Source of the DNA: Planctomycetota bacterium
Lineage (GTDB): Bacteria; Planctomycetota; Phycisphaerae; WQYP01
DNA length: 64,000 nt
Reading direction: 5' to 3'
Assembly: GCA_021790385.1 (NCBI GenBank)
Contig: JAJYDW010000007.1
Span: 10,483 to 74,482, forward strand
This document shows, piece after piece, positions 1 through 64,000 of this stretch. Made by a program: the position numbers and the translations under genes. The notes beneath the pieces were generated by a model. The model saw only the letters and a list, made by a program, of their open reading frames with translations. It was not told where the DNA came from and ran no database searches. Numbering within the stretch: position 1 is the stretch's first letter; each line of letters begins with the position of its first letter.

Positions 1-335
1 CTTTGGCGCAAGCACCGCATGTGGGTACCTGGACTTTTACGCCAACCCGTATTCCGCGGTTGATTTGCACCATGCCAAATGGAACTAGAATTATCGGTAT
101 CTTTCATGCTTCGCGGCATTGGGTTGGCCGGGTGTATGTGCGGGTGGTACGGGCGGTGCACCATACCTCCGGCCCCGGGGATGCAGAAATGAACGCCGCC
201 ATTAAAGCCCTGAAGGCCAAAGCCGATCTTGATACGGTTGCGCAATAAAGGGGCGGTTGCCGGTGTGGTTGGGGGGTTGGGTTCATGGGATTGTAAGGCA
301 CTTGTGTGGCGAGAAAAAAATGCTACAATAGATTT

Positions 336-449
336 TGTGGTCAATAAAAAGGTCCGGATATTCGGATATATAGCCGGGCTTTTTGGATCGATCTTGCTCT
401 CTCTCCCTCCTCAGGCTGGTGTTCCTTCGGGCCACCAGCCTGGTTTTTT
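336..449 (+). ncRNA. Candidate small RNA, about 115 nt: promoter-like TTGTGT-N16-TGcTACAAT at 301-329, a CU-rich tract (ctctctctccctcctc, 399-414), ending in a strong intrinsic terminator.
   Basis: Seen in sequence: extended -10 TGcTACAAT at 321-329, no ORF, pyrimidine-rich anti-SD-like tract, and a 10-bp GC stem plus T6 at 412-449. It could alternatively be the 3'UTR and terminator of the partial upstream ORF ending at 248. Confidence 0.25.
412..449 (+). terminator. Rho-independent terminator: stem CAGGCTGGTG (412-421) / CACCAGCCTG (433-442), 11-nt loop, then TTTTTT (444-449).
   Basis: Perfect 10-bp inverted repeat followed by a T-tract; read directly from the sequence. Confidence 0.65.
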
Positions 450-649
450 AACCAAAGTGCAGGCAAAAGCCAGACCGACCTGACAGAATCCGGTTTTTAT
501 TTACACTGTGCCGGAGTCGCCGAAGTTCCCGGCGCACCACCTTGTGGTTTTACCCATTTTCAGTTATTAAAATTGTGAAACCTGGTGTGAAAAGGATGCT
601 CATCAGCGGCCCGTTTCATCGGACTTTGTGCTGCGGATACGCCATCCTA

Positions 650-2446
650 TCACCATTGATCCCCGCGACGTTTGGCCTGGATCCACTGTTCCAATTCAGG
701 GCCGCTCCGCGTGTTGAGGATGTTGGTTTTTCTCGCCCAGCCGCGGCGGGCGGTTAAAACGCCATAATCAATTTGCGCAAAATCCTCTATGCCATGGGCA
801 TCGGTATTGATGCACAGGGGTACACCGGCCTCCACCGCCAGCCGCACGTGGGTATCGCGTAAATCCAACCGCAGATCATTGGCGTTGATTTCCAGAGCCA
901 CACCGCTGCGCAATGCGGCCATCACAACCCGTGGCATATCGGGTTCGAGACCGCGGCGTTTTCCCACCAATCGCCCGGTCGGGTGCCCCAGCACATGTAC
1001 CAGTGGATGCGATGCCGCCCGCACCAGCCGCGCGGTGGCCGCATCTGTTTCCTGGCTCAGTGCGGCATGGGGTGACGCCACGACCCAGTCCAGCTTTTGC
1101 AGCAGATCATCTTCATAATCCAGCGTGCCATCGGCGAGAATGTCCACCTCAGCTCCGGCTAATACGCGTATGCCATGTACCTCCCGAGCCACGGCATGGA
1201 TGGCGGCAATGTGATCCAGCAGTCGTTGCGGGTTTAGGCCGTTGGCCAGTATTTGCGATTTGCTATGATCGGTAATGGCAATGTATTCATAGCCGCGATG
1301 CTTGGCGGCGGCCACCATTTCCGTGATGGTGCACGTGCCATCGCTGGCCACGGTATGCGTATGCAGATCACCACGAATGTCGGCCACCTGCAATGTTTCC
1401 CACGTCGAGGGGGCATCAGACAGAAAAGGGAAGGCGGTTTGTACATCAGCTTTGGCCTGCCCCCGCATGAGTCTGGCCAGATCTATTTCACCCCGGTCTT
1501 CACGCATTTCCGGAGGAATCCAGGCCAGGCCCAACGCTTCATAGATTCCTACTTCCGTTTCGCCGGCGATGGATTTATCGCCCGCAAAGAGTCCCCATTC
1601 ATTTAATTTCAGGGCTTTCGCCGTGGCCATTTCGCGCAGGCGCACATTGTGTTCCTTGCTGCCGGTGAAATACTGCATGGCCGCCCCCCAGCTTGGCCTG
1701 GGAACCACACGAATATCCACCTGCATGCCGCGATCCGTGCGAAAGCTGATTTTCGTTTCGCCGACGGCCAGGATCTCAGCCACGTGCCGGTGCCGACCAA
1801 TAGCAGCCCGTATCTGCTCGTGCACGGTGGCATCGGAACATACCAGAATATCAATATCACCGATGGTTTCTCGACCGCGGCGCAGGCTTCCGCAGAAGGT
1901 GGTTCGCACGATGGCCGGGATGGTCTGGAGCAATTGACAAAATTCGTCGGCGATGGGCAGAGCTTCGCCGAGCCGTCGGCGGTCGGCCTGACCGGCGGAA
2001 AAATCCAGATTGTCTTTTATCTTGGCCAGCTTTTTTGCACCCATGCCGGGCAAGTTCAGCAGCGTGCCATCGTCCAGCCGACGGCGCAGTTCTTCGATGG
2101 TGGTAATACCCGCTTCGCGCCAGAACAGGGCAGCGGTTTTTACGCCCAAACCGGGGATATTCATCATGGCCAGCACGCCGGGAGGAACTTGCCGGGTTAA
2201 ATCCTGAAATTCACTGATATGACCGGTACGCAGGTATTCGCGGATTTTTTCCGCGGAATGTTTGCCAATGCCGGGCATATTGTCCAGTTCGCCGCTGCCC
2301 GCCAGTTCTTCCACAGTGCGCGGGCAGTCGCGCAGTAGACGGGCCACCTTTTGTATGGCCAGCACTCTAAAAGAATTAGCTCCCAGGATGGCCATCACAT
2401 CGGCGGTCTTGTCAAAAAGCTCGGAGAGATCAGTATTGGTACTCAT
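650..2446 (-). CDS. polX: DNA polymerase/3'-5' exonuclease PolX (family X polymerase with C-terminal PHP domain)
   Basis: 598-aa ORF. The N-terminal Pol-beta-like helix-hairpin-helix and nucleotidyltransferase region contains GDIDILV. The C-terminal PHP domain has HTHTVASDG, HS and NTDAHG histidine clusters. Confidence 0.9.
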   Translation of the reverse strand: MSTNTDLSELFDKTADVMAILGANSFRVLAIQKVARLLRDCPRTVEELAGSGELDNMPGIGKHSAEKIREYLRTGHISEFQDLTRQVPPGVLAMMNIPGLGVKTAALFWREAGITTIEELRRRLDDGTLLNLPGMGAKKLAKIKDNLDFSAGQADRRRLGEALPIADEFCQLLQTIPAIVRTTFCGSLRRGRETIGDIDILVCSDATVHEQIRAAIGRHRHVAEILAVGETKISFRTDRGMQVDIRVVPRPSWGAAMQYFTGSKEHNVRLREMATAKALKLNEWGLFAGDKSIAGETEVGIYEALGLAWIPPEMREDRGEIDLARLMRGQAKADVQTAFPFLSDAPSTWETLQVADIRGDLHTHTVASDGTCTITEMVAAAKHRGYEYIAITDHSKSQILANGLNPQRLLDHIAAIHAVAREVHGIRVLAGAEVDILADGTLDYEDDLLQKLDWVVASPHAALSQETDAATARLVRAASHPLVHVLGHPTGRLVGKRRGLEPDMPRVVMAALRSGVALEINANDLRLDLRDTHVRLAVEAGVPLCINTDAHGIEDFAQIDYGVLTARRGWARKTNILNTRSGPELEQWIQAKRRGDQW

Positions 2447-3174
2447 AGATGGTGAATCTCCAATGAGGCCGTCAGCGGTTGTGTGACCCTCGCCAGTGCT
2501 TCGGCCAGCAGGAGATCTTCTGGAGTAGTCAGTTTAATATTCATTGGCGAACCTGGTGTGGCCGCTACGGGTAGACCGGCGAGTTCATAAACCGTGGCGT
2601 CATCGGTAATGTCCTGCAACCGCCCCGCATTGAGTAACTGTTCGTAGGCCGTCAGCAGAGTTTGTCGCCCAAAACATTGCGGCGTTTGGGCCTGAAAAAT
2701 TCCCATCCGGCTTATGGTTCCGACAATGTGGCTGCTGTCATTGACCCGCTTAAGCGTGGCCGGCTCCGCCACGACCGGTACGCCTGCGCCCATCAGTCGA
2801 GTCGCGGCAAAGGCCGCATCGATAACCGCCGCGGGCGTAAGTGGGCGGGCGGCATCATGAATGGCCACGTATTTAGATGTCCTCGAGGCGGCCCGCAAGC
2901 CATGCAGCACGCTTTCCCAGCGTGCGGTGCCACCGGGAACCAGGCGCAGCGGTTTGCCGGCAGGAATGTTGGCCAGCAACTTCCTATAGGTATCAAAGCG
3001 CTCGGGCGCGGTTACCACCAGAAGTTCCAGTACATCCGCCCGCCCCGTAAACAGGGCCACCGAGCGCTGCAGTACCGTAGTTCCGCCAATGTCGGTCATC
3101 AGCTTATCGCCAAGCCCAAACCTGCTGCCCGTACCGGCAGCAGGAAATATCACACTAAAACCATCGTCTATCAT
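2443..3174 (-). CDS. ispD: 2-C-methyl-D-erythritol 4-phosphate cytidylyltransferase (IspD)
   Basis: FSVIFPAAGTGSRFG...DK motif at the N-terminus. The start is placed at the internal ATG (MIDDG); the ORF track extends to 3222. 4-bp overlap with the polX start. Confidence 0.85.
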   Translation of the reverse strand: MIDDGFSVIFPAAGTGSRFGLGDKLMTDIGGTTVLQRSVALFTGRADVLELLVVTAPERFDTYRKLLANIPAGKPLRLVPGGTARWESVLHGLRAASRTSKYVAIHDAARPLTPAAVIDAAFAATRLMGAGVPVVAEPATLKRVNDSSHIVGTISRMGIFQAQTPQCFGRQTLLTAYEQLLNAGRLQDITDDATVYELAGLPVAATPGSPMNIKLTTPEDLLLAEALARVTQPLTASLEIHHL

Positions 3175-3565
3175 GGCAGTATAGTATGCCCGAACCATGC
3201 CGCGGCAACAATCTGCCCGCACTGGCCGGTTGAAGCAGGTTCTTACACCTCCGCTGGCGGGGTAGCGGTATCAGTTGCGCTGGCCGATGGCTAAGGGTGC
3301 GGCCATATTTTTTGACACACAAACAGAGGCCCATCATCAGAACATCCAGGGGAGACGCAGTGCGGATAGCCTGTTGCCGATCCATGCGGGCGAGGACGCC
3401 CGCGCTCCCAGGCAGCCCCTGGAATACGCATAATAATCCAGGCGGTCGGGCATTTGCCAAAAAAATATGGCCGCACCCATGGCTAATCCTGCCAGGCCCC
3501 GTACTGGAAATTTCCGTGGCTAACCGGTAGGCTGTGCCCCCGCGAATGTGTGGGAAACGCCAACA

Positions 3566-4360
3566 ATGCGCATCATGGTTTACAACATACTCGAAGGCGG
3601 CGTTGGCCGAATCGATCCGATCTGCGAGGTCATTCGCCATGCCGATCCGGATGTTATTATCCTGCCGGAAACCTGGGTGGGCGGCGAATTTCAAAAGCTG
3701 GCAGATCGCTTGAAAATGGAGATGTTTCAAGCTGAATCTCCGCGTAATTCCCATGGCCACATCGGCTTGCTCACGCGGCTTCCGCTGCTGCAGGCGGTCA
3801 ATTTTGGCCCGCTGGATGAGCGCCTCACCCGGGCCGCATTTCAGGCCGTGGTACAGGATAAGCACGGCCCGATGGGTATTATTGGTGTGCATCTGCATGC
3901 AAAAGAATCCACAATGGATGAACGAATCCGCATGCGCGAACTGGATGCGGTGCTGGCGATGGCGGAGCCATTCAGCACCGTACCGCACGTCATCGCGGGA
4001 GATTTTAACGCCCAGCATCCGCAACAGCGGATTGATTTGGAGAAAGCGCCCAATTTTATAAAGCAGAGGTTGGGCAAAGATGCCCTGGGCACTTTGCCGG
4101 CGCAATTGCCGCGCGACGCCATCGCCAAAATGCTGGCGGCAGGCTACACCGATGCCCACGCCATCGGTCGCCAGCCAGAGGCCTTTGAACCCACGTTTAC
4201 CACTGCGCATCCGGTATTCCGACTGGATTACATCTTTTTATCGCCGCATTTGCCGCATACGCTCCGCAGTTGCAGGACTGTGTGCCACCCCATGACCAGA
4301 TTCGCCAGCGATCATCTACCTGTATTGGCAGAGATGGGAATGCCGTTGATGGCGTGTTAG
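3566..4360 (+). CDS. Endonuclease/exonuclease/phosphatase (EEP) family protein
   Basis: MRIMVYNIL...DVIILPETW N-terminus and C-terminal SDHLPVLAEM, both typical of EEP-fold enzymes. Confidence 0.7.
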   Translation: MRIMVYNILEGGVGRIDPICEVIRHADPDVIILPETWVGGEFQKLADRLKMEMFQAESPRNSHGHIGLLTRLPLLQAVNFGPLDERLTRAAFQAVVQDKHGPMGIIGVHLHAKESTMDERIRMRELDAVLAMAEPFSTVPHVIAGDFNAQHPQQRIDLEKAPNFIKQRLGKDALGTLPAQLPRDAIAKMLAAGYTDAHAIGRQPEAFEPTFTTAHPVFRLDYIFLSPHLPHTLRSCRTVCHPMTRFASDHLPVLAEMGMPLMAC

Positions 4361-4451
4361 GGTCGTAGAGATGTTTCGAGTATAAACGCGGCCGGCTCCT
4401 GGCACCGCAGGGTCAGTTGGCGTGAATCCAAATAATTATATCGGGCCGTCA

Positions 4452-5207
4452 TTATGGCAAAACCCGGCGCAATTCGTCGGCACAAAAAGCTCGCACGCCG
4501 GATGGCGTTTGAATCAGTGCCTGGCCAAGGGCGTCTATGCCGATAAAACGGCCCTCCACCGAAGAGGCACCCGTTTCCGGTCCGCAGCGCACCTGCTGCC
4601 CCAGCCATGCCAGACGCGGGCGAATTTGCGGTAGCAGTAGATCTGCAAAATCGCCGCGATCCAGGATGGGCAGATGGTGCTCCAGCGTTTCCAGCAATCG
4701 ACTTTGCAGGGTCTGCAAATCGATGGGGTGATGCAGCTCATGCTGCAATGTAGTAGCCGGCTGACGTAATGGCTGGCCGAACACTTTCGGATCAAAATTA
4801 GCATTAATTCCCACTCCCAGAATCACGGCGGGAGTGGGCCAGTCCGGGTATGCCTGGCACAGAATTCCTGCAACTTTTTTGTCGCCCATCAACAAGTCAT
4901 TGGGCCATTTGATCAATGGGCTGATGTTGATGCAATTTTGTATAGCCTGAGCGGCGGCCAGACCAACCGCCAGCGGAAGGGGCTGATAGCCATCGGACGA
5001 ACCGCGCATAGGCCAGGCTACACTCAACCACAATCCACCGCGAGGGCTTTGCCAGTTTCGACCGGTGCGGCCCTGGCCGGCAGTCTGAATCTCCGCCACC
5101 ACCGCAATGGCCTGGGCTGCCGATTCGGGTGCTGGGTAGCTGGTCAGCCAGCGCCGCTGCGCTTCGCTGTTCGTAGAATCAACAGTTGGTAAGCTCACCA
5201 GATGCAT
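4452..5207 (-). CDS. birA: Biotin--[acetyl-CoA-carboxylase] ligase (BirA catalytic type)
   Basis: GRTGRNWQSPRGGLW, KWPNDL and DKKVAGIL motifs of the BPL/LPL catalytic domain. The likely start is the ATG of MHLVSLPTVDSTN. The start coordinate may be off by 1 nt: the ORF-track frame and my reading of the printed g-run near 5219-5223 do not agree. Confidence 0.85.
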   Translation of the reverse strand: MHLVSLPTVDSTNSEAQRRWLTSYPAPESAAQAIAVVAEIQTAGQGRTGRNWQSPRGGLWLSVAWPMRGSSDGYQPLPLAVGLAAAQAIQNCINISPLIKWPNDLLMGDKKVAGILCQAYPDWPTPAVILGVGINANFDPKVFGQPLRQPATTLQHELHHPIDLQTLQSRLLETLEHHLPILDRGDFADLLLPQIRPRLAWLGQQVRCGPETGASSVEGRFIGIDALGQALIQTPSGVRAFCADELRRVLP

Positions 5208-5240
5208 GTGTTCTCCGTTGGGGTGTGGATGCCGAAGTTT

Positions 5241-5407
5241 AGGGGCTGTCAAGAAATTACCTGTACCATCCTGCTGGTTCTATTGAAAGCGGTCTTTGTT
5301 GCTCGCTCCTATTTAGCCCCATAGCCAAGGTATGCGCGTCGATTGCGCCTAGCCGGCCGCCAAAATGCCTGCGCCGTATTAATACACTTTATTTCTTGAC
5401 AGCCCCT
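5241..5407. repeat. MITE-like unit: 17-bp perfect terminal inverted repeats (AGGGGCTGTCAAGAAAT at 5241-5257 and ATTTCTTGACAGCCCCT at 5391-5407) flanking about 133 bp. The inner part (5353-5407) is homologous to 13184-13238.
   Basis: Seen in sequence. The right arm abuts the kdpE stop. The left arm contains TTGACA 35 bp upstream of the birA start. Confidence 0.45.
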
Positions 5408-6102
5408 TATTCCACAGCGAGCCGGTAACCCACACCCGGTTCAGTAAGCAAGTAACGCGGCTGGGCCGGGTGAGCTTCAAGTTTCTGCCGCAGTTGGTTC
5501 ATATACACCCGCAGATAGTGTGTTTCCTCAGTGGCCTGCGGTCCCCATACTTCTTTAAGCAACTGCCGGTGGGTCAACACCTTGCCCGCATGTGCGACCA
5601 AAACCGCCAGCAGCCGGTATTCGTTGGGAGTCAGGTGCAGGGTTCGATCGTTGATGGATACACTGCGTGTGGCGCGGTCAACGCGCAGTTCGCCAACGGC
5701 AAAAACCGGTTCTCCAGTGTTACTATGCAGCACGCGGCGGCGCAGCGCCGCCCGCAGTCGGGCCGTGAGTTCGCCAATGCCGAAAGGTTTGGTGAGATAG
5801 TCGTCGGCTCCGGCATCCAAAGCAATTACTTTGTCCTGCTCCTTGCCGCGGGCGGAAATCACAATAACAGGCATGGTGGACCACGATCGTATCTGTCGCA
5901 CCAGGTCGACGCCATCCATATCGGGCAGACCGAGATCAAGAATAATCACATCCGGCGATTGCGAGGTAGCCGCCACCAGGCCGTCGTGGGCGGTTGGTGC
6001 CTCCGTATAGCGATAACCCTGAGTTTGCAGGCTGATGCGTAAAAAATGGCGGATTGGAGGATCATCTTCAATCACTAAAACCAGGGGGGGGGATTCAACC
6101 AT
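5407..6102 (-). CDS. kdpE: OmpR-family response regulator, KdpE-like (receiver domain plus winged-helix domain)
   Basis: Receiver motifs LVIEDD...DLGLPDMDG...KPFG. The C-terminal VWGPQATEETHYLRVYMNQLRQKLE...YLLTEPGVGYRL closely matches the KdpE DNA-binding domain. The start is placed at MVESPP. No kdpD or kdpABC in the window. Confidence 0.8.
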   Translation of the reverse strand: MVESPPLVLVIEDDPPIRHFLRISLQTQGYRYTEAPTAHDGLVAATSQSPDVIILDLGLPDMDGVDLVRQIRSWSTMPVIVISARGKEQDKVIALDAGADDYLTKPFGIGELTARLRAALRRRVLHSNTGEPVFAVGELRVDRATRSVSINDRTLHLTPNEYRLLAVLVAHAGKVLTHRQLLKEVWGPQATEETHYLRVYMNQLRQKLEAHPAQPRYLLTEPGVGYRLAVE

Positions 6103-6272
6103 GCGTGCAATCTCACGCCAATTTGTCGCTGCCGTCAAGCATGAGTGTGGGACGATCAGCATCGTTAGACTGTATCGCCCCTCTTTTCCGTCAAACCTAA
6201 TTGCGGCACGGCCTCCATCATTGGTGCGTCAGATCCGTTCCACTCACCGCTGTACTGCGATTATAATGGCCT

Positions 6273-8744
6273 ATGATGAGCGGACAACAAATTTCACGAC
6301 AAGAGGTCAAGGTGGTGGGTGCAACCTATGCGCAGGTCGCGGTGGATCAGGCGCTGGACGCGGTGCTGACTTACCACATTCCCCAGGAGTTAGTATCAGT
6401 TGCCGTGGCCGGGTCTCGCGTAACCGTGCCGCTGGGACGCGGCAACAGGCCGGTATCGGGAGTCTTGCTGGAAGCAGGTGAAATGTCCGACTTGCAGGAG
6501 TTGCGGGAAAGTTCGGGCGGGACGGTTGCTGCCGCGGAATCGGGCGAAGGCGGTGGTTTACTGTGGCCATCGAATCAAAAAGGCCATTCTCGCCAGCCGC
6601 AGATAAAAGATATCCTGATGGTGCACACTGAGGTAGCGGTGGTGCCACAGGATTTATTGGCGTTGGCGCGGTGGATTGCACGTTATTATTGTGCGCCATT
6701 AGGACTGGTATTAAGTGCCATTGTGCCGGCCGGTGTGAAAACCAATGTTCGCCTGCCGAAACAGCGGCTGGTAACAGCCGGGCCATCGTGGGCAGCGACG
6801 GATGCCGCTGCATCATCAGGCATCGGCCGGGTGTTGCGGCGCGATCAGGAATTACTCCAGCGGTTGATTCCGTGGTTGACGGAGCAGCCACGAACGCAGA
6901 AGGCGGTGCTGGAATTTGCGGGTATTTCGGCGGCTACGCTCAAGCGGTTAGTCAATCGCGGCTTTCTGGCGATCAAACAGCAAACGTTGCGGCCGGGTGA
7001 TGAGGGAACGGCGACCGACCGCCACGACCAGGAGACACTCTCGCCGGTGGGGGTGAAAGGGCCAACCAATGGAAAAGAACGTCTGCGTCTAAGCGCAGAA
7101 CAGCAAGCGGTGCTGGCAAATTTGCAGCCCTTGCTGGAGCATCCGGAATTTGCAGTACGGTTGATTCAAGGTGTGACTGGCTCGGGAAAGACGGAAGTGT
7201 ATCTACGGGCGGCGGAACAGGTGGTCAGCGTGGGCAGGCGGGTGATTGTGCTGGTACCGGAAATTTCGCTTACACCGCAGACGGTGCAGCGATTTACCGA
7301 ACGTTTTGATCGCGTGGCGATTATGCACAGCGGGCTTACTGATTCACAGCGGCATCAGCACTGGCGTGCGGTGGCGGACGGCTGGGCGCAGGTGATTGTA
7401 GGAGTGCGCTCGGCGATATTTGCTCCGGCAACCAATTTAGGATTGATTGTGGTGGATGAAGAGCATGACTCATCTTACAAACAGGACAGCACGCCGCGGT
7501 ATAACGGGCGGGATGTGGCGGTGCGGCGCGGCCAAATGCTCAACATTCCGGTGATTCTGGGATCGGCAACGCCATCGCTGGAAAGCTGGCACAATGGCCG
7601 GATGAACCCGCATTATTCGCTGCTGCAGTTAACCAGCCGTCCGCTGGGCACGGCGATGCCGCGGGTTTTGCGTGTGGATATGAAAGCGGAAAAGCGTCAG
7701 CGCCACGGGTTGCACATTCTTTCCATGGTGCTGGAGCATCAGATGAAAGAGGCTTTGCGCGATAAGGGCCAGGTGATACTGCTGTTAAATCGGCGGGGTT
7801 ATGCCCACTACGTAGCCTGCGCCCGGTGCGATTGGGTTTTACTATGCGATAATTGTGACGCCACGATGGTGGTACATCGGCTGGAGGGCGGCGAGCAGCA
7901 GTCGTCCGGCGAGCCGGCTGTGGTACGGTGCCATTATTGTCTGACCAGTCGATTGCTGCCGAAAACTTGTCCGCAATGCCAGGCTAAAGTGGTATCGCTG
8001 GGCCAGGGCACGCAGCGTGCGGAAGATGAAGTGAAAAGAAAGTTTCCCCAGGCCCGATTGCTGCGCATGGACAGTGATACCATGCGGCAGGGACGGGACT
8101 ACCAACGGGTGCTGGCGGAATTTGGTGCAGGAGAAGTGGATATTCTGCTGGGTACCCAGATGATTGCGAAAGGATTGGATTTTCCGAATGTGCGATTGGT
8201 GGGAGTACTCAATGCGGACCTGGCGATGAGTACGCCGGATTTCCGGGCTGCGGAACGCACGTTTGACCTGATTTGCCAGGTGGCAGGTCGCAGCGGCCGG
8301 GCGCACCAGCAAGGCACCGTAGTGGTGCAGAGTTTTGGGCCTGACGAACCCGCCATTGCGTACGCTGCGCAGCATGACTATGCGGGGTTTATCAGCAAAG
8401 AACTGCCGCATCGGCAGGCACTGGGCTATCCGCCGTATGGCCGAATTGTCCGGTTGGTAGTCAGCGATAAAAATCATAACCTTGCGCAGGGGCAGGCCCT
8501 GTTGCTGTCCGGGCACATTGCGAGAGTGCTGCAGCGGTTGAAACTGGAGAATGCAGTGCGAGTGGCCGGGCCACAATTGGCTCCGCTATCGCGATTGGCG
8601 GAAGAATTTCGATGGGAGATACTGCTGTTTGCACCAGGTGCAGTCTATTTGCAGCAGGTATTGGCGAATCTTCGTGAGCAAAAGGTTTTCGCGGCTCTTA
8701 AAGTTTCGCTGGTGATAGACGTAGACCCATTGCAGATGCAATGA
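6273..8744 (+). CDS. priA: Primosomal protein N' (PriA replication-restart helicase)
   Basis: Walker A GVTGSGKTEVYL, DEEHDSSYKQ, a Cys-rich zinc-binding insert (CARCDW...CDNC...CHYC...CPQC) and helicase C motifs. 823 aa. Confidence 0.9.
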   Translation: MMSGQQISRQEVKVVGATYAQVAVDQALDAVLTYHIPQELVSVAVAGSRVTVPLGRGNRPVSGVLLEAGEMSDLQELRESSGGTVAAAESGEGGGLLWPSNQKGHSRQPQIKDILMVHTEVAVVPQDLLALARWIARYYCAPLGLVLSAIVPAGVKTNVRLPKQRLVTAGPSWAATDAAASSGIGRVLRRDQELLQRLIPWLTEQPRTQKAVLEFAGISAATLKRLVNRGFLAIKQQTLRPGDEGTATDRHDQETLSPVGVKGPTNGKERLRLSAEQQAVLANLQPLLEHPEFAVRLIQGVTGSGKTEVYLRAAEQVVSVGRRVIVLVPEISLTPQTVQRFTERFDRVAIMHSGLTDSQRHQHWRAVADGWAQVIVGVRSAIFAPATNLGLIVVDEEHDSSYKQDSTPRYNGRDVAVRRGQMLNIPVILGSATPSLESWHNGRMNPHYSLLQLTSRPLGTAMPRVLRVDMKAEKRQRHGLHILSMVLEHQMKEALRDKGQVILLLNRRGYAHYVACARCDWVLLCDNCDATMVVHRLEGGEQQSSGEPAVVRCHYCLTSRLLPKTCPQCQAKVVSLGQGTQRAEDEVKRKFPQARLLRMDSDTMRQGRDYQRVLAEFGAGEVDILLGTQMIAKGLDFPNVRLVGVLNADLAMSTPDFRAAERTFDLICQVAGRSGRAHQQGTVVVQSFGPDEPAIAYAAQHDYAGFISKELPHRQALGYPPYGRIVRLVVSDKNHNLAQGQALLLSGHIARVLQRLKLENAVRVAGPQLAPLSRLAEEFRWEILLFAPGAVYLQQVLANLREQKVFAALKVSLVIDVDPLQMQ

Positions 8745-8869
8745 CAAACTCTGCATGAGGCAACAGAGAGAGTATAATGGGCAATGGCGTGGTGAATGTT
8801 CATTCTTACGGAGAAAATCATGGCCGCGTACATAAGACTCCAGCATCTGCCGTTTGTTGAGGAGGCTCC

Positions 8870-9280
8870 ATGAGCAAGATATTGCTGGCAATTTCCGATC
8901 AATGGGTGGTGGATGAGCGGATTGATGCGATTGGCCGTTGGGCGATCAAGCTTGATGCGCCGATCTTGGCAGTTCATGTGGAAAGCGGCTCGGGAGAGGG
9001 ACCGCAGCAGGGAACATCCGGTGAAAAAACATTGCGGGAGATAACCCAGAGGCTCAAGGAAATTACGCCGCAGGTGGAATCACTGCTGCTTTTTGCCAAT
9101 GATGTGGTGGATGGCTTGCTGAAAACGGCGGAAGAACATCAGGTGACGATGATTGTGCTCGGCCTGTCACGACAGGGCGTATTAGAACGACTGATTGAAG
9201 GCAATGTGCAGCGGGCGATATTGAATGCCAGTCGCTGGCCGGTGCTGGCGCTGCCGCCGGACTGGGGGGGGACTTTATAA
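8870..9280 (+). CDS. Universal stress protein (UspA family)
   Basis: 136-aa alpha/beta fold; ILLAISD...ILAVHV...MIVLG...VLAL pattern typical of the Usp domain. Confidence 0.7.
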   Translation: MSKILLAISDQWVVDERIDAIGRWAIKLDAPILAVHVESGSGEGPQQGTSGEKTLREITQRLKEITPQVESLLLFANDVVDGLLKTAEEHQVTMIVLGLSRQGVLERLIEGNVQRAILNASRWPVLALPPDWGGTL

Positions 9281-9373
9281 GGCTGCCGAAGCTGGGGGGC
9301 CTGCTGTCAATCGGTCAATTCGGCCGGGCAAGTGGGGCGGAGCGAGCCGTGCAGGTCCACTGGACGGTAAATC

Positions 9374-9820
9374 CTACCGTGTGGGCCTGATTGCATGATC
9401 GGCGGAGCCGTCCGCTGGCCGGGTGCTTGCCGGCTGTGTGGTAAGTTGCGGCGGCAGTTCAATTACATTGACGGGTGTTGGTTGGGCGGTAATGACCGGC
9501 GGCCGCACAGGGCGTGCTGCTGGCGGGTGCGGCAACAAAACGCTGATAACGGTATCGACGTGTGCCGGTTGGCCGGGGTGATTGGGCAAACTGACAACAA
9601 GCAGGGGATGAGGTGTCTGGCTGCCGCTGAGCCTGCTGTCTGAACCACCGAAATTATTCGGAGACCGCAAAGCCGTACCCGGCCCATAGGTGTGCGAGCC
9701 GCACCCCCCAAGGCCAAGCAGCGTCATAAAAAGCGCCGCGCCAAGGGTGATGGAGGAAATAATAGATTCAGCGGGACGATTGTGCATAAAAATTACCTTG
9801 CATCTGGTTTTCATAGTCAA
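9374..9820 (-). CDS. Hypothetical proline-rich lipoprotein (signal peptide with LLGLGGC lipobox)
   Basis: Hydrophobic N-terminus followed by GGC, then a Pro-rich low-complexity tail. Start overlaps the trpB stop (ATGA). Weak. Confidence 0.35.
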
Positions 9821-11130
9821 GCCGGGGTAGTGGCGGTAAGCGTGAGATCCGCGCCGGTCAGTCGGGCTACTTCCATACAGTCCTTATCTCCGCGTCCGCT
9901 TAAGTTAATCACAAGAATTTTATCTTTGGCCATGCTGCGGGCCTGAGTGATGGCAAAGGCAACGGCATGGGCAGATTCCAGGGCGGGAATTATGCCTTCC
10001 GTGCGGGCCAGGATGCCGAAAGCTTCCAAGGCCTGGGCATCGGAAACGGTGGCATATTTCACCCGGCCGGTATCTTTCCAATAGGAATGTTCCGGGCCGA
10101 CGCCGGGATAATCAAGTCCGGCACTGACGCTATGCACATCCGCGGTTTGGCCGTCCTGATTTTGCAGCACGTAAGACAGGGACCCATGCAAAACGCCGGG
10201 CTGGCCGAAGGTGAGCGATGCGGCGTGCTGGCCGGCATTATTGCCCCGGCCGCCAGCCTCCACACCAATCAGCTTGACGGCAGGATCATCGACAAAGGGG
10301 TAAAACATTCCTGCGGCATTGGAACCGCCGCCCACACAGGCCACAATGGCATCGGGCAGGCGGTGCAGTGTTTCCAGTGCCTGGCGTTTAGTTTCTGTAC
10401 CGATCACACTTTGAAAATCGCGCACAATTTTTGGGAAGGGGTGTGGTCCCACCACAGAACCGATAATGTAATGTGTGTGTTCCACCGAACCCATCCAGTC
10501 GCGCATGGCTTCATTGGTGGCGTCTTTAAGCGTTTTAGCGCCGGTTTCGACGCTGATCACGCGGGCTCCGAGCAGTTTCATGCGAAAAACGTTAAGCGAC
10601 TGGCGACGGATATCTTCCGCGCCCATGTAAACATCACAGGAAAGTCCGAATGCCGCGGCGGCGGTGGCAGTAGCCACACCATGCTGGCCGGCACCTGTTT
10701 CTGCGATAACCCGTTTTTTTTTCATACGTAAGGTCAGCAGCCCCTGGCCGAGGGTATTGTTGATTTTGTGGGCACCGGTATGGGCCAGGTCTTCGCGCTT
10801 AAGATAAATACGGGCACCGCCGGCCATTTCCGTCAACCGACGGGCAAAATACAACGGCGTGGGTCGGCCGGCAAAATCGGCCAGATAAAACGCCAGTTGC
10901 CGGGCAAAGGATGGGTCCTGGCGGGCACGCTCGTATTCCTGAGCCAATTGATGCACGGCGATCATCAGGGTTTCCGGCACGTAGACACCACCATAGGGAC
11001 CAAAATGGCCGACGGAATCGGGGACGTGGCTGGTGGCCGGGGCGGTGATGAGAGAGGCTGCAATTTGGGTTGAGGATAGTCTGGGCATACCAGAATCGAC
11101 CAAGGAAGATGTGATATCGGCAGTTGGCAT
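9817..11130 (-). CDS. trpB: Tryptophan synthase beta chain (TrpB1 type) with an N-terminal extension of about 40 aa
   Basis: [17 protein letters not shown] (PLP lysine), [14 protein letters not shown]; high similarity to canonical TrpB1 throughout. No trpA adjacent. Confidence 0.9.
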
Positions 11131-11276
11131 AAAATCCTTTTACTCTTTTACTATCATATGGGTGGCTGACGCTGTTTAGCAAGCAGGTGTCAAAAAAACT
11201 GCCAATTTCCGTCGCCGTTTCCATTCTTGCCCTGATTTGGTTGTGATAGTCTCATCGCTCCTGCCAGATGCAAATT

Positions 11277-13079
11277 TCAAGGACTGCGGCGAGAAGTTTT
11301 TTTCGTTGCAGTGGCTTTTGCGGGCACAGGTGCCTGGCTCTTTACATGTGTGGCCTGGGTGGAGGGGGGGACGGCGGTACGGTGCGCTATTTCCAGCAGT
11401 TCCTGGGCTTGGGCCAGGGAAGTGGGGGTGACATCCTTACCGGTAATCATTTCAGCGAGTTCGCGGATGCGTTCCGCTCCTTCCAGGCGGCGAACATAGG
11501 TGAAGCTTTGTTTATTTTCAACGGTTTTGTGGATGGTGATATGCCGATCGGCAAAACTGGCGATTTGCGGCAAATGCGTGATGCACAATACCTGGTGGCC
11601 GCGAGCCAGCCGACAGAGTTTCTCCCCGATAATGGCTCCCATTCGGCCGCCGACATTGGCGTCAATTTCGTCAAACACCAGTACGCTAACGCGGTCGGAG
11701 GTAGCCAAAATAGATTTCAGGGCCAGCATAATACGTGACAATTCGCCGCCGCTGGCAATTTTTCGCAGCGGGGCGGCGGGCTGACCGGGGTTTGGAGCAA
11801 TCATCAATTCTACGGATTCCAACCCCTGCGGTGATCCCTCGGCCTGGGCTGATGGAGTCCTTGAGACCGGGGCGATCCATTCCACCAGGAAGCGAGCTTC
11901 CTTCATGCCCAGGTCTGCCAGTTGCCGGTGGACCAGAGGAATAAGTTTTGTTGCCGCCTGTTGCCGGCCGGCCGAAAGCCGCTGTCCCAATTCAGCGAGT
12001 TGCTTTTTCATTGTGGCCAGTTGGGTGGACAATTCGGAGACATCGGCGTGAGCCTGGCGCAAACGGCTAAGTTCTTCGCCAATGTGGCGGCGATGGCTTA
12101 GCACATCTTCCAGGGTGCCGCCGGCTCCGGCATACTTATGAATAAGCCGATGGATGGTATTGAGGCGATCCGTAGTATCGGCAAGTTCTTCCGGGTTGAG
12201 TTCAAGCCGGTCAATGCGGCGGCGCAGGGCAAATGCGGCTTCGTCCAGGGCGATGGCGGCATCGCGCACCTGGCCGGCTGGCTCGGAAAATTCGCCGTCC
12301 AGTTCGACGAGTTCCAGCAGGATCGTGGCGATGGTTTTGAGGTGGCCGATGACGGCGGCATCATCTTCATAAAGAGCGGCATACGCGGCCTCGGCCTGTG
12401 ATTTTATTTTTTCCACATTGGCTAACATACGTTGGCGGGCTTCCAGTTGTTCTAACTGGATGTCGGGTAAGTCTGCAGCATCAAGTTCTGCAGCCTGAAA
12501 TTCGTAGAGTTCAAGTTGCTGCCGGCGCAGCGCCTGAGAGGCCTCAAGGTTATCCAGTTGCTGCTGAAGTTGGTGTCTTTGAAGCCAGATCTGGGCGAAT
12601 TGGACTGCCAGGGCCGTGGTTTGTCCGAAATCGTCGAGCAAAGCGAGTTGGTTGGCGGGGTTCAGCAGAAACTGGGCATCGTACTGGCCGTGAATATCCG
12701 CGAGGGTTTCGCCTACGGCTTTAAGCATGGTAGCGCTGATGGGATGGCCGCCAATGGAAGCAGATGTGCGGCCGCTGGCAAAAATGCGGCGTACCAGGAG
12801 AACCTCGGCTTCGTCTTCCATTGGCAGATCGGTAAGGGTGGCCAGGCGTCGGCGCAGCATTGGGCTGGCCAGATGAAACACTCCAGTAACGCGGCCTTCC
12901 GTTGCGCCATGCCGGAGCATATCGCCGGCAGAGCGCAAGCCCAACAAAATTTCCAGTGCCCCGATGACCAGGGATTTTCCAGCACCAGTCTGGCCCGTAA
13001 AGCAATTGAGGCCGGCATCAAGTTCCAGCGTGGCATCGGCAATAAGAGCCAGGTTTGATATATGCAATTCGCGAAGCAT
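11277..13079 (-). CDS. recN: DNA repair protein RecN
   Basis: N-terminal MLRELHISNLALI...FTGQTGAGKS (Walker A), long coiled coil, C-terminal SGGELSRIMLAL signature and VLVFDEID Walker B. Start is at the second M of the ORF. Confidence 0.9.
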   Translation of the reverse strand: MLRELHISNLALIADATLELDAGLNCFTGQTGAGKSLVIGALEILLGLRSAGDMLRHGATEGRVTGVFHLASPMLRRRLATLTDLPMEDEAEVLLVRRIFASGRTSASIGGHPISATMLKAVGETLADIHGQYDAQFLLNPANQLALLDDFGQTTALAVQFAQIWLQRHQLQQQLDNLEASQALRRQQLELYEFQAAELDAADLPDIQLEQLEARQRMLANVEKIKSQAEAAYAALYEDDAAVIGHLKTIATILLELVELDGEFSEPAGQVRDAAIALDEAAFALRRRIDRLELNPEELADTTDRLNTIHRLIHKYAGAGGTLEDVLSHRRHIGEELSRLRQAHADVSELSTQLATMKKQLAELGQRLSAGRQQAATKLIPLVHRQLADLGMKEARFLVEWIAPVSRTPSAQAEGSPQGLESVELMIAPNPGQPAAPLRKIASGGELSRIMLALKSILATSDRVSVLVFDEIDANVGGRMGAIIGEKLCRLARGHQVLCITHLPQIASFADRHITIHKTVENKQSFTYVRRLEGAERIRELAEMITGKDVTPTSLAQAQELLEIAHRTAVPPSTQATHVKSQAPVPAKATATKKTSRRSP

Positions 13080-13183
13080 TTGTCCGAATTCCAACAGGGC
13101 CAACAGACCAGGGCGTTCCGGTCAGGGTTGCATTGTTGGACATTGTAATCGGCAAAGGCGAATGGTTCACCGGTGGACCTTTA

Positions 13184-13238
13184 AGGGGCTGTCAGGAAAT
13201 AAAGTGTATGAATACGGCGCAAGCATTTTAGCGGCCGG
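13184..13238 (+). repeat. Roughly 55-nt repeat (AGGGGCTGTCAGGAAATAAAGTGTATGAATACGGCGCAAGCATTTTAGCGGCCGG) homologous to the reverse complement of 5353-5407
   Basis: Seen in sequence: the two copies are near-identical by eye. On the minus strand it places a CTGACA -35-like box about 100 nt upstream of recN. Confidence 0.45.
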
Positions 13239-13254
13239 TTTGATGGCGAATTTT

Positions 13255-13390
13255 GCGGGCAGGATGGTCGCGGTCCCAGGGATGACTATGGCGGACAAGA
13301 TGCCCGCCCCCCTACCAAGCGATTGGCAGACAAGAATGTGGGGTTGCGGACGCGATGCTGCACGGCCACAGGCAAGAATGTCTGTGCTAC
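13255..13390 (+). repeat. Intergenic repeat family, copy A. It ends with the conserved 30-mer CACGGCCACAGGCAAGAATGTCTGTGCTAC.
   Basis: Shares GCGGGCAGGA..GG.CGCG.TCCCAGGGAT...TGGCGG.CAAGAATG...CACGGSCACARRSAAGAATGTCTGTGYTAC with 20620-20700 and, partially, 30050-30104. Confidence 0.5.
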
Positions 13391-13407
13391 ACTGGGGGAC
13401 ATGCAGG

Positions 13408-16329
13408 TTAGCCATGGGGTTCAAAGGGCACCTCAATGGCGAAAATCTGAATTGCGCCGGTGCTGTCTGAATCGTGGCGCAGCATGATGGTATTGTTGCC
13501 CGCGGCCAGCGGCAATTTTAGCGCGATAGTTCGTCCCACGCCCGGCCGAGGTGCGGCGGAAACCTTGAGTTTGGCCGTCTGTCGGCCATTGACATAAACG
13601 TTGAGTGTACCGGCCTGATGGGCATGGACATTGGCAGCGCGAATTTTCACGGCATAACGACCGCGGTGGCTGCGCCGCAGATAAAAGCTGGCACCGGATT
13701 CCGGTATGTTGAGGCGCGAAATATGGGCAACTTGGCCGGCCAAGCCATGTACCAACAAGGCTCGCCGATCTGGGGAGGGACCCATGAGAGACGCCTCGGA
13801 GAGAGAAAGACTTTCAACCTGCGGCAGCGTGGTCTGGTGGCCATGAAGATCGACGGTGATGGCGACACCCGCCGGTAGATGAACGCTGGTAACACCGCCA
13901 AAAACATCCCGCGAGACGCGGACTGTATCCGCGGCCGCAGCGTGGCCGTTTACGTATACATTGGTTGCTGCCTGGCCATGCACGCGCACAACGAAGTGCC
14001 GCACGGTGGAAATATAGGTGCCCTGTGGGGCCGAGATTGCAACATGGGTGTGTTGTCCGTGGCGGTGCGTGCTGATGACCTGCTTATGAAATCGGCCATG
14101 CTGATAATCAAAAGAATCTCCATCATCTTCATAAAAGACGCCTTGGGTAGATTGTCTGGAGGGGAAAATATCAAGATAGGCCACCGTTGGCCGGGCGGTG
14201 TGCAGTGCCGGCACGGGATCAAAGGTGGGAATAATGGCACCATCTTTAATAAAAAGAGGAATATCCATCCAGGAATCGGTGTTGAGGGGATAATCGAGCC
14301 ACTGGCCGCCGCGATAGCGTGTGCCACGGAAGTAATCAATCCAGATATTACCGTCGGGCAGATAGACGCGCCGGGTAGAGCTTTGTTCGAGGGAAGAAAG
14401 CACCGGTGCTGCCAGCAGGTAGTCCCCGAACATCCATTGATTGCTCAAATCAGCCACCTGGGAATCGTGGGGATAATCAAAAAGCAGGGGCCGGACCAGA
14501 CCGATGCCGGTTTGAGTACAGGCGATATGATCAGCGGCGTACGTATATGGGAACAGGGCATAGCGGAGGCGCATGGCCTGCTTGGCGGTTTCGCAGGCCT
14601 GGGTACCATAAACCCATGGCTGGCGGCGCTGGCCGAGCGTGCAATGCACCCGGAAAATGGGACACAGCGCACTGAATTGGAGCCAGCGGGCGTAATTCTG
14701 ATCTGAAGGGTGGCCCTCAAAGCCACCGGAATCCATACCCCAGCGCATCTGTCCGAGATTGATCATGGTCAACATGCGGAGGGTTTGCAGCGCCATGGAG
14801 TCAAATCCGGTGGGGATATCGCCGGACCAGGTGGCGTAGCCGTAGCGCTGGGATCCGAGGTAGAAATTACGGTTGAGGGACCACACTCGCCGGTTAGGCC
14901 GATCGCGCCGCTGCCCCTCATACAAAGCCTGCTGCATGTGGAGAAATTCAAAGTTACCGAGCTGTCCATAATCGGCTTCATCATTCCAGAAGCCGACGAT
15001 ACCGCGCTGCATACAACCGTGGGACCAGGTGGCATTCCAATACCAGCGGCGGCACTTTTCCATGTAGAAATTAACATCAATGGAATAGAGATGAGAAAAA
15101 TAATCTTTGAATGGCTTTTCACCCGGGAACCAGATACCTAGACGGCGTGATTCGGCCCCCTGGGTGGTAAGGGGTTGCAGATGTCCTTTGCGGGTACTGA
15201 GAATAATGCGAGGTTTCATGATACCGGTAATTTTGCAATTTAGATTGGAGGTCCAGGAAAGCAGGCTTTCGGGATTGTCCGGGGGCAGCAGTGCCTGGCT
15301 GTATTTCACGGGGTTCCAGCGGAATTCGCCGTAGTGATTGGCTCCCCAATCCTTCCAGTCAAAATCAAGGGTGAAATTATCAATGGGAATATCTTTGGCC
15401 CGGTAGGTGGTAAGATAATGGCGCAACAGATGCTGATCGGTGCCCCACTGGGAATTGGTAAAACCATAGGCCCAGCGTGGAAACATGGGCATAAAGCCGG
15501 TAATTTCGGCCACGCTGCGGAAGATATCGCGTGGGCTTCCGACCAGAATGAAAAGGGTAAGGGAGTTGGGGCGGTGGTACCGGCAACCATAATCGTCAAG
15601 CGATTCGTTGCCGTAATTGAAGGCGACGCGGTTTGGCCCCATCATGAAAAATCCCCCATCGCTATCCACCAGCAGGCCGTAACCGTCGGTGGTCCAGATA
15701 AAAGGTGCGCCGCCGCCGCCTTCGACACCGGCATCCACCTGGTAGGTGCCGTCGGGCATGCCTGTGCCATTGCGCAGCATGGAACTGCCCATAGAGTATT
15801 TTTTACCGTCCCACCCGGGCATGGCAATGCAACTGATTCCGTAAAACCTGGTTCCCTGATTGCACTGGAAGGCAAAACCGGTCAGACCGGTCTGCCGTGG
15901 ATGCACGTACAAACTTGGCCCTTTGTGCGGGCGCAGTAAATATCTGCCGGTGGCATCGCAGAGGGTGAGGCCCGCAGTGGCCCGTGCAAGGTCCAGGGCC
16001 AAGGCCGCGGTTTTGATCTGCAGCTTTTCGGCCCCGACATGTACCTGCGCCCGGGCATCGCCGGGAAAATGGGCGTGCGGATCCAGCAGCGGTGTGGCGG
16101 GATCGTGGTGTCCGCGGTACAGCAGATCCAGCCGTACGATATGCGGCGAGAGCACGGTGGCCCGGAGAACATTTTTGCCCCAATGAGCCACGAGCACGCG
16201 GTTGTCAACCCAGGCCCGGTCGATGCCGACGGACGGGGCAGCGGCGAGGCAGGTTGAGGCACCGGCCCATACCGATCCGGCAGCGGCGGCGGCAGTGCTT
16301 CTAAGGATAAATTCTCTACGATCAAGCAT
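13408..16329 (-). CDS. Glycoside hydrolase family 31 (alpha-glucosidase or alpha-xylosidase), Tat-signal exported
   Basis: Twin-arginine signal MLDRREFILRSTAAAAAGS. GH31 catalytic region GFWNDEADYG...YATWSGDIPTGFDSMA. About 970 aa with extra C-terminal beta domains. The start is placed at the ATG of MLDRREF. Confidence 0.8.
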   Translation of the reverse strand: MLDRREFILRSTAAAAAGSVWAGASTCLAAAPSVGIDRAWVDNRVLVAHWGKNVLRATVLSPHIVRLDLLYRGHHDPATPLLDPHAHFPGDARAQVHVGAEKLQIKTAALALDLARATAGLTLCDATGRYLLRPHKGPSLYVHPRQTGLTGFAFQCNQGTRFYGISCIAMPGWDGKKYSMGSSMLRNGTGMPDGTYQVDAGVEGGGGAPFIWTTDGYGLLVDSDGGFFMMGPNRVAFNYGNESLDDYGCRYHRPNSLTLFILVGSPRDIFRSVAEITGFMPMFPRWAYGFTNSQWGTDQHLLRHYLTTYRAKDIPIDNFTLDFDWKDWGANHYGEFRWNPVKYSQALLPPDNPESLLSWTSNLNCKITGIMKPRIILSTRKGHLQPLTTQGAESRRLGIWFPGEKPFKDYFSHLYSIDVNFYMEKCRRWYWNATWSHGCMQRGIVGFWNDEADYGQLGNFEFLHMQQALYEGQRRDRPNRRVWSLNRNFYLGSQRYGYATWSGDIPTGFDSMALQTLRMLTMINLGQMRWGMDSGGFEGHPSDQNYARWLQFSALCPIFRVHCTLGQRRQPWVYGTQACETAKQAMRLRYALFPYTYAADHIACTQTGIGLVRPLLFDYPHDSQVADLSNQWMFGDYLLAAPVLSSLEQSSTRRVYLPDGNIWIDYFRGTRYRGGQWLDYPLNTDSWMDIPLFIKDGAIIPTFDPVPALHTARPTVAYLDIFPSRQSTQGVFYEDDGDSFDYQHGRFHKQVISTHRHGQHTHVAISAPQGTYISTVRHFVVRVHGQAATNVYVNGHAAAADTVRVSRDVFGGVTSVHLPAGVAITVDLHGHQTTLPQVESLSLSEASLMGPSPDRRALLVHGLAGQVAHISRLNIPESGASFYLRRSHRGRYAVKIRAANVHAHQAGTLNVYVNGRQTAKLKVSAAPRPGVGRTIALKLPLAAGNNTIMLRHDSDSTGAIQIFAIEVPFEPHG

Positions 16330-16361
16330 GGTGGGGTCTCCTGCAATATAAGCACACATTT

Positions 16362-19118
16362 CTAGTGAGAAAAACCGGCTTGGAATTGACCACGGCGATA
16401 GCGGGCCAGGAGCATGGCCTGCCATGGCTTTAAGGTCAGCCGCAGTGATTTGGCTTGGGTATTAATCAATAAACCGTGACGTATACGTACCAATATGGGC
16501 CGGGCGTCGGAATCTTTCACCGGAGGCAGCAAGAGTTTGCAATACCGCGGGGAAAGGTAGTTGAGCAGGTGGTGGCCGCGATCGAAATGAAAGACTGGGA
16601 TTTCAATGTGTACCGTTGCGGCGCTGCGATTGACTACAAGATAAACATGGTTATGGCCGAGGGAGCGGTAACAGGCAAACACGCGCCGATGGCCTACAAC
16701 GCGGAGCCGGCCCCAGGAACCGATCTGCAAAGCGGGCAACTGCCGTCGGGCCGCAATGGCCCGGCGGTAAAAATGCAGCAGAGGCGTGTTGACGGTTAAG
16801 GCCGGATTGTCATAAGGCTGGAGATCTTTCCAGATCATGGGCTGGCGGTTGGCTGGATCACTGGCACCCCACATTCCCACCTCATCGCCGTACCAGATCA
16901 TGGGCGCACCGGCAAAGGCCATCTGAAAGGCGACCACTTCTTTGAGCCGCGTGTATGCCTCCGCGGTTGGTTTAGCAGTACTGTAATGAGGGTTGCTGTC
17001 CTGCAGGCGGTCTGCACCGTTAAAGGGCAAATTGGGGTTCATGAAGCGAGAAATAAAGCGATCGGTATCCTGGCTGTTGAGCAAATTCTGATTGACCAGA
17101 TCCACTTGATAAGGGTAATAACTGAGAATTTGGGACAGGTGCGAGGCAAACTGTCGACTGGAGAGGCCCCGCCCGCCGCTGCTTATGGTGTCTGCAAAGT
17201 ATTTGGTGGCAGCCTGGGCAAATGGGTAATTCATGACGCCATCAAATTGATTGCCGCGGTTGAGCCACGCCTGGGCCGGGGTCCAAATTTCTCCGATGAT
17301 CAGGGCGTGTGGATTAATGGATTTGACGAGTCGACGCCAGGCAATCCAGAAGCGGTGCGGCACATCCGGGGCGGTATCGAGCCGAAAGCCATCCACACCA
17401 TTTTTGACGTTGCCGTTGGGAGCCAACCAGCGTCGGGTGGCGGCAAAAAGGTAGTTGCGGACGCCACGCTGGAGGCCATAGCGTATGCTGCGGGCAAAAA
17501 CGGGCATGGCACCGTTGGGCTTATCCCAAGCCTGGTATTGCACAGGCGGCCCCCAACTGGTGATGTCAAACCATTTGGCGTAGGGTGATTTTCGACCGTA
17601 CTTAAGGACATTTTGAAAGGGAGGAAAATCGACGCCGCAATGGCCAAACGGCACGTCCATAATTACTTTGAAGCCCTGACGGTGCGCAGCGGCCACCATA
17701 GCCAGAAAAACTTTATCTGAAGCAGACCACTGCCAGGTTGAGGGATTACGGGTATGCTCGCCTTTGATTTTAGCCAGCGATCCCTTGACGCCGAAGCCAT
17801 CATCAATATGGATGAAACTGGACGGATCATATTTATGCACACTGGGGGCTTGAAAAACCGGGGTAAGATAAAGGGCATTAACGCCCAGGTGCCGCAAGTA
17901 AGGCAGTTCCTGCTGGATGCCCTGAATATCGCCGCCGTAGAAGCGATTGTAGACATAACTGTAGAAGTTGCCTTTTTCACCGGCCGGGCGGTATGGCCTG
18001 TTCCAATTCCACCGCCAGGGGATGTGATGGCCGGGATCGTTGGCCCGACTGCCATTGCGAAAACGATCGGGAAAAATTTCGTACCAGACGGCTTTTTTGG
18101 CCCAGTGCGGCGTAACCACGCGGGCCTGCATTGGAGAATCATAAGCGTGAGCACGGGCCGCGTGCGCGGAAGCATAGAGATAACCACGGGCTAAAAAGAC
18201 CCGGTCGGTGCCGTGAACAAGCTGAAAATAATAGCTTACCGTTGGGCCGTGCACCGGAATTACGTTGGCCCAGGTGGTGGCACCGGCATGGTTTTCCACC
18301 ACGTGCAATCCTATGGACCCAGGATGCGGTCCCGGCAGAATCACACGCACATGGCTTAAGCCGCCAGTTTGGGCCCGCAGTACCAGACGCACATCGTGGT
18401 GGGCAATTACATCAAATTCACGGGTATTGGCGGTACGGAAGGAAATGGCTTGAGGATTGATACGATTGGCCAACGGCGGCGAAAGTTTGAGCCAAGGGGA
18501 AACCACGTCTATGCACGAATTAAAACCACCCATGCCGTTGGACACACGTTTGGCTGCATGCGGATCGGTAATCCACTGATGGTGGTTGAGGACAAATTTG
18601 TACTGGTGAACTCCGGGGGAGAGCCGAAGGGAGGCAATCCAACGATTTGCGTGGCGCAACATAGGATTGGCGCTAACGGACCAGGAATTAAAATCCCCGG
18701 CGACGCAGAGAGCTTTTATAGTGCCGGCAGACGCCAGCGAGGCAGGTTGGTAGGAGAATGTAACACGCACCAGACGGGGTGGAGCACTGATGGCGGCAAT
18801 CGGCGGGCTTGGTACCGGGCGCTTGGCGCAGCTCGCCAGCGCCAGCCCGAACAGCAGGAGTGAAGCAACAAGTAGCCCCCAGAAAAAAGATAGCCGCCAG
18901 GATGCCCGCCTGAACAACGGTTGCGGGCGGCCAAGGCTAACCAACAAGCCCCATTTTGCCCGCTGTTGCACTCTATCTGCCTCCACAAGTGAGATGGATT
19001 GTGGCCTTGGCGATGACTTGTTATCCATTCGGAAAAACCCTTGTAATGATTGGCACATGGCCGCTGAGTTTGCGCAAAAGTGTCCGATGATCAGGCACAT
19101 CTGACCACAGCCAATCAA
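16362..19118 (-). CDS. GH13 alpha-amylase-family enzyme with an N-terminal CBM48/E-set glycogen-binding module (pullulanase, neopullulanase or glycogen-debranching type)
   Basis: CBM48-like CVAGDFNSWSV...HQYKFVLNHHQWITDP. GH13 regions YLTPVFQAPSVHKYD, GFRLDTAPDVPHRFW, IIGEIW and FAGAPMIWYGDEVGMW. Signal peptide with a possible LALASC lipobox. The true start is probably at an internal Met. Confidence 0.8.
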   Translation of the reverse strand: MIGCGQMCLIIGHFCANSAAMCQSLQGFFRMDNKSSPRPQSISLVEADRVQQRAKWGLLVSLGRPQPLFRRASWRLSFFWGLLVASLLLFGLALASCAKRPVPSPPIAAISAPPRLVRVTFSYQPASLASAGTIKALCVAGDFNSWSVSANPMLRHANRWIASLRLSPGVHQYKFVLNHHQWITDPHAAKRVSNGMGGFNSCIDVVSPWLKLSPPLANRINPQAISFRTANTREFDVIAHHDVRLVLRAQTGGLSHVRVILPGPHPGSIGLHVVENHAGATTWANVIPVHGPTVSYYFQLVHGTDRVFLARGYLYASAHAARAHAYDSPMQARVVTPHWAKKAVWYEIFPDRFRNGSRANDPGHHIPWRWNWNRPYRPAGEKGNFYSYVYNRFYGGDIQGIQQELPYLRHLGVNALYLTPVFQAPSVHKYDPSSFIHIDDGFGVKGSLAKIKGEHTRNPSTWQWSASDKVFLAMVAAAHRQGFKVIMDVPFGHCGVDFPPFQNVLKYGRKSPYAKWFDITSWGPPVQYQAWDKPNGAMPVFARSIRYGLQRGVRNYLFAATRRWLAPNGNVKNGVDGFRLDTAPDVPHRFWIAWRRLVKSINPHALIIGEIWTPAQAWLNRGNQFDGVMNYPFAQAATKYFADTISSGGRGLSSRQFASHLSQILSYYPYQVDLVNQNLLNSQDTDRFISRFMNPNLPFNGADRLQDSNPHYSTAKPTAEAYTRLKEVVAFQMAFAGAPMIWYGDEVGMWGASDPANRQPMIWKDLQPYDNPALTVNTPLLHFYRRAIAARRQLPALQIGSWGRLRVVGHRRVFACYRSLGHNHVYLVVNRSAATVHIEIPVFHFDRGHHLLNYLSPRYCKLLLPPVKDSDARPILVRIRHGLLINTQAKSLRLTLKPWQAMLLARYRRGQFQAGFSH

Positions 19119-19184
19119 TCCGGCATTATGCCGCAGCCGAGGCGTATATCAGCAGATCGCTGCCCTGGCTAGAGCCGGTTCATG

Positions 19185-20393
19185 CTAGCTGCGCAGGCTG
19201 CGCATCATGCCGGTGGATTCCCGCAATACCAGGTGCGTGGGCAATACCTCAGCTACATGTTCCACCTTGCCGCGAATGCGTTCCACCAATTTTTCGCAGG
19301 CTAAAACCCCCAGTTCATACAGGGGCAGATGCACGGTGGTTAGACTGGGGTTGGCGTAGGCCAGATGCTGAATATCATCAAACCCGACGACTGAAACATC
19401 ATCCGGTACCCGGTGTCCATGGGTGGTGAGGTAGCGGATGGCACCCAAGGCCATTTTGTCATTGCCGCACAAGAGTGCGGAAATTTGGGGATCACGGGAG
19501 AGCAGAATGCGAGTCGCTTCCGCCCCACCCTCATCGGTAAAACAACCATCCACCAGCCAGTGTTCCGATGGAGTTATTCCCGCGGCCACCAGGCTGGAAG
19601 TATAGGTTTCCACAACATCACGGGCGGTGGGGCTTTCCGGAGCGGCGTAGACCATGCCGATGCTGCGATGTCCAAGCTGTAAAAGACAGTTCATAGCCTG
19701 CTGGGCACCGAGGCGATAATCGCAATGGACATAATCCAGCAGGTTATCGCCAAAGCGGTTGTCTACCAGAATCATGGGATAACGCCGGGCGGCGAAGTCT
19801 GATAAAAAGCTGTGCTTTTCATTAAAGCCCAGGCAAAGCACACCATCCACGAACCGGCGTTCATATAATTCGAGATGTTTTCCCTCTTTGACAAATTGAG
19901 GTTTGGCCTGCTCGATGAGCAATTTATGGCCGAGTTTGCCGGCGCGATCGGCGATTCCACTGAGTATTTCTCCAAAGTAGGCATCGGCAAAGGCGTGCCG
20001 AAGCGGGGGCAGCATAACGGCAACCACCTGGGTGTACCTCCCGGAAAGACTCTGGGCGAGCCGATTGGGACGGTAGCCCATTTTGTCGATCATCTTCTGG
20101 ACTTTAATATGCGTAGAGCGGCTGATGCGCGGGCTGGCATTGAGCACCATGGAGACTGTGGCCACGGAAACTCCCGCTTGCCGGGCTACCTCGCGGATGT
20201 TGACTTTTTCCGGGACTTTTTCTTCCACAGCGGCATTATTAAACCGCACGGTTATTTCTTTGGAAGCCTCGCGGCTGGGCGCAAAAGCATCCGCAGATTT
20301 GCTTTCCGGAGAAGAATTAAGCGGTGGCGTGGGCACGACGTATAATCTCCAAAATGGGTCCAATTCCCAACCGTTGTTAAAACAGTTTACCAT
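19185..20393 (-). CDS. LacI-family transcriptional regulator
   Basis: HTH VNIREVARQAGVSVATVSMVLN followed by a periplasmic-binding-protein-like sugar-binding core. The 90-aa N-terminal extension in the ORF track is probably non-coding; a GTG internal start is likely. Confidence 0.85.
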   Translation of the reverse strand: MVNCFNNGWELDPFWRLYVVPTPPLNSSPESKSADAFAPSREASKEITVRFNNAAVEEKVPEKVNIREVARQAGVSVATVSMVLNASPRISRSTHIKVQKMIDKMGYRPNRLAQSLSGRYTQVVAVMLPPLRHAFADAYFGEILSGIADRAGKLGHKLLIEQAKPQFVKEGKHLELYERRFVDGVLCLGFNEKHSFLSDFAARRYPMILVDNRFGDNLLDYVHCDYRLGAQQAMNCLLQLGHRSIGMVYAAPESPTARDVVETYTSSLVAAGITPSEHWLVDGCFTDEGGAEATRILLSRDPQISALLCGNDKMALGAIRYLTTHGHRVPDDVSVVGFDDIQHLAYANPSLTTVHLPLYELGVLACEKLVERIRGKVEHVAEVLPTHLVLRESTGMMRSLRS

Positions 20394-20619
20394 TCTTGTT
20401 TAACAGTGTCAAGCGTGAACAAGATGGATGGCCGTATGGGGGAAATAGCGGTCAGCGTTTTAGCGGTCAGCGATCAGCAATCAGCTTTCAGCGGGCGGTG
20501 GCGGTTGGTATTTGCGACGGCGATGGAGACATCGCCGGAAAATGCGATCTGTGGCGTTTTAGTTGATCGGCGGCTAAATTTATGATTGAGCGTGCATCAT
20601 TAATGTTCGCCACGGCGAT

Positions 20620-20700
20620 GCGGGCAGGAGGCCCGCGATCCCAGGGATATCGTGGCGGGCAAGAATGTTGCTTCACGGGCACAGAGAATGTCTGTGCTAC
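20620..20700 (+). repeat. Intergenic repeat family, copy B (ends CACGGGCACAGAGAATGTCTGTGCTAC). Two tandem TAGCGGTCAGCG motifs lie about 150 nt upstream (20446-20472).
   Basis: Aligned by eye to 13255-13390; see findings. Confidence 0.5.
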
Positions 20701-20972
20701 GTTTAATTGCCCTGGCGGAATGGCCGGGCTGGGGGAGGTGGCCGTGGCGATTGCTGCGAACTTTTAAAATACCAAGATAGCTGGAAAAATTCTTAAAGAT
20801 TTTATTTGACTTGTATATGGGCATTGGATTAAAATGATTAAAAGACTATAGCAGCGGCAAAATATGGGCTTTTGCTGGTGTTTTTCGGCTGATGGCCGCG
20901 AGTACGCGACTTAAAATTCCACGGATGGTACCTCCCATTGGGAGTAATCGGGCAGAAAAAATATGGCGGGGC

Positions 20973-21001
20973 TTGACAAGGGCAGTTTAATCGGTTAAAC
21001 T
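20973..21001 (+). promoter_or_regulatory. Promoter-like TTGACA-N17-TAAACT, copy 1, containing the degenerate palindrome GTTTAATCGGTTAAAC
   Basis: Seen in sequence; about 320 bp upstream of the PEP-CTERM gene at 21318, in a locally AT-rich region. Confidence 0.4.
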
Positions 21002-21220
21002 GATAACCAGAGATAGAATGGCTATGTAATATGGACTTTGATTATGGCGCGCACTGGTCTGTTCAATTGCGATGGCAAATACACCCTTGCGGGCGGGGCC
21101 TATAACTGTATCGGGTTGAAAACCCTGAATGTCGGCGCGTGCCGACGGGTTAGAGCGGCAACGGATGTAATAAACAACTAAGGAATGGAGGCGCAATATG
21201 AGCGACAAAACAGGTAGCCG

Positions 21221-21249
21221 TTGACAAACGTGGTTTAACCGGTTAAACT
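21221..21249 (+). promoter_or_regulatory. Promoter-like TTGACA-N17-TAAACT, copy 2, with the perfect 16-bp palindrome GTTTAACCGGTTAAAC (21233-21248) in the spacer
   Basis: Seen in sequence; about 70 bp upstream of the PEP-CTERM gene start at 21318. Confidence 0.55.
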
Positions 21250-21317
21250 TGCATTCAATGAGTATCAGAGGCTTTTCAATAGTTTGAGTTTTGTGTACCT
21301 TTTTAGGAGGTTCTATC

Positions 21318-22154
21318 ATGGTTCTTCAAGTTCTTCCTCATCGTCGATCTTTGGCAATCCTTGTGGGATTGAACGCGGGAGTGGTGGCAGCAGGCTGTTT
21401 TGCCCAGTCCACCAGCGCCGCGATGATCGCATCAGACAATGCGGCTAATTATACCGGGGCTATTTCTACCGGCAGCACCGGCGGCACAGGGTTTGAAGCC
21501 TGGACGGTTACCACGAGCGGCAGCGGCTCTATGGGCAACTACCTGGATGCCAGCAGCAAAGGCATTGCCACCAACACCAAGAGCTGGGGGACGTACGCCA
21601 ACACCGGAACCAATCCACGCATCGACCTGACGCGGCCATTTGAGACCAGCGCCGGCGGCTCTGGCGGCACACTCCGGGCCGGCCAAACCTTCAGCGTGGC
21701 CATGGAATCAGATGGTGTCGGCAACAGCGGAGCCTTGGGTTTCTCCCTCCAGAGCAGCTCGCCGATCAACCAATTCACCTTCGAATTCGATGGAGCCGCT
21801 GGCTACAACAATATGAGCATTATCGACGGTAGCAACAGCGGCAAGGAATATCAATCACCCGTGGCCCTCCCCTTCACCAGCTATATTGGCAAGGGCATGA
21901 CTGTGAATTTTACGCTGGTGACTTCCTCCACGTACGATCTTTCCGTGACGCCGGTGGGCGGCAGCCCCGTAACCGTGATTACCAACGGGACGCTGCCGGG
22001 CGGGGCAATCAACCAGGCGGATTTGTTTGACCAGAACACCAACGGCAACGGCTACTTCAACAGTATTTCCATTGTCCCCGAGCCGGCCTCGCTGGGGCTG
22101 ATGGCGATCGGTGGATTGGCCTTGCTGCTGGTAGGACGCCGGAAGACGGCTTAA
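21318..22154 (+). CDS. PEP-CTERM sorting-domain secreted protein (exosortase substrate), paralog 1
   Basis: RBS AGGAGG then ATG. Signal peptide. C-terminal VPEPASLGLMAIGGLALLLVGRRKTA (PEP motif, TM helix, basic tail). N-terminal region shares the SDNAAN..G...TGGTGF motif with the next gene. Confidence 0.75.
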   Translation: MVLQVLPHRRSLAILVGLNAGVVAAGCFAQSTSAAMIASDNAANYTGAISTGSTGGTGFEAWTVTTSGSGSMGNYLDASSKGIATNTKSWGTYANTGTNPRIDLTRPFETSAGGSGGTLRAGQTFSVAMESDGVGNSGALGFSLQSSSPINQFTFEFDGAAGYNNMSIIDGSNSGKEYQSPVALPFTSYIGKGMTVNFTLVTSSTYDLSVTPVGGSPVTVITNGTLPGGAINQADLFDQNTNGNGYFNSISIVPEPASLGLMAIGGLALLLVGRRKTA

Positions 22155-22175
22155 GTGTTAATCAGGTAAGAGCAA

Positions 22176-22214
22176 AGCGTTGCCGGGAGCACCGACGTGG
22201 ACCCCGGCAACGCT
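22176..22214 (+). terminator. Intergenic stem-loop: perfect 12-bp stem AGCGTTGCCGGG / CCCGGCAACGCT, 15-nt loop, no clear U-tract
   Basis: Seen in sequence between the two PEP-CTERM paralogs. May be a partial terminator or attenuator, or an mRNA stability element. Confidence 0.45.
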
Positions 22215-22239
22215 TAAATGGAGTTTTGGAGATAAATTT

Positions 22240-23229
22240 ATGAGTCTGATATTCAGAACCATTTTTGATTCACGTACGCCGCGTGCCCGCCGGGTAGCGA
22301 GTGCGGCTGTCGCGGGCATGATCGGCTGGGCCATGGGTCACAGCGCGGCGGTACGCGCTGTGATCCTGGCCTCTGATAATGCCGCCAACACCGCGTATTC
22401 CGGCGGCACATGGTCTGGAACCAGTAACGGCGGCACCGGCTTTAGCCAATGGTTTCAGGGGCCAACGGGTTCTGGCGTGAACCAGGCCGCCACATGGGGA
22501 TTCACCACCCAGACAGCTTCCACCGTGTTTGGGACTTATGTTACCCCGAATATAGATACCAATGGGGTATCCTGGAGTATGGGGGCCTATAACGGCACCA
22601 GCAGCGATCCGGCTGCTCCGTATGCCTATCGCGGCTTAAATACGCCGTTGCAAATCGGCCAAACCCTGCAGTTGAGCATGGCCACGGGTTACATGAGCAA
22701 CCCTGGACAGGAAGGCTTTCAGATTCAAAACTATAACGCTACCACCGGCTACGGCACGCCGCTGTTTCAGATTGCCGCGGCAGGCTCGGGCAGTTATTAC
22801 GCCATCAGTTACGGTGGTTATACCTCCCCCACCACCGGCTTTGCGTACTCGGCGTTGACCGGCATTGCTTCTGCCCACACCGGCGTTACCACGCCCAACA
22901 ATGGCAACGGCATAACCGTAGCCTTTACACTGGAATCGCCAACGTCATTTAATTTGACGATTACTCCGCTGGCGGATCCTTCGGCAGCGGAGACGTTTAC
23001 CAATCTGACCCTGACGGATTTGCCGGTAAACCAGTTGTTCTTATACAACGACAACTTGGGACTGACCTCCCAGTACGCCTATTTTAATAACCTGGAAGTT
23101 ACCGCCACGCCGGAACCGGCACCGGCGGCGATGCTTCTAGGCGGAGTGGCGATGCTGGCCTTGATTCGGCGACGTAAAATTGGAGCCAAGGCGGCACTGT
23201 TTGGCCGCGGCAAAATTCAGGGCACCTAA
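22240..23229 (+). CDS. PEP-CTERM sorting-domain secreted protein, paralog 2
   Basis: C-terminal TPEPAPAAMLLGGVAMLALIRRRK. N-terminal motif ILASDNAAN..YSGG..GTGF shared with paralog 1. Confidence 0.75.
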   Translation: MSLIFRTIFDSRTPRARRVASAAVAGMIGWAMGHSAAVRAVILASDNAANTAYSGGTWSGTSNGGTGFSQWFQGPTGSGVNQAATWGFTTQTASTVFGTYVTPNIDTNGVSWSMGAYNGTSSDPAAPYAYRGLNTPLQIGQTLQLSMATGYMSNPGQEGFQIQNYNATTGYGTPLFQIAAAGSGSYYAISYGGYTSPTTGFAYSALTGIASAHTGVTTPNNGNGITVAFTLESPTSFNLTITPLADPSAAETFTNLTLTDLPVNQLFLYNDNLGLTSQYAYFNNLEVTATPEPAPAAMLLGGVAMLALIRRRKIGAKAALFGRGKIQGT

Positions 23230-23292
23230 GCACATGGCCAGGGCCTCGGCGGAATTACATGCCCGAGACCTGGGATAAAAAAGGATAACACC

Positions 23293-26200
23293 ATGGAACC
23301 GACGAGAAACAATTTGGCAAGTTCCACCCGGCAGCGCCGCAACATGGTTCTGCGGGCGTGTCGTGTAGTGGCCTGCGGGATAGCGGGTGCCGCGGTCATC
23401 AGCCTGTGCCGCCCCGCCGCCGCGCAGGTTTTCGGAACGCCGTATTCACCGCCGACCATTCTCGATGCGTTCGGTATGCCATGGACCAATCTTACCGCCC
23501 GCATGCCCGATATTTTTGGAGCCGGTTACGGGGCCATTCTCACCCCGCCGCCCACCCGTGCCGACAGCGGTAACGGTTCGGTGGGCTATGACATTTATAA
23601 TCGCTTCGACCTGGGCAGTCCCGGCGACCCCACGGCCTACGGCACGCTTTCCGGATACGAACAGCTTATTGCCGCCACACACCAAATGGGTGGATACATT
23701 TACGTTGATTATTCCATGGGACACAATGGCTTTTCCAATTCCGCCTCGGTGGATGGCAATGGCAATTCGTTTGTCAATGCCGGAGGCTACCCGGGCTTTG
23801 TTACCTCTTATCCCGGAAATTCCTATCTGAACCCGAGTGATCCGGCCAATATTGACGGCGATTTTAACGGGGCGTATGCCCAAAATGTGGAAGAAGCCCG
23901 GCTGGCCGGCCTTATTAACGTGAATTTTAACACCGATTATCAATATATCCGCAGCCCTACCACGGCGGGAGATCCGGCCAACATCCCCGGCGGAACCACC
24001 CCGGCCTTTGGCCGCCTGGCCAATGTGCCCATGCCGGTGAATCAGCAATTTTATCCCAACCCCAACAGCCAACCGATTTTTATTTACAACCCGCAAACCG
24101 GCCAGGGCAATATTCAGGTCAATTCCTTTACGCCTTCCAATCCGATGGCCGGTTCGCCCACCGCGGAAAATGTTACCGGCTACGAAATGCGCAATATTCA
24201 GTGGTTTGTGCAAACGCTGGGGGTTGATGGCTTCCGGCTTGATGCTACCAAAAATATGGAATGGCAGACGGCCCTGCCTTATTTCAATCAGGCGGTTTAC
24301 CGGGCCTCGCCGCGGACCTACCTCAATGGCGTGCAGGAAACCATTTTTTCGTTCCAGGAATATTATGACGGCAATCCCGCCAACGTTTTTCCGGTGATCC
24401 AGAAAAGTCCCATGAACCCAGACGGAGCTCCCGCCGGCAACATTGGCACCGTGCAGCCCAACCTGGACGCTCTGGACTTTCCTTTGTTTTTCTCCCTACA
24501 ACAAAACCTCACCGGCAACGGGTTTACCAATAGTTGGTACAACGTCAGCGACGGGCTGGACCCCAACCATACAGGTAACACCGGCGTGCGATTCGTGCAA
24601 AGCCAGGACAACGGAGCCCCTTATCTGGCCAATGTGGCCGCCGCTTATACCCTGATGATGCCCGGCCAGTGCATTGTGTACTACAACGGCAATTTGACCC
24701 CTTACGACAACGGCACGCAGACATTTCCGCAAAATGGCCGGGGCGATGCCCTGGGCGGCGTGTACGGCAACACCATGGCCAATAATTCTTTAAGCACGTA
24801 CAACGCCGGCTCGAACACCATGACTGTAACCCACAGCAATGAAATCAGCGGTCTGGTGGATATCCGCAATCGTTATTCCAGCGGCGGCTACATTCAGCGC
24901 TATATTACCCAGAACAATCTGGCGTTTGAACGCAGCGATTCCGCCCTGGTGCTGCTGAACAATCAGACCGGAGGCATTTCGGGCACGGCCAGCATTCAGA
25001 CGAATTTCAACTCCTACAACGTACCCTACCTGGTGGAACTCACGGGTAACGCCGCCGCCCAGGGCCTGCCGCAGGTACTGCAGGTTTATTCCAACGGCGT
25101 GGTCAACGTCACCTTCCCCAACAACGGCTACAACAACAGCACCGGCGGCGGTGATCTGATCTACGGCCCGGCGACACCCGAGGGCACGCTGACGATTACT
25201 AATGTCGCCGGTCAAATCGCGGGTACCACTCCCACCACCAGCACGCCCAATCTGCCGCAGGCCAATGGCGCGGATGTTATCAGCAACGTGGCGGTGGTGA
25301 AAGGATCGCAATTTCAGATTCAACTGCAAACCCAAAAAGTCTATCTGCTGGGCCAGCAGAATTTATTTGACTACAACGCCGGCGGCGACAGCGCCATTTT
25401 CAAAATAGATGGTGGCACACTGGTCAATGGCCAGCAGTTTGTCAGCACTGAGCCAAACACCATCGCCTACGGTTTCCTCCCCTTTCAAACCGGCAGTCCG
25501 TTGGCTCCGCAAAATGGAACCGCGCCAGGTACCGGCCTTTATACCGAAACCATCAATACCAGTGATCTCTCGCAAGGCTATCATTACCTTACCGTGATCG
25601 CTTTCCGCACACGCCATGCGCCTGGCGCTCCACCCGTTTACACCGACTGGACGCAAACCATCTATGTGGATACCGCCCCGTCGGTATCGGCCATTATGAG
25701 TTTTAACCCCACCGTTCCCGGGGTCAACCAGAACCGCACCTTGACGGTGGAAAACGTGGACAGTCTGGCCAACAACATCAATGTTTTGTTTGACCTGCCG
25801 GCAGCGGATACGGCCAGTCAAATACTGGCCCTGCTCAACAGTTCCACCCAGGCCACGCAAACCGACACCAATTTATGGACGATTAATGCTACCGGGCTTA
25901 CCAGCGGCAACCATGTAGCCACCGTCGTAACCTTTAAGCCGGATGGTACGTACAACATCCAACGTTTCGCGGGATTGTACACCTCCACCATTTATGGTGC
26001 AGGGCTGGGGGATTTGAATTTTGACGGCCAATACAACCTGGCCGATGTTCAGACCATGGCCCAGTTGCTGGCCAGCAACAACACCGAATTCAATCCAGCG
26101 GCAGATTTTCTGGGTACCGGTGTTATTACACCGCAGGATTTAATTCCTTTTGGCCAAAAGCTTCAGGCGGAAGGAGCCAATAGTGCCACCATGGCGGCAT

Positions 26201-26385
26201 ACCAGTCCCTTTACGACCAGTATTTTGGCAGCAGCATTTCTTCGACTATCGCCAAAACGTTTGCGGCAGATAACCTGCTTTCGAATCAGACCACGCCAAC
26301 GCCGGAGCCATCGGCGGCGTGGCTGATGCTGGGTGGATTACCGCTGCTTTTGAAGCGTCGCGGTGGAGCGATGCGGATTAGTTAA
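23293..26385 (+). CDS. Large (about 1000 aa) secreted GH13-like alpha-amylase-family protein with a dockerin-like or EF-hand-like Ca-binding motif and a C-terminal PEP-CTERM anchor
   Basis: GH13 N-terminal signature AGYGAILTPP...GYDIYNRFDLGSPGDPTAYGT...YIYVDYSMGHNG and GVDGFRLDATKNMEW (region II-like). GDLNFDGQYNLADVQ resembles a dockerin or Ca-binding loop. C-terminal PTPEPSAAWLMLGGLPLLLKRRGG. Confidence 0.65.
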   Translation: MEPTRNNLASSTRQRRNMVLRACRVVACGIAGAAVISLCRPAAAQVFGTPYSPPTILDAFGMPWTNLTARMPDIFGAGYGAILTPPPTRADSGNGSVGYDIYNRFDLGSPGDPTAYGTLSGYEQLIAATHQMGGYIYVDYSMGHNGFSNSASVDGNGNSFVNAGGYPGFVTSYPGNSYLNPSDPANIDGDFNGAYAQNVEEARLAGLINVNFNTDYQYIRSPTTAGDPANIPGGTTPAFGRLANVPMPVNQQFYPNPNSQPIFIYNPQTGQGNIQVNSFTPSNPMAGSPTAENVTGYEMRNIQWFVQTLGVDGFRLDATKNMEWQTALPYFNQAVYRASPRTYLNGVQETIFSFQEYYDGNPANVFPVIQKSPMNPDGAPAGNIGTVQPNLDALDFPLFFSLQQNLTGNGFTNSWYNVSDGLDPNHTGNTGVRFVQSQDNGAPYLANVAAAYTLMMPGQCIVYYNGNLTPYDNGTQTFPQNGRGDALGGVYGNTMANNSLSTYNAGSNTMTVTHSNEISGLVDIRNRYSSGGYIQRYITQNNLAFERSDSALVLLNNQTGGISGTASIQTNFNSYNVPYLVELTGNAAAQGLPQVLQVYSNGVVNVTFPNNGYNNSTGGGDLIYGPATPEGTLTITNVAGQIAGTTPTTSTPNLPQANGADVISNVAVVKGSQFQIQLQTQKVYLLGQQNLFDYNAGGDSAIFKIDGGTLVNGQQFVSTEPNTIAYGFLPFQTGSPLAPQNGTAPGTGLYTETINTSDLSQGYHYLTVIAFRTRHAPGAPPVYTDWTQTIYVDTAPSVSAIMSFNPTVPGVNQNRTLTVENVDSLANNINVLFDLPAADTASQILALLNSSTQATQTDTNLWTINATGLTSGNHVATVVTFKPDGTYNIQRFAGLYTSTIYGAGLGDLNFDGQYNLADVQTMAQLLASNNTEFNPAADFLGTGVITPQDLIPFGQKLQAEGANSATMAAYQSLYDQYFGSSISSTIAKTFAADNLLSNQTTPTPEPSAAWLMLGGLPLLLKRRGGAMRIS

Positions 26386-26484
26386 AAGAGAGGGCGAGAA
26401 TTGTTGGCGACAGGGTGAATGGAAGCCCAAGCCACCCCAAAAGGGCAAGATGGTGTCAAAATGAACACGAAGGCATAGTCGTAC

Positions 26485-26512
26485 TTGACAAACCAGTTTA
26501 ACCGGTTAAACT
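26485..26512 (+). promoter_or_regulatory. Promoter-like TTGACA-N17-TAAACT, copy 3, with the perfect palindrome GTTTAACCGGTTAAAC (26496-26511)
   Basis: Seen in sequence; about 50 bp upstream of the DUF1559 gene (RBS AAGGAG, ATG at 26559). Confidence 0.55.
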
Positions 26513-26558
26513 ATGTTTGTCGCTATGTTTGGGTCTGCTCTTACAAGGAGTGTTGATC

Positions 26559-27662
26559 ATGATTAGCAGGCAATTATCTGGGCGTCGGTGGCCATCCTTA
26601 AAACAAGAATCCGCTGTGGTTACTAAAAAGGGGTTCACTCTCATTGAGTTATTGGTGGTGATTTCCATCATCGCCATTCTCATTGCCCTGCTGCTGCCGG
26701 CCCTGGCCGCAGCCAGACAGGAAGCGGATTCCGTGCTGTGCCTTTCCAATGTGCGGCAAATGGCCCTGGGAGCCATTGAATTCACCCAAGACCATCAGGG
26801 GCTTTTTCAGCCGGACACCGATACGAATGTGGTTACAGCGTATGTGGATCCCAGCCATCAGCTTTTTGCCTACCGGTCAACTTCGACCGGCACGTATCTG
26901 TTGGATTGGGCCAGTGCGCTGATTCCATATATGGGCGGCACCAACAGCCAGAACTTTGTGGGTATGGCCACCAGCGGCACTCCGGGCAGCTACTACGCCC
27001 CCGGCACTTACCCCAAAGTGTTTTTGTGTCCGAGCGACCCAACATTAAATGATACGTGGCCAGGTTATGCTCTTATTAATAATGTCACCAATCCGGCCGG
27101 CGATACCGGAGATGGAAGCTTCGCCTATTTCCCGGTATCCTACGGTGTCAATGCTGATGTTTGCTCGATTGTTGACCCCGTCAATGGCAACGACTTCAAC
27201 CAAGGTTCCACCATGGACGTGGCGAATGGCCCGGCCGGAGTCGGTGGTGGCCAGCCACTGGGTTGCAGGCTCTCGCGGGTTGTGTCGCCCAGTACCACGT
27301 TGCTTTTTGCCGACTGCGGCACCCGGCCCACGCAACCGGAAGCCGTGCCCGGCGCACCGCTGAACTATAACGATGGCTTGTATTACACCACTAACTACGA
27401 CGTGTACGCCGGTATTCCGGCCAGCTACCCCGCAAATACCATTAACACGCTGGAGGGAGTTGCGCTAACCTCCTGGCTGCGTGATCGGATTCCCATTGCC
27501 GGCAGTTTGATGCCCAGTAACATCAACGCCAGTCCGCAGCAGCCGCAAAACATCATGGATCGCCACGGCGATCACATCAACGTATCGTTTTGTGATGGCC
27601 ATGCGGAAGCAGTTAACGTTTCGCAGTTTGCTAACGTCAACGTATCACCCTATGGCCGGTAA
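26559..27662 (+). CDS. Prepilin-type N-terminal cleavage/methylation domain protein of the DUF1559 (H-X9-DG) family, typical of Planctomycetes
   Basis: [27 protein letters not shown] pseudopilin N-terminus. C-terminal [13 protein letters not shown] (H-X9-DG). Confidence 0.8.
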
Positions 27663-27823
27663 TGGCGTGAGTGGTCAGTCAGCAACAGTTTGATTACCAT
27701 GTAGAGAGCTTAACACCACCCTCGTGGTCGATGGCGTTCTTGCCAACGGGCATTCAAGCCTGAAAAGATGGCCAAGGGGTGGGCGATGATCTACATTCGG
27801 CGGCACCAAAAGAGGAACCCAGT

Positions 27824-29635
27824 ATGACGCATGTATTGTCGAGCGCTCGCCTTGCAACTGCAATACCCCATCTGGCCGGCACCCTGGCAGGCGGGCCGGT
27901 GTTAAAGGCGCATCCGATTGATTATCTGATTATGGGCGTTTACTTTGTGTTTGTCATTGCCATCGGAGTCATTACCGGGCGGGGCCATCAGACCAGCGAA
28001 GACTTTTTTCTTTCCGGCAGGCGCATTCCGGCATGGATTACGGGGCTGGCGTTTATTTCCGCCAACCTGGGGGCTTTGGAAGTAATGGGCATGTCCCAGC
28101 AGGGCTATGAATACGGCATGATGACCGCCAACTATTATTGGATTGGGGCTATTCCAGCCATGGTGTTCATGGGCATCGCCATGATGCCCTTCTTTTACGG
28201 CAGCAAAGTACGTAGTGTGCCGGAATTTCTGAAAAAGCGATACAATGAAGGTGCCCGTTTTATCAACGCCATCACATTCACGATTTTCACCCCGGCCATT
28301 TCGGGCATCAGCATGTACGCTTTGGCAGTGGTGATGCAGGACTTTTTGGGATGGCATTTCGGGCCGAGTGTATGGGTGTCGGCAGCGGTGGTGCTGGTGT
28401 ATACATTTCTGGGCGGTCTAACGGCCAGCATTTACAATGAAGTGCTGCAGTTTTTCCTGATTGTGCTGGGCATTGCTCCACTGAGCATCATCGCCCTGAT
28501 TGCGAACCATGGATGGTCGCACTTCAAAAAGTGGATTGCCACGCATCAGTTACCATTTTTAACCCCGGATCAGCTTACCGCTGCCGCATCGCAGCCTGCT
28601 AAGGCCGCACATCAACTGGCCGCAGGTCAATGGCTGCATACCTTTCACAACACGCTTACGCAAAGCAATCCGATGCACATCACCTGGCCGGGCATTGTAC
28701 TGGGGCTGGGTTTTGTGCTGTCGTTTTCGTACTGGTGTACCAACTTCCTGGTGGTGCAGCGGGCGCTGGCGGCGAAAGACATGAATGATGCGCAGCGGAC
28801 ACCATTGCTGGCGGCGTTCCCGAAAATGATTTTCCCTTTTATTGTCATTTTGCCGGGCGTGCTGGCTCTGCCACTGCTGCCGCACTTATTTCCCGGCAAT
28901 ACGATGGTGGATGGGCATCTGATTCCGGCGACGCAGTCATTTAATAATGTGATGCCGCTGATGCTGGCAAAGTATTATCCGGCGGGTCTGCTGGGACTGG
29001 GGCTTACGGCGCTGATGGCGTCGTTTATGTCTGGCATGGCGGGCAATGTTACGGCTTTCAATACGGTTGTCACATACGACCTCTATGCGGTGTTCATCCG
29101 GCCGCAGGCTCCGGACCGGCATTATCTGTGGGTGGGCAGAATTTTGACGGTTGTCGGTGTGGTGATCAGCGTAGCATTTGCGTACGTGGTACGCGGTCAG
29201 TCCGGCATTATGGGGTACACGCAGACGATTTTCGGTGTGGTCAATGCGCCACTGATTGCGGTTTTTCTGCTGGGAATGTTTGCGAGTTTCACCACACCGG
29301 CCGGCGGATTGTGGGGCTTGCTGGTGGGCACGGGAACATCGGTAACGCTATGGATATTCCGATCCCATCCCGGCCTGCCGCTGTGGCATCATTATAACAA
29401 CAACACCACCGGTGCCTTTTGGGGTGCCATCTGGGCATTTTGTGCCGGTGCGGGTGCCACCATCATCGTAAGTTTGTTTACCAAGAAAAAAACGGACAAA
29501 GAAATGGTAGGGCTGGTTTATCAGCTTACCCCCAAGCCGGAACAGGACCACCAGCTACCATGGTGGAAAAAGCCGGTGGTGCTGGGCGTATTGGCACTGA
29601 TTTTAACACTGCTGATCAATCTTTGGTTCTGGTAA
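27824..29635 (+). CDS. Sodium:solute symporter (SSS family; SGLT-like sugar/solute transporter)
   Basis: About 600 aa with about 14 TM segments. The SSS signature region is GRRIPAWITGLAFISANLGALEVMGMSQQGYEYG. Confidence 0.85.
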   Translation: MTHVLSSARLATAIPHLAGTLAGGPVLKAHPIDYLIMGVYFVFVIAIGVITGRGHQTSEDFFLSGRRIPAWITGLAFISANLGALEVMGMSQQGYEYGMMTANYYWIGAIPAMVFMGIAMMPFFYGSKVRSVPEFLKKRYNEGARFINAITFTIFTPAISGISMYALAVVMQDFLGWHFGPSVWVSAAVVLVYTFLGGLTASIYNEVLQFFLIVLGIAPLSIIALIANHGWSHFKKWIATHQLPFLTPDQLTAAASQPAKAAHQLAAGQWLHTFHNTLTQSNPMHITWPGIVLGLGFVLSFSYWCTNFLVVQRALAAKDMNDAQRTPLLAAFPKMIFPFIVILPGVLALPLLPHLFPGNTMVDGHLIPATQSFNNVMPLMLAKYYPAGLLGLGLTALMASFMSGMAGNVTAFNTVVTYDLYAVFIRPQAPDRHYLWVGRILTVVGVVISVAFAYVVRGQSGIMGYTQTIFGVVNAPLIAVFLLGMFASFTTPAGGLWGLLVGTGTSVTLWIFRSHPGLPLWHHYNNNTTGAFWGAIWAFCAGAGATIIVSLFTKKKTDKEMVGLVYQLTPKPEQDHQLPWWKKPVVLGVLALILTLLINLWFW

Positions 29636-29680
29636 CATGATAGGGCCACAATCGCGGCCACTGCCGCACTGGAGAATAAT

Positions 29681-29905
29681 ATGATGGATTTACGTTTGCC
29701 CATCGGTATATTTTTTCTGCTGGTGGGAATAATTCTGGCCGGCTACGGAGTAGTGTCCACACACGACATCCCGAATATCACGGAAAAAATCAACATCAAC
29801 CTGGACTGGGGCGCGGTGCTGCTGGTATTTGGTGCGGCCATGACTTTTTTTGGATGGAAGGCGGAGGCAAAAGCCCGCAGCGAGAAAAAGAATTCCAAGG
29901 CCTGA
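29681..29905 (+). CDS. Small two-TM membrane protein (74 aa). Its placement next to the symporter resembles the small SSS-associated subunit (DUF4212-like).
   Basis: Two hydrophobic helices and a basic C-terminus, 45 nt after the symporter stop. Weak. Confidence 0.35.
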   Translation: MMDLRLPIGIFFLLVGIILAGYGVVSTHDIPNITEKININLDWGAVLLVFGAAMTFFGWKAEAKARSEKKNSKA

Positions 29906-30049
29906 TGCGCGGTGCCAAATGTTGGCGGAGCGATCTTGAGTTTTAGCAATCAGGTTTAAGCGGTCAGCGGGCACCGGCCGCCCGGCGGCCGCGCTAAACG
30001 GAGTGTGCCTTTCAGCGGGCAACGCGCGGGCCCAATGCCCGCGTCTAAA

Positions 30050-30104
30050 TGGGATGGAGGGCGGATTGACACCACACGGCCACAAACAAGAATGTCTGTG
30101 TTAC
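30050..30104 (+). repeat. Intergenic repeat family, copy C (partial; core CACGGCCACAAACAAGAATGTCTGTGTTAC at 30075-30104). A TAAGCGGTCAGCG motif lies at 29957-29969.
   Basis: Seen in sequence, immediately upstream of the kpsF start. Confidence 0.45.
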
Positions 30105-30153
30105 CGCAGTGGCACACTGGCAAGGGTGCGTTGAATCGTATATCGTTAGCCCC

Positions 30154-31179
30154 ATGCGAAAGGTCAAAAAAACAACCCTCCATTCCGATGCGAACCTGCT
30201 GGAGGATGCCCGGCAAATCATAAAATCCGAAGCGCAAAGTCTTCTGGCCATCGCGGGACGCATGGATCAAGCCCTTGTGCGGGCTATACATCTTATTCAT
30301 GACCATATTGGGCCGGATTCCGCCGGGGTGCTGGTAGTCAGCGGTGTCGGCAAATCAGGGCTGGTGGGCCAGCGCATCAGTGCCAGCTTTGCCAGCACCG
30401 GCACGCCCTCGCATTTTCTTCATCCGGTGGAAGCGTTGCATGGAGATCTGGGGCGGGTACGCCGGCAGGATTTGGCCTTGCTGCTGTCTTATGGTGGAGA
30501 AACGGATGAATTAATCCGTCTGATGGACCACTTAAAACGCATGCGTGTACCCACCATCGCCATCACCAGTCAGGCGTCAAGCTCTCTGGGAAGGCTGGGG
30601 GATATCTGCATCGGGCTGGGTTCGCTGGAAGAAGCCTGCCCCCTGCGACTGGCCCCTACCACGAGTGTAACGTGCATCAGTGCCGTTGCCGATGCCCTGG
30701 TGCTGGGAGTGATGAGCCTGCGGCATTTTTCGGCGGAAGATTTTGCGGCTTTTCATCCAGCCGGTTCCCTGGGACGAAAATTGCTTCGGGTGCGCGATGC
30801 AATGAGTTTTGTGGTGGGTAAAAATATATCGGTTGCATCCATGAAATCGACGGTGCGGCAAGTGCTGGCCCAGGATAAGACCTTGGGCCGAAGGGCGGGA
30901 GCGGTTATTCTGGTGGACCCAAAGGGCGTATTGGCTGGAATATTCACCGATGGAGACCTTCGCCGCAAGCTCGGACAATATGCCGACCTGCTGGAAATGC
31001 CGATGGCCAAAGTAATGACGGTGAATCCAAAGGCTATCGGACATCAGGCGCTGGCCAGTGAAGCTCTGGCCCTGTTAAACCGCCACCGGATCGACGAATT
31101 ACCGGTAGTGGATGAGTGCAACCACCCGGTCGGGCTTATCGACGTGCAGGATTTGGTGACCCTGCGAGTGTTAGAATAA
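30154..31179 (+). CDS. kdsD: Arabinose-5-phosphate isomerase (KpsF/KdsD; SIS domain plus tandem CBS domains)
   Basis: SIS motif VVSGVGKSGLVGQRISASFASTGTPSHFLHP. C-terminal CBS pair. Start at MRKVKKT. Confidence 0.85.
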   Translation: MRKVKKTTLHSDANLLEDARQIIKSEAQSLLAIAGRMDQALVRAIHLIHDHIGPDSAGVLVVSGVGKSGLVGQRISASFASTGTPSHFLHPVEALHGDLGRVRRQDLALLLSYGGETDELIRLMDHLKRMRVPTIAITSQASSSLGRLGDICIGLGSLEEACPLRLAPTTSVTCISAVADALVLGVMSLRHFSAEDFAAFHPAGSLGRKLLRVRDAMSFVVGKNISVASMKSTVRQVLAQDKTLGRRAGAVILVDPKGVLAGIFTDGDLRRKLGQYADLLEMPMAKVMTVNPKAIGHQALASEALALLNRHRIDELPVVDECNHPVGLIDVQDLVTLRVLE

Positions 31180-31255
31180 ATCATGGTCGCCGCGTGATGG
31201 CCACCAGCGCAATAAGCAGCGACAAAAAAGGTCGATTGGAAGTACGGAGTTGCGG

Positions 31256-31756
31256 ATGGATATTCAGTTGCTGATTCTGGATGTGGATGGGGTGCTCACC
31301 GATGGTGGAATCATCCGCGATGACAGCGGCCAGCAGATTAAACGCTTTCATGTTCGTGATGGCGCAGGGATTGTGATGTGGCGACGCTTTAACCGGCAGG
31401 TAGCCATTATCACCGGAAAGGAAAGCCAGGTGGTGCAGCACCGTGCCGAAGAACTGGGAATTACCCAAGTCTACCAGAACGTTACCAATAAGCTGGAAGT
31501 GTATGGAGATTTACTCCAGCAATTGGGCTTGCAAGACGCGCAGGTGGCTTATGTGGGCGATGACCTGCCTGACCTGCCGGTGATGCGGCGCTGCGGCTGC
31601 CCGATTGCCGTAGCTGACGCCGTGCCGGAAGTGCGGGCTGCGGCCAAATATGTGACTGCTGCTCCCGGAGGATTCGGGGCGGTGCGGGATGCCATCGAAT
31701 GGCTCTGCAAGCAGATGAACATCTGGGACCAGGTGATAGCCCGGTACACGGGCTGA
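31256..31756 (+). CDS. kdsC: 3-deoxy-D-manno-octulosonate 8-phosphate phosphatase (KdsC, HAD superfamily)
   Basis: IQLLILDVDGVLTDGGI (HAD motif I); GDDLPDLPVM (motif III). 167 aa. Confidence 0.85.
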   Translation: MDIQLLILDVDGVLTDGGIIRDDSGQQIKRFHVRDGAGIVMWRRFNRQVAIITGKESQVVQHRAEELGITQVYQNVTNKLEVYGDLLQQLGLQDAQVAYVGDDLPDLPVMRRCGCPIAVADAVPEVRAAAKYVTAAPGGFGAVRDAIEWLCKQMNIWDQVIARYTG

Positions 31757-31812
31757 ACAATGGGTTGTGCGTACCTGGTGCCAGGGTCCCAATTCAGACA
31801 GCAAGTTAAATT

Positions 31813-34800
31813 ATGAAAAAGAAAATTCTTCTATACATGGCAACTCTGGTCGTGGTGGCGGTCATTTTCGTCTGGGTGACGGGCCTCTTTTCCGGGGCCG
31901 GAGTGTGGCGCATTCATCATCAGCCGGTACATCCGGTTCCGGTCTTTACCACCAAAGGCATGGCCCACCTGGTGATGGAGGTGCGCAGTTCCAGGGGCGT
32001 GCTGGAATATGTGCTGCGCGCACGGCAAGCACTTCCCAAAGGCAACGGGCGATATCTGCTTACAGAACCAAGCATGCAATTTTTCAGCGCCAATAATCAA
32101 TCGACCGTCATTGCCAGCGACATGGGCGATGTGTATGTGGATCAGGTGGGCGGAGCGATGTCCAGCCACGTTTACCCGCGCAAGGGCAAACTTTTTGGCC
32201 ATCCGACCATCACCATGGGACCGGTGAAATCCTTTATTCACGGCGTGCGCAGGCGACAACCGGGACAAATGCAAATCCGGTTTTCCCGCCCGCTTTCGTT
32301 TAATTATCAACAGGGCATTATCAAGAGTTCAGGAGCCGTCCATCTGCGCAGTGATCAGGCGGACTTCGACGGTCTGGGGCTGACCGCCCAGATTGACCTG
32401 CCTCATAAAAAATTGACCTACCTGCGAATTGACAAAGGCATTCGGATGGTGCTGCGTCATGTCTACAATGCCGGCGGTTTTGGGCAAAATTCTGTATCCA
32501 GTCCACCGGCCGTCATCAGCCAGCCGCCGACAACGCCCACCTCCGCAGTGACTTCATCTGGAAAGGTGAACACGCCGTTGGCGGTAGTGGCCAACGCGCC
32601 GGTGGTGTATCGGCTGGATTTTATCGACCATGTGAAGGCGTTGATCGGCCCACAGGAGATTCAGGCTCCACGTTTTGTCGTTTATTTTTCCGGAAGTGCT
32701 GCCGCGCCTCCAAAACCAACACCCGCTGCAGTCCCCTTGACTGGCCCATCCGTGGCCACACCACCTGCCACCGGTACTGCGGTTCACTCTCATGTGGTCC
32801 ACACCCATCGCGATGCGGATCTGTTTCTCACCTGGACCGGCCCCATGATCATGCGTCCTGAGTTGCCTCACGGTATGCACCTGCTGGGACCGAAAGATAT
32901 TTTATTTGAAGCCCGTGGTCAGGTTGGCGAGCCGGTTCGGCTGACCGATGACAAAACCCTTTCCGCGTTGGCCCAAGAAGTGACCTATCAAACCCAGCCG
33001 CAAATTCTTGAACTTATGGCTGGTGTCGGCACTACCGTGGTGCTGAACAGCAGCCAATTCGGAACGGTTCATTGTCCTGAGGTAACTTTCAATCGTTTAA
33101 CCAACCGAGTTCTGCTGACCGGGCCGGGAACAGCCAAGCTTAGCTCGCCGCACGGCACAACATCCGGTGGCTGGCAAGCGACATGGCAAAAATTCGTCCA
33201 CCTCCGCCTCGCTCAGATGCCGGAAACCAGTCAATCAGGCCGCACCACGCTTGAGGTACGCCGTGTAACTCTACGTGGACAAGCACGGGTTAAACATGTC
33301 GGGCTGAGCATACATGGCGACGAACTGGCGGCCTGGCTCACTGCCGCTGGTCCGGCACACCACCCCCAGGCGTTGCAACGGCTTCTGGCCAAGGGACACG
33401 TGCAAGTGCTTTCACAAACGTCCGCGGCCAGGGGTGCTCCCGCCAACAGCAGCCGCATGACCTGCGATCAATTGTTGATGCAATCCACCCGCCAGGCCGG
33501 CCACCAAACACCTGTACCGCACAGCCTGCTGGCCACCGGCCATGTCCATCTGAAACTTATCCAGCCTGCTGCGAATACCGGCTCTACACCGGCAGTTTAC
33601 ACAATTATTACGCCGCACTTAGCGGCTATACTGGCTCCAACCCAGGTTCGGCCGGACCGTTCCGGTCATCTGCTATCTTCTTCCGGCCGCTTCACCGTTA
33701 CCCAGTTTAGCGCTACGGCTGGTGTGCATCTGGGTATCAGCAACATGGGCCGCCCCATCGCGGCGACGGCCACAGCAATGTCCGGCAATCGCCGCACAGG
33801 AATCATGGAACTCACCGGCGGAACCGGGGCCAATTCCTCCGCCTGGGCTGCGATTACGCAACAGGGCAATTTTATTACCGGCCCGGATCTGATTCTACAT
33901 CAAAAGGCGCAAGCAATTTTCGCACGCGGCCCCGGCAAGTTTGTCATCCTGCGTAAAAAATCCCCCGACACGGCGGCGAAACCGGGCGTACAAATCCTCT
34001 GGCAAAAATCCATGAAGTATCACGGTACCACCCACAAAGCCTTATTTGTTGGCCACGTGCTGGCCCAATTGCTCTCTCGGCCTGACCAGCAAAGTCGTTT
34101 AGCCTGCCATCAATTGGCCATTCTACTGGCAAAACCCGCAGCGGCACGGTCTGATGCCACCGGCCAATTGCATCTGGTGGATTTGCAGGCCCAAGGCGCA
34201 GCCGGCCGCCGACTCAATGCCATGAACGCCAGTTTTAACCCGCGAGGTCTGCTGCAAACCCGATTGTATATTCAGGGTAATTCTCTGCATTATAATGCCC
34301 TGCTTCGACGTTTGACTGTTGCCGGCCCCGGGCAGATGTCGCTGGAGGACTATCGGGGAGAATCAGCGGCCAGGCGTCGGGCTGCGGCCAAAAAACCGAT
34401 AGGTAATCCGCTGGGTCAGCCCCGTGGCCAAAGCGCTTTCGCCTGGTCGCAGGGGCTGCGCTACCACGGAAATACCGGCGTTTTGTCTCTGCGGGGCCGA
34501 GTTCGCCTGGTATATAAACCACTCCACCCGTTGCAGGCCTCGATGATAGGTGCGGTGGACAACTCCACCCAGGTCCAGCACCCTGCTGGTGCTGGGGCAG
34601 GCGAACGAGCCAGGTTGATCCTGCTGGACTGTCGACGATTGATGGCGCAGCTCACGCGGCCAGGACAGGCGAAAACCAGCGCGATGGAACTGGGCATGGG
34701 CGGTCCCATGAAACTTGATTTCGTGCAGGCACAGGCTGCGGCGTTGGAGCTTCTGGGAATTCGGATGACTGCTGATGTCCTGAAATTTAATACCGCTAAA

Positions 34801-34959
34801 GAGCAGGCTACTGCAATGGGCTTAAATGGCCACGAAGCCGTGGTCAGCAGTAGAAATGGCCAGGCGCACGGTCAGGCCCGCAAAATAATATGGAACCTGG
34901 CTAAAGGCCGGACAGGCTTGATATTTATTCAACCGCGTGGAACGATTTCCACACACTAA
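31813..34959 (+). CDS. Large N-terminally membrane-anchored envelope protein (1048 aa). The N-terminal region is possibly an OstA/LptC-LptA-like fold; the remainder is unknown.
   Basis: Single N-terminal TM (LLYMATLVVVAVIFVWVTGLF). The segment after it shows the beta-jellyroll-like pattern ..YLLTEPSMQFF..NQSTVIASDMGDVYVD.. seen in LptC/LptA. The position immediately after kdsC mirrors kdsD-kdsC-lptC-lptA synteny. The functional assignment is an inference (about 0.3). Confidence 0.6.
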   Translation: MKKKILLYMATLVVVAVIFVWVTGLFSGAGVWRIHHQPVHPVPVFTTKGMAHLVMEVRSSRGVLEYVLRARQALPKGNGRYLLTEPSMQFFSANNQSTVIASDMGDVYVDQVGGAMSSHVYPRKGKLFGHPTITMGPVKSFIHGVRRRQPGQMQIRFSRPLSFNYQQGIIKSSGAVHLRSDQADFDGLGLTAQIDLPHKKLTYLRIDKGIRMVLRHVYNAGGFGQNSVSSPPAVISQPPTTPTSAVTSSGKVNTPLAVVANAPVVYRLDFIDHVKALIGPQEIQAPRFVVYFSGSAAAPPKPTPAAVPLTGPSVATPPATGTAVHSHVVHTHRDADLFLTWTGPMIMRPELPHGMHLLGPKDILFEARGQVGEPVRLTDDKTLSALAQEVTYQTQPQILELMAGVGTTVVLNSSQFGTVHCPEVTFNRLTNRVLLTGPGTAKLSSPHGTTSGGWQATWQKFVHLRLAQMPETSQSGRTTLEVRRVTLRGQARVKHVGLSIHGDELAAWLTAAGPAHHPQALQRLLAKGHVQVLSQTSAARGAPANSSRMTCDQLLMQSTRQAGHQTPVPHSLLATGHVHLKLIQPAANTGSTPAVYTIITPHLAAILAPTQVRPDRSGHLLSSSGRFTVTQFSATAGVHLGISNMGRPIAATATAMSGNRRTGIMELTGGTGANSSAWAAITQQGNFITGPDLILHQKAQAIFARGPGKFVILRKKSPDTAAKPGVQILWQKSMKYHGTTHKALFVGHVLAQLLSRPDQQSRLACHQLAILLAKPAAARSDATGQLHLVDLQAQGAAGRRLNAMNASFNPRGLLQTRLYIQGNSLHYNALLRRLTVAGPGQMSLEDYRGESAARRRAAAKKPIGNPLGQPRGQSAFAWSQGLRYHGNTGVLSLRGRVRLVYKPLHPLQASMIGAVDNSTQVQHPAGAGAGERARLILLDCRRLMAQLTRPGQAKTSAMELGMGGPMKLDFVQAQAAALELLGIRMTADVLKFNTAKEQATAMGLNGHEAVVSSRNGQAHGQARKIIWNLAKGRTGLIFIQPRGTISTH

Positions 34960-34965
34960 GCGGAA

Positions 34966-37900
34966 ATGGCGGACAAAAAGTCGGATTTACTTATGGCAAA
35001 ACCAGGATTGGTCTGGGTAACCATTGTTGCTTCAGGTTTGGCTTGCGGCGGCGGCGCGTCTGGCGTGCACGCGGCAACCACCACTGCTACCGCTATGGTC
35101 AAGGGCAGAGTTCAGCCCGCGACTGAAGCTCAACTGCGTTCTTCCGTGTCCTCCCCCCAAGACATTCCAGCCTCGGTGCAAACCATTGACCAATATATTC
35201 AGACCGTGGCCGGTTTTGGTCCCAACCGTTCCGCCGGCAGTGCCGGTGCGCAGCAGACTGGCAGGTTCTATATCAACAAGCTGGCCTCCGGCAGCGGTCG
35301 GCCGGTGTGGCGTCAACCATTTTCGATGGTGGTTCCACATACACAATATTGCCGGGCGGTGGATCCGCAACATCCAGCCATGCCCATAAAGCTATTTTTA
35401 ATGCGCCCTTGCGGTGGTCAAATTGCGGCATTGCCAAGTATGCAGAGTCATACTGCGCCGGTGGTATATGTGGGTCGCGGCCGCCTGCCGGATCTGCGAG
35501 GTCTTCACATTGCCCATGCCTGGGTGGCCATGAATATATCAGGCTCGCGCAACTGGCTGACCATCGCCGGGCTGGGTGCCCGTGGAATAATCTTCCTGGG
35601 TTCCGCGCAAGACAGCTTCACCTCTTTTGCTCCCACCGCCACGACCGTCCCGGTAACTATTCCGCGGTTTTATACCCAAAATCCCACGTTGGCAGCGGCC
35701 ATTCGCACCGGTAAAATCCGCAGCCTTAACATTCAATGGCGTGCTGAGTGGGTGCGCCGCATCGGCAATAATCTGCTGTGCCTGATTCCGCCGACCAATT
35801 CCGCCAAGAATGCGGCATCCGCTCCGTCAAAATCGCTGATTATTCTCACTGCCCGCTACGATGCTTCCAGCTATGTGTTGGGCCGCAGTCCCGGCGCGCA
35901 GCAGGACATGGGAGCCGCCGTTCTCGCGGCACTGGCTCCGCAAATCGCCCAGGCTCAACTGGGCCATCCCGTGCTTATTGCGCTGCTGGCTGACAATACC
36001 TGGCAGTTTACCGGCGAGCAGCAACTCCTTCGCATGCTCACGACTACGCCTGTCACACTGACATCGCGACTGGCTCGGCGCAGAATCGCCTACCACAAAG
36101 CCAGTCGTATGTTGACCCAATTGCGGGATATCGCCGCTACCAGAAATGTAAGCGATATACAACTTGGCTCGTCTCTGGCCCAGACCATCGGCAATCAGAT
36201 CCAGGCGGATGTCTCAAAATTACAGTCTGCCCTGGATATTCAGTTGCTCAAGCCCATCGTAGATCGCCACCACCAGGTGAAACTGCTGGAAAAACGCAAA
36301 CTTGATCTACTTTTCGCCCACAATGCCGTTCATACGCACCATCATCTGGCCGCGTCGCAGCAGGTTATTTTGCGTGCTGTTGAGCAACTGATACCACAGT
36401 GGCAGATGGAAGCCCGGCGGTCCCAAGAACGTGTGCACAAAGTCCAGGCGTGGCGCGCCATCCGCCGTAAATTAGGTCCGGACAAGCTGAAAATTCTGGT
36501 GCAGTTGAACCTGCATTTGACCAGCCATGGCCGGGAGTTCGGTTTTATTACCCATTCCTCCTGGATGACCAACGATTTCAGCAACGAGATGTCCCAGTTT
36601 GACAGCGCCATCACCCGTAATTATTTTGGCCAAGCCCGTCGCCATGCCAAAAAGATGGGGCTTCCTTTTCGTTGCGCCTTTAATCCGCTACCTGCGGAAT
36701 CAGTTGATTCCGTCCATAATTACTTTCCCATTCCCATGGGATTCTGCACCGATTATGCCTTGTGGCGGGGTCTGCCTGGCGGTACCTTTGCCACGCTTTG
36801 CGACGACAGCGGCCTGATTGATACGCCCAACGATACCACCAGCCGAATCGATTGGCAGTCCATAGCCCGGCAGGTGGCGGCCTTGAAGCTGCTGCTGCTG
36901 GGCAGTCAGCGTTACCATTCGCTCGGAGCGCTCACTGATCCTGATTTTTCCGGTCGTGTAACCCCGCATGATCAAACCAGCAATCAAACCTTTACCGTAC
37001 TCCGACGCAGCTTCGGCCAGGCGGTGGCATCACTGGGTGCCCCGAATTATCTGGCCGGGGCGGTTTTTATTAACGGCGGTGGTCCCTTGCCACCGGTGTT
37101 GGAGGGTACCCGCCGCAGCAGTTGGCAATTCACTCATTTCAATGGCTCAGTCCACCTTCATCATCTGCCCTACGGCTGGTTCCAGTACGAATTGCAGGTA
37201 TTTAAATTTGCCTCCGACGGCATGCCGAAAAGAGTACTCGCGGGCAACCTGGCGGCACAAGGTTATTCCGATGGATTATTCATACCCGACAGTTCCACCA
37301 CTCTCCAGTGTCTGGTCTTTAAAAGCCGTCCCATCAATCTTTACGGACTTTTTGACCCACGGTACCTCGATTATATCGATCAACTGCAGATTCTTGACGC
37401 CCGTAAGGGTGGCGCTCCCAAGTACGATCAAAGTTTCACTGCCGGGATGGCCGGAATCGCCTACGTGCAGCCGGGTGTACCCTGGCAACTGCTGGCCTCA
37501 CGTGGAGCCGTGGCCAACCGCATGATTCTCATCAACGCCTCGCGGGCGCACCCGCTGGGGACCGGCTTTCTCCACAATGGCGCGACCTATCTGGGCCCGC
37601 TCGCCTGGAGAACCGCCACTGATATGAACGCCATTGACACGCATCGCCGTGCGGTGCTGCAAAAGTTCGGCATCACCAGCAACGTCATCAATACTTTTTT
37701 TGAAGCCGCGAAAACGCATCTTCAAGCCGGCCAAAAAGCCCGCAATACCCAACATTACAACCGCTGGCTGGGTCAGGCCGCCGCCGCCTGGAGTCTGCAA
37801 ATCCAGGCTTACCACGCCCTGATCAGCGATTCCAATGGCATTGTTTATGGTGCTATTTTTCTGCTGCTGGGCCTGATTCCCTTCAGCTACTTTCTTGAAC

Positions 37901-39942
37901 GCCTGCTTATCGGTTCCCCCAATGTATACCGCCAGATTGGCGGATTTGCCTTTATTTTCGCCATCATGACCGCGGTGCTGGCCTCCTTCCATCCAGCCTT
38001 TCGCATCACCAAGGCCCCGCTGATGATCCTGTTAGCCTTTGTCATATTGCTTCTCTCCGCAGTGGTTATTCACATTCTGTTCCAAAGATTTGAAAATGAA
38101 CTCGGCAACATGCGCGGTGCCAGATCCAGTTCCCACAAAGATACCCTCCGCGGCAGTGCCGTCTTTGGGGCTGCCCTGCGGCTGGGCCTGTCCAATATGC
38201 GCCGCCGTGGCACCCGCACCACTCTTACCCTGATTACGCTGGTCCTGCTCACCTTCACCCTGCTTTGTTTTACCAGCTTGCGGCACAACCTGACCCTGGT
38301 GCCCAATACCGAACCCAATGCACCCAAGCATCCTGCCGTCGGCATTCTGTTGCGCCAGAGAGCCTGGCAGCCCATACCTGAAATTGGGCTACAACTAACC
38401 CGGGAAATCGTCGGCCGCAGAGGTATCGTTGCCCCTGTTTTCTGGTACGCCTCGACCAACCCGCAAAGCACCTGGCATATTGCCATCCGGCCTGCCAGAT
38501 TCTCTCCCATCCACACTTCCAGTCCCAACGTCAGTGGCCTGGTAGGCATTTCACCGCAGGCGGCCGCCTTCTTTAAATCGCCGGCCGCCAGTATTGCGTC
38601 ACAGTTGTCGGGATGGAAGAAGCTTCTGGCGGGACAACCTGTATGTTTTCTGCCCGCGAATTTCCACGGCCACCCTTTCCACCGCAATCAAAAGGTGCGG
38701 ATTCTGGGCCGCAGCCTGACGATTGCCGGGTTCTTTCACACGCGAAGCTTTATGGTAAGGCAAATCACCGGTGAACCCATCTTCCCCGTAGATGCCGCCG
38801 CCAGTGCCCAGGGCAGTCAAACGCCGGCCAATACGAGTCCCAGCCAGATTGCCGCCATGCGTGAGCCTAGCCTTACTTTTTTACGCCCCGCGGAGGTTGC
38901 CATACTACCCGCCGACATTGTCCGCAGTTTCGGAGGCCATTTCACCAGTGCCATGCTCTGGCCGCACGGTGCCACACCCCAAACCATCTTTCGCGAGGCT
39001 CGCCACCTGGCCCGGCGCTGCGCCTTCTCGGTCATCGCTTCCAATGGCCAGCGGGTGCTTTCGTATAACGCCACCGCCAGCGCCGGGGTCAACGATCTTT
39101 CCTCGGTATTGGTACCCCTGGCTATTGCGGCGGTGATTGTGCTCAACACCATGCTTGGCGCTGTATCCGAACGTACCCGCGAAATTCATGTGTACACATC
39201 GCTGGGGTTGGCCCCCAGTCACGTGGGAATGTTGTTTCTGGCCGAAGCCGCCGCACTCGGAACGCTGGGCGTGGTTTTCGGGTATATCTGCGGCCAGGCC
39301 GCAGCCACCCTGCTGACCTACACTCATCTAATTTCCGGAGTGCACCTCAATTATTCCTCCATGTCGGCCATCGGTACCATGGGCCTGGTCCTGGCGCTGG
39401 TCATGGCATCCACGATCTGGCCGGCGCGCATGGCATCGCGCGTGGCGGCACCGAGTCTGCAACGTCACTGGAAACTCCCCGAACCCGTCGGAGACATTTT
39501 AAAAGTAGATCTCCCCTTTACCGTCAATGCCGTCGCCGCCCACGGTATCTGCAAGTTTATTGAAGAATTCTTCAGTGACGTTTCTCAAAGCGGCGTGGGT
39601 CGCTTTACCGCCGAAAAAATCTCCGCTTTTACCCACCAAAGCATTCACGGAATTTCCGCCCAGGTGTGGCTGGCCCCCTACGATCTGGGGGTCATTCAAG
39701 ATTTCTGGCTGGCCATCCATCCGACGCCAGAACCCAACGTCTTTGAAGTTAAACTGACCCTGCGCCGCCAAGCCGGCAGTCCCGCCACCTGGCTCCGGCT
39801 TAACCGGCCATTTATGGTCGAGGTGCGAAAACAGTTTTTATTGTGGCGTTCCGTATCGCCGGAAATGGTGCATGAATACGTGACAGGCTCGGAACAGATG
39901 TTCGCGCACGCCGAGGAAACTTCGCCACCGGTTGCAGCATAA
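34966..39942 (+). CDS. Giant (1658 aa) fusion protein: signal peptide, then a PA domain plus a degenerate M28 peptidase-like ectodomain (about 35140-36000), then a linker, extra TM helices, and an FtsX/MacB-type 4-TM permease domain with a periplasmic loop (about 38100-39450), then a cytoplasmic tail of about 160 aa
   Basis: PA-like VVYVGRGRLPDLRGLHIAHAWVAMNISGSRNWLTIAGLGARGIIFL. M28-like NNLLCLIP...SLIILTARYDASS...GRSPGAQQDMGAAVLAALA...HPVLIALLADN, with the metal-binding D/E residues replaced (QQD, ADN). FtsX hallmark LGAVSERTREIHVYTSLGLAP and the TM1 motif RRRGTRTTLTLITLVLL. No Walker A anywhere in the protein. Confidence 0.75.
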   Translation: MADKKSDLLMAKPGLVWVTIVASGLACGGGASGVHAATTTATAMVKGRVQPATEAQLRSSVSSPQDIPASVQTIDQYIQTVAGFGPNRSAGSAGAQQTGRFYINKLASGSGRPVWRQPFSMVVPHTQYCRAVDPQHPAMPIKLFLMRPCGGQIAALPSMQSHTAPVVYVGRGRLPDLRGLHIAHAWVAMNISGSRNWLTIAGLGARGIIFLGSAQDSFTSFAPTATTVPVTIPRFYTQNPTLAAAIRTGKIRSLNIQWRAEWVRRIGNNLLCLIPPTNSAKNAASAPSKSLIILTARYDASSYVLGRSPGAQQDMGAAVLAALAPQIAQAQLGHPVLIALLADNTWQFTGEQQLLRMLTTTPVTLTSRLARRRIAYHKASRMLTQLRDIAATRNVSDIQLGSSLAQTIGNQIQADVSKLQSALDIQLLKPIVDRHHQVKLLEKRKLDLLFAHNAVHTHHHLAASQQVILRAVEQLIPQWQMEARRSQERVHKVQAWRAIRRKLGPDKLKILVQLNLHLTSHGREFGFITHSSWMTNDFSNEMSQFDSAITRNYFGQARRHAKKMGLPFRCAFNPLPAESVDSVHNYFPIPMGFCTDYALWRGLPGGTFATLCDDSGLIDTPNDTTSRIDWQSIARQVAALKLLLLGSQRYHSLGALTDPDFSGRVTPHDQTSNQTFTVLRRSFGQAVASLGAPNYLAGAVFINGGGPLPPVLEGTRRSSWQFTHFNGSVHLHHLPYGWFQYELQVFKFASDGMPKRVLAGNLAAQGYSDGLFIPDSSTTLQCLVFKSRPINLYGLFDPRYLDYIDQLQILDARKGGAPKYDQSFTAGMAGIAYVQPGVPWQLLASRGAVANRMILINASRAHPLGTGFLHNGATYLGPLAWRTATDMNAIDTHRRAVLQKFGITSNVINTFFEAAKTHLQAGQKARNTQHYNRWLGQAAAAWSLQIQAYHALISDSNGIVYGAIFLLLGLIPFSYFLERLLIGSPNVYRQIGGFAFIFAIMTAVLASFHPAFRITKAPLMILLAFVILLLSAVVIHILFQRFENELGNMRGARSSSHKDTLRGSAVFGAALRLGLSNMRRRGTRTTLTLITLVLLTFTLLCFTSLRHNLTLVPNTEPNAPKHPAVGILLRQRAWQPIPEIGLQLTREIVGRRGIVAPVFWYASTNPQSTWHIAIRPARFSPIHTSSPNVSGLVGISPQAAAFFKSPAASIASQLSGWKKLLAGQPVCFLPANFHGHPFHRNQKVRILGRSLTIAGFFHTRSFMVRQITGEPIFPVDAAASAQGSQTPANTSPSQIAAMREPSLTFLRPAEVAILPADIVRSFGGHFTSAMLWPHGATPQTIFREARHLARRCAFSVIASNGQRVLSYNATASAGVNDLSSVLVPLAIAAVIVLNTMLGAVSERTREIHVYTSLGLAPSHVGMLFLAEAAALGTLGVVFGYICGQAAATLLTYTHLISGVHLNYSSMSAIGTMGLVLALVMASTIWPARMASRVAAPSLQRHWKLPEPVGDILKVDLPFTVNAVAAHGICKFIEEFFSDVSQSGVGRFTAEKISAFTHQSIHGISAQVWLAPYDLGVIQDFWLAIHPTPEPNVFEVKLTLRRQAGSPATWLRLNRPFMVEVRKQFLLWRSVSPEMVHEYVTGSEQMFAHAEETSPPVAA

Positions 39943-39952
39943 GGCTTTTTTG

Positions 39953-41947
39953 ATGACGGAAGACAAGGAACTTGCCCAATACCGGTCGCTGATGGCTACG
40001 CCGTCGGTTTTTGCCGACGGCTTTAACCTTAAATCCGTCATTGGCTGCTTGTTCATCGGCCTGGTGATGATGCCCGGGTCAATGTATCTTGCACTGATGA
40101 CCGGCGGAGGCCTTGGCCCGGCCGCCCAATGGGTTACCACCATCCTCTTTATTGAACTGGCCCGCCGGTCGTTTACCAGCCTCAAAAGCCCGGAAATTTT
40201 TATCCTCTATTACATGGCCGGCGTGGCGGTGCTTTCTCCGTTCAGCAACCTGCTTTTCACGCAATATTATATTCAATCCAGTGCCGCGCAGGCCTTCGGC
40301 ATTTCCCATCTGATACCATCGTGGGTCGCACCAGGACCAAAAATTCTCGCCCAACGCACATTTTTTACCGGTGCCTGGGTTATTCCCATGGTTCTCATGG
40401 GTGTGACTTATCTGTTTTCCCGCCTGAACAATTTTGGTCTGGGGTACGTACTATACCGCGTTACCAGCGACGTTGAAAAATTGCCTTTTCCCATGGCACC
40501 CATCGGAGCGATGGGCATTACCGCCCTGGCCGAAAGCTCCAGCGGCAACGAAACCTGGCGATGGCGGGTTTTTTCCATCGGCGGCATGATCGGCCTGGTG
40601 TATGGGGCACTTTGGCTGGGTGTCCCGGCCATCACCGGCACCTTTCTCCAGAAGCCCATCCAACCCATTCCGTTGGTCTTCGCCGATTTCACGCAATACA
40701 CCCAGAGCTTTCTCCCCGGCGTGCCCATGGCAGTGAGTTTTGACATCACCAATGTGATGGTCGGATTTGTTTTGCCATTTTCCGCGGTGCTCGGTACGAC
40801 CATTGCCACCATTGCGACCTGGCTGGCCACACCGCTGCTGGTCCATTGGCATCAAATTCCCGACTGGAAGCCAGGTATGGATGCGGTGAACACCTCCTGG
40901 GTGGGGTATATCGACGTTTACATGAGCGTTGGCATCGGCTTGGCGGTGGCCATCGCCCTGATCGGTTTTTTTCATATTTTTTCGACCATACGCCGCCGCG
41001 GGAAAAGCAGCGAGATGTTGTCTCCTGCCAGCGACAAGGATACCTCCAGCCCATCTGCATGGCAGCGGCTGATACATCCTCCGGCGGGCCGCGGCGATTT
41101 TTCCCTCTGGATCGGCATAGGCATTTACCTTGCCAGCACGATCACTTCTACGGTGCTATGTAAGATGCTGGTGCCCACCTTTCCCCTGTGGCTGCTGCTG
41201 GCGTACGGTTTTGGTTATACGCCCGTGATGAGCTACGTAGCCTCGCGTATGGAAGGCATTGCCGGCCAGTGGGTGGATATTCCGATGGTTCAGCAAGCCA
41301 CTTTTGTGCTGGCGCATAAATTCGGCTACAACGGCGTGGGAATCTGGTTTGCCCCCATACCCCTCAATAATTTCGCGGGCCAGGTGGTTAGCTTCCGCAC
41401 CCAGGAACTCACCGGAACCAAAATATCCAGTGTGGTCAAGGCTGAACTGGTCATGTTCCCCGTGGTCATTATCAGCAGCATTATCTTTTCCCAGTACCTG
41501 TGGCGCATCGCGCCTATTCCCTCGCCCGCGTACCCCTTCGCCAATCAAATCTGGACTCTGACCGCCAAACAGATGGCCTTGTATCAATCGGCCACGCTCC
41601 CCGGTGGAAATTCCATGTTCATGGATGCCATCAAGTGGCCTTATATTTTCGGGGCGGTCATCGGCGGCATTGGGCTTTATGCCGTCTTGGCGAGATTCGG
41701 GGCGCCGGTTATGCTCTGTTATGGACTGGTACGCGGCCTGGGTGCGGGGTTGGCTCCATGGGTGTTTCCGCAATTGCTTGGAGCTCTCCTGGGTAGATAC
41801 TATTTTCAAAAGAAAATTGGCGTGACGAAATGGCGGCAGTATGCGCCGGTACTGGCGGCCGGATTTGCCTGTGGAATCGGACTCATCAGTATGTTGTCGT
41901 TTGGATTTGATTTGGTCAGCAAGGCCGTGTTTCAGTTGCCGTATTAG
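39953..41947 (+). CDS. Polytopic integral membrane protein (about 665 aa, at least 12 predicted TM segments), uncharacterised; paralog of the next gene
   Basis: Start overlaps the stop of the giant gene (translationally coupled). Hydrophobic throughout. C-terminal LLGRYYFQKKIG...APVLAAGFACGIGLISM resembles LLKAVILRWGGVELYKKARPFFFGLIIGEAIANVFWM of the next ORF. Confidence 0.6.
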   Translation: MTEDKELAQYRSLMATPSVFADGFNLKSVIGCLFIGLVMMPGSMYLALMTGGGLGPAAQWVTTILFIELARRSFTSLKSPEIFILYYMAGVAVLSPFSNLLFTQYYIQSSAAQAFGISHLIPSWVAPGPKILAQRTFFTGAWVIPMVLMGVTYLFSRLNNFGLGYVLYRVTSDVEKLPFPMAPIGAMGITALAESSSGNETWRWRVFSIGGMIGLVYGALWLGVPAITGTFLQKPIQPIPLVFADFTQYTQSFLPGVPMAVSFDITNVMVGFVLPFSAVLGTTIATIATWLATPLLVHWHQIPDWKPGMDAVNTSWVGYIDVYMSVGIGLAVAIALIGFFHIFSTIRRRGKSSEMLSPASDKDTSSPSAWQRLIHPPAGRGDFSLWIGIGIYLASTITSTVLCKMLVPTFPLWLLLAYGFGYTPVMSYVASRMEGIAGQWVDIPMVQQATFVLAHKFGYNGVGIWFAPIPLNNFAGQVVSFRTQELTGTKISSVVKAELVMFPVVIISSIIFSQYLWRIAPIPSPAYPFANQIWTLTAKQMALYQSATLPGGNSMFMDAIKWPYIFGAVIGGIGLYAVLARFGAPVMLCYGLVRGLGAGLAPWVFPQLLGALLGRYYFQKKIGVTKWRQYAPVLAAGFACGIGLISMLSFGFDLVSKAVFQLPY

Positions 41948-41965
41948 CCGGAAGCCCGCACCGCC

Positions 41966-44005
41966 GTGACCATTCGATGGACCGTTTTTGGATGTAAGAT
42001 CCGCATGAGTAAGATGCCTCAATCGCCGAATCTCGGCACCGATAAAATTACGTACAGTGTTACATTTCGCAGCGCCCTGCTGGGCATCGGACTGACCCTG
42101 CTGGTGGCCATTTTTACCCCTTTCAATGACTACGTAATGCAAAACACCTATTTCGTGGGTAACAATCTACCCATGTCGGTTATTTTCTGTATTTTGCTAT
42201 TGTCACTCGTAGTGAACCCGCTGCTGGGTTCCCGCCGATTCCGCCGGGGTGAAATGATCGTGGCTTTCAGCATGATGCTCATCGCCTGCGCTCTGCCCAG
42301 TTCCGGACTATATCGCTACCTATATTCCACACTGGCTGATTCCGTCTACCAGGCAGGCCAAAATTCTTCCTTCATCCCATTTGTCCATGCCCTGCCATCC
42401 TGGATGCTGGCCTCCAAAAATCCGCATAGCTGGGTGTTACGGGACTTTTACCTTGGCTTTAGCAGTCATTCCCGCCATTCTTATTGGGATGTACTCCAAG
42501 CCTGGGCTTTGCCAGTAGTAACCTGGGCCTGTTTCCTGCTGGGCATGTTTGGTGCCATCATTTTTTTCTGCCTGATCATGCGCAAACAATGGGTTCAGCG
42601 CGAACGTCTGCCCTACCCTCTGGCCACGATTCCCCTGGAATTATTAGCGGATCCGGAACCGGGCCGACGCATCAATGCACTGTGGCGTTCGCCGCTGCTT
42701 TGGATTGCCGCCGGCCTTGTTTTTCTCATTGATATTTATAACGGATCGCTTCTCTTCCCGATTTTTCATAATCTGCCCCCCATTCCCACCACTTATAATC
42801 TGTCCAAAGATTTTTCCCAGTTTCCATGGAATGCCATTCTTTGGGCGATTCAACGCAATCGCATTTATTTTTCCGTAGTCGGTGTAACCTTTTTCATCCC
42901 GCTGGAAATTTCATTTTCAATATGGTTTTTCTTTCTGGCCTACAATTTCGGTTATGTTTTTCTCGTGGACAGCGGTTCCAATGCCAATCTCTCCACCATG
43001 ACCATCTGGCAAACGCCGGGCATGTATGCCGCTTATTTCATCATCACCTTGTGGATTGTCCGCCGGCATATTCGCGAAGTGTTCATATCCACCATTCGCT
43101 TCCTACCGCGACAACCGGATGAGTTTTTACCCTATTGGATCAGCGTCTGGGGATTTTTGCTTTGCGTGGCCATAGCCACAGCATTTCTCGCCTTTGCCGG
43201 ATTAAACTGGTGGTGCGGTCTGCTGGTGGTGGCTTTACTACTGTTTTACTGCATGATGCTTACCCGCGTTATTGCCGAAGCCGGCCTTTTAATGGTGGAC
43301 TTCTCCAGCGGGCCATTTCACGCCCTGACACTGCTGTTTTCCTCCAATCCGTCCGCTCTTTCCATCCGCCAGTGGATGGTGGCCCGCTTGAGCATCTCCA
43401 ACCTTTGGACTGATCAGCGGGAAAACCTCATGCCCTTCGCTTCCGATGTGCTGCGCATGGGTTCTGACGTTCAACCCTACCGCAAAGTCCGTTACGTAAC
43501 CCTGCTGTTTGGAGCCTTGGTCCTGTGTTTTGTCGTGGCCGGGACAACAAACCTGCTGCTGAGTTATAAGTATGGTGCCAGCACTTTCAATGGCTATAGT
43601 GCCGTCGGTTTTCCATACAACACCGTGGAAAGTGCCATCCACGCAGCACAGCCCAACACCGCTTCCACCTCGCCGATGACTCATCTGCTGTACGTTATCG
43701 AAGGCGCAGTGGCCATGACCGCGGTTGCCGGATCGCGGCTCCTTTTCGCCGACAGCCCCTTCCACCCTATCGCGCTGCTGTTCCTCAACAGCTACGCCAT
43801 GGACGTGTTCTGGTTTTCCGTTTTCATCGGCTGGTTGCTTAAAGCGGTGATCTTGCGCTGGGGTGGCGTAGAGCTTTATAAAAAGGCCCGCCCCTTTTTC
43901 TTCGGCCTGATCATTGGCGAAGCCATCGCTAACGTCTTCTGGATGTTCATCGGATTTTTCGTGGGCTGGCCGTCTGGAATTCCGTTCTGGCTTCTCCCCG
44001 GATAA
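41966..44005 (+). CDS. Polytopic integral membrane protein (about 670 aa), uncharacterised; paralog of the preceding gene
   Basis: ORF-track start is GTG at 41966; an ATG alternative is at about 42005. Many TM helices. Starts 19 nt after the preceding stop. Confidence 0.6.
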   Translation: MTIRWTVFGCKIRMSKMPQSPNLGTDKITYSVTFRSALLGIGLTLLVAIFTPFNDYVMQNTYFVGNNLPMSVIFCILLLSLVVNPLLGSRRFRRGEMIVAFSMMLIACALPSSGLYRYLYSTLADSVYQAGQNSSFIPFVHALPSWMLASKNPHSWVLRDFYLGFSSHSRHSYWDVLQAWALPVVTWACFLLGMFGAIIFFCLIMRKQWVQRERLPYPLATIPLELLADPEPGRRINALWRSPLLWIAAGLVFLIDIYNGSLLFPIFHNLPPIPTTYNLSKDFSQFPWNAILWAIQRNRIYFSVVGVTFFIPLEISFSIWFFFLAYNFGYVFLVDSGSNANLSTMTIWQTPGMYAAYFIITLWIVRRHIREVFISTIRFLPRQPDEFLPYWISVWGFLLCVAIATAFLAFAGLNWWCGLLVVALLLFYCMMLTRVIAEAGLLMVDFSSGPFHALTLLFSSNPSALSIRQWMVARLSISNLWTDQRENLMPFASDVLRMGSDVQPYRKVRYVTLLFGALVLCFVVAGTTNLLLSYKYGASTFNGYSAVGFPYNTVESAIHAAQPNTASTSPMTHLLYVIEGAVAMTAVAGSRLLFADSPFHPIALLFLNSYAMDVFWFSVFIGWLLKAVILRWGGVELYKKARPFFFGLIIGEAIANVFWMFIGFFVGWPSGIPFWLLPG

Positions 44006-44029
44006 CCACCGCCGGACCTTGCTAACCCG

Positions 44030-44995
44030 TCACGGCGCCGCTGGGGTCTGGCCAGGCGGTGGCACGTTGCTTTCATCCATCTCTTTTAACCGTTTCACCA
44101 CCGCCTGCAAATCGCCCCAGACTGCGCCACGATTTTCCGGCGTATATGCCCGCAACAAATAGGCTGGATGATACGTCGGCATCACCGCTATTCCCCGGTA
44201 CTCATGCCAACGCCCGCGCAAAGTCCGCATGCTTTCCGTCACCCCCACAACATACCGAGTAGCCGGTAACCCCAGCGTTACAATCACCTGTGGTTGAATA
44301 ATTGCAATTTGCCGATGCAGCCAAGGCAGCCCCAGCGCCACTTCTGACGTTGTGGGCGGACGGTCTCTAAGCCGCTTCGTCTCATCATCAAACGATGCCG
44401 CCCGTAATTTACAGATGTTGGCAATGTAAACGATTTCCCGGGTGAAACCCATCGCTGCAATCATTTTATCCAGCAACTGGCCGGCACGTCCTACAAATGG
44501 CCGCCCCGTGCGATCTTCCTCCTGACCCGGGCCTTCTCCGATAAACATCAATTTGGCTCCGGGATCACCTTCGCCAAACACCACGCGTTGCGCCACATCG
44601 CTTAGGTAAGCGGCCAGCACATGGTGAGCTTCGTCCGCCAAAGCCGAAAGCCTCCGACCTTTTTCAGCCCGAGTCAGATGCGGTTCGTCAGAAATGGCCC
44701 CTGGCGGAACTGGCGGCAACTCAGCTTCAGGCACAGGTGTACCCCGGACAACTTCACGCCGGGGAGCGGCTGGCTCAACAGTACGTTTGGTCTCCACCGG
44801 ATGACCCGTCGCAGGCCGGGAGATCGATAATAGGAATTGCGGTTCGGACTCCGTGCGCACCACCTCCGGTGATTTTATGCCCATCCCTTTACCCCCCAAC
44901 CCAGCGTCAGCCCGGCGGACAATGGGTACGTCCATTGCCCCCATGGCCTCATCCGCGGCCAGCCATTGGTGCGCAATTTTCCGGGCGCGGCTCAT
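44030..44995 (-). CDS. Uracil-DNA glycosylase, family 4 type, with a low-complexity N-terminal extension of about 150 aa
   Basis: LMFIGEGPGQEEDRTGRPFVGRAGQLLDKMI...VMPTYHPAYLLR family-4 UDG motifs. The start is ambiguous (ORF track to 45100; here placed at MSRARK). Confidence 0.75.
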   Translation of the reverse strand: MSRARKIAHQWLAADEAMGAMDVPIVRRADAGLGGKGMGIKSPEVVRTESEPQFLLSISRPATGHPVETKRTVEPAAPRREVVRGTPVPEAELPPVPPGAISDEPHLTRAEKGRRLSALADEAHHVLAAYLSDVAQRVVFGEGDPGAKLMFIGEGPGQEEDRTGRPFVGRAGQLLDKMIAAMGFTREIVYIANICKLRAASFDDETKRLRDRPPTTSEVALGLPWLHRQIAIIQPQVIVTLGLPATRYVVGVTESMRTLRGRWHEYRGIAVMPTYHPAYLLRAYTPENRGAVWGDLQAVVKRLKEMDESNVPPPGQTPAAP

Positions 44996-45044
44996 GGCAA
45001 TATTCCAATTTTTGAGGCCAGTAGCGGCCCCAATCCACTTGAAT

Positions 45045-45383
45045 TTATCGCTGATTGCGCCGACGCGGATCAATTTCAATCGGACCGCACACCTGTTCAT
45101 ACCGCTGCACCGCCTGGCTCAAGGCCAGCGCCAATCGCTTGGCGGAATAAAAATTCATCATCACCCGTGTGCTCACATCCATCACCGCGGTGTTCGGCTG
45201 GTCCGGATGCTGCGTGTTGATGGCAAAATCGACAAACAATTCCTCCAGCGTCCCGCCTATCCGGCTGACATTGCTGTAAATAACCTGCATTTTGTCTTCG
45301 CGAATTTGCACATGCATCTGCTGACCCGCTCCCATGGCAGGTTGATTATTCGTGGTTCCCGTTATTGGCGTTTCCTCAGACAT
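45045..45383 (-). CDS. DUF3467-family small protein (112 aa)
   Basis: QVIYSNVSRIGGTLEELFVDFAI...VSTRVMMNFYSAKRLALALSQAVQRYEQVCGPI matches the conserved DUF3467 pattern. ATG verified at 45381-45383 (cat on the plus strand). Confidence 0.6.
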   Translation of the reverse strand: MSEETPITGTTNNQPAMGAGQQMHVQIREDKMQVIYSNVSRIGGTLEELFVDFAINTQHPDQPNTAVMDVSTRVMMNFYSAKRLALALSQAVQRYEQVCGPIEIDPRRRNQR

Positions 45384-45528
45384 TATCGTGCTCCTTATTC
45401 TGACTTTTTTACCGCTTCGAGGCTGTACCTCCATGGCACACCGCCCGGCGAATCCCCAAACGATAACCGAATTGACCCCAAATGTCACCAAACCTCGCCC
45501 CCCCCTTAAAATTCTTGACGGAATTTTC

Positions 45529-45619
45529 TTGACTTGCTGTAATTCCTTTGTTATTGTGGCTATTGGAAGTGCATGTTTCCACCGCGTGTTCTCGGAGATG
45601 AGCATAAATCTCCGCCGCG
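45529..45619 (+). promoter_or_regulatory. Promoter-like TTGACT-N17-TATTGT (45529-45557) followed by the conserved leader block GTGTTCTCGGAGAT-gagcataa-ATCTCCGCCGCG (hairpin 45593-45614)
   Basis: Seen in sequence. Homologous to 47918-48005 with compensatory stem changes. About 270 bp upstream of the PEP-CTERM gene at 45889. Confidence 0.45.
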
Positions 45620-45888
45620 TGGAATGAAGGCTTCCCAAAACGGGGCATGCTCATGCCGACCGTTGAAGATTTATCGCGATGGATCGTTGTATTGTTCCCC
45701 TCCGGCCGTGAGGCCGGGGAAGGATGCAGGGTAAGCCTTGCGCCTACTGCCGCAACGATTTCCAGTCAGACCGACATCAAATCGAGCAAAGAGGTGCTTA
45801 TGTGACTGTGCGGATAATTTAGCTCAATGGAAAGGTCCGTTTTCCACGTTTTTACATTTCTCCCGTGTGGAGAGAATTGGAGTTTATC

Positions 45889-46797
45889 ATGAGTAACTTA
45901 CGAAACAAATGTATCGCCATGGCCGTTGGTACCGGTATGCTCGGTGGCATTGCCACCGCTGGAGCCACGGAAATTCCGGCCGGAAACCTGTTTTATCAAA
46001 ATGGGGCCGCCACGGCACCGAATGTATCAACCGTTATCAATAATCCCCAAAATATGAGCGGCGGGTCTTGGGTTGGCGGGACCAATTACTGGGTTGGCGG
46101 TAACAGTCCGGTGCTGGACGGCAGCGTTTCCACAATATGGAACGCCGGCACATTTAGCGGCGGCGGTATGTGCAATGTCGCCATCTCACAGGGTTCGTAC
46201 GATAGCAGCACCTCAACTTTTACATCGGTACCGTTTGGCGCTATCGCAACGATACGTATCTGGGCGGAAAATTATATCAATAGCGACGGCAGCACATGGA
46301 GTTCGATGCCCCAAGTGGTCGCGGTAGGATATACCACCAACAGCAACCTCACTTCGACCATTCGCAACGGCTACTCATTCAATAGCGGCACGGCGGGTAC
46401 CCTGCCGCCAACTTGGAGCACCATGGCCACGATTTCTTCTGTCAATGGCGGCACACCGGGCACACCTTTCGATCCGACGGATTACCCGACCGCTTCGGGT
46501 TGGGTGGCCGGGGATTTTTCGCAAGGCACGGTTACCGGTTTAAATAGTGGACACAGCACGCTGGCCTACATGGATCTGACTGTGAATATTCCCGCTGGTG
46601 CTACCAGTGTCATGATCTCGTTTGGACAGGACAGCGGCATCGCCACTGCACCCAGCCCCAGCTATTACAGCCCCGGCGGCCTGGCAATTGCCGATATCCA
46701 GGCCTATGCTCCGACCATTCCCGAACCCGCTTCGTTGGGTCTATTGGCCTTTGGCGGTCTGGGGCTGTTGTTGCTCAAGCGTCGTAAAACGGCTTGA
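45889..46797 (+). CDS. PEP-CTERM sorting-domain secreted protein (third copy in the window)
   Basis: Signal peptide MSNLRNKCIAMAVGTGMLGGIATAGA. C-terminal PTIPEPASLGLLAFGGLGLLLLKRRKTA. Confidence 0.75.
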   Translation: MSNLRNKCIAMAVGTGMLGGIATAGATEIPAGNLFYQNGAATAPNVSTVINNPQNMSGGSWVGGTNYWVGGNSPVLDGSVSTIWNAGTFSGGGMCNVAISQGSYDSSTSTFTSVPFGAIATIRIWAENYINSDGSTWSSMPQVVAVGYTTNSNLTSTIRNGYSFNSGTAGTLPPTWSTMATISSVNGGTPGTPFDPTDYPTASGWVAGDFSQGTVTGLNSGHSTLAYMDLTVNIPAGATSVMISFGQDSGIATAPSPSYYSPGGLAIADIQAYAPTIPEPASLGLLAFGGLGLLLLKRRKTA

Positions 46798-46874
46798 GGT
46801 CGCCGCAGTAACTGGCAGCGGGGCACCCCTGCCGCTGCACCTGACGATTTCTCCGGCAGCAGAAAGGAGTAGTC

Positions 46875-47864
46875 ATGAATCCGATAAAGCGACGACAAAC
46901 TAAGGAGTTTGCATTCAGTTCTACGGCTGCCCATTTTTGGGGGTCAATGCACGATCGCAGACCCAGAGCATTTACCCTGGTGGAACTGCTGGTGGTCATT
47001 TCCATCATTGCCATTCTTATCTCCTTGCTGCTTCCCGCCCTGGCCAAGGCCCGCTTTTGGGCCAACGTGACGGTATGCGCCAACAACCAGCGGCAGATTT
47101 ACCTGGCCACCGCCATGTACGCCAACGACAATCTGGGGTTCATGCCGGGCTGTGATGCCTTTCAAAGCGTGAGTGGGGGAACCTACGCCACATCCTACGG
47201 CGGCTATCCGTGGGAATTTCAGGATTATTGGTACAGCAATCCCATCTTACCTTCAGGCGTGGTGTGGTCGCAAACAGTACGCTGGTACGGGGTGGGAGTT
47301 TTGATTGGTCAAAAGTACATGCCCCCCACCAATGCCGTGGAATGTCCGGATTTTGCCATTTCACCACAAGCCCAGATCGGCCAGAAATGGAGCAACTACA
47401 CGCAAAATGGCGTGTTTCTGCTGCCGAAGGAATACAACACCGCAGCCGCCGCCGGCGACAGCCCCGAACAGATCGCCAACGCCTGCTTCGGACAAGGCTC
47501 TTACGTGCTTGATACCGAACCGTATTACAACACCTTTGATCCCGGCAATGAATCCCATGGCCGTATCGGACTGCCCGGCACCGAGGGTGGATGGTGGTCG
47601 CCGGGCGGATTGCTCAAAGTGCCGCACATTACTGCGCTGATTATGTGTCTCACGACCTATGCTGATATCAACCCGCAACCGGCGACCATCACGCACGAGA
47701 TGAAGGGCGTCAACTGTACGTATATTGACGGGCACACCCAGTGGCTGCCCATCCACGCGGCGACTTGGAGTTATTTCAATTCCATCGGTTTCCCCGCCAG
47801 TTCCGGCGGCGACATGCGCGGTGCCTATACCTTTTTCCCGTGGGCCACGCAGCAAGGATGGTAA
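46875..47864 (+). CDS. Prepilin-type N-terminal methylation domain protein of the DUF1559 (H-X9-DG) family, second copy
   Basis: RBS AAAGGAG then [30 protein letters not shown]-terminal [13 protein letters not shown]9-DG. Confidence 0.8.
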
Positions 47865-47917
47865 AAGCTTCCAGACGGACGGAGCCAGTGGGTGCAAAGT
47901 GAAAAATAAAAACTGGT

Positions 47918-48005
47918 TTGCTGCTGCAATAGTGCTCTGGTAGTATCGTTTAGCAAATAGGCTTCCCGTGTGTTCTCGGAAATTTTTGCTCATTTCCGCC
48001 GCGGC
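47918..48005 (+). promoter_or_regulatory. Promoter-like TTGCTG-N17-TAGTAT (47918-47946) followed by the leader block GTGTTCTCGGAAAT-ttttgctc-ATTTCCGCCGCGG (hairpin 47977-47998)
   Basis: Seen in sequence. Same flanks as 45586-45619, with a G-C to A-T covarying stem pair and an inverted loop. About 100 bp upstream of the giant Tat/Sec-exported gene at 48104. Confidence 0.45.
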
Positions 48006-48103
48006 TGGCAACTTGGCCTTTAATCAAAACTGAAAATATTGTGGCATCACCATCTGGCCCATGGCCCGGCTTTGGCCGGCTCTTTCGTGCAGAGGTATGA
48101 ATT

Positions 48104-51100
48104 TTGTCCAGCGACAACCGCCCCAATCGCCGCAGTTTTATCAAAACCATGGGCTTGGCCGCCGCCGCGCTGACAGTGGATGCCGCAAGTGGGCGCGGGG
48201 CCAAATTGAACTTTGACCATTTGCCGAAGTTTGCCTCCGGCACGCCGGAATACCCCACACCCTTTCTGGCCATCGCCAGAACCCCGAATCTGATTGCCGC
48301 GCCCCAGGGCGGCGGCATGAATATTGAAAGTGATGTCGGATTTTTATCCGGCTTTTCCGGATTTGTGGACAAGACCACCGGACGCTTCGGCTATCCCGGC
48401 TACAACAATTACACCAACGCCAATTTCTCCTTTGATAACGACAAGCTCGTCATCGTAGCCCATGTGCCTTATCCCGTGATCGGCGATCTGCACCAAGACG
48501 ACACCTTTGAAGTGCTTATTCAACCCCGCGGGCCGCACTCCACCGGATTTGTTTATCGCGTCACCGGCAACGCCTTCGGCCGGTGGCATGCAGATCTTGA
48601 CGAACCGATCATCGGCCAATTTCATCAACCCTGGCATTCCCTCATCCACTATGGTGCCATGCTCTGGAATCCGTCCGGCCTGTGGATGGCCAGCGTGGCT
48701 ATCCCCTGGAAATCGTTGGGAGGCCGGCCCGCCAATGGGGCCGTATGGGGTGTGCAGTTTGCACTGCGTTATCGCCAGCCCACCATCGTCGCTTATCTAA
48801 GCCCCACCGATAAATTCACCGACACCAGGCGTTTCGCCCGCATTCGCTTCGATTTCAACCGCCGCATCAATTACCGTCCCCATTGGCTCAGTGAAGAAAT
48901 GGACACCGGCCACTTTATGGTGCAGTATCTGCTGGCCAACGGCGGCACCAAGCCGGCCACCGTGGAAATGAAAGTGGCCCTCTACAAAGCCGGCCACGAA
49001 TTTGCCCATGCCCAGCTCGAAAAAACCGCACCGCCAGGCTCCACCTATTGGGCAGATAACACCGGCACCAACATGATTTCTCTAAATTCTGAACCTGCCA
49101 CACCTGCCCAGCGCAACACCGTGGCCCATCTGACTGCCTATGACCGCACTAAAAATGCTCTTATCTATGATCAATGGGTGCCTTATTGGCAATTCAAACC
49201 CGGCGAAAATGACTGGATTAAACAGCGCCTGGCGCGACAATTCAGCTTTAACATCGGGCCATATCCATCCATGGGTCTGATCGACTATGCCGTGGATGCA
49301 CGCTCCCTCAAGGAAGTGACACCCACCGCGACCGAGTTTACCTGCGCGGTTCTCGCCGACGGAAAACCCGTCTTGCACCAACGCCGACCGCTGCCTGCCG
49401 ACGGACAAATTACCGGCAGCGTCAATCTGGGTGCCTTTACGGATCGCGTTACCTACGATCTGCAGGCCGACATTCGCGACTCCGAAGGCACCGTGCTCAA
49501 CCAGCGCAGCCGGTCGTTTACCCGTCGTGTGATGCCTTTTGAAAAGGCGCCTCCGGCCGGCGTCGGTGATCATGTATTCCCGCCGTTCACCCCGCCGCGA
49601 ATTCACGGCACCGCTGTTTCCTGCCTGCTTCGCACCTACGTGCATGGCACCAACGGCCTGCTGGAGCAGATCTTCGCCGCCGAACGCAACTTACTCATTC
49701 GCCCCGCCGCTTTTACCGTCGTGCTCGATAACTGGCAGTCTCTGGTATTAACCGCAGGCAGTCCCCACTTGCTACCCCATGGTCTAGGCTCCGTCGATTA
49801 CACCCAGACCTTTCAGGGCGGCGGTGTGGAACTGCTTTTGCACGGAAATTTAGATTACGACGGCTTTTACCATTTTACCGCCACGCTTAGTCCGCAAAGC
49901 CGGCCGGTCACCATTCGTGAATTGCGTTTGCAAATTCCCCTAAGCCCAGCGCATGCTACACTTATTGATGCGGCCGTCACGTGGATGTACCCTGGCTGGG
50001 AAAAGGCACTGGGTTTTTTAAGCCACGGGCACGGCCGAATCTGGGATTCCCACACCCTGCCCATGCAAATGAACAATCGCGTCAGCAATATGCCTCCTTA
50101 TATCTGGGTTGGCGATGACGATCGCGGACTATGCTATTCCTGCCCCTCCGATGAAGGCACACATAACACTCCCGATTTACCTGCTGCGGCATTGGACCGT
50201 GCTGACAACGCTGTCACCTTAAGCATTTGGATGGTCAATCGCACATTGCATCTTGAAAAGCCCCGCCGCTTTCAGTTTGCCCTCCAGGCCAGCCCCTTTA
50301 AGCCGGTAGCCGCCAATGGACGGTTGTGGCGCGATCAGACTACCGCCGCTGCCACTTATAAAAATGGCCTGACCTTCACCGACTTTTGGGATCCGGCATC
50401 CTATCCTACCTATGGCCGCTGGCTGACCCTGGATTATCTCAAAAAACAGGTCGCCGTCGACGGCTGCGACCGCACCGGCCTCGAAGCCTCCGCTCTTTCC
50501 GAATGCGCCGGAACTCCCGAATATCGCCAGTTCTATTACGAATGGGGCAGTGCGATGGACGAATATCAGCAAGTCGTTCCACCCGTCCCCGCCGGGATTC
50601 TCCCACGCTTCAAAGCCAGTGGGGTACGGGCAAATCCATTCGTGATGATCGAAGCTTTTTCCAACACCACCAAAACCAACCGCGATTATCGCGCATGGTG
50701 GCTCTCCGAGGCAGCCAAACACGCTGGCGTCTCATTTGTGTACCAGGACAATCCTACCTGGGTTTTCGCCGACCGCCCTCAGCCGGAATATGGGTATAAA
50801 CGCCCGGATAGCGGCATTGAACCCACCAGCATGATTTGGAAGTCCCGTGATGTTCTCAAACGGTTCTTTCAGGCCGTGGCCGAAGCCGGCCAACCTTCCC
50901 AGCCAGGAATCTGGCCCAACATGATTACCCCGGCAGCGCCTGGCCGATCTTTCTGTGGTAAAGCCCTGGATGGGGAATATACTGATTCTAATAACCTGCG
51001 TATGGGAATGATGCGCGTGCATCTATCCAAACAGTGGGGGTTTGTAGTCGACTGGCTTTGCCAGCCGCCGGCCAGTGCCGGAGCTCAAATTGGCACCACT

Positions 51101-52111
51101 CGCGATTACTGGCGAGCCTTGTTCAGCCAGCTTTGTCTTCTGGATGTTACCAATTTTTCTCGACCGGACACCGCCGAAATCTATAGGCTCTGGTGGAATG
51201 CCCTGGATGTATTCTGGCTCGACGACCCGAGTGTGCACTGGCATCCGTATTACCGCAATCCCACTTTGGCCCAGGCTGAACCTGCCGACACCATCCTGGT
51301 TTCCACCTACACTGCTACCGGACGTTTATTGGCAATCGTTTCCAACTGCGGCCATCAGGACGCCATTGCCACGGTTCGGTTTAAGGATCTGGCTGCATGG
51401 GAGGCCGCTGGTCTGACCCATTTTTATGATGCCGAAACTGCGGAAGAAATCTCGGTTAAAAACGGTCAGTTGCGACTGTTTGTGGCCCGGAAAAATTACC
51501 GCCTGATCATTGGTTTCCGGGGACCGTGGAAGTTTGCCGCTAAAAACCGCCTCCCCCATCCCAACCAAATCCTCACCAACTCGTCCCTGGACCCGCAGGC
51601 CACCATTGGGGAAATTTGTCGCCATCTTCTGACCGCACGCACCCTGCCACCCATGCAGCATGCAGACCAGTTACTGCTGCAATGGGCACAGGAGATTCTC
51701 AAGGAACTTCCCGCAAGTTCTCCGGATATTGCTTATTTTGACGCCAAGGCCATGGCCGACATCCACCTCGGTAACCTGGAAGTTCGTTGTTCCGTGTTCG
51801 TTAACCGTCGCAGTGGTTTCATGCTGGTCGGCTTTTATAACGGCACTGACCAGCACCGGGTGCTTAGTCCCCGGATTTATGACCAGATTGCCGCCAAAGT
51901 CGGCAAACCGGGTTACAATTTTATTTATGATGCCATCGGCGGTCAGTCGGAATGGTCGGAAATTGATCTTCCCGCGCATAGTGGGCGCTGGGAGGTGGCC
52001 TATCAGGATGATCCCGATTACTACGGTGCCCGCCGCGGCGTTTTCAAAATCGGCACGTTGATGTCCAACATCCTGACGGCAGTTGAGGAAAATAAAAAGA
52101 CTCTGCAGTAA
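48104..52111 (+). CDS. Giant (1335 aa) Tat-signal exported protein with an N-terminal CBM9-like (DOMON-like) carbohydrate-binding module and a large domain of unknown function; putative novel CAZyme, paralog of the next gene
   Basis: Twin-arginine signal NRRSFIKTMGLAAAALTVDAAS. CBM9-like segment DNDKLVIVAHVPYPVIGDLHQDDTFEVLIQP...WGVQFALRY. Shares the VSFVYQDNPTWVF / MNGYWWDNGTFWT block with the 52167 gene. The ORF-track start is TTG; an in-frame ATG a few codons upstream is possible. Confidence 0.65.
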   Translation: MSSDNRPNRRSFIKTMGLAAAALTVDAASGRGAKLNFDHLPKFASGTPEYPTPFLAIARTPNLIAAPQGGGMNIESDVGFLSGFSGFVDKTTGRFGYPGYNNYTNANFSFDNDKLVIVAHVPYPVIGDLHQDDTFEVLIQPRGPHSTGFVYRVTGNAFGRWHADLDEPIIGQFHQPWHSLIHYGAMLWNPSGLWMASVAIPWKSLGGRPANGAVWGVQFALRYRQPTIVAYLSPTDKFTDTRRFARIRFDFNRRINYRPHWLSEEMDTGHFMVQYLLANGGTKPATVEMKVALYKAGHEFAHAQLEKTAPPGSTYWADNTGTNMISLNSEPATPAQRNTVAHLTAYDRTKNALIYDQWVPYWQFKPGENDWIKQRLARQFSFNIGPYPSMGLIDYAVDARSLKEVTPTATEFTCAVLADGKPVLHQRRPLPADGQITGSVNLGAFTDRVTYDLQADIRDSEGTVLNQRSRSFTRRVMPFEKAPPAGVGDHVFPPFTPPRIHGTAVSCLLRTYVHGTNGLLEQIFAAERNLLIRPAAFTVVLDNWQSLVLTAGSPHLLPHGLGSVDYTQTFQGGGVELLLHGNLDYDGFYHFTATLSPQSRPVTIRELRLQIPLSPAHATLIDAAVTWMYPGWEKALGFLSHGHGRIWDSHTLPMQMNNRVSNMPPYIWVGDDDRGLCYSCPSDEGTHNTPDLPAAALDRADNAVTLSIWMVNRTLHLEKPRRFQFALQASPFKPVAANGRLWRDQTTAAATYKNGLTFTDFWDPASYPTYGRWLTLDYLKKQVAVDGCDRTGLEASALSECAGTPEYRQFYYEWGSAMDEYQQVVPPVPAGILPRFKASGVRANPFVMIEAFSNTTKTNRDYRAWWLSEAAKHAGVSFVYQDNPTWVFADRPQPEYGYKRPDSGIEPTSMIWKSRDVLKRFFQAVAEAGQPSQPGIWPNMITPAAPGRSFCGKALDGEYTDSNNLRMGMMRVHLSKQWGFVVDWLCQPPASAGAQIGTTRDYWRALFSQLCLLDVTNFSRPDTAEIYRLWWNALDVFWLDDPSVHWHPYYRNPTLAQAEPADTILVSTYTATGRLLAIVSNCGHQDAIATVRFKDLAAWEAAGLTHFYDAETAEEISVKNGQLRLFVARKNYRLIIGFRGPWKFAAKNRLPHPNQILTNSSLDPQATIGEICRHLLTARTLPPMQHADQLLLQWAQEILKELPASSPDIAYFDAKAMADIHLGNLEVRCSVFVNRRSGFMLVGFYNGTDQHRVLSPRIYDQIAAKVGKPGYNFIYDAIGGQSEWSEIDLPAHSGRWEVAYQDDPDYYGARRGVFKIGTLMSNILTAVEENKKTLQ

Positions 52112-52166
52112 CTTTTACCGGATATGGTTTATTGCTTCCTTCACTTTTTTACAACAAGGATTCGTT

Positions 52167-55100
52167 ATGAAACACTCTAGCGTTAGCATCCCAATCCTCA
52201 TCCCGGAAAACCCGTACACGCCGCGATCCGTTTTACTGCTGTGCTTAGCCTTATTGAGCGCACTGGTTTTGGTGGTAAACCCATGCACTACCGCCGCGGC
52301 CCCGGCCAACCCCATCCCCAAACTGCCTCTGCTGCGCATACCGGAACTGACCACCCCCCCCGTGATTACCGGTCGCATCAGCCCCGATCATGTAACCGGA
52401 CAATGGGTGCATGCTGCTCGCCTGACCGGCCTTCAAAATTTCGGCATGGGTACGCTGCCCCCATCCAAACTCCAACCCACCTGGTGGCTGGCGTACGATA
52501 AAACTCATCTGTATCTGGCTTCTTACTTTCCCGCGTATCCAAAAGGTACCATCGTTGCTCAGGTCAAACACGGCGATGAGGGTGGTCTAAACCCGCATGC
52601 CGGTGATATTCTCGGCGATGACCACGTTGAAATACAAATTTGTGATCTGCCCAAACGATCCGAAGCCGTCACCAAGTATTTTTACAAGATCATGACCAAT
52701 CCTTATGCCGCGGTGGTGGATCAACGTATTGAGTGGTCGGTTGGCTGGATGGGTTATGAATGGCAATCAGGTGCTATCGTCAAGTGCCATACCACCAGAA
52801 ATGGCTGGTCCATGGAAATGGCCGTTCCCCTGAAAAGCATGAATCATCTGGTGGCTCCACCCAACAACACTCAATGGTTTATACAATTGGCCGATGCTAA
52901 CGGTGAATCTCCATATTACGCCTGGCAGCCGGTGCTGTTTACCGATTGGGATCACATGGGATCCATCGTGTTTGATTCCCACGCACCTGTGTTTCAACTG
53001 CTGAGCCTGGGCCATGTCCAGCATGGGCAGATGGATGTACAAGCCGCCATCAACGTGCCCCACGGACAACCACCCGTACAAATGCGGGTACGCGTGCTGG
53101 GTGCCGGCGGAAAGATATTATTCGTCCGCACCCGATCCGTGCCGGCCAACGGAAAGCCCACCGCACTGCGTTTTCACAAAAACGGACTGCCTGTAGGTGG
53201 CCACGGCCAGACCATGGATATTCTGGCCTGGCAAGGCCACAAAATCATCTATCGCGACTCCATGCCGTTTGACACTATCACCGCCGCCGATCTCAAAAAC
53301 ATGTACACCGCTATTGCCGCCAATCGGCACAACCTCGGCCAGCCCAATCTTTCCTCCTGTTATTATCAGTCTTATCATACGCTCACGGCGCGCTGTGATG
53401 TGAATATTCTCGAAATCAATCCTACGATCCGCACGGCTAAAATTCTTCGTGCCAGTATTGTACGTGTTGGCCATAAAAAGCCACTGGTCAGTGCTGATGG
53501 CGTTATCCAGCCGGATGGCCTGGGACGAATTCAAGTTTCCACGGGCAAATTGCCGCTCGGCAAATATCAGGTTATCACGCAGATCATAGGAAACCGCGGT
53601 CAGGTACTCGCGTCACGCATCGATCCCTTCGCAGTCAAACACTTCCCATGGGAGCACAACAAGCTCGGTGAAGAGCACATCGTTGCGGCTCCGTTCACAC
53701 CGGTGAAAGTGCTGGGATCTACGCTGCATGTCTGGGATCGGGCTTATCATTTCGCAGCAACAGCATTACCGAGTTCCATTATCAGCCTGGGCCGGAACAT
53801 GCTTGCCGCTCCCATCACTCTCACCGGAACTATTGATGGCAAAAAAATTCCGCTGGTAAGTATCGGCCGACCTGCCTGGACGCACGTTTCCGGCTACAGT
53901 GCCACCGTAACCGGTCATGGCCAGATAGGCCCTCACGTGCATGTTACCATTAAGGCCAAAACCGAATATGACGGTACCACGTTTTACACTCTAACCCTTA
54001 CGCCTCATGGCTTGGCCAAGATAAACGAATTATCCATGGTCATTCCCCTGCATAAACTCATGAACTGGGAGGCCATGCGCAGCAGTGGACGCGATATGCC
54101 CTATGGTACCATTGGTGAGGGCACGCCGGATGGCGTATTCTGGAAATCCTCCGAACTGCCTGCCGCAGCATTTATTCACGACACCTTCCTGCCCTACTGC
54201 GTGATTTCCGACGGTCAGCGAGCTTTGTCCTGGGCGGCAGATTCAGATCAAGGCTGGATGGTGAGTAACCACCGGGCATCTTTTCTGCTGGAGAAGCACG
54301 CCAACCGTCAAATCTGGATGCACGTGCGGTTTGTCGATACGCCATCGGTCCTCAAAACTGCCCATACCATTCACTTCATGCTCACCGCCATGCCCATGAA
54401 ACCCAAGCCCGCAGATTGGCGCTATCGCATGTGGGGCATGCCTAACGCCGCCTTTGGCTACATGTCTGGTTGGCAAGGCAGCAACATGTGGGCTTATGGT
54501 TGCGGCCCCACTATCAGCTTTAGAAATCAGAATCAATTCGAAATCCTACGCCATTTACTTTCCGCCGATCGCCAAAGGGTGCGGCTGGCCGCCGAAAGCG
54601 TGCCCGGGCCCAAGTATCCGCCCATGAGCATGTGGTACGTTTCCGCCAACACCTGGGGCTACGCCATGCCTGAATACCCCACTTACAGCGGAGAATGGAC
54701 CGGCATGACCCATCCTCCCATTAATCCACAGCGCAGCTACATCAATTTCAAAAGTCCCTTCGGTGTCTGGAGCACCGCTCGCGAACAAACCCGCGGCGGC
54801 ATGGACCTTATTCAATCCGCCATCGACTGCCGCGTCTACGACTTTGACCAAGAGCAGAAAAAGGCCGGCATGAACGGCTACTGGTGGGATAACGGCACTT
54901 TCTGGACTTCCGGCAACCTTATCAAGGGCACCGCTTACATCCGCAACGGCCATATCCAGGGCATTTATAACATCACCCTGATGCGCCAGATGCTCAAGCG
55001 CATGGCAGTGGTTTCACAACTCAACCACATCACCCCCTTCCAAAGCATGTATGCCCATGGAGAAATTGGTCCTCTGGCTGGTTTTGTTAACTGGCTCTGG

Positions 55101-55727
55101 GCCATTGAAGGGCCTTGGTACCTCAACAGCGACAAGGTGGACCTGGTGCAAAATATCCAAGGAGGTCTCAACGGTATCCGCACAATCCTACAGACGTATC
55201 AGGGCTTGCCCATTTCCATGGATAACAACACGCAGGATCAGTCCAGCAATGACAACGCCAATCCGTGGCAAACACGCTCCTGCCTTGGTGTGGCTCTGCT
55301 TTTTGATGTAGGTGACGGCTGGAATGGTGGCATCAACGGATTCTGTCAGCACAAGCTGGTTCAAGCCCTGAACCGCTTTGACTATTTCAACCATCGTGTA
55401 AAGTGGGTTCCTTACTGGCGAACGGCCAAACTGGTGAATGTTCACGGCGGCCACATTGTCACCACTCTCTACATCCGCAAACTGCGCGGACAGACTCCCG
55501 GCATCATGCTGGTGCTTTTTAATGATGGCCACCATACGGCCACCGTCAGTGTGCAGGCCAATACCAATAAACTGCTCGGTCTGGCCCGCAAATATACCAC
55601 CCTGCATGACCTGGAGAATTGGAGTGCCAACCCTGTTCCCATGCTCGCTGGGCGCTGGGGGGGCATTACCATACCCCGCCACGATTTTCGCCTGATGCTG
55701 CTGGGACCACGGGCTGATGGTAACTAA
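52167..55727 (+). CDS. Giant (about 1185 aa) signal-peptide exported protein with a CBM9-like N-terminal module; paralog of the preceding gene
   Basis: Signal/TM MKHSSVSIPILIPENPYTPRSVLLLCLALLSALVLVV. CBM9-like TWWLAYDKTHLYLASYFPA...GDDHVEIQICD...WFIQLADANG. Start at the internal ATG (the ORF track begins at 52083). Confidence 0.65.
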   Translation: MKHSSVSIPILIPENPYTPRSVLLLCLALLSALVLVVNPCTTAAAPANPIPKLPLLRIPELTTPPVITGRISPDHVTGQWVHAARLTGLQNFGMGTLPPSKLQPTWWLAYDKTHLYLASYFPAYPKGTIVAQVKHGDEGGLNPHAGDILGDDHVEIQICDLPKRSEAVTKYFYKIMTNPYAAVVDQRIEWSVGWMGYEWQSGAIVKCHTTRNGWSMEMAVPLKSMNHLVAPPNNTQWFIQLADANGESPYYAWQPVLFTDWDHMGSIVFDSHAPVFQLLSLGHVQHGQMDVQAAINVPHGQPPVQMRVRVLGAGGKILFVRTRSVPANGKPTALRFHKNGLPVGGHGQTMDILAWQGHKIIYRDSMPFDTITAADLKNMYTAIAANRHNLGQPNLSSCYYQSYHTLTARCDVNILEINPTIRTAKILRASIVRVGHKKPLVSADGVIQPDGLGRIQVSTGKLPLGKYQVITQIIGNRGQVLASRIDPFAVKHFPWEHNKLGEEHIVAAPFTPVKVLGSTLHVWDRAYHFAATALPSSIISLGRNMLAAPITLTGTIDGKKIPLVSIGRPAWTHVSGYSATVTGHGQIGPHVHVTIKAKTEYDGTTFYTLTLTPHGLAKINELSMVIPLHKLMNWEAMRSSGRDMPYGTIGEGTPDGVFWKSSELPAAAFIHDTFLPYCVISDGQRALSWAADSDQGWMVSNHRASFLLEKHANRQIWMHVRFVDTPSVLKTAHTIHFMLTAMPMKPKPADWRYRMWGMPNAAFGYMSGWQGSNMWAYGCGPTISFRNQNQFEILRHLLSADRQRVRLAAESVPGPKYPPMSMWYVSANTWGYAMPEYPTYSGEWTGMTHPPINPQRSYINFKSPFGVWSTAREQTRGGMDLIQSAIDCRVYDFDQEQKKAGMNGYWWDNGTFWTSGNLIKGTAYIRNGHIQGIYNITLMRQMLKRMAVVSQLNHITPFQSMYAHGEIGPLAGFVNWLWAIEGPWYLNSDKVDLVQNIQGGLNGIRTILQTYQGLPISMDNNTQDQSSNDNANPWQTRSCLGVALLFDVGDGWNGGINGFCQHKLVQALNRFDYFNHRVKWVPYWRTAKLVNVHGGHIVTTLYIRKLRGQTPGIMLVLFNDGHHTATVSVQANTNKLLGLARKYTTLHDLENWSANPVPMLAGRWGGITIPRHDFRLMLLGPRADGN

Positions 55728-55773
55728 ACCCGTTTGCCTTGCAAGTTGAGCAACTTCTCGGAGAATATGCCAC

Positions 55774-57816
55774 ATGGCTTCCAAACTTGATCATAATACC
55801 ACTCTGCGCGTGGAGTTAAATCCCCGGATCGGCACAGTGGATCTGTACAACACCGCCACCGGCGACGGATGGTACGGCCTGCAATTCTTTCTGCGTTGCG
55901 GCGCGAGGGAATATCGCCCCCGGTTACTCAAGTCTGCCAGACACCAAAAAGGTAAGACCACCTGGCAGGTGGAGTTGGCTCCCGGCCTGCGCGTTTATTT
56001 TGCAGCCATGACTTCCCCTGCCGGCAGTGGAATATGGCTTTGTCCGCGTTTGGTCAACCGTTCTGACCGCACCTTTCAGTTTACTTCGTACGGTATGGCC
56101 ACGGCCTCTGGCGCTATAGGACCACAACTTCACCACACCAGTTTGCCCGTATTTGCCCACAGCGAAAATCTGCGTTATGAAGACCTGCCCGTGTCCAGGC
56201 AAACCTTCCCCTTCATCCGTCCTTTGCCGGAGCAAGGCCGATGGTTTGGCCGCCAGGGAATCGGACCAATTCCCGCGATGGTTTTAGGCAGACGCGATCA
56301 CAATCGCTGGCTTGTGGAAGGTTCAGCTTCCCAGGACCGAGCCACCGCATCCTGGCATTTGTCCTTGCCCACCCAGTCCGACCGCATGGTGGATTATTGC
56401 AGTGAATACATGTGGAATGGCCAATCGCAGGAGGCTCTGGCCGCCGGTCAGACTATGGATCTCGAATCCTGCCTGTATCAGATTATCAACGGCGAGCCAG
56501 ACCAATTGTATGAATCATACACCACGGAGTTATCGGCAATCCATGGCCGGCGCTTCGCCGGTACCACCAGCCGCCTGGCCCATGAGCCGGTTTACTGCAC
56601 CTGGAACTATGGGATTTACACCAACATCACCGAAGATGTCTGCATCAAGAGAATTAAAATCGCCGGCCAGTTGCAAAACGGTGGCATTTTTCAACTGGAC
56701 CATGGCTATCAGCCACCGCACGCACCCCACGCATCCTGGGGCTATCTGGATGCCTATTATCCTGACGCTACCCACACCTGGGATACGGCACGCTTTCCCG
56801 GCGGACCACGCCGGATTGTAAAGGAATCGCAACGTCATGGCCTTACGCCCGCCATCTGGTGGACCCCGCGATTGGATATCGGCGGGCCTATCGCCACCGA
56901 CCACCCGGATTGGATCGCCATCAATCGCCACGGCCGACCGATTGAACACGTTGGTGATTTACATCCGGATTATTCCGTCCCCGCCGTCCGCGACTTTATC
57001 CAGCGCACCATTCGCACCATCATCCACGATTGGGGCTTTGCGGGCATCAAGCTCGATTTTTTTTCTTGGGCCTTTGATGCTCCCGACCTGGCCTATCGCT
57101 ACGGTGGAACGAGCGTGCAATGGCGTCGCTGGCTGCTGGGCCTGATTCGCCGGGAATTGGGACCGCGTGGCTACTTCCTCTATTGTATCTCCTGCCCGCT
57201 TGGCAATCCTTTTCTGGCTCTGGACGGTTGTGATTCCTTCCGTGCCGGAACGGACATCGACCGCGGTCACTGGGCTACGCATGTCGCCAATTGCAGTTGG
57301 TTCCTGGCGTCGTTTCCGGCCTGTGGCCGGCGTACCTGGTTTACCGACATGGACAGCTTCATGGGTTCGCCGGAATTTCCTGCAAACGAGCGCCGCTTCC
57401 GCTGCGCCATGGGCTACCTGACCTCCGGCATGATGGATTTTTCAGGTCCTATTGAACAACTGGACCAGGCCGCATTACGGGATTACCGGCGACTCTGCCA
57501 ACGCTGTGATCAGGGCGGCAAGGTTTTGGTGCCGGATCGGGAAGCCTTTTATGGCCGGCCGTTGCCTGCCATCCTCATGCGTCCTCATGCCGCCGATAGC
57601 CGCACTCGCCGTCGCTTCGGCGTGCAGGCCACAATTGGCCTGTTTAACTGGGACACCCACCCGCGGGCCATGAGTGTGGCGCTGGATACCTGGTGCCGCA
57701 AAGGCTTTAGACTTCGCGTGCAGGACTTCTGGACCAGTCGCCCGGTGAGGGTTGATAACGGTCTGCTGACCGCCAACTTACTGCCCCGCCACCATTTGCT
57801 TGTGGATATTATGTAA
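55774..57816 (+). CDS. GH36-like (clan GH-D, melibiase-type) glycoside hydrolase, putative alpha-galactosidase or related
   Basis: TIM-barrel region CTWNYGIY...GIFQLDHGYQ...HGLTPAIWWTP...HPDWIAINRHG...DLHPDYSVPAVRDFI...WGFAGIKLDFF parallels the GH36 motifs (LDDGW, GLWFEP, HPDW, KWDMN). No signal peptide is evident. Confidence 0.55.
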   Translation: MASKLDHNTTLRVELNPRIGTVDLYNTATGDGWYGLQFFLRCGAREYRPRLLKSARHQKGKTTWQVELAPGLRVYFAAMTSPAGSGIWLCPRLVNRSDRTFQFTSYGMATASGAIGPQLHHTSLPVFAHSENLRYEDLPVSRQTFPFIRPLPEQGRWFGRQGIGPIPAMVLGRRDHNRWLVEGSASQDRATASWHLSLPTQSDRMVDYCSEYMWNGQSQEALAAGQTMDLESCLYQIINGEPDQLYESYTTELSAIHGRRFAGTTSRLAHEPVYCTWNYGIYTNITEDVCIKRIKIAGQLQNGGIFQLDHGYQPPHAPHASWGYLDAYYPDATHTWDTARFPGGPRRIVKESQRHGLTPAIWWTPRLDIGGPIATDHPDWIAINRHGRPIEHVGDLHPDYSVPAVRDFIQRTIRTIIHDWGFAGIKLDFFSWAFDAPDLAYRYGGTSVQWRRWLLGLIRRELGPRGYFLYCISCPLGNPFLALDGCDSFRAGTDIDRGHWATHVANCSWFLASFPACGRRTWFTDMDSFMGSPEFPANERRFRCAMGYLTSGMMDFSGPIEQLDQAALRDYRRLCQRCDQGGKVLVPDREAFYGRPLPAILMRPHAADSRTRRRFGVQATIGLFNWDTHPRAMSVALDTWCRKGFRLRVQDFWTSRPVRVDNGLLTANLLPRHHLLVDIM

Positions 57817-57829
57817 ATAAAGGGAACCG

Positions 57830-60409
57830 ATGCCTCGTACCATAGTCACCCATTGGCAACACGCCCCCACCGGAGCCGCCGGCATCTGTGATGCCCATTG
57901 CCGGTACCCCGGTGTGCCGGTGGCCATAGACATGCAAAAACACGTCGGCCGCAACCGTATCATTTACAATGGTCCCGCTGCGGTTTGGTCTGAAGGCTTG
58001 CCCATGGGTAATGGCGATTTAGCCGCCATGGCTTTTCAACCTGCCGGCTCCCTGTGCTGGGGACTCACCAAATCAGATGTTCGTGATCTGCGACATCCTG
58101 TGGTTCCCTGGTGCGATCATCCCACCATGCGTCGTATCTTTGAAAAGGAACACAACCATTTACTCACCGATCAGATCAACGAAGAAGAATGGGATTTTCG
58201 CACCTATTTTCCCTGCTTTCTCCCCGCGGGAGGCCTATGGCTTAGCGCCCTGCAAGAAGGCGAACTGGCCGTTCAACGGCAGGTGCTGGATTTATATCAG
58301 GCCCAGCACAACATGGAGTTGGCTGGTGGTGGCCAGGTTACCAGCTTCGTTTATGCCGATGCCAATGTACTCGTCGTTCGGTTGACCGGTATGAAAGGGA
58401 TGCAACTGCGTTTGCGATTCGGCCCTGAGGCCATTGAGCCAGGCCGTGCCGGTGAGCCTGATTCTCCCACGGCACAATTGATCCGCAAGGAAATTTTCCG
58501 CCGTCAATTACGCCAGTGGCAACCCGATCAGGGGCGATTACAGGTGGACTATGCCGATGGCCATCGTACACTTCTGATGCTGCAAATTCGCGGAGCCACG
58601 CTTGACTATCGTGCATCCGATGCCGAGGAGGCCACGGTGGACTTGCAGGCCGACACCGTAGATATTCTGATGACCATTGCCACATCACGCCAGGGTGCAT
58701 TTTTGCAGCGCCGCGCCTCCCTCCTGCTGGAAACCGCGTGGCAGCGCAACGTGGACCGGTTGCTTGCCGATCATCACACCTGCTGGCATGAACGCTGGAG
58801 CCGTTCCGCAGTACAACTGCCCCAACGCATTTTGGAAAGCCTTTGGTGCTACGCCATATACACTATGGCCTCCAGCAGTCGAGCCGCGTATCCAGCCCCG
58901 CTCATGTCCGCCTGGCATTTACGCCTGGATCAACCCTACGGCGGTGATTTTCATAACAACATCAATTCGCAGATGTGCTATTGGCCCCTCCCCGCGGCCA
59001 ACCATGCAGATATCATGGAACCTTTTCTCAAGCATTTCTGGTCGGTCATGCCGGAAATGGAAATGGAGACCAGGCGTGTCTGGAATCTACCCGGCATCAA
59101 GGTACCCTTTGCCAGCATTGGTCGAGGTATCGATCATTGGGGCGTTGGATACTGGCGATACGAGCTTTTTGTTTCAGCATGGCTCGCCCAGATCGCCTGG
59201 TGGCATTATGAATTCACCGGTGATCGCAAGATGCTTTTGCAATTCGGTTGGCCGCTGATTCAGGCTGTGGCTGAATTTTACCTGGCCTATCTCGATGTCG
59301 ATCCGGCCACCGGCAGACTTTCGCTGCCACTGACCAAACTCTGCGAAGACACCATGTTCAACGTAGTTCCTGCGCAACGGCTGGTCCGTGATGCCGGCCT
59401 GGACCTGACCGCTGTCCACAGTCATCTGCGCGATGCTGCACAGGCGGCCGAGGTAGTCGGTCAACCCCAGGATGCCGCCCGTTACCGCGCTACCATCAAC
59501 AAACTCAATCCGCTGCCGGTTACCGACGGCCAATTTGCCATTGCATCCGGAATGACCATGGACGTACCTGTTTCCCATCCTTATCAGTTAGCGGCTATTT
59601 ATCCGGCCGGCCTTGTAACCCAGCTTGGACCTGCCTCTTTGTTGCCTGTTGCGCAGCGCACCCTGGCTAACGTTTGGAGATGTTCCTCGCGGGTCAGCAT
59701 CGGTCAGCCCGATACCGAACGGCTTCGCTGGAATGATGATCTCTCTATGGGTTGGATCGGCACGGCCAGAGCCTGGATGAGCGATGGAGATGGCGCTCTT
59801 GATGCCTTGCTTAATGGATGGGTCACCAGCACACTTAAAACCAACGGCTTTTTAGCCGAGCAAGCACGCCAGCCGGGCGAACGCTCCACCATGGGCTGGA
59901 TGCAGAATCAGCTTTGCGGACTTGCCAACGGCATCAATGAAATGCTCCTGCAAAGTCATTCCGGTATCATCCAGATTTTTCCCGCATTACCTTCCACCTG
60001 GACCGATGTCGGCTTTGTACACCTGCTGGCCAGGCCTGGCGTACGAGTTTCCGCCCGGCGCTGCGGGGGTAACACTCAATGGGTGGTGCTTTCCGCGGAA
60101 AATAAAGCGGCGGTATGCCTCCGCAACCCCTGGCCGGGGCAAATAGTTGATTCGCTGGCCGTGGTAGACACGTGCTTTCCAGACCGGCTAATGCCCATCG
60201 TCTGCAACGATGCCGGGCATCTGCTGCTGACCCTGCTGCCACATCAGCCGCTGATGGTAGTGCCCAAGGAACACCTTCCCGTCGAAACTCTAATTGAGGC
60301 TCCAGAGGATGATGGAACCGCTCCCTGGTCCTTTACCGGACCCATTCCGCTGCGCCACGAGGATCCGCCGCCGGACGGCACCTGGACGAGCTGGTGGGGC
60401 AAGCCGTAG
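57830..60409 (+). CDS. GH95-like glycoside hydrolase (putative alpha-L-fucosidase or alpha-L-galactosidase), 859 aa
   Basis: N-terminal AAVWSEGLPMGNGDLAAMAF...LCWGLTKSDVRD matches the GH95 N-terminal beta-sandwich signature (PA..W.EALPIGNG.LGAMVFG). The size fits GH95 enzymes. Family assignment is tentative. Confidence 0.45.
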   Translation: MPRTIVTHWQHAPTGAAGICDAHCRYPGVPVAIDMQKHVGRNRIIYNGPAAVWSEGLPMGNGDLAAMAFQPAGSLCWGLTKSDVRDLRHPVVPWCDHPTMRRIFEKEHNHLLTDQINEEEWDFRTYFPCFLPAGGLWLSALQEGELAVQRQVLDLYQAQHNMELAGGGQVTSFVYADANVLVVRLTGMKGMQLRLRFGPEAIEPGRAGEPDSPTAQLIRKEIFRRQLRQWQPDQGRLQVDYADGHRTLLMLQIRGATLDYRASDAEEATVDLQADTVDILMTIATSRQGAFLQRRASLLLETAWQRNVDRLLADHHTCWHERWSRSAVQLPQRILESLWCYAIYTMASSSRAAYPAPLMSAWHLRLDQPYGGDFHNNINSQMCYWPLPAANHADIMEPFLKHFWSVMPEMEMETRRVWNLPGIKVPFASIGRGIDHWGVGYWRYELFVSAWLAQIAWWHYEFTGDRKMLLQFGWPLIQAVAEFYLAYLDVDPATGRLSLPLTKLCEDTMFNVVPAQRLVRDAGLDLTAVHSHLRDAAQAAEVVGQPQDAARYRATINKLNPLPVTDGQFAIASGMTMDVPVSHPYQLAAIYPAGLVTQLGPASLLPVAQRTLANVWRCSSRVSIGQPDTERLRWNDDLSMGWIGTARAWMSDGDGALDALLNGWVTSTLKTNGFLAEQARQPGERSTMGWMQNQLCGLANGINEMLLQSHSGIIQIFPALPSTWTDVGFVHLLARPGVRVSARRCGGNTQWVVLSAENKAAVCLRNPWPGQIVDSLAVVDTCFPDRLMPIVCNDAGHLLLTLLPHQPLMVVPKEHLPVETLIEAPEDDGTAPWSFTGPIPLRHEDPPPDGTWTSWWGKP

Positions 60410-60528
60410 TTTGCCGGGCCAGGCTCATCAGCCAAGCCCTCTTGAACAAAGGCTTCCGCCTGCCGCATTTCATCGGAAGCCTGTCGCGCACAAAATGCTG
60501 CACCGATTATGAAAGCGATTAAAATTTT

Positions 60529-61851
60529 ATGCCATCGAATCAGCCCACATCTTCCCCTCAGCCAGCTCTAACCCCACAGAAATTCAGCGATCTCCGCTAT
60601 GGCATGATTGTTCATTATGGCCTTTACAGCCTGCTGGGGCGAGGCGAATGGGCTCTCAACCGTGAACGAATCAACCTGGAGGAGTATCGCTCCCTGACGG
60701 CGCAGTTCACCGCCAAAAATTTTGACGCAGATGTTCTTTGCAGACTGGCCGTTTCCGCCGGCATGCGTTATCTGGTATTCACCACCATGCACATCGACGG
60801 CTTTCGATTGTACAACACGGTCCATAGCCCCTTCACATCGATGCACGCGGCCTGTCATCGAGATTTAACCGCCGAGGTTATTGCTGCCGCCCGCCGCCAC
60901 GGCCTCTACATCGGCCTGTATCACAGCCTCACCAATCTGATGGATCAACCCGATGGTGCAGACGCTCTGGAAAATCCCGCCGCCTACCGCACCTTCATCG
61001 CCCGCACCCATCAGCGCCTGGAAGAACTGGTGCGGTGCTACACCCCCATAGATATCCTCTGGTACGATGGCTGGTGGCCCTTCAACGACCGAGGCTGGCA
61101 AGCCCAGACCATGAATGCTTTGGTTCGATCCATCCAGCCCCACCTCATCGTCAACGGCCGCAATGGCCTGCCCGGTGACTTTTCCACTCCGGAAGGCCAT
61201 TTGTCGGCACCCCGTCCGTGGCGGCCATGGGAGGCCTGCATGACTCTCAACAACAGTTGGGGCTACCATCAGGGCGACCATGAATGGAAGACGCCCGGCC
61301 AGGTTGTGGACATGCTCGCCACTGTTGCTGCCGATCACGGCAATCTCCTGTTAAACGTCGGACCGCGTGGTGACGGCTCTATTCCCCAGCCAACCATTGA
61401 AGTCCTGGAAACAGTTGGTCAATGGCTTGAGCGTTGCGGCGAATGCATCTTTCATACGGACCGGTTTACCTACGGCCTGCGGGAGCGCGGCGACCACCGC
61501 GGAGATTGGCATCATCATGGCCCCATGACTGCCCGCGGCAATAGCCTTTATCTGCTGTTGCGCCGGTGGCCTGGACGAGAAATGGCCCTCGGCGGCTTGC
61601 AATCTCGCGTGCTCAAGGCCACCCTGCTGGGCATACCTGACTCTGCCAAAGCTGGGCCTCTACAGGTAGTTCAAACCCCCGACCGTCTGGCCATTCGTGG
61701 TTTGCCCGACAATCCACCCGATCCGGTCTGTACGGTACTCGCTTTGGAATGTGACCATCCACCGGTGCTGAATTTAACCGGTGGCATGCGGGTACCGCGG
61801 GTACCGCATCCTCCGTACGATCCGTGTCCGTCCGATTTGGCCCATAGCTGA
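60529..61851 (+). CDS. Alpha-L-fucosidase, glycoside hydrolase family 29
   Basis: KFSDLRYGMIVHYGLYSLLGRGEW (GH29 HWG.YS..EW motif). ILWYDGWWP (nucleophile region). C-terminal beta-sandwich domain. Confidence 0.85.
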   Translation: MPSNQPTSSPQPALTPQKFSDLRYGMIVHYGLYSLLGRGEWALNRERINLEEYRSLTAQFTAKNFDADVLCRLAVSAGMRYLVFTTMHIDGFRLYNTVHSPFTSMHAACHRDLTAEVIAAARRHGLYIGLYHSLTNLMDQPDGADALENPAAYRTFIARTHQRLEELVRCYTPIDILWYDGWWPFNDRGWQAQTMNALVRSIQPHLIVNGRNGLPGDFSTPEGHLSAPRPWRPWEACMTLNNSWGYHQGDHEWKTPGQVVDMLATVAADHGNLLLNVGPRGDGSIPQPTIEVLETVGQWLERCGECIFHTDRFTYGLRERGDHRGDWHHHGPMTARGNSLYLLLRRWPGREMALGGLQSRVLKATLLGIPDSAKAGPLQVVQTPDRLAIRGLPDNPPDPVCTVLALECDHPPVLNLTGGMRVPRVPHPPYDPCPSDLAHS

Positions 61852-61881
61852 TATGATTCCAATACAAAAAAGGAGCCTTCC

Positions 61882-62889
61882 ATGTCTACGTCAATCACTT
61901 CCCCGATCCATCGCCCGGCGCAATGGTCTACACGTGCGTTAGTCGCCATCATCCTGGTGCTGCTGTATGCTTTTACCATGACCAGCCCCTGTCAGGCAGC
62001 GGGAATTCCAGTACATAGTGGCCAAACAATTGCCTTTCTCGGCGATTCTATCACCCAGTTTGGCTGGGACCAGCGCAGCGGATATGTTCGGCTGGTCATG
62101 CTTGGCCTGAAGGTCAACGGCATTCATGCCACGGCCATTCCTGCCGGAGTCAGTGGCAACACCTCCAACGATATGCTCTCGCGATTGCAAACGGATGTGC
62201 TTAACAAAAAGCCGAACTGGATGCTGGTAAGCTGCGGCGTCAATGATGTCTGGCATATCCCCGGCGGAGTTTCTCTCCCCAATTTCAAAATGAACATGAC
62301 CGCAATCGTCAGGCGGGCTGAGAACCGGGGGATCAAAGTCATGATTCTCACCGCCACCATGATTGGAGAAAACGCCAACAATCCATTTAACCGAAAGCTG
62401 ATCGCCTATAACGCCTTTCTTCGGCGACTCGCGGCGCGCCATCATTGCCTGCTGGCCGACGTCGGTGCAGACATGCGAAATCAAGTGAAAAAGGAAATTG
62501 CCAAAGGACGCCAACCCGGGTGCCTGTTCACTGTGGATGGCGTCCATCCCAACCCGCGAGGGAATATGATGATGGCCGCCGACATCCTCCGGGCCTTTGG
62601 CTGCAACCATACCCAGTTGTCCACAGCTCGCCGCGCCTGGCTCAACGTTCCTTGGAAACTATCCGTCGTGTATCAAGTACGAGTAACCCGACAGCTTACC
62701 TTACGCCAATTTTTACGCCTGCAAAAACTGGGACGCAAAAATACGTCCGCAGCCATCTGGGATCAGGTTCAGTCCCGGTTTAACGATTGGCTTAACGCCC
62801 GGCCCACGGTGCAACGGTTTGATAATCGCATCCAACACCTATTTGACAGCTATATCACCCACAAGCTTGCCCCGATCAGCCACCGCTAA
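61882..62889 (+). CDS. SGNH/GDSL-family hydrolase (esterase or deacetylase), secreted
   Basis: Signal peptide. FLGDSIT (block I Ser), GVSGNTS (block II), CGVNDV (block III) and a DGVHP block V. Confidence 0.8.
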   Translation: MSTSITSPIHRPAQWSTRALVAIILVLLYAFTMTSPCQAAGIPVHSGQTIAFLGDSITQFGWDQRSGYVRLVMLGLKVNGIHATAIPAGVSGNTSNDMLSRLQTDVLNKKPNWMLVSCGVNDVWHIPGGVSLPNFKMNMTAIVRRAENRGIKVMILTATMIGENANNPFNRKLIAYNAFLRRLAARHHCLLADVGADMRNQVKKEIAKGRQPGCLFTVDGVHPNPRGNMMMAADILRAFGCNHTQLSTARRAWLNVPWKLSVVYQVRVTRQLTLRQFLRLQKLGRKNTSAAIWDQVQSRFNDWLNARPTVQRFDNRIQHLFDSYITHKLAPISHR

Positions 62890-62981
62890 TCCCCTCCGCG
62901 CCTGCCGCGTCCGCCCCGCGCCCCGCCCGAACGCCGGTGGTTCCAGGCGGGTCGTTGAATGGCCCATCTTGGTTGCAACCA

Positions 62982-63872
62982 TCAGGCCATGGACCGCTTC
63001 CCCCCCTGGCCCCCGCGTACCATCCGCTGCCCTCCGGAAGATTGCCTTTTCGAGCACAAACCCGCCATCGCCCGATACATCTCCCCGCTAATTTTGTTGG
63101 ACGGCATTTTCCATAATTCCGGGTTGAACAGTTCCAGCGAAAAATAACCCCGGTACCCCAGACTCTCAATCCGCCGCACAATTCCTTTGACATCCAGAAC
63201 ACCCTGACCGCTGCCCGGCAGCACGCGATCATCGTTGCAATGGCTGTGCTCACCCGGTTTGGGCCGCATATCATTGATATGCACATGCTTGAAAAGCGGC
63301 ACACTCACGTGATTGATATCTTCCAGCTTGCTGCTTGTGCAATGGTAATGCGCAACATCAAAAACAATTCCAACACGCTCGCTCCGCGCGGCCTGCGCCA
63401 CGCCCACCGCCGAACGCAGACTTTTAACCACCGGAGACCAATTGAATTCCACCGCCAGCGACACCGATTTCGGAAAACGCTCGGCAATTTTCCCCATCAC
63501 CTTACCAATGGTATCCAGAGCCGCCAGGGAATTTTGTTCCGGGCCATCGGTGCCTACCACCAATACCCCCCCACCCAACTCCGAGAGTAACCTGGCATTG
63601 GCTACCAGCAGCTTGTGATTCTCACGCTGCCGCCCGGCGTTGCTGAAACATTCAATGGGACATTCAAATCCGCCGATGCACTGCAATTGGAAACTCTCCA
63701 GCAACTTGCCCAAATCGCCCGCCCGCCGGCCCTGGTTGATCCATTGCCTGGCTTGACCAAGCTGCAATTCCACGCGGCGGAACCCTGCCGCGGAATAGGC
63801 TACCAATTTTTCTTCTAACGTCTCGGCCGGTGCGGTGGAAACGCTGGCAATTGCTATTTGGGATAATTTCAT
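62982..63872 (-). CDS. Sugar phosphate isomerase/epimerase (xylose-isomerase-like TIM barrel)
   Basis: AP-endonuclease-2/Xyl-isomerase-like TIM pattern (GFRRVEL..., ...LAVEFN..., DVAHYH..., HINDM); 296 aa. Confidence 0.7.
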   Translation of the reverse strand: MKLSQIAIASVSTAPAETLEEKLVAYSAAGFRRVELQLGQARQWINQGRRAGDLGKLLESFQLQCIGGFECPIECFSNAGRQRENHKLLVANARLLSELGGGVLVVGTDGPEQNSLAALDTIGKVMGKIAERFPKSVSLAVEFNWSPVVKSLRSAVGVAQAARSERVGIVFDVAHYHCTSSKLEDINHVSVPLFKHVHINDMRPKPGEHSHCNDDRVLPGSGQGVLDVKGIVRRIESLGYRGYFSLELFNPELWKMPSNKISGEMYRAMAGLCSKRQSSGGQRMVRGGQGGKRSMA

Positions 63873-64000
63873 GTGAACCTCTATAATTTGGCCTTTTCTG
63901 TTTTCCGCAGCTTCGGCCGTGGCTGCTTTGCGCTATCCTGCATCGTGTCATCTCCGGTCACCCGCACCGCCCAAATCCAGCCATTGTCGGGCGATTTCCA

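Follow-up and report, generated by a model that had tools for sequence, protein, structure and literature searches.

Organization of the locus

The DNA analysed here, a stretch of 64,000 nucleotides (the window), carries at 34966..39942 of the plus strand a single intact open reading frame (ORF) that begins with ATG and encodes a protein of 1658 aa, exactly as the first-pass annotation had proposed. Public gene calls (P0001) use an alternative in-frame ATG at 34993, which gives a product of 1649 aa, and the difference is immaterial. As summarized in Table 1, this giant protein is composed, in order, of a signal peptide or anchor, an extracytoplasmic arm of ~920 aa, three extra transmembrane (TM) helices, a basic linker, an FtsX permease module, and a cytoplasmic C-terminal domain, and the arm itself consists of a head with the PA-M28 aminopeptidase fold, a helical insert, a beta-rich region, and a helical stalk. 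Every motif quoted earlier for the protein (VVYVGRGRL, GARGIIFL, NNLLCLIP, LTARYDAS, LIALLADN, GAQQDMGAAVLAALA, RRRGTRTTLTLI, and SERTREIHVYTSLGL) was found in the ORF, while the size of the ectodomain, put at ~900 aa in that annotation, had to be corrected to the above value. The helical insert of ~145 aa, the beta-rich region, the stalk, the three extra TM helices, and the C-terminal domain were additions to the earlier description.

Table 1. Features of the giant protein and its neighbours in the window
Feature	Positions	Strand	Basis
kdsD (SIS+CBS domains) and kdsC (HAD fold), head of a tightly packed same-strand string	30109..31756	+	
Upstream 1048-aa partner: N-terminal TM, LptC domain, C-terminal LptA/OstA domain; specific to the Planctomycetota clade	31813..34959	+	
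N-terminal hydrophobic segment (aa ~14-32), signal peptide or signal anchor	35005..35061	+	Hydropathy
M28-like fold, N-terminal part (aa ~45-149); R88 and G91 family-conserved	35098..35412	+	
PA (protease-associated)-like insert (aa ~150-260), with VVYVGRGRL and GARGIIFL	35413..35745	+	In register with 2ek8 and 6hc6
M28-like core, first half (aa ~261-360); D299 and G350 conserved	35746..36045	+	
Helical insert of ~145 aa, four long helices, interrupting the M28 fold	36046..36480	+	AF2 secondary structure; alignment gaps
M28-like core, second half (aa ~506-655)	36481..36930	+	
Beta-rich region (aa ~656-880); low-confidence model	36931..37605	+	AF2 model
Helical stalk into the membrane (aa ~881-955)	37606..37830	+	AF2 model
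Three extra TM helices (aa ~956-1044)	37831..38097	+	Hydropathy; family alignment
Cytoplasmic basic linker before FtsX TM1 (aa 1045-1086; 9 K/R vs 2 D/E)	38098..38223	+	
FtsX TM1 (aa 1087-1105) and MacB/LolCE-type periplasmic domain (aa 1106-1378)	38224..39099	+	
FtsX TM2-TM4, with conserved cytoplasmic coupling helix SERTREIHVY	39100..39435	+	Pfam PF02687 at aa 1382-1492
Cytoplasmic C-terminal alpha/beta domain (aa ~1491-1658), conserved; WLAPYDLG motif	39436..39939	+	
Downstream OPT-like polytopic membrane protein (664-671 aa)	39953..41947	+	
Downstream DUF6785+DUF6784 membrane protein, remote relative of the OPT-like protein	41966..44005	+	

The AF2 models, built on alignments of 8 sequences, were of moderate quality (mean pLDDT 68), poor for aa ~660-880, and unreliable in their inter-domain geometry. 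In the alignment the helical insert was short or missing in some relatives (P0008 and P0009), and the beta-rich region gave weak CarboxypepD_reg-like matches in relatives. Within the extra TM helices, E978 and H1009-P-A-F were at least 93% conserved throughout the family.

Size and distribution of the family

The family was sized by an exhaustive search of representative sequences together with a genome scan. The ectodomain profile retrieved 1,311 clusters at 50% identity (E ≤ 1e-30), and at least 572 stretches were confirmed by tblastn in the GTDB species genomes; the members came from Planctomycetota, Armatimonadota, Latescibacterota, Gemmatimonadota, Desulfobacterota, and other phyla. Homologues were full-length at 26-88% identity to the giant, and 69 of the 80 retained loci, among the matches listed, aligned to most of the protein length. 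A repeat word-indexed homology search queried with the alignment returned no additional proteins. Assemblies made independently for members of many phyla show the identical single-ORF architecture, typically of 1450-1750 aa; the alternative that faulty assembly or a frameshift merged a peptidase gene with a permease gene was thereby refuted and retains a practically negligible probability.

The domain combination had been put forward as undescribed, which holds only in part. Our searches of the literature on DUF6785, on FtsX with M28, and on type VII ABC transporters with a peptidase indeed yielded no paper describing the architecture; it is nevertheless abundant in databases under generic names, and its membrane module matches a catalogued PADLOC profile. 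The family, although large, widespread, and accompanied by conserved partner genes, appears to be unstudied. Some database entries are fragments separately annotated as "M28 family peptidase, partial".

The head has an M28 fold with a replaced active site

Pfam and NCBIfam scans of the giant's own sequence returned neither M28 nor PA even at E ≤ 1, and both domains were therefore assigned via relatives, the family profile, and the predicted fold. In distant family members Pfam M28 was detected with 29-34 bits, the cut-off being 21.3; the threshold was reached in P0007-P0009, P0031, P0038, and P0052, the match in P0038 covering positions 12-189 of 193, whereas Pfam PA (PF02225) stayed below threshold and was seen in relatives only (P0008 and P0052, 18.9 and 18.3 bits against 23.9). 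When compared with the PDB, the family ectodomain profile matched 2ek8 (E 1.2e-15) and 6hc6 (7e-12), followed by Nicalin (~5e-5) and transferrin receptor 1 (TfR1, ~0.4). A Foldseek search with the model of aa 45-960 retrieved the same PA-M28 enzymes first (2ek8 at 8.7e-17; PA-M28 aminopeptidases at 1e-17 to 1e-12), with TfR1 and GCPII next at ~1e-11. The family profile and the AlphaFold model accordingly both grouped aa ~45-655 with M28 aminopeptidases that contain a PA domain (2ek8, BSAP, and PaAP), and the PA-like region lay in register with the PA-bearing 2ek8 and 6hc6 by profile and matched in fold as well. The PA-plus-M28 architecture claimed for the N-terminal 350 aa thus found support, its PA part as a probable insert, but not its confinement to that part, as the fold resumes at aa ~506-655 after the helical insert.

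Profile and fold both identified the Aneurinibacillus aminopeptidase (2ek8), B. subtilis BSAP/YwaD (6hc6), and P. aeruginosa PaAP (8acr) as nearest to the head; in these enzymes the PA insert occupies the same place. Unlike these secreted enzymes, the head is tethered to the membrane within a permease, its fold is interrupted by the insert of ~145 aa, and its metal ligands and catalytic Glu are replaced. In the numbering of Aeromonas aminopeptidase, His97, the bridging Asp117, the catalytic Glu151, and Glu152 correspond to R297, Q313, N344, and T345, respectively, and Asp179 and His256 presumably to H517 and D619, so that all six canonical M28 positions are replaced. The bridging Asp site of the giant is Q312/Q313, H517 stands for the Asp ligand within NLHLT, and D619 stands for the His ligand within the conserved DTPxD. 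A spliced profile lacking the helical insert extended the HMMER alignment only marginally into the second M28 half, and the HTPNDT/DTPnDt match in that alignment was not significant on its own; because the spliced profile barely helped, the Asp179 and His256 equivalents rest on the motif and the fold alignment, plus P0038. The loss of zinc ligands and catalytic residues inferred in the first-pass annotation was thereby upheld by profile and fold alignment to active M28 enzymes at every canonical position, although the "ADN" site named there proved to be misplaced, the Glu-Glu pair being represented by N344-T345. From sequence and model, the head is thus predicted to have the M28 alpha/beta fold but to be no functional M28 peptidase.

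Conservation in the 80-sequence alignment bears on whether this holds for the family as a whole. The first His ligand was gone in 79 of 80 members, and D299 and the DTPxD motif were near-invariant. Furthermore, non-canonical candidate ligands (E/D312, H344, D/H517, and D619) were strongly conserved outside Planctomycetota across ~10 phyla, YEH[F/H]DD and FDHAHG being the commonest combinations at these positions; E/D312 and H344 were retained in 66-67 of 71 non-Planctomycetota members, while all 9 Planctomycetota members lacked both. Judging from these sequences, the head may not be dead outside the Planctomycetota clade, and therefore a pure-scaffold reading may hold for that clade only. These conserved residues, the passing of the Pfam M28 threshold by distant members, and the relation of the partner proteins to peptide handling would also suit an active hydrolase whose metal site is remodelled, perhaps to a mononuclear one, and which trims peptides at the surface of the membrane for uptake by the adjacent OPT-like permeases. 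We nonetheless regard such an enzyme as quite improbable, in view of the missing first His ligand and of the giant itself, in which R297, Q312, N344, T345, and H517 leave neither the canonical site nor the alternative His/acid constellation of the family.

In TfR1, nicastrin, and Nicalin, an M28(+PA) fold that has lost its ligands provides a membrane complex with an ectodomain that acts as a receptor or gates substrates. By analogy with the transferrin receptor, a ligand-binding role may be envisaged for the head. The likeness comprises the above fold matches to TfR1 and GCPII, the Nicalin profile match, and a weak Pfam Nicastrin match in P0004. However, the known receptors are eukaryotic, have independently degenerated sites, and are not fused to transporters, and the profile comparison placed the head closer to bacterial aminopeptidases (2ek8, 1e-15) than to TfR, GCPII, nicastrin, or Nicalin. 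The likeness is accordingly a functional analogy only.

The FtsX permease module and its topology

The only Pfam match of the giant, PF02687 (FtsX; E 1.3e-12, 48.3 bits against a cut-off of 25.5), confirmed the permease assignment of the first-pass annotation and spoke against an LptF/LptG-type (YjgP/YjgQ) permease. The module is complete and of the MacB/LolCE type, with TM1, TM2, the coupling helix, TM3, and TM4, and the periplasmic loop, previously estimated at ~250 aa, measures ~273 aa between TM1 and TM2. This is the layout of type VII ABC permeases, in which TM1 is followed by a large extracytoplasmic Porter/Sabre-type domain and TM2-TM4. Among PDB sequences, phmmer matched the permease to YtrF, Spr0695, MacB, LolC, and LolF, and NCBIfam MacB matched the FtsX region weakly. 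Foldseek with the model of aa 930-1658 retrieved LolC/E, MacB, HrtB, and YbbP at E 1e-11 to 1e-6, with FtsX also a significant structural match.

Hydropathy and charge bias predicted an N-in/C-in topology with the coupling helix in the cytoplasm between TM2 and TM3. Hydropathy and the positive-inside rule predicted that the arm and the FtsX periplasmic domain are extracytoplasmic and that the linker, the coupling helix, and the C-terminal domain face the cytoplasm, which agreed with the suggestion that the M28-like head and the periplasmic domain share the outer side. Residues E1402, R1403, E1406, and I1407 of the coupling helix (ERxxEI) were at least 93% conserved in the 80-sequence alignment and are present in the giant. 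The modelled C-terminal domain is beta-alpha-beta4-alpha2 in order, not Rossmann-like, and its fold may tentatively be described as helix-grip-like.

Partner genes

Across 88 loci of the family, an OPT-like protein was the most frequent partner (65), followed by DUF6785 proteins (40), a LolD-type ATPase (38), a small FtsX protein (37), and a PqqD-like protein (30). The ATPase, whose best NCBIfam matches were LolD, MacB, and FtsE, adjoined the giant in 38 of the 75 loci of non-Planctomycetota phyla, and the small FtsX protein has ~230 aa, of which ~45 aa form its periplasmic loop. The OPT assignment is weak, since Pfam OPT was reached by only 2 of 14 orthologues of the OPT-like protein; no PDB relatives were found for the OPT-like and DUF6785 proteins, and searches of Pfam, NCBIfam, PADLOC, and the PDB found none for the additional neighbours unk295, unk200, and unk229. 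The last of these is lipoprotein-like (lipobox ILAGC) and occurs in one subclade only.

The gene order smallFtsX-ATPase-giant of the relatives is replaced in the Phycisphaerae clade of the window by kdsD-kdsC-(LptC/LptA-like)-giant-OPT-like-DUF6785. Neither an ABC ATPase gene nor a small FtsX gene was present anywhere in the window of 64 kb, nor was either found less than 10 kb from the giant in any of 13 Planctomycetota loci, and the energy source of the giant is hence assumed; PqqD-like and unk295 proteins were likewise absent from the window. A scan for promoters and terminators gave the same counts as shuffled sequence and so cannot delimit the operon.

The lack of a neighbouring motor in all 13 clade loci, the loss of E/D312 and H344 in the clade, and the additional loss of the near-invariant R1158 and E1199 in the subclade of the window and L010 raise the question of whether the Planctomycetota system is an orphaned, ATP-independent relic, either kept as a membrane scaffold or receptor that serves the OPT-like and DUF6785 permeases or in decay. 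This is distinctly unlikely, considering that the ORF is intact over 1658 codons, that identity within the clade amounts to 40-88%, and that the giant has kept the family-conserved residues of the coupling helix and FtsX TM segments. Moreover, ~40% (17/41) of the well-flanked non-Planctomycetota loci also lacked an adjoining ATPase, and therefore non-adjacency does not mean loss.

In proteobacteria, the corresponding genes are arranged as kdsD-kdsC-lptC-lptA-lptB. The clade-specific neighbourhood might thus be read, though we consider this rather unlikely, as filling the operon slot held there by lptA-lptB, with the Phycisphaerae giant extracting from the inner membrane either a lipoprotein or a membrane-anchored Kdo-glycolipid, which would be LPS or one of its precursors, and handing it to the upstream LptC/LptA-like beta-jellyroll. 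The genes from kdsD to the giant form a tight string, the last two being 7 nt apart, and the kdsD-kdsC-lptC linkage, which is one of position only, is kept in L010, L016, and L011, in the latter two at only 42-44% identity, while L007 retains the LptC-like/giant pair without the kds genes. Known type VII ABC systems (LolCDE, HrtBA, and YbbAP-TesA) do extract hydrophobic cargo (PMC12646458). However, such synteny may be mere inheritance within one class, the permease is of the FtsX type rather than the LptF/G type, and the OPT-like and DUF6785 partners would be left unexplained. The LptC-like partner was absent from all 75 non-Planctomycetota loci, so that a lipid or LPS role cannot be the core function of the family.

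Proposed function and comparison with known systems

From this architecture we infer that the giant is probably the larger of the permeases in a type VII (MacB/LolCE/FtsX-like) ABC mechanotransmission system that is as yet uncharacterised, and that the head acts in it as a binding module. It would pair with the minimal FtsX protein of ~230 aa and two copies of the LolD-like ATPase, as in LolCDE, and cytoplasmic ATP binding and hydrolysis would be passed via the TM1/TM2 stalk to the periplasmic domain, coupling the position or occupancy of the head to the ATP cycle. The tethered pseudo-peptidase head would serve as a non-catalytic ligand- or substrate-binding module. Given that OPT-like permeases and a PqqD-like peptide chaperone are among the conserved partners, its putative ligand would most plausibly be the terminus of a peptide or protein, and the translocation route could be provided by the neighbouring OPT-like and DUF6785 permeases. 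In the Phycisphaerae lineage of the window the module lies in the kdsD-kdsC-(giant LptC/LptA-like) operon, and its ATPase would have to be encoded elsewhere.

A more far-reaching version, which we think improbable as a whole, is an unrecognised envelope machine of many phyla. Here a LolCDE-like motor made of the giant, the minimal FtsX, and the LolD-like ATPase would drive a tethered pseudo-aminopeptidase "receptor" head that captures the termini of peptides or proteins and feeds two OPT-superfamily permeases, while the PqqD-like chaperone would act from the cytoplasm. The Phycisphaerae would have recruited this motor to the kdsD-kdsC operon, where it would pass Kdo-glycolipid to the giant LptC-LptA bridge, which, if true, would constitute a MacB-type alternative or adjunct to LptB2FG.

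Our understanding of type VII ABC systems is limited to a few (MacAB-TolC, LolCDE, FtsEX-EnvC, HrtBA, BceAB, and YbbAP-TesA), each of which represents a distinct way in which cytoplasmic ATP does work outside the membrane. The present family, with more than 1,300 clusters at 50% identity mostly from uncultured phyla, would add an outside effector fused to the permease, namely a peptidase fold that is remodelled or, in the Planctomycetota clade, fully disabled. By analogy with the transferrin receptor, nicastrin, and Nicalin, the giant would offer a clean bacterial case of a pseudo-enzyme that serves as a receptor. Furthermore, the fixed partners (OPT-like, DUF6785/6784, and PqqD-like) supply a testable context for two Pfam DUFs and for proteins without a family, and the Phycisphaerae linkage of kdsD-kdsC with the 1048-aa LptC/LptA-like protein bears on glycolipid transit across the planctomycete envelope with its unusual periplasm.

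The E. coli genes are ordered lolC-lolD-lolE, and the relatives of the giant share with this lipoprotein-extracting type VII ABC system (permeases LolC/LolE, ATPase LolD) the permease-ATPase-permease order and the use of two unlike permeases. Unlike LolCDE, the giant permease adds the ectodomain of ~920 aa, the three TM helices, and the cytoplasmic C-terminal domain; the second permease is minimal, and in place of a LolA/LolB-type partner, for which none was found, stand the OPT-like and DUF6785 permeases. MacB of MacAB-TolC differs in its fused NBD and in lacking the ectodomain, the three TM helices, and the C-terminal domain, and no MacA/TolC-type genes adjoin the giant. In FtsEX-EnvC-amidase and YbbAP-TesA, type VII ABC systems by which a hydrolase in the periplasm is controlled or fed, the hydrolysis of ATP in the cytoplasm acts on this hydrolase-fold partner (PMC7668044; PMC12646458). 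The giant would share this concept, but its hydrolase-fold module is covalently fused, has the M28/PA fold without catalytic residues, and shows no EnvC/LytM or TesA homology.

The 3TM+FtsX+proximal C-terminal module is also shared with two PADLOC profiles, CARF_m8--CARF_LolE_TM (PDLC01991; aa 962-1543, E 5e-39) and CARF_m8--CARF_Beta-galactosidase_LolE_TM (2.5e-26), and all 10 members tested matched the former at E 1e-40 to 1e-59. An anti-phage signalling effector akin to CARF-LolE membrane proteins is nonetheless very improbable, and we rejected this defence-system reading: the match is limited to the shared module, the last ~125 profile positions (687-810) were never covered, and the modelled C-terminal domain lacks the Rossmann-like fold. 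In addition, Pfam detected no cas or cyclase domains in window ORFs of at least 200 aa, the window has no CRISPR/cOA context, and the partner proteins gave no PADLOC matches. The name of the second profile suggests a sister architecture that carries a different hydrolase-fold ectodomain.

Architecture of the FtsX-type protein

The locus proved to be a single ORF of 1658 aa (residue numbers refer to this version) containing all the motifs quoted in the first-pass annotation; the public gene call (P0001) starts at the in-frame ATG at 34993 and is 27 nt shorter (1649 aa), a difference without consequence here. The FtsX domain assigned to its C-terminal part was recovered by Pfam (PF02687, aa 1382-1492, E = 1.3e-12). 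A phmmer search of the PDB matched YtrF, Spr0695, MacB, LolC and LolF, and an AlphaFold2 model of aa 930-1658, built from an 8-sequence alignment (mean pLDDT 68.5), matched full-length LolC/E, MacB, HrtB and YbbP in Foldseek (1e-11 to 1e-6). The C-terminal half thus contains a type VII ABC permease module in full. Hydropathy and charge bias predicted an extracytoplasmic location for the whole ~920-aa arm preceding the TM helices and for the FtsX periplasmic domain, and a cytoplasmic one for the linker, coupling helix and C-terminal domain; MacB-type permeases are likewise known to have an N-in/C-in topology. Sequence, fold and predicted topology all assign the protein to the FtsX/MacB/LolCE permease superfamily. 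In the subclade comprising the window protein and the relative at locus L010, two residues of the FtsX periplasmic domain that are near-invariant in the family, R1158 and E1199, were replaced.

The N-terminal half gave no Pfam or NCBIfam match, even at E ≤ 1, so that the proposed PA and M28 domains escaped direct scanning; a family profile and structure prediction supported the M28 fold and pointed to a PA-like insert. The profile of eight ectodomains aligned in register with PA-containing M28 aminopeptidases over ~290 positions (2ek8, E = 1.2e-15; BSAP/YwaD 6hc6, 7e-12), with weaker matches to the Aeromonas aminopeptidase and Nicalin (~5e-5) and to TfR1 (~0.4). For aa 45-960, the AlphaFold2 model (mean pLDDT 68, good up to ~aa 650) retrieved 2ek8 (8.7e-17), BSAP, PaAP and 3iib first, and TfR1 and GCPII thereafter at ~1e-11. 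Among the relatives, the distant members P0007-P0009 exceeded the Pfam M28 gathering score (29-34 bits against 21.3), P0038 matched M28 positions 12-189 of 193, and P0008 and P0004 gave a sub-threshold PA match and a weak Nicastrin match, respectively. The observation was thus confirmed and its structural interpretation supported; the M28 template was indeed present in the N-terminal 350 aa, but the fold is split by a helical insert (short or missing in P0008 and P0009) and resumes downstream. The nearest relatives of this head are bacterial PA-aminopeptidases, so that TfR1, nicastrin and Nicalin are comparable to it only by functional analogy. Three family members (P0031, P0038 and P0052; 2769-3053 aa) carry an N-terminal extension of ~1100-1250 aa with Big_5 Ig-like domains before the PA/M28-like head.

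Table. Features of the protein, its operon and its M28-like site
Feature	Position	Remarks
kdsD	first in string	SIS+CBS domains
kdsC	second in string	HAD fold
LptC/LptA-like protein, 1048 aa	31813-34959 (+)	N-terminal TM + LptC (25 bits); C-terminal LptA/OstA (LptD_N), 22.7 bits
FtsX-type protein, 1658 aa	34966-39942 (+)	
OPT-like polytopic membrane protein, ~665 aa	39953-41947 (+)	
DUF6785+DUF6784 membrane protein, ~665 aa	41966-44005 (+)	
Helical insert	aa ~361-505	~145 aa, four long helices; splits M28 fold
M28 fold, second half	aa ~506-655	
Beta-rich region	aa ~656-880	after head; low model confidence
Helical stalk	after beta-rich region	leads into first extra TM helix (AlphaFold2 models)
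Three extra TM helices	aa ~956-1044	≥93% of 80 family members share E978 and H1009-P-A-F
PADLOC-matching module	aa 962-1543 (37849-39594)	3TM+FtsX+proximal C-terminal module
Cytoplasmic basic linker	aa 1045-1086	9 K/R vs 2 D/E
FtsX TM1	aa 1087-1105	
FtsX periplasmic domain	between TM1 and TM2-TM4	~273 aa
His97 (metal ligand)	R297	
Asp117 (bridging ligand)	Q313	Q312 adjacent
Glu151 (catalytic base)	N344	
Glu152 (metal ligand)	T345	
Asp179 (metal ligand)	H517	LNLHLT vs LQLDMT
His256 (metal ligand)	D619	IDTPNDT vs HTPNDT

Loss of the catalytic site

Residue equivalences were derived from HMMER alignments to 6hc6 and 2ek8 together with motif matches, and the canonical site was numbered according to the sequence of the Aeromonas aminopeptidase, which agrees with the Aeromonas fragment in the profile alignment. 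The canonical positions were substituted in the window protein as listed in the table, and the structural Asp99 was retained as D299. The catalytic loss proposed earlier therefore stands, its "QQD" being correct but its "ADN" off by one residue. Judging from these alignments, the protein cannot be active as a canonical co-catalytic M28 enzyme; having the M28 fold but not the catalytic residues, it is a pseudo-peptidase rather than an M28 peptidase.

Comparison of 80 family members (71 from outside Planctomycetota, nine from within) revealed an alternative residue set in the former: Y/F297, E/D312 (66/71), H344 (67/71), D/H517 (69/71) and D619, the last replaced by Gly in the subgroup carrying H517. 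The most frequent combinations were YEH[F/H]DD and FDHAHG. This set has the appearance of a remodelled site maintained by selection, and may bind a single metal. Both E/D312 and H344 were absent from all nine Planctomycetota sequences, and with the canonical ligands also replaced, the window protein has neither the canonical nor the alternative site. That its head is a remodelled active hydrolase is accordingly quite unlikely, though the idea deserves more credit for other clades.

Family size and relationship to a PADLOC module

A genome scan in which each GTDB species was represented once yielded at least 572 stretches confirmed by tblastn; 80 loci were kept, of which 69 cover most of the protein and 11 run into contig ends. 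The exhaustive search with the ectodomain profile alone returned 6,846 matches at E ≤ 1e-3 and 1,311 at E ≤ 1e-30, usually 1450-1750 aa long. Relatives matching over the full length share 26-88% identity, and the nearest genome match among those listed was a Planctomycetota MAG contig (JAJYZF010000007.1, 84%). Database names include "ABC transporter permease", "M28 family peptidase, partial" and "hypothetical". An artefactual fusion as the source of the protein was considered and has a practically negligible probability.

In the literature searched, no description of the fusion architecture turned up, the first-pass annotation having been aware of none either, and none of DUF6785. Unexpectedly, the membrane module matched the PADLOC profiles "CARF_m8--CARF_LolE_TM" (E = 5e-39) and "CARF_m8--CARF_Beta-galactosidase_LolE_TM" (2.5e-26), so that it already has a catalogue entry in a different fusion context. 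Each of ten family members tested gave a PADLOC match (1e-40 to 1e-59), and none reached the last ~125 profile positions (687-810). The two profiles imply that sister architectures exist in which the module is joined to other sensor domains or ectodomains, apparently including a different hydrolase-fold ectodomain. A CARF-type defence effector is most improbable in spite of these matches, as the analysis gave no indication of a defence role.

Gene neighbourhood and partner proteins

In the window, the gene lies in a one-strand string with gaps of -11 to 71 nt: kdsD, kdsC, the LptC/LptA-like gene, the FtsX-type gene, a 664-671-aa polytopic protein and DUF6785+DUF6784. The LptC/LptA-like product, whose two domains are connected by long Pro/Thr/Ala-rich stretches, may, from its domain matches, be a fused or extended form of LptC and LptA. 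No lptB follows it in this kdsD-kdsC operon, an arrangement conserved in Phycisphaerae relatives. The kdsD-kdsC-LptC-like-FtsX order was kept at 42-84% identity (L010 and L016; kdsC in L011), and L007 retained the LptC-like/FtsX pair without kds genes. An LptC/LptA-like gene directly precedes the FtsX-type gene in 7/13 Planctomycetota loci, and none was found in the 75 loci outside the phylum; a Phycisphaerae-specific hand-off of glycolipid or lipoprotein to an LptC/LptA-like bridge is conceivable but rather unlikely. In the P0004 subclade (L002:9315-10004, L014:9093-9839), a 229-aa predicted lipoprotein of no known family (lipobox ILAGC) is encoded where the LptC-like gene would lie, its gene overlapping the start of the FtsX-type gene.

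ORFs were called in 88 loci and searched with the partner proteins. An OPT-like permease, usually encoded directly downstream, was found in 65, a DUF6785 protein in 40, a ~245-aa ATPase (best NCBIfam matches LolD, MacB, DevA and FtsE) in 38, a ~230-aa minimal FtsX protein in 37, a PqqD-like protein in 30 and a ~295-aa protein without family assignment (unk295) in 28. Typical orders were smallFtsX-ATPase-giant-DUF6785-OPT-like-unk200-unk295-PqqD in Desulfobacterota and giant-OPT-like-unk295-PqqD-smallFtsX-ATPase in, for example, Armatimonadota and Nitrospirota loci, "giant" denoting the FtsX-type gene. The smallFtsX-ATPase-giant segment repeats the permease-ATPase-permease order of lolC-lolD-lolE in E. 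coli. Neither ATPase nor small FtsX was encoded within 10 kb in any of 13 Planctomycetota loci, nor in the 64-kb window; that the window protein is an ATP-independent relic or scaffold nonetheless seems hardly probable.

Support for the OPT assignment is modest, Pfam OPT having been reached by two of 14 orthologues (best E = 2e-9), with concordant precomputed annotation for L007 and L009. The OPT-like and DUF6785 families, which share ERLP(F/Y)P and align over the first ~230 columns (hhalign probability 78%, E = 1.7e-5), appear to be remote paralogues; neither had a relative in the PDB. Conserved in L004 (19198-20452), L005, L023, L040, L052 and others, unk295 shows an SxxDH motif, and its gene in L004 overlaps the next PqqD-like (RRE-type) gene by 11 nt. 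A ~200-aa protein of no known family (unk200) accompanies both in Desulfobacterota. For unk295 and unk200, there was no Pfam, NCBIfam, PADLOC or PDB match.

Proposed mechanism

We favour the reading that the protein is probably the permease of a LolCDE-like type VII ABC system with its head as a binding module, our confidence being high for architecture and class and low for ligand and direction. The architecture, the loss of catalytic residues, the family size and the synteny are established, the folds and the topology as predictions; the mechanism that follows is inferred. On the pattern of LolCDE, the protein would form a complex with the minimal FtsX protein and a pair of LolD-like ATPases, and ATP-driven stalk movements would be passed to the periplasmic domain, a mechanotransmission with precedents in MacB, LolCDE, FtsEX-EnvC and YbbAP-TesA (PMC5985334; PMC7668044; PMC12646458). 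The tethered PA-M28 head would bind rather than hydrolyse, and the OPT-like and DUF6785 permeases would be the likely conduit. An aminopeptidase-fold head, OPT-like permeases and a PqqD-like peptide chaperone, three elements independent of one another, together suggest a peptide or protein ligand. The system would be a type VII ABC system in which a pseudo-peptidase head is fused to the permease and the partners belong to the OPT superfamily. Beyond the first-pass annotation, these results add the extra parts of the protein, the size and spread of its family, the conserved partner set, the clade-specific site loss, the lack of a nearby ATPase, the linkage to Lpt and Kdo genes and the relationship to PADLOC profiles.

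Other genes in the window

PEP-CTERM-type C-terminal sorting tails were recognized at 21291-22154, 23293-26385 and 45865-46797 (one by Pfam, two by eye), and prepilin-like proteins bearing a methylation motif at the N-terminus, presumably DUF1559-like, at 26517-27662 and 46875-47864. The two kinds of protein are in keeping with DNA from a member of Planctomycetota. Glycan-degradation genes occupy 13408-19118 (-), encoding a GH31 enzyme and an alpha-amylase/pullulanase-like enzyme, and a long same-strand run at 48104-62889 (+), encoding GH123-like, GH31/melibiase-like and GH95 enzymes, an alpha-L-fucosidase and a GDSL esterase.

Follow-up and report, generated by a model that had tools for sequence, protein, structure and literature searches.

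The DNA analyzed here, referred to below as the window, is a 64,000-nt stretch from a Planctomycetota bacterium (Phycisphaerae; WQYP01; assembly GCA_021790385.1, contig JAJYDW010000007.1, positions 10,483-74,482 of the forward strand). Within it, a string of same-strand genes includes a giant FtsX-type permease gene followed by the genes of two polytopic membrane proteins, A and B (Table 1). An earlier, sequence-only reading had singled out two long plus-strand ORFs of near-equal length behind the 1658-aa FtsX gene, and the two products are indeed 664 and 666 aa long. Both are genuine genes, as their homologues show.

Table 1. Features of the gene string, numbered from the first nucleotide of the window
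Feature	Position	Strand	Basis or remark
kdsD-like gene (SIS+CBS)	30109-31179	+	Pfam SIS, CBS; heads the same-strand gene string
kdsC	31250-31756	+	NCBIfam KdsC family, 4.6e-51; context gene
LptC/LptA-like protein, 1048 aa	31813..34959	+	Pfam LptC 1.5e-5, LptD_N 1.2e-4
Giant type VII ABC permease, 1658 aa	34966..39942	+	Pfam FtsX 1.3e-12
Protein A, 664 aa, divergent OPT-superfamily polytopic membrane protein	39953..41947	+	ORF, conserved ATG
A motif SDVEKLPFPMA, residues 172-182	40466..40498	+	BLASTP and hhalign alignment to B motif
Protein B, 666 aa, DUF6785+DUF6784 polytopic membrane protein	42005..44005	+	Pfam; start from 666-aa homologue
B motif ERLPYPLA, residues 200-207	42602..42625	+	Counterpart of A motif

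The giant gene ends in TAA (39940-39942), and ATG 39953 lies 10 nt downstream. Because the family-conserved N-terminus of A (MxEDxELxEYR, with D4, E6 and R11 invariant) begins at this ATG, we placed the start of A there. TTG 39932, the sole start codon that would overlap the giant stop codon, is unsupported. Similarly, a 92%-identical homologue of B is 666 aa long, which places the start of B at ATG 42005, 57 nt after A, and not at the GTG 18 nt past the A stop. With these two start codons, A does not overlap the stop codon of the giant gene and B does not follow A after 19 nt, as had been proposed, and the translational coupling deduced from that arrangement is unsupported. Given the short gaps and the lack of intergenic terminators above background in the gene string, it is plausible that the giant, A and B genes belong to one operon.

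Family membership and fold of proteins A and B

Protein B exceeds the thresholds of two Pfam models in the order DUF6785 to DUF6784 and is matched from end to end: PF20581 (DUF6785) covers residues 20-524 (E 1.8e-99, 334 bits, cut-off 25) and PF20580 (DUF6784) covers residues 563-654 (E 1.4e-25, 89.8 bits, cut-off 26.4). Module-encoded B proteins of Desulfobacterota match these models better still (E 1e-137 to 1e-174). No function is annotated for the family, and the literature searched contained no mention of it. A word search returned 42 homologues of B. In neither Pfam (E up to 1) nor NCBIfam did the window B match an OPT model. Protein A, in contrast, lies outside the DUF6785/DUF6784 family, since it hit neither PF20581 nor PF20580.

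Protein A belongs to a highly conserved family that borders on Pfam OPT. It has more than 3900 homologues, with approximately 50% identity between phyla, and is annotated in public records as 'peptide transporter'. Mean column identity is 61% in the A family compared with 39% in the B family, and some A-family members contain PDZ inserts. The window A had no family match, OPT included, in either NCBIfam or Pfam (E up to 1); thus, A and B of the window both fall below every OPT model (PF03169, TIGR00728/TIGR00733). However, PF03169 was matched by 5 of the 28 A-family members (best E 1e-16), and its threshold of 25.8 bits was exceeded by six of eight more distant sister proteins of A (615-640 aa; 29-64 bits).

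A Kyte-Doolittle scan finds 9-11 strongly hydrophobic 19-mers in each protein, and the AF2 models of both (A, pLDDT 76; B, pLDDT 89, pTM 0.90) are almost all-helical, in agreement with the description of the two proteins as hydrophobic throughout. When the models were compared with the PDB using Foldseek, the sole significant match for both, over the full length, was HvYS1 (7wst/7wsr). Protein A aligned to 7wst_A with E 1.4e-10, probability 1.00 and TM 0.57/0.61, and protein B aligned to HvYS1 with E 1.2e-8, probability 1.00 and TM 0.63/0.69, while the next-best matches reached a probability of at most 0.35. As modelled, both proteins have the OPT/YSL fold (PF03169; TC 2.A.67) seen in HvYS1, which combines a YS core with scaffold domains, and their size is also that of the OPT/YSL group (∼650–700 aa). 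HvYS1, barley Yellow Stripe 1, is a homodimeric, proton-coupled elevator transporter whose dimer determinants are the Cys250-Cys671 pair and strand S1. Thus, the earlier remark that neither protein shows a recognizable transporter signature is true by eye but not at the level of the predicted structures.

The direct similarity of A and B is confined to one region. BLASTP aligned the two proteins over 106 residues with E=0.012, whereas hhalign of the whole profiles gave a collinear alignment (A 14-663, B 9-665) with E=2.4e-5 and a probability of 76%. The profile score of the real pair was 51.6, as compared with 30.1 for a reversed and 22.7-28.4 for block-shuffled controls. When the profiles were divided, the N-terminal third was significant (E=1.2e-6, probability 90.8%), and neither the middle third (E=0.12) nor the C-terminal ∼120 residues (E=0.18) were. 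The similar C-terminal block proposed earlier is therefore not borne out, and the detectable similarity centres on an E-[KR]-L-P-[FY]-P motif in the N-terminal third. In this motif S172, D173, E175, L177, P178, F179, P180 and A182 are invariant among 28 A-family sequences, and E200 and P205 are invariant, and L202 nearly so, among 31 B-family sequences. Together, the profile-profile similarity and the shared fold indicate that A and B are remote homologues belonging to anciently separated families, and not recent or close paralogues. The term tandem paralogues thus holds only in the sense of a common fold and a single N-terminal region of similarity.

Architecture of the giant permease and its missing ATPase

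The giant protein is a single-chain type VII (MacB/LolC-like) ABC permease. In order, it comprises TM1, a ∼930-aa periplasmic region, TM2-4, TM5, a MacB-like periplasmic core, TM6-8 and a conserved cytoplasmic tail of ∼170 aa, for which no sequence relative was found in the PDB. The ∼930-aa region carries a PA domain together with a degenerate M28/nicastrin/transferrin-receptor-like domain. Profile matches in the PDB include an aminopeptidase (2ek8, 1.5e-17), MacB (5lil, 6.8e-14), the transferrin receptor (2.6e-6) and nicastrin (1e-4), and PA, M28 and MacB_PCD domains were found in homologues of the giant. The metal and catalytic positions of M28 are not conserved in its M28-like domain, and this loss of catalytic residues weakens the case for a peptide as substrate. 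The Planctomycetota giants keep, between TM6 and TM7, the invariant motif ER..E....G.AP.

The FtsX/MacB-type TM modules and MacB-like core are shared with the type VII systems MacAB-TolC, LolCDE, FtsEX-EnvC, YbbAP-TesA and BceAB, and the giant resembles YbbP in combining two pseudo-symmetric FtsX modules in one polypeptide. It differs from them in having 8 rather than 10 TM helices, the ∼930-aa PA/M28-like insertion and the conserved cytoplasmic tail. EnvC has an inactive LytM domain, and the degenerate enzyme-like ectodomain of the giant recalls it. Neither an adaptor nor an outer-membrane partner of the giant was found. Like ADOP proteins (TIGR03434), it is a duplicated FtsX permease and, in Planctomycetota, lacks an adjacent ATPase; its score of 21 bits, far below the cut-off of 622, excludes it from that family.

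Two PADLOC models also matched the giant: PDLC01991 ('CARF_m8--CARF_LolE_TM') over residues 962-1543 (E 5e-39, 132 bits) and PDLC01990 ('CARF_m8--CARF_Beta-galactosidase_LolE_TM', 1791 positions) over residues 1301-1544 (2.5e-26). A census of CARF-domain proteins has thus already recorded a related family of large LolE-like membrane proteins, although the match is limited to the transmembrane part plus the beginning of the tail. Neither A nor B matched PADLOC models, and the genes surrounding the string are housekeeping genes and not a defence island.

No ABC ATPase was found in the 64-kb window, either by tblastn (E<0.01) or in Pfam searches of the large ORFs. Because the giant nevertheless keeps the conserved coupling-helix motifs, a LolD-type ATPase is expected to be encoded elsewhere in the source genome. 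Clusters in Desulfobacterota supply such a gene, adding to the giant, A and B an ATPase of the LolD/MacB/YbbA/DarD type (72-87% identical among clusters), a small FtsX protein and a PqqD-like peptide chaperone that passes its Pfam threshold. Neither of the last two genes occurs anywhere in the window, and only the giant, A and B are present there. Type VII systems typically work without moving substrates across the membrane, and LolCDE and YbbAP pull hydrophobic molecules out of it. The company of two OPT-fold proteins, the extra small FtsX and the PqqD-like protein sets the giant apart, and we know of no characterized type VII system with OPT-fold partners.

Linkage of the three genes across phyla

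We examined co-occurrence with the giant at the level of individual loci. Among A-anchored genome loci with enough upstream sequence, the giant gene lies upstream of A in 45 of 49, being found within 10 kb in 41/45 Desulfobacterota-type and 4/4 Planctomycetota loci; it also adjoins A in separately fetched loci L001, L003, L005, L009 and L010. B adjoins A in 56 of 58 Desulfobacterota-type and three of five Planctomycetota A-anchored genome loci, and the A-giant-B linkage is likewise present in metagenome contigs. Four gene orders occur (giant-A-B, giant-B-A, B-giant-A and PqqD-sFtsX-ATPase-B-giant-A), with alternative orders in L093, L113 and L118. Rearrangement between lineages argues for selection on the linkage itself over an inherited order. 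Since the three genes co-localize in lineages as distant as Planctomycetota and Desulfobacterota, the conserved neighbourhood strongly supports the earlier proposal that A and B partner functionally with the giant FtsX protein.

The tie of B to the giant is looser than that of A, as most DUF6785 genes elsewhere stand alone. When loci were anchored on B, the giant or A was found in 7/80 overall and in only one of the 21 well-flanked metagenome loci, and module-linked and unlinked B genes are interspersed in an NJ tree. Additionally, B is not beside A in five Planctomycetota loci (L001, L003, L005, L010 and L015). These counts would suit a scenario in which A alone is a true part of the module and B, an unconnected DUF6785 transporter, landed repeatedly alongside it, making B a passenger in the window. 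The window B does cluster with the stand-alone Planctomycetota-type B proteins and not with the linked Desulfobacterota clade, and B is far less conserved than A, as its mean column identity indicates. Yet B lies directly beside A in nearly all Desulfobacterota-type loci, recurs in the differently ordered clusters L093, L113, L118 and L137, and, the window aside, is found in four Planctomycetota loci. Insertions by chance, each independent of the others, are implausible at such a frequency, and we consider the passenger scenario improbable.

Alternatively, A and B could be autonomous proton-coupled importers of the OPT type, for example for oligopeptides, which are co-transcribed with the ABC system because they serve the same pathway, for instance by taking up products made or set free in the periplasm, without forming a complex with it or with each other. 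Every characterized OPT/YSL protein works alone as a secondary transporter, DUF6785 genes usually lie outside the module, A occurs with neither the giant nor B in two loci (L039 and L044), and the Planctomycetota versions have no ATPase in cis. On the other hand, the A-giant linkage is very tight and outlasts repeated rearrangement of gene order. The unusual conservation of A across phyla is what would be expected of a subunit with many contacts, and the side-by-side placement of two distinct OPT-fold genes in Desulfobacterota-type loci also speaks against independent action; no such paired and ABC-tied arrangement has been described for OPT proteins. On balance, autonomous importers are a possible but rather doubtful explanation.

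The genes ahead of the giant raise a further alternative. The 1048-aa protein begins with a TM helix and an LptC-like region and resembles LptA/LptD_N at its C-terminus (NCBIfam LptC 1.4e-5, below cut-off), and its gene ends 6 nt ahead of the giant start codon. In Phycisphaerae, the kdsD, kdsC and LptC/LptA-like neighbours would point to a glycolipid over a peptide. A promoter-like site at 30066-30093, ahead of the kdsD-like gene, is no better than background. The module might thus handle an envelope glycolipid or lipid, with the OPT-fold proteins flipping or presenting a lipid-linked molecule and the permease extracting it from the inner membrane, as LolCDE and YbbAP do with hydrophobic molecules, and passing it in Phycisphaerae to the LptC/LptA-like bridge. 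The kdsD-kdsC-LptC/A-like-giant-A string, with gaps of 6 to 10 nt from the LptC/A-like gene to the giant and on to A, fits this proposal and recurs in the same order in L001, L003, L010 and L012. However, the LptC/LptA-like neighbour is specific to Phycisphaerae, being absent from the Brocadiia, Planctomycetales and Desulfobacterota loci, and the Desulfobacterota clusters have a PqqD-like peptide chaperone instead. The kdsC-lptC-lptA adjacency is ancestral and may just mark an operon boundary. Membership of the LptC/LptA-like gene in the module is uncertain. To our knowledge, no member of the OPT family moves lipids, and we regard a lipid-handling module as highly improbable.

A proposed envelope module

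The presence of A and B beside a giant MacB-type permease in at least two phyla suggests an envelope machine of several parts that has not been described so far, and our search found no literature on a giant/A/B module. In the reading that we favour, to which we give about an even chance, A and B are anciently diverged members of the OPT/YSL group and dedicated parts of a giant-permease envelope module, in which they would supply the substrate path. By analogy with type VII permeases, which have no transmembrane substrate path, the earlier suggestion that A and B form a missing channel is reasonable; a heterodimer is likewise reasonable by analogy with the HvYS1 homodimer. In such a module, ATP hydrolysis would drive periplasmic movement of the type VII permease, and the OPT-fold proteins, probably assembled into an A-B hetero-oligomer, would provide the path. 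The giant, for its part, would act from the periplasmic side by capturing the substrate, presenting it or expelling it.

A peptide or a molecule resembling one is the most likely substrate, judging by the associations of the domain families: the OPT fold, the PqqD-like peptide chaperone, the PA and M28-like ectodomain, and the PDZ inserts of some A-family members. A stronger version of the proposal, which we hold only tentatively, is that the giant, its ATPase and an A-B heterodimer of OPT-fold proteins form one physical machine, an ABC mechanotransducer acting on an elevator-type transporter.

For the DUF6785/DUF6784 family, the structural models now indicate an OPT fold, and one part of the family is tied to a type VII ABC module. 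If the single-machine proposal is true, a permease with a nicastrin/transferrin-receptor-like pseudo-peptidase ectodomain would gate, load or unload a secondary transporter, and regulation would be possible through the conserved, perhaps CARF-like, cytoplasmic tail of the giant and the PqqD-like peptide chaperone. It would then be a bacterial envelope transporter of a new architectural class, present in more than 590 species-level genomes.

Gene string, ORF starts and neighbouring genes

Two membrane-protein genes, A (a divergent OPT-superfamily protein) and B (a DUF6785 + DUF6784 protein), follow a giant FtsX-domain type VII ABC permease in a same-strand gene string. Their ORFs span 671 and 679 codons in a mechanical ORF listing, and the lengths and coordinates given for both in the sequence-only reading were correct, as was their hydrophobic character; both proteins are nearly all-helical. 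A could start at TTG 39932 or ATG 39953. Because the alignment of 28 family members begins at the ATG, with an N-terminus MxEDxELxEYR in which D4, E6 and R11 are invariant, we place the start of A at that ATG, leaving 10 nt after the giant stop codon. The candidates for B are GTG 41966 and ATG 42005, and we chose the latter because a 92%-identical homologue has 666 aa, consistent with a gap of 57 nt. The proposed overlap of A with the giant stop codon is thus unsupported, as is a 19-nt spacing between A and B, and we reject translational coupling via overlap on the conserved A-family N-terminus. A promoter and terminator scan gave counts at background level.

Coordinates of the gene string, of segments of the giant protein and of neighbouring genes
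Feature	Window position	Strand	Giant residues	Remark
kdsD-like gene	30109-31179	+		head of same-strand gene string
kdsC	31250-31756	+		same gene string
1048-aa LptC/LptA-like protein	31813-34959	+		same gene string, between kdsC and giant gene
Giant FtsX-domain gene, 1658 aa	34966-39942	+		stop TAA 39940-39942
TM1			8-26	predicted
Periplasmic region, ~930 aa				after TM1, predicted
PA + M28-like ectodomain	35083-36060		~40-365	
TM2-4			959-1039	predicted
TM5			1087-1105	predicted
MacB-like periplasmic core				between TM5 and TM6, predicted
TM6-8			1381-1484	predicted
Conserved cytoplasmic tail, ~170 aa	39442-39939		~1493-1658	predicted
A	39953-41947	+		664 aa, ATG start
B	42005-44005	+		666 aa, ATG start
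UDG-superfamily protein, 356 aa	44030-45100	-		convergent with B
PEP-CTERM protein	45865-46797			upstream of GH123_N-like pair
Prepilin-type N-terminal domain protein	46875-47864			upstream of GH123_N-like pair
Two tandem proteins, each >1200 aa	48104-55727	+		each with weak GH123_N-like segment
Weakly GH31/melibiase-like protein	55774-57816			downstream of GH123_N-like pair
GH95-like protein	57830-60409			downstream of GH123_N-like pair

The 1048-aa protein has an N-terminal TM with an LptC-like segment (Pfam 1.5e-5), and its C-terminus carries a segment resembling LptA/LptD_N (1.2e-4); the ~880 residues between the two segments matched no family and had no sequence relative in the PDB. The protein could be an Lpt-type bridge across the periplasm formed by one very long chain. 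Its arrangement with kdsC and the giant permease recurs at four Phycisphaerae loci (L001, L003, L010 and L012). Beyond B, the stop codon of the UDG-superfamily gene lies 24 nt from that of B, and the UDG domain covers only residues 175-332 of its product, so that its N-terminal half of ~174 aa is unassigned.

Family and fold of A and B

B was matched by Pfam DUF6785 (1.8e-99) and DUF6784 (1.4e-25). No Pfam or NCBIfam model matched A, and NCBIfam gave no match for B. More than 3900 homologues of A were found, many with precomputed PF03169 (OPT) matches and with names including 'peptide transporter' and 'OPT/YSL family transporter'. OPT was matched directly by 5/28 aligned A-family members (best E 1e-16), and its threshold was passed by six of eight more distant relatives of 615-640 aa (29-64 bits). 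Searched against 1.84 billion representatives, the A profile retrieved 1133 proteins at E<=1e-3, of which 446 reached E<=1e-30. In some representatives of 811-1083 aa a large insertion interrupts the profile near position ~545; it contains PDZ domains in P0243 and a Reg_prop beta-propeller repeat in P0236.

Sequence searches of the PDB with A, B and their family profiles gave no match, and fold comparison alone succeeded. AlphaFold2 models of A (pLDDT 76, pTM 0.74) and B (pLDDT 89, pTM 0.90) had the same sole significant structural relative in the PDB, barley Yellow Stripe 1 (HvYS1; 7wst/7wsr), at E 1.4e-10 and TM 0.57/0.61 for A and E 1.2e-8 and TM 0.63/0.69 for B; all remaining fold matches had probability <=0.35. 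HvYS1 works as a proton-coupled transporter of the elevator type; it comprises a 'YS core' and a scaffold domain, and homodimerises through the scaffold (PMC9691689). By this comparison, the OPT/YSL fold appears common to both predicted models.

The two proteins had been proposed to be paralogues sharing a C-terminal block. BLASTP gave a single marginal match (E=0.012) of 106 residues at 26% identity, with SDVEKLPFPMA of A and ERLPYPLA of B at its centre. Profiles built from 28 A and 31 B sequences aligned with hhalign at a probability of 76% and E=2.4e-5, and at a low MAC threshold the alignment was collinear (A 14-663, B 9-665). The real pair scored 51.6, above both a reversed B profile (30.1) and six block-shuffled controls (22.7-28.4). 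Significance was confined to the N-terminal third (probability 90.8%, E=1.2e-6); the middle third reached E=0.12 and the C-terminal third E=0.18. The profile comparison and the shared fold together point to remote homology, not to recent paralogy, and the shared C-terminal block is rejected. A and B thus represent two branches of the OPT superfamily that diverged anciently.

The giant permease and its linkage to A and B

The giant profile matched PA-domain M28 aminopeptidases near its N-terminus (2ek8, 1.5e-17), together with transferrin receptor (2.6e-6) and nicastrin (1e-4), and MacB (6.8e-14), YtrF and LolC in its C-terminal module. A word-based search found only 10 relatives. In the giant protein and its homologues the M28 'AHxDS' motif reads AR/FYDxS, with the histidine and the 'EE' pair replaced and unconserved, and an active M28 peptidase was rejected on these grounds. 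The M28-like domain is most likely non-catalytic, and the ectodomain probably resembles nicastrin or transferrin receptor in being a pseudo-enzyme. The name 'M28 family peptidase' that NCBI/RefSeq gives to some homologues is thus probably misleading for the giant protein.

Its architecture resembles that of YbbP, a single-chain, pseudo-symmetric type VII permease; such permeases act by mechanotransmission, typically with no substrate passage through the membrane (PMC12646458). The cytoplasmic tail carries an invariant W-L-x-P-x-D-x-G-x-x-Q followed by R, G, W, F and R, and found no relative in Pfam or in a PDB profile search. The adjoining region matched PADLOC 'CARF_m8--CARF_LolE_TM' models (E 5e-39), and the tail itself may be a CARF-like sensor domain that has diverged. 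Despite this match in the transmembrane region, a defence role is unlikely, and we rejected it as the main reading given the housekeeping context, the vertical-looking conservation and the absence of PADLOC matches for A and B; PADLOC likewise matched neither the LptC/A-like protein nor the Desulfobacterota accessory proteins.

Relatives of A occur in at least 596 species-representative genomes, and linkage was counted by tblastn with the window's proteins at the best 80 of these loci. The suggested co-occurrence with the giant gene proved tight from this side: a giant homologue was present in 41/45 Desulfobacterota-type loci with >=7.5 kb upstream and in 4/4 Planctomycetota loci. B lay directly upstream of A in 56 of the 58 Desulfobacterota-type loci with sequence on both sides (order giant-B-A) and downstream of A in 3/5 Planctomycetota loci, whose order giant-A-B matches the window. 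Independent metagenome look-ups agreed, with giant-A in Phycisphaerae L001, L003 and L010 and in Brocadiia L005, and giant-A-B in L009. Further orders were B-giant-A-sFtsX-ATPase-PqqD (L093, where sFtsX is a small FtsX protein) and PqqD-sFtsX-ATPase-B-giant-A (L118, and L113 up to the giant gene, after which that sequence is cut off). The exceptions were A alone (L039, L044) and B-A with no giant gene in the available sequence (L070, L079). The genes that intervene in L017, for a PEP-CTERM and a spermidine-synthase-like protein, were uninformative. Because the gene set is kept through four orders in two phyla, we argue that giant, A and B are functionally coupled. That the transporters are instead separate but co-regulated with the ABC system is less likely than not.

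Seen from B, the link is weaker: the giant gene or A occurred at 7/80 metagenome loci and at 1/21 of those with >=5 kb on each side, and four B homologues (L006, L007, L008 and L011) have unrelated neighbours. An NJ tree intersperses linked B genes with unlinked ones; B of the window groups first with L009 (linked) and next with L011 (alone). DUF6785 is a broad family evidently able to function without the module, and the link of B to it is tight in Desulfobacterota but facultative or unlinked in Planctomycetota. We consider it unlikely that B is a passenger. Tandem DUF6785 pairs occur at 4/21 well-flanked B loci and 8/80 overall, which suggests that the family recurrently pairs two OPT-fold genes. 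These pairs lie on metagenome contigs (L108, L111, L125, L133, L139, L144, L145, L166) in which neither A-family nor giant-protein homologues were seen.

Desulfobacterota clusters additionally encode the small FtsX protein (216-238 aa), a LolD/MacB/YbbA/DarD-type ATPase (72-87% identical among loci) and, downstream of A, a ~200-aa signal-peptide protein, a ~295-aa protein without family and a PqqD-like protein (28-42 bits, threshold 23.4), an RRE-type peptide chaperone. These last three genes are conserved downstream of A at ~36-41 Desulfobacterota loci (L092, 18577-20452; L029, 13680-14012), and L093 has a second ATPase. All five accessory genes are absent from the 64-kb window, whose type VII permease is an 'orphan' in cis, with no ABC ATPase homologue across 1-64000. 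Since Planctomycetota giant proteins keep the invariant coupling-helix motif ER..E....G.AP, the ATPase is expected elsewhere in the genome.

Proposed role and significance

We are confident that both A and B have the OPT fold and that at least A is a dedicated module component. In the reading we judge most likely, A and B would supply the transmembrane route missing from the type VII permease, probably as a hetero-oligomer by analogy with the HvYS1 dimer. Through ATP-driven periplasmic movements of its PA/pseudo-M28 and MacB-core domains, the giant permease would capture, hand over or expel the substrate. We regard this composite explanation as about evenly balanced, and a single hybrid machine as less likely than not. 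Four associations hint at a peptide-like substrate, namely the OPT fold, the PqqD-like chaperone, the ectodomain of PA/M28-like type and the PDZ inserts of some A-family members, and either transport direction is possible. A glycolipid role would tie the module to the kdsD-kdsC-LptC/A-like neighbours, which are specific to Phycisphaerae, and we think it improbable.

The component families are known kinds, appearing in public records as 'peptide transporter', 'DUF6785 family protein' and 'FtsX-like permease'. In the literature searched, no paper mentioned DUF6785, DUF6784 or CARF_m8 or combined FtsX, M28 and OPT terms, and a search for FtsX, OPT family and Planctomycetes gave nothing relevant to the module. 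The new elements are that two OPT-fold proteins accompany a giant type VII ABC permease in a conserved association and that, on predicted models, DUF6785/6784 can be assigned the OPT/YSL fold. These families thereby gain a putative fold and some of their members a genomic partner, and the large, very conserved 'peptide transporter' family of A is placed at the OPT edge. The hypothesis is directly testable because the module occurs in cultured Desulfobacterota that can be manipulated genetically or at least grown (Halodesulfovibrio aestuarii, Desulfatibacillum alkenivorans, Desulfacinum hydrothermale, Desulfogranum marinum). The current understanding of type VII ABC systems is that they act as mechanotransducers alongside partners in the periplasm, among them MacA-TolC, LolA, EnvC and TesA. 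Two polytopic proteins of a secondary-transporter fold would be a new kind of partner, and their conserved pairing would suggest one way for a substrate to get across the inner membrane in a type VII system.

Follow-up and report, generated by a model that had tools for sequence, protein, structure and literature searches.

Sequence comparison supports the conclusion that a short element marking the leaders of two transcription units in one glycan-degradation cluster, directed at fucose-containing sugars in an uncultured Phycisphaerae bacterium, is a selected structure, and probably a new regulatory RNA. The explanation toward which we lean, with moderate confidence, is that it represents a new promoter-proximal leader RNA module, predicted to be a docking site for a trans-acting factor that would co-regulate operons after initiation.

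Two copies of the element and their relationship

The original prediction held that two intergenic regions of the window (the whole 64-kb stretch of DNA analyzed) carry a common block, and this was borne out: the 34-nt block GTGTTCTCGG-(A/G)AT-N8-AT(T/C)TCCGCCGCG occurs in two copies (Table 1), which were the only matches in 64 kb with three mismatches allowed, whereas 100 shuffles gave none, a chance expectation of zero. A scan of all 64 kb with the covariance model found no third copy. As RNA, the copy-1 core reads G(U)G - UUCU bulge - CGGAGAU - loop GAGCAUAA - AUCUCCG - CC - GCG, and the copy-2 core reads G(U)G - UUCU bulge - CGGAAAU - loop UUUUGCUC - AUUUCCG - CC - GCG. The 7-bp stems thus differ by the paired G-to-A and C-to-T change first described, and the loops are inverted as claimed, the reverse complement of the copy-1 loop, TTATGCTC, matching the copy-2 loop at 7 of 8 positions. 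Otherwise, the sequences flanking copies 1 and 2 show no relationship to each other.

Table 1. Features of the two leaders and the genes that follow them (window positions)
Feature	Position	Strand	Description
Promoter, PEP-CTERM/pseudopilin-like unit	45529-45557	+	Sigma70-like TTGACT-N17-TATTGT, TGn-extended -10; consensus scan and own scoring
Copy 1, full predicted hairpin	45565-45635	+	Outermost helix GGAAGU/GCUUCC, middle helix UUCCAC/GUGGAA, then core
Copy 1, core	45586-45619	+	GTGTTCT CGGAGAT GAGCATAA ATCTCCG CCGCG; covariance model 59.5 bits
Second small hairpin, copy-1 leader	45640-45668	+	ACGG-GGCAU-GCUC-AUGCC-GA-CCGU; predicted fold
PEP-CTERM protein, 302 aa, first gene 3' of copy 1	45889-46797	+	Pfam PEP-CTERM
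Prepilin-type N-terminal methylation-motif protein, 329 aa	46875-47864	+	Pfam N_methyl
Promoter, glycoside-hydrolase operon	47918-47946	+	Sigma70-like TTGCTG-N17-TAGTAT, TGn-extended -10; own scoring
Copy 2, full predicted hairpin	47961-48009	+	Includes lower helix CCGUG/CGCGG
Copy 2, core	47970-48003	+	GTGTTCT CGGAAAT TTTTGCTC ATTTCCG CCGCG; covariance model 54.9 bits
Gene row 3' of copy 2, ~14.8 kb, same strand	48104-62889	+
GH123_N-like giants, two	48104-52111, 52083-55727	+
GH31/melibiase-like gene	55774-57816	+
GH95	57830-60409	+
GH29 alpha-L-fucosidase	60529-61851	+
GDSL esterase	61882-62889	+

Copy 1 precedes a PEP-CTERM protein with a galactose-binding-domain/CBM32-like fold (AlphaFold model pLDDT 66, pTM 0.70), its weak Foldseek matches being CBM32 modules and a module associated with GH29. 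The row of genes behind copy 2 is probably co-transcribed, since its members are separated by gaps of only 13 to 119 nt or overlap by 29 nt. The description of its first giant gene as CBM9-like was not confirmed, GH123_N being the only Pfam match.

The paired stem change had been read as a signature of selection. The selected structure stands, on the strength of the relatives' copies described below, but the lone change within the window does not count as independent evidence, because a single template switch yields both the paired change and the inverted loop. The copy-2 stem-loop is a turned-over copy-1 stem-loop: if, in a hairpin like copy 1 of locus L004 (CGGAGAT GAGCATAA ATTTCCG), the loop and right arm are reverse complemented and put in place of the left arm and loop, the product, CGGAAAT TTATGCTC ATTTCCG, differs from copy 2 by one substitution. 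A single template-switch mutation leaves such a footprint, a compensatory mutation plus a loop inversion, and hairpins can stay perfect without selection through template switching (PMC8794818). Our two copies share that pattern, with one pair changed on both sides and the loop reverse complemented; the pattern is, however, that of a mutational mechanism and not of a function, and it covers the origin of copy 2 but not the conservation of the family. The element appears to be a clean natural case of a template switch inside a functional hairpin, and it cautions that one compensatory change seen between two paralogous copies does not prove selection.

The inverted loops also raise the idea that loop-loop kissing of GAGCAUAA with UUUUGCUC couples the fate of the two transcripts. 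Such an interaction is extremely improbable, in spite of the 7/8 complementarity in the window and of a 5-bp core, GAGCA/UGCUC, preserved in each of the four lineages with both copies: the loops show no covariation, only 6/8 positions are complementary in L004 and 5/8 in L127, and in L133, L135, and L223 the two copies lack complementary loops. Shared descent through loop inversion would account for the complementarity of copies 1 and 2. We likewise rejected an invertible switch or lox-like tyrosine-recombinase site, as the loop orientation is fixed by position (GAGCAYAA in copy 1 and its complement in copy 2), a constancy that extends over four lineages and several assemblies of each, and no recombinase gene was found among the neighbors.

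Copies in relatives and conservation of pairing

Searching relatives for further covarying copies gave a total of 17 distinct copies (alignment A4) on Phycisphaerae metagenome contigs, amounting to a small sample of about ten independent types from one clade, and 7 of the 12 pairs show two-sided changes among them. Standard pairs make up 95.1% of the pair cells, compared with 84.7% in shuffles, and when the partners were slid only 37 to 55% of the cells paired. For four of five measures, the observed values were not attained in any of 500 shuffles, although these controls ignore relatedness. Furthermore, RNAalifold, unaided, predicts the identical structure. Covariation is seen even within single genomes (window copy 1 versus copy 2, L133a versus L133b, L135a versus L135b, and L223a versus L223b). 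The sense strand is indicated by an excess of G·U over A·C (8 versus 3) and by pair 8-40, which alternates between C-G and U·G in at least four lineages; all 17 copies also have the same orientation as the gene that follows.

These data bear on the proposal that the palindrome is an operator for a dimeric regulator, which they do not support. A repressor bound to duplex DNA at about +10 to +50 would block promoter escape, and a site just downstream of the promoter, typical of roadblock repressors, with a symmetric CGG...CCG, would suit such a protein. The invariant bases are asymmetric, however, their longest run, GTGTTCY, having no symmetric partner, and the sites of one genome differ at stem positions 3 to 7 and in the lower helix yet remain complementary, a within-genome covariation that one protein reading duplex DNA would not require. 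In addition, G·U (in DNA, G·T) outnumbers A·C by 8 to 3 in the 17 copies, and the outer helix covaries too. The window does contain a real operator of another appearance, TTTAACCGGTTAAA, a perfect palindrome that overlaps the -10 elements of three promoters beside a LacI gene. We consider a double-stranded DNA operator very unlikely.

The element is kept at orthologous positions in lineages ranging from 89% DNA identity to 45% protein identity. The region of the full copy-1 hairpin is 80 to 100% identical across four lineages, whereas the rest of the leader is 25 to 50% identical; positions 47925 to 48004 are the best-conserved stretch of the copy-2 intergenic region, and promoter plus block form the conservation maximum of both intergenic regions. 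This conservation weighs against the absence of any function, in which the palindrome would have been spread and kept perfect by template switching or would be a REP-like or miniature mobile element. The single template-switch event that separates copy 1 from copy 2 and their otherwise unrelated flanks would fit such an origin, but REPs occur in many copies, in both orientations, and mostly after genes, whereas the window holds only two copies and all 17 are sense, in leaders, and 16 to 28 nt from a -10 box. We regard a functionless palindrome as highly unlikely.

The 17 copies precede genes for PEP-CTERM lectin-like proteins, pseudopilin-like proteins, giant GH123-like proteins, and a GH38 mannosidase, as well as operons for a GDSL esterase and a GH29 fucosidase. 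They mark different promoters, all of which head operons of one functional set, and they come from a clade of Phycisphaerae found in soil and fresh water; the PEP-CTERM proteins beside them are only 45 to 55% identical. Loci picked solely because their GH29 is close to that of L133 contained four new copies in 58.8 kb, all directly upstream of GDSL-GH29 or GH38 genes. No copy was found, by contrast, beside the GH29 relative P0029 (69% identical; L224 and L225, two assemblies, with GntR-family neighbors), so the element does not accompany GH29 everywhere. The four newest copies score 23 to 39 bits, overlapping the best scores of noise loci (up to 28 bits), which were preselected for the 18 invariant bases.

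Other searches added little to this set. Scanning genome contigs by the flanks only (GTGTTCTCGG-N16-CCGCCGCG) identified L004 and L097 as real among the matches listed, nearly all others being G+C-rich coding noise; the L004 and L097 genomes may hold further copies beyond the matches listed. A metagenome-contig search with a PEP-CTERM protein alignment returned three loci, all of known types. The 81 matches in a scan of viral contigs were all taken as noise, because the sole match whose stem pairs perfectly, L151, falls within coding sequence of a phage.

Position in the transcript, fold, and known mechanisms

The sigma70-like hexamers were located where first placed and are consensus-like in relatives: orthologues of the copy-1 promoter read TTGACT-N17-TAAAAT, TAAAGT, or TACTAT, and the -10 box of the copy-2 promoter is TAATAT or TAACAT in the same place. 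If transcription starts about 7 nt after the -10 box, as the consensus hexamers alone would suggest, the block would occupy approximately +21 to +54 in copy 1 and +16 to +49 in copy 2, not the +5 to +45 originally estimated, and the outer helix embracing the block would begin near +1. In all 17 copies a sigma70-like -10 box ends 16 to 28 nt 5' of the block, the -35 match being poor in L135b, L223a, L223b, and L226, whereas the start codon lies anywhere from 66 to 303 nt downstream of the block start. With the distance to the -10 box constrained and that to the start codon free, the element appears to be tied to the transcript start and not to the ribosome-binding site. Reading the block as a sigma-54 or ECF promoter failed for want of consistent -24/-12 or GGAAC/CGTC spacing across the copies. 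A leader peptide was also rejected: copy 1 contains AUG AGC AUA AAU CUC CGC CGC GUG GAA UGA, but copy 2 has no AUG there, and a 64-aa gene called across the element in one assembly (L001:2545-2739) was not supported.

In the sense-strand structure common to the copies, a bulged U and a UUCY bulge lie between a lower helix and an upper helix of 7 bp, which is capped by a variable loop of 5 to 8 nt. In copy 1 the predicted minimum free energy of positions 45564 to 45641 is -29.9 kcal/mol, and the fold of the 51-nt core has a z score of -4.0; in L127 the outermost U·G pair of the copy-1 hairpin has become U-A. The copy-2 lineages are concordant in both the lower and upper helices. At the center lies an invariant sequence, 5'-Y-G-(U)-G-[UUCY]-C-G-G...C-C-G-C-C-G-3', in which two G-C pairs are split by the bulged U and followed by the 4-nt pyrimidine bulge and a helix opening with C-G, G-C, and G-C. 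The invariant columns of the 17-copy alignment are G9, U10, G11, U12, U13, C14, C16, G17, and C36 to G40; the sequences of the loop and of the upper and outer helices vary provided that pairing holds. The bulge is not part of a K-turn, which was rejected because no tandem G·A pairs adjoin it; a CsrA site was rejected because GGA lies in the stem and not in the loop, and the idea that the UUCY bulge pairs with a distant conserved GGAA or AGAA was rejected because there was no consistent partner.

As judged from the alignment, invariant bulges in otherwise free helices look like a specific binding site rather than a generic stabilizing hairpin. The latter would shield the mRNA 5' end from 5'-end-dependent RNases with no specific partner, as the ompA leader hairpin of Escherichia coli protects the 5' end of its mRNA. 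It would fit the constrained promoter distance and the unconstrained gene distance, and the outermost helix of both copy 1 and L227 begins only a few nucleotides from the inferred start. A stabilizer needs a stem, however, and not a sequence, and the bases listed above are invariant while the helices change; in L133b, moreover, the helix begins several nucleotides past the inferred start. We judge this account unlikely.

A small riboswitch-like aptamer, in which the bulged helix would bind a metabolite such as a breakdown product of fucosylated glycans and control Rho-dependent termination or mRNA stability, would be in keeping with a regulon-specific leader element that has an invariant internal-loop region and variable helices, and with long untranslated leaders of up to 303 nt. 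It is nonetheless very improbable, as the element offers about 16 invariant nucleotides in a two-helix hairpin with no multihelix junction or pseudoknot, no conserved riboswitch expression platform was seen among the copies, the gap between block and start codon in L223b is only 32 nt, and no Rfam family matches. Specifically, cmscan of positions 45100 to 48400 against Rfam 15 (4,227 models) at an E value of ≤10 gave four weak matches, none on the element, and the whole window gave none at the gathering score.

Among the mechanisms originally listed, neither an attenuator nor an RNA thermometer agrees with these leaders. None of the 17 copies has a U-tract; in the window the hairpin is followed by CCGCGUGGAAUG or CCGCGGCUGGCA, and a terminator scan was empty at both copies. 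A weak terminator-like site (48062 to 48079) lies downstream of copy 2 only and is lost in L127, and no terminator-like hairpin with a U-tract was found in the 32 to 65 nt before the start codon in L223b, L135b, and L223a. A thermometer of the ROSE or fourU type is contradicted by the distance of the block from the start codon, at which no copy occludes the ribosome-binding site. "Other cis-regulatory RNA" is the sole reading on that list to survive.

A predicted docking site and its closest parallels

According to the explanation that we favor, the mRNA begins with a structured module, transcribed in the sense orientation from a sigma70-type promoter 16 to 28 nt upstream and folding into one long irregular hairpin, on which a trans-acting factor, probably a protein, would dock. 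The factor would co-regulate the operons through transcript elongation (processive antitermination) or mRNA stability. The comparison shows the structure, its strand, its placement relative to promoter and genes, and the kinds of genes that it accompanies; the binding partner and the regulatory outcome are predicted, as is the start of transcription. No candidate binding protein is consistently encoded beside the element in 12 loci, and we saw no conserved terminator downstream on which an antiterminator would act.

In the LoaP/dfn (PMC12691694) and UpxY/opsX (PMC11685472) systems, elongation factors are brought to long operons by small hairpins in the leader. The LoaP-binding hairpin of the Bacillus velezensis dfn and mln leaders, which serves antitermination by a NusG paralogue, resembles our element in being a small 5'-leader hairpin of long, costly operons, present in near-identical copies across the few operons of a regulon; it acts in protein docking, as predicted for our element, not as a terminator (PMC12691694). 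It differs in that the dfn hairpin has a UNCG tetraloop and shares its leader with a NusA-dependent intrinsic terminator (PMC12691694), whereas our element has a variable loop, an invariant bulged helix, and no conserved terminator; the UNCG tetraloop is absent from the element, and no NusG/KOW family member appeared in the Pfam labels of the neighbors (12 loci) or in the window open reading frames scanned. RfaH ops/JUMPstart and Bacteroides UpxY opsX are likewise elements of polysaccharide-operon leaders that recruit an elongation factor, and there, as here, the sense (nontemplate) strand forms a small hairpin; ops, however, is a 12-nt nontemplate DNA element, GGCGGTAGnnTG, at a pause site (PMC11685472). 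At about 47 to 70 nt with covarying helices, our element, unlike ops, would act as RNA. The ops sequence with up to two mismatches had no match in 45558 to 45888 or 47947 to 48103.

In architecture the element recalls HIV-1 TAR, a hairpin at the transcript 5' end with a pyrimidine bulge on the 5' strand flanked by G-C pairs, whose bulged helix is recognized by a factor conferring processivity on elongation. The analogy is one of architecture only and implies no homology: TAR belongs to a eukaryotic virus, its bulge is a 3-nt UCU, and its hexaloop is required for function. Conservation and covariation upstream of a coherent gene set are also features of the orphan leader motifs in Rfam (e.g., PMC2864571), from which the element differs in having no match among the Rfam 15 models.

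That the element is a regulatory RNA sufficient by itself and new to Planctomycetota, either a tiny aptamer for a breakdown product of fucosylated glycans or a put-like RNA acting directly on RNA polymerase, is quite unlikely. If it were true, the element would license transcription through ~15-kb glycoside-hydrolase operons and be the first RNA-level control of polysaccharide use in the phylum. Planctomycetota, particularly Phycisphaerae, are major degraders of complex, sulfated, or fucosylated polysaccharides. We know of no description of how they switch on large sets of glycan enzymes, a limited literature search likewise found none, and to our knowledge few regulatory RNAs have been described for them. 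Because the element is compact, well defined, and supported by covariation and joins several promoters of one glycan-degradation gene set, it could serve as a handle for defining the regulon by genome scanning and as bait for the regulator, and it would make post-initiation control testable in a genetically hard phylum.

The copy-1 leader contains in addition a second small predicted hairpin directly behind the element (Table 1). It may not belong to the motif, since it is absent from the other copies, and it is kept in the PEP-CTERM leader of the closest relatives only (the window, L097, L004, and L127).

The two copies in the window

A pattern search allowing up to three mismatches found the 34-nt hairpin core exactly twice in the 64-kb window, in the two intergenic regions originally named, and the same pattern had no match in 100 shuffles of the window. 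The two regions are otherwise unrelated, except for a common TTGCTG exactly 52 nt upstream of the element. As expected, both copies adopted the predicted hairpin in 51-nt folds, at −21.2 kcal/mol (z = −4.0) for copy 1 and −16.1 kcal/mol (z = −1.4) for copy 2. The loops, noted earlier as roughly inverted, are reverse complements at 7/8 positions; copy 2 thus has the 22-nt stem-loop of copy 1 turned over, with the flanks in direct orientation.

In L004, one of the related loci and contigs (L numbers; a and b are the two copies of one genome), the fifth stem pair of copy 1 is a G·T (CGGAGAT GAGCATAA ATTTCCG). If the loop and left arm of this kind of hairpin are re-synthesised from its own loop and right arm, the result is CGGAAAT TTATGCTC ATTTCCG, and copy 2 is this template-switch product plus one substitution. 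“Compensatory mutation with loop inversion” is a signature of template-switch mutation (PMC8794818), and, judged from these sequences, one such step would explain both features. The original prediction had taken the compensatory G-to-A and C-to-T changes as a sign of selection. From the window alone that argument would have been insufficient, since a template switch can account for the change, but a selected structure is upheld by the 17 copies described below, and a functionless palindrome is extremely improbable.

The loop flip predates the split of the four lineages with both copies (the window, L097, L004 and L127), and its toleration since then suggests that recognition does not involve the loop. 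As RNA, the loops are complementary at 7/8 positions, with the core GAGCA/UGCUC kept in all four lineages, and could in principle form a kissing contact between the two leaders. However, this complementarity decays uncompensated (6/8 in L004, 5/8 in L127), is absent from other genomes and likely stems from the loop inversion.

A 64-aa gene is annotated over copy 1 in a public assembly, and window open reading frames cover both copies on both strands; these are probably spurious, caused by the G+C-rich palindrome. A leader-peptide reading was excluded with reasonable confidence.

Features of the window and of related loci
Feature	Position	Strand	Remark
Copy 1	45586-45619		GTGTTCT CGGAGAT GAGCATAA ATCTCCG CCGCG; loop 45600-45607
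Copy 2	47970-48003		GTGTTCT CGGAAAT TTTTGCTC ATTTCCG CCGCG; loop 47984-47991
64-aa gene call	45433-45627		L001:2545-2739
GGAATT and −35 TTGAC region, copy 1	45514-45534
GGAATT in relatives	~760; ~150; ~1270		L133; L135; L227
Second hairpin	45640-45668		ACGG-GGCAU-GCUC-AUGCC-GA-CCGU
Leader block	45684-45698		GCGATGGATCGTTGT
PEP-CTERM gene	45889-46797		first after copy 1
Prepilin-type N-methylation-motif protein gene	46875-47864
GH123_N-like giant genes	48104-52111; 52083-55727		after copy 2
GH31/melibiase-like gene	55774-57816
GH95 gene	57830-60409
GH29 fucosidase gene	60529-61851
GDSL esterase gene	61882-62889
Extra PEP-CTERM genes, L004	2460-3275; 3384-4175	reverse	272 and 264 aa
Conserved upstream row	34966-44005		also in L123 and L127
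LacI-family gene	19185-20393	−	divergent, adjoins operator motif
TTGACAA-N5-GTTTAACCGGTTAAACT	20973-21001; 21221-21249; 26484-26512		TTTAACCGGTTAAA over −10
Repeat family 1	13254-13283; 20619-20648		TGCGGGCAGGA...CGCG.TCCCAGGGAT
Repeat family 2	13361-13390; 30075-30104; about 20674-20700		CACGGCCACAGGCAAGAATGTCTGTGCTAC

Copies in relatives and covariation

The window PEP-CTERM protein had matches in metagenome assemblies only, and its homologues carry Phycisphaerae labels. When species-representative genomes were scanned with the pattern, G+C-rich noise dominated the output; among the matches listed were two Planctomycetota MAGs with the element, L097 and L004, which share 89-91% identity with the window over the element region. 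By pattern search and covariance model, the element was found again on contigs with genes for PEP-CTERM homologues (85-45% identity) and on contigs encoding GH29 fucosidases akin to that of one such locus. It precedes PEP-CTERM genes (L131, L133a, L135a), the pseudopilin-like first gene of a SASA/GDSL-GH29 operon (L133b), GDSL-GH29 operons (L135b, L223a, L226), a gene for a 303-aa secreted protein followed by GDSL and GH29 genes (L227) and a GH38 mannosidase gene (L223b); no copy was found at one GH29 relative flanked by GntR regulators (L224, L225; two assemblies). The search of relatives proposed with the original prediction thus gave further covarying copies, 17 distinct ones in all (about ten independent types), so far restricted to one Phycisphaerae clade. 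The four found last (23-39 bits) are convincing through location, not score alone. In L004 (MAG MAS4.bin39), copy 1 is separated from the orthologue of the window PEP-CTERM gene by two extra PEP-CTERM genes, so that it heads a four-gene unit.

The 17 copies aligned straightforwardly, with invariant bases (numbered by alignment column) at G9 U10 G11 U12 U13 C14, C16 G17 and C36 G37 C38 C39 G40. The lower helix has 5 or more pairs and is broken by bulged U10; above it come a UUCU or UUCC bulge of 4 nt, an upper helix of 7 bp beginning C-G, G-C and a 5- to 8-nt loop. Standard pairs occupy 95.1% of pair cells versus 84.7% in shuffles, and only 37-55% with partners slid by 1-3 columns; 7/12 pairs changed on both sides (26 such cells). 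For four of five measures, 0/500 shuffles reached the observed values, in statistics that ignore relatedness. RNAalifold returned the identical structure from the alignment alone. Copies within single genomes also differ compensatorily: L133a (CGGGAAU/AUUCCCG, lower helix GAC/GUC) from L133b (CGGA-U-ACCG/CGGU-UCCG, lower helix AAU/GUU), and L135a from L135b (CGAAGAU/AUCUUCG). Further outer helices, outside the modelled part, lengthen the hairpin to about 70 nt and in copy 1 and L227 extend to the inferred transcript start (GGAAGU...GCUUCC).

The conservation maximum of both spacers in the four lineages is promoter plus element, with identity of 100% at 45584-45603 and 90-95% at 47965-48004 versus 25-50% farther down the leaders. 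Within the copy-1 leader, L097, L004 and L127 keep a second small hairpin and the block GCGATGGATCGTTGT, while the other 190 nt diverge; hairpin and block are both absent from the other motif copies.

Promoter, strand and proposed mode of action

In 17/17 copies, 16-28 nt separate the end of a sigma70-like −10 hexamer from the element, and most have a good −35 at 16-19 nt spacing; transcript starts are placed accordingly by inference. In close relatives the −10 hexamers drift toward consensus (TATTGT, TAAAGT, TAAAAT; TAGTAT, TAATAT, TAACAT). Promoter type varies with gene class (GGAATT-N3/4-TTGAC for PEP-CTERM genes; CCCCTTGCATCAAC for GDSL genes, in two of three copies, L135b and L223a; an A-tract for giant genes), with the same element in all three, and the element therefore behaves as a separate module. 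GGAATT lies 3-4 nt upstream of the −35 TTGAC in window copy 1, L133a, L135a and L227, and TTCTTGAC is directly repeated (TTCTTGACggaattTTCTTGAC) in the copy-1 promoter; this may be an activator or UP-type element.

Non-Watson-Crick cells comprise 8 G·U and 3 A·C, and pair 8-40 switches back and forth from C-G to U·G in four or more lineages, which is tolerable only if the sense strand folds. All 17 copies lie on the strand of the following gene. From these sequence patterns we conclude that selection acts on the element as a folded single strand, most simply nascent or mature mRNA, although they would also accommodate the non-template DNA strand. The palindromic operator originally entertained fits neither this G·U excess nor the unmirrored GUGUUCY: the asymmetry of the invariant bases excludes a symmetric duplex operator with reasonable confidence, and a duplex operator of any kind is very unlikely.

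The hairpin has no following U-tract, and neither a terminator scan nor leader comparison found a conserved terminator downstream, which excludes an intrinsic-terminator attenuator with reasonable confidence; the 66-303 nt to the start codon likewise exclude an RNA thermometer or ribosome-binding-site mask. Attenuator and thermometer had both been proposed. An ops element and an invertible switch were excluded with the same confidence. What remains of the original list, another cis-regulatory RNA, would be an RNA module close to the promoter, with an invariant, doubly bulged helix that is best read as a candidate binding site.

We favour a protein partner that would dock on the leader hairpin and act after initiation, on elongation or mRNA stability, because the position of the element is set relative to the transcript start, a 15-kb operon is among its targets and precedents exist. 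The pairs LoaP-dfn hairpin and UpxY-opsX follow the same logic, as do N-boxB and Tat-TAR; the defining features of these families were not found in the leaders or among the neighbouring genes, so the resemblance is one of logic, not membership. Beside such a protein, a hairpin serving purely as a 5′ stabiliser is unlikely, and one serving as a small aptamer most unlikely. No Rfam 15 model matches the element, a comparison the original prediction had called for, and the literature searched contains no account of such a motif in the leaders of these genes or in this class; we therefore place the element among orphan cis-regulatory leader RNAs, as a new family.

Neighbouring genes and other repeats

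Between 48104 and 62889 the genes follow one another without interruption on one strand over 14.8 kb; on the upstream side, DUF3467 and uracil-DNA glycosylase genes occupy the opposite strand. The PEP-CTERM protein was modelled as a beta-sandwich (pLDDT 66, pTM 0.70) with weak Foldseek matches to CBM32 sugar-binding modules. Its family (15 aligned members) conserves GNLFxQNG, SPVLDG..W, TIRIWA and IPAGATSVMISFGQ and has no Pfam domain besides the sorting signal. With this galactose-binding-domain/CBM32-like model, the protein may be a cell-surface lectin for glycans cut by the neighbouring enzymes. Immediately before the cluster, genes for an FtsX-domain protein of 1658 aa, a domain-less protein of 671 aa and a DUF6785/DUF6784 protein make up a conserved row, which may be a transport/export system tied to the glycan genes.

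A classic duplex operator in the window contrasts with the hairpin: at each of three promoters beside the LacI-family gene, the −10 box is overlapped by the perfect palindrome TTTAACCGGTTAAA, probably the binding site of that gene's product. The motif stands ahead of another PEP-CTERM gene, at 21291, and of a DUF1559 gene, at 26517. Within one window, similar sets of genes are thus controlled by two different devices. Two families of short intergenic repeats (87-90% identity) look like REP-type repeats; family 2 contains the inverted repeat CACAG...CTGTG.
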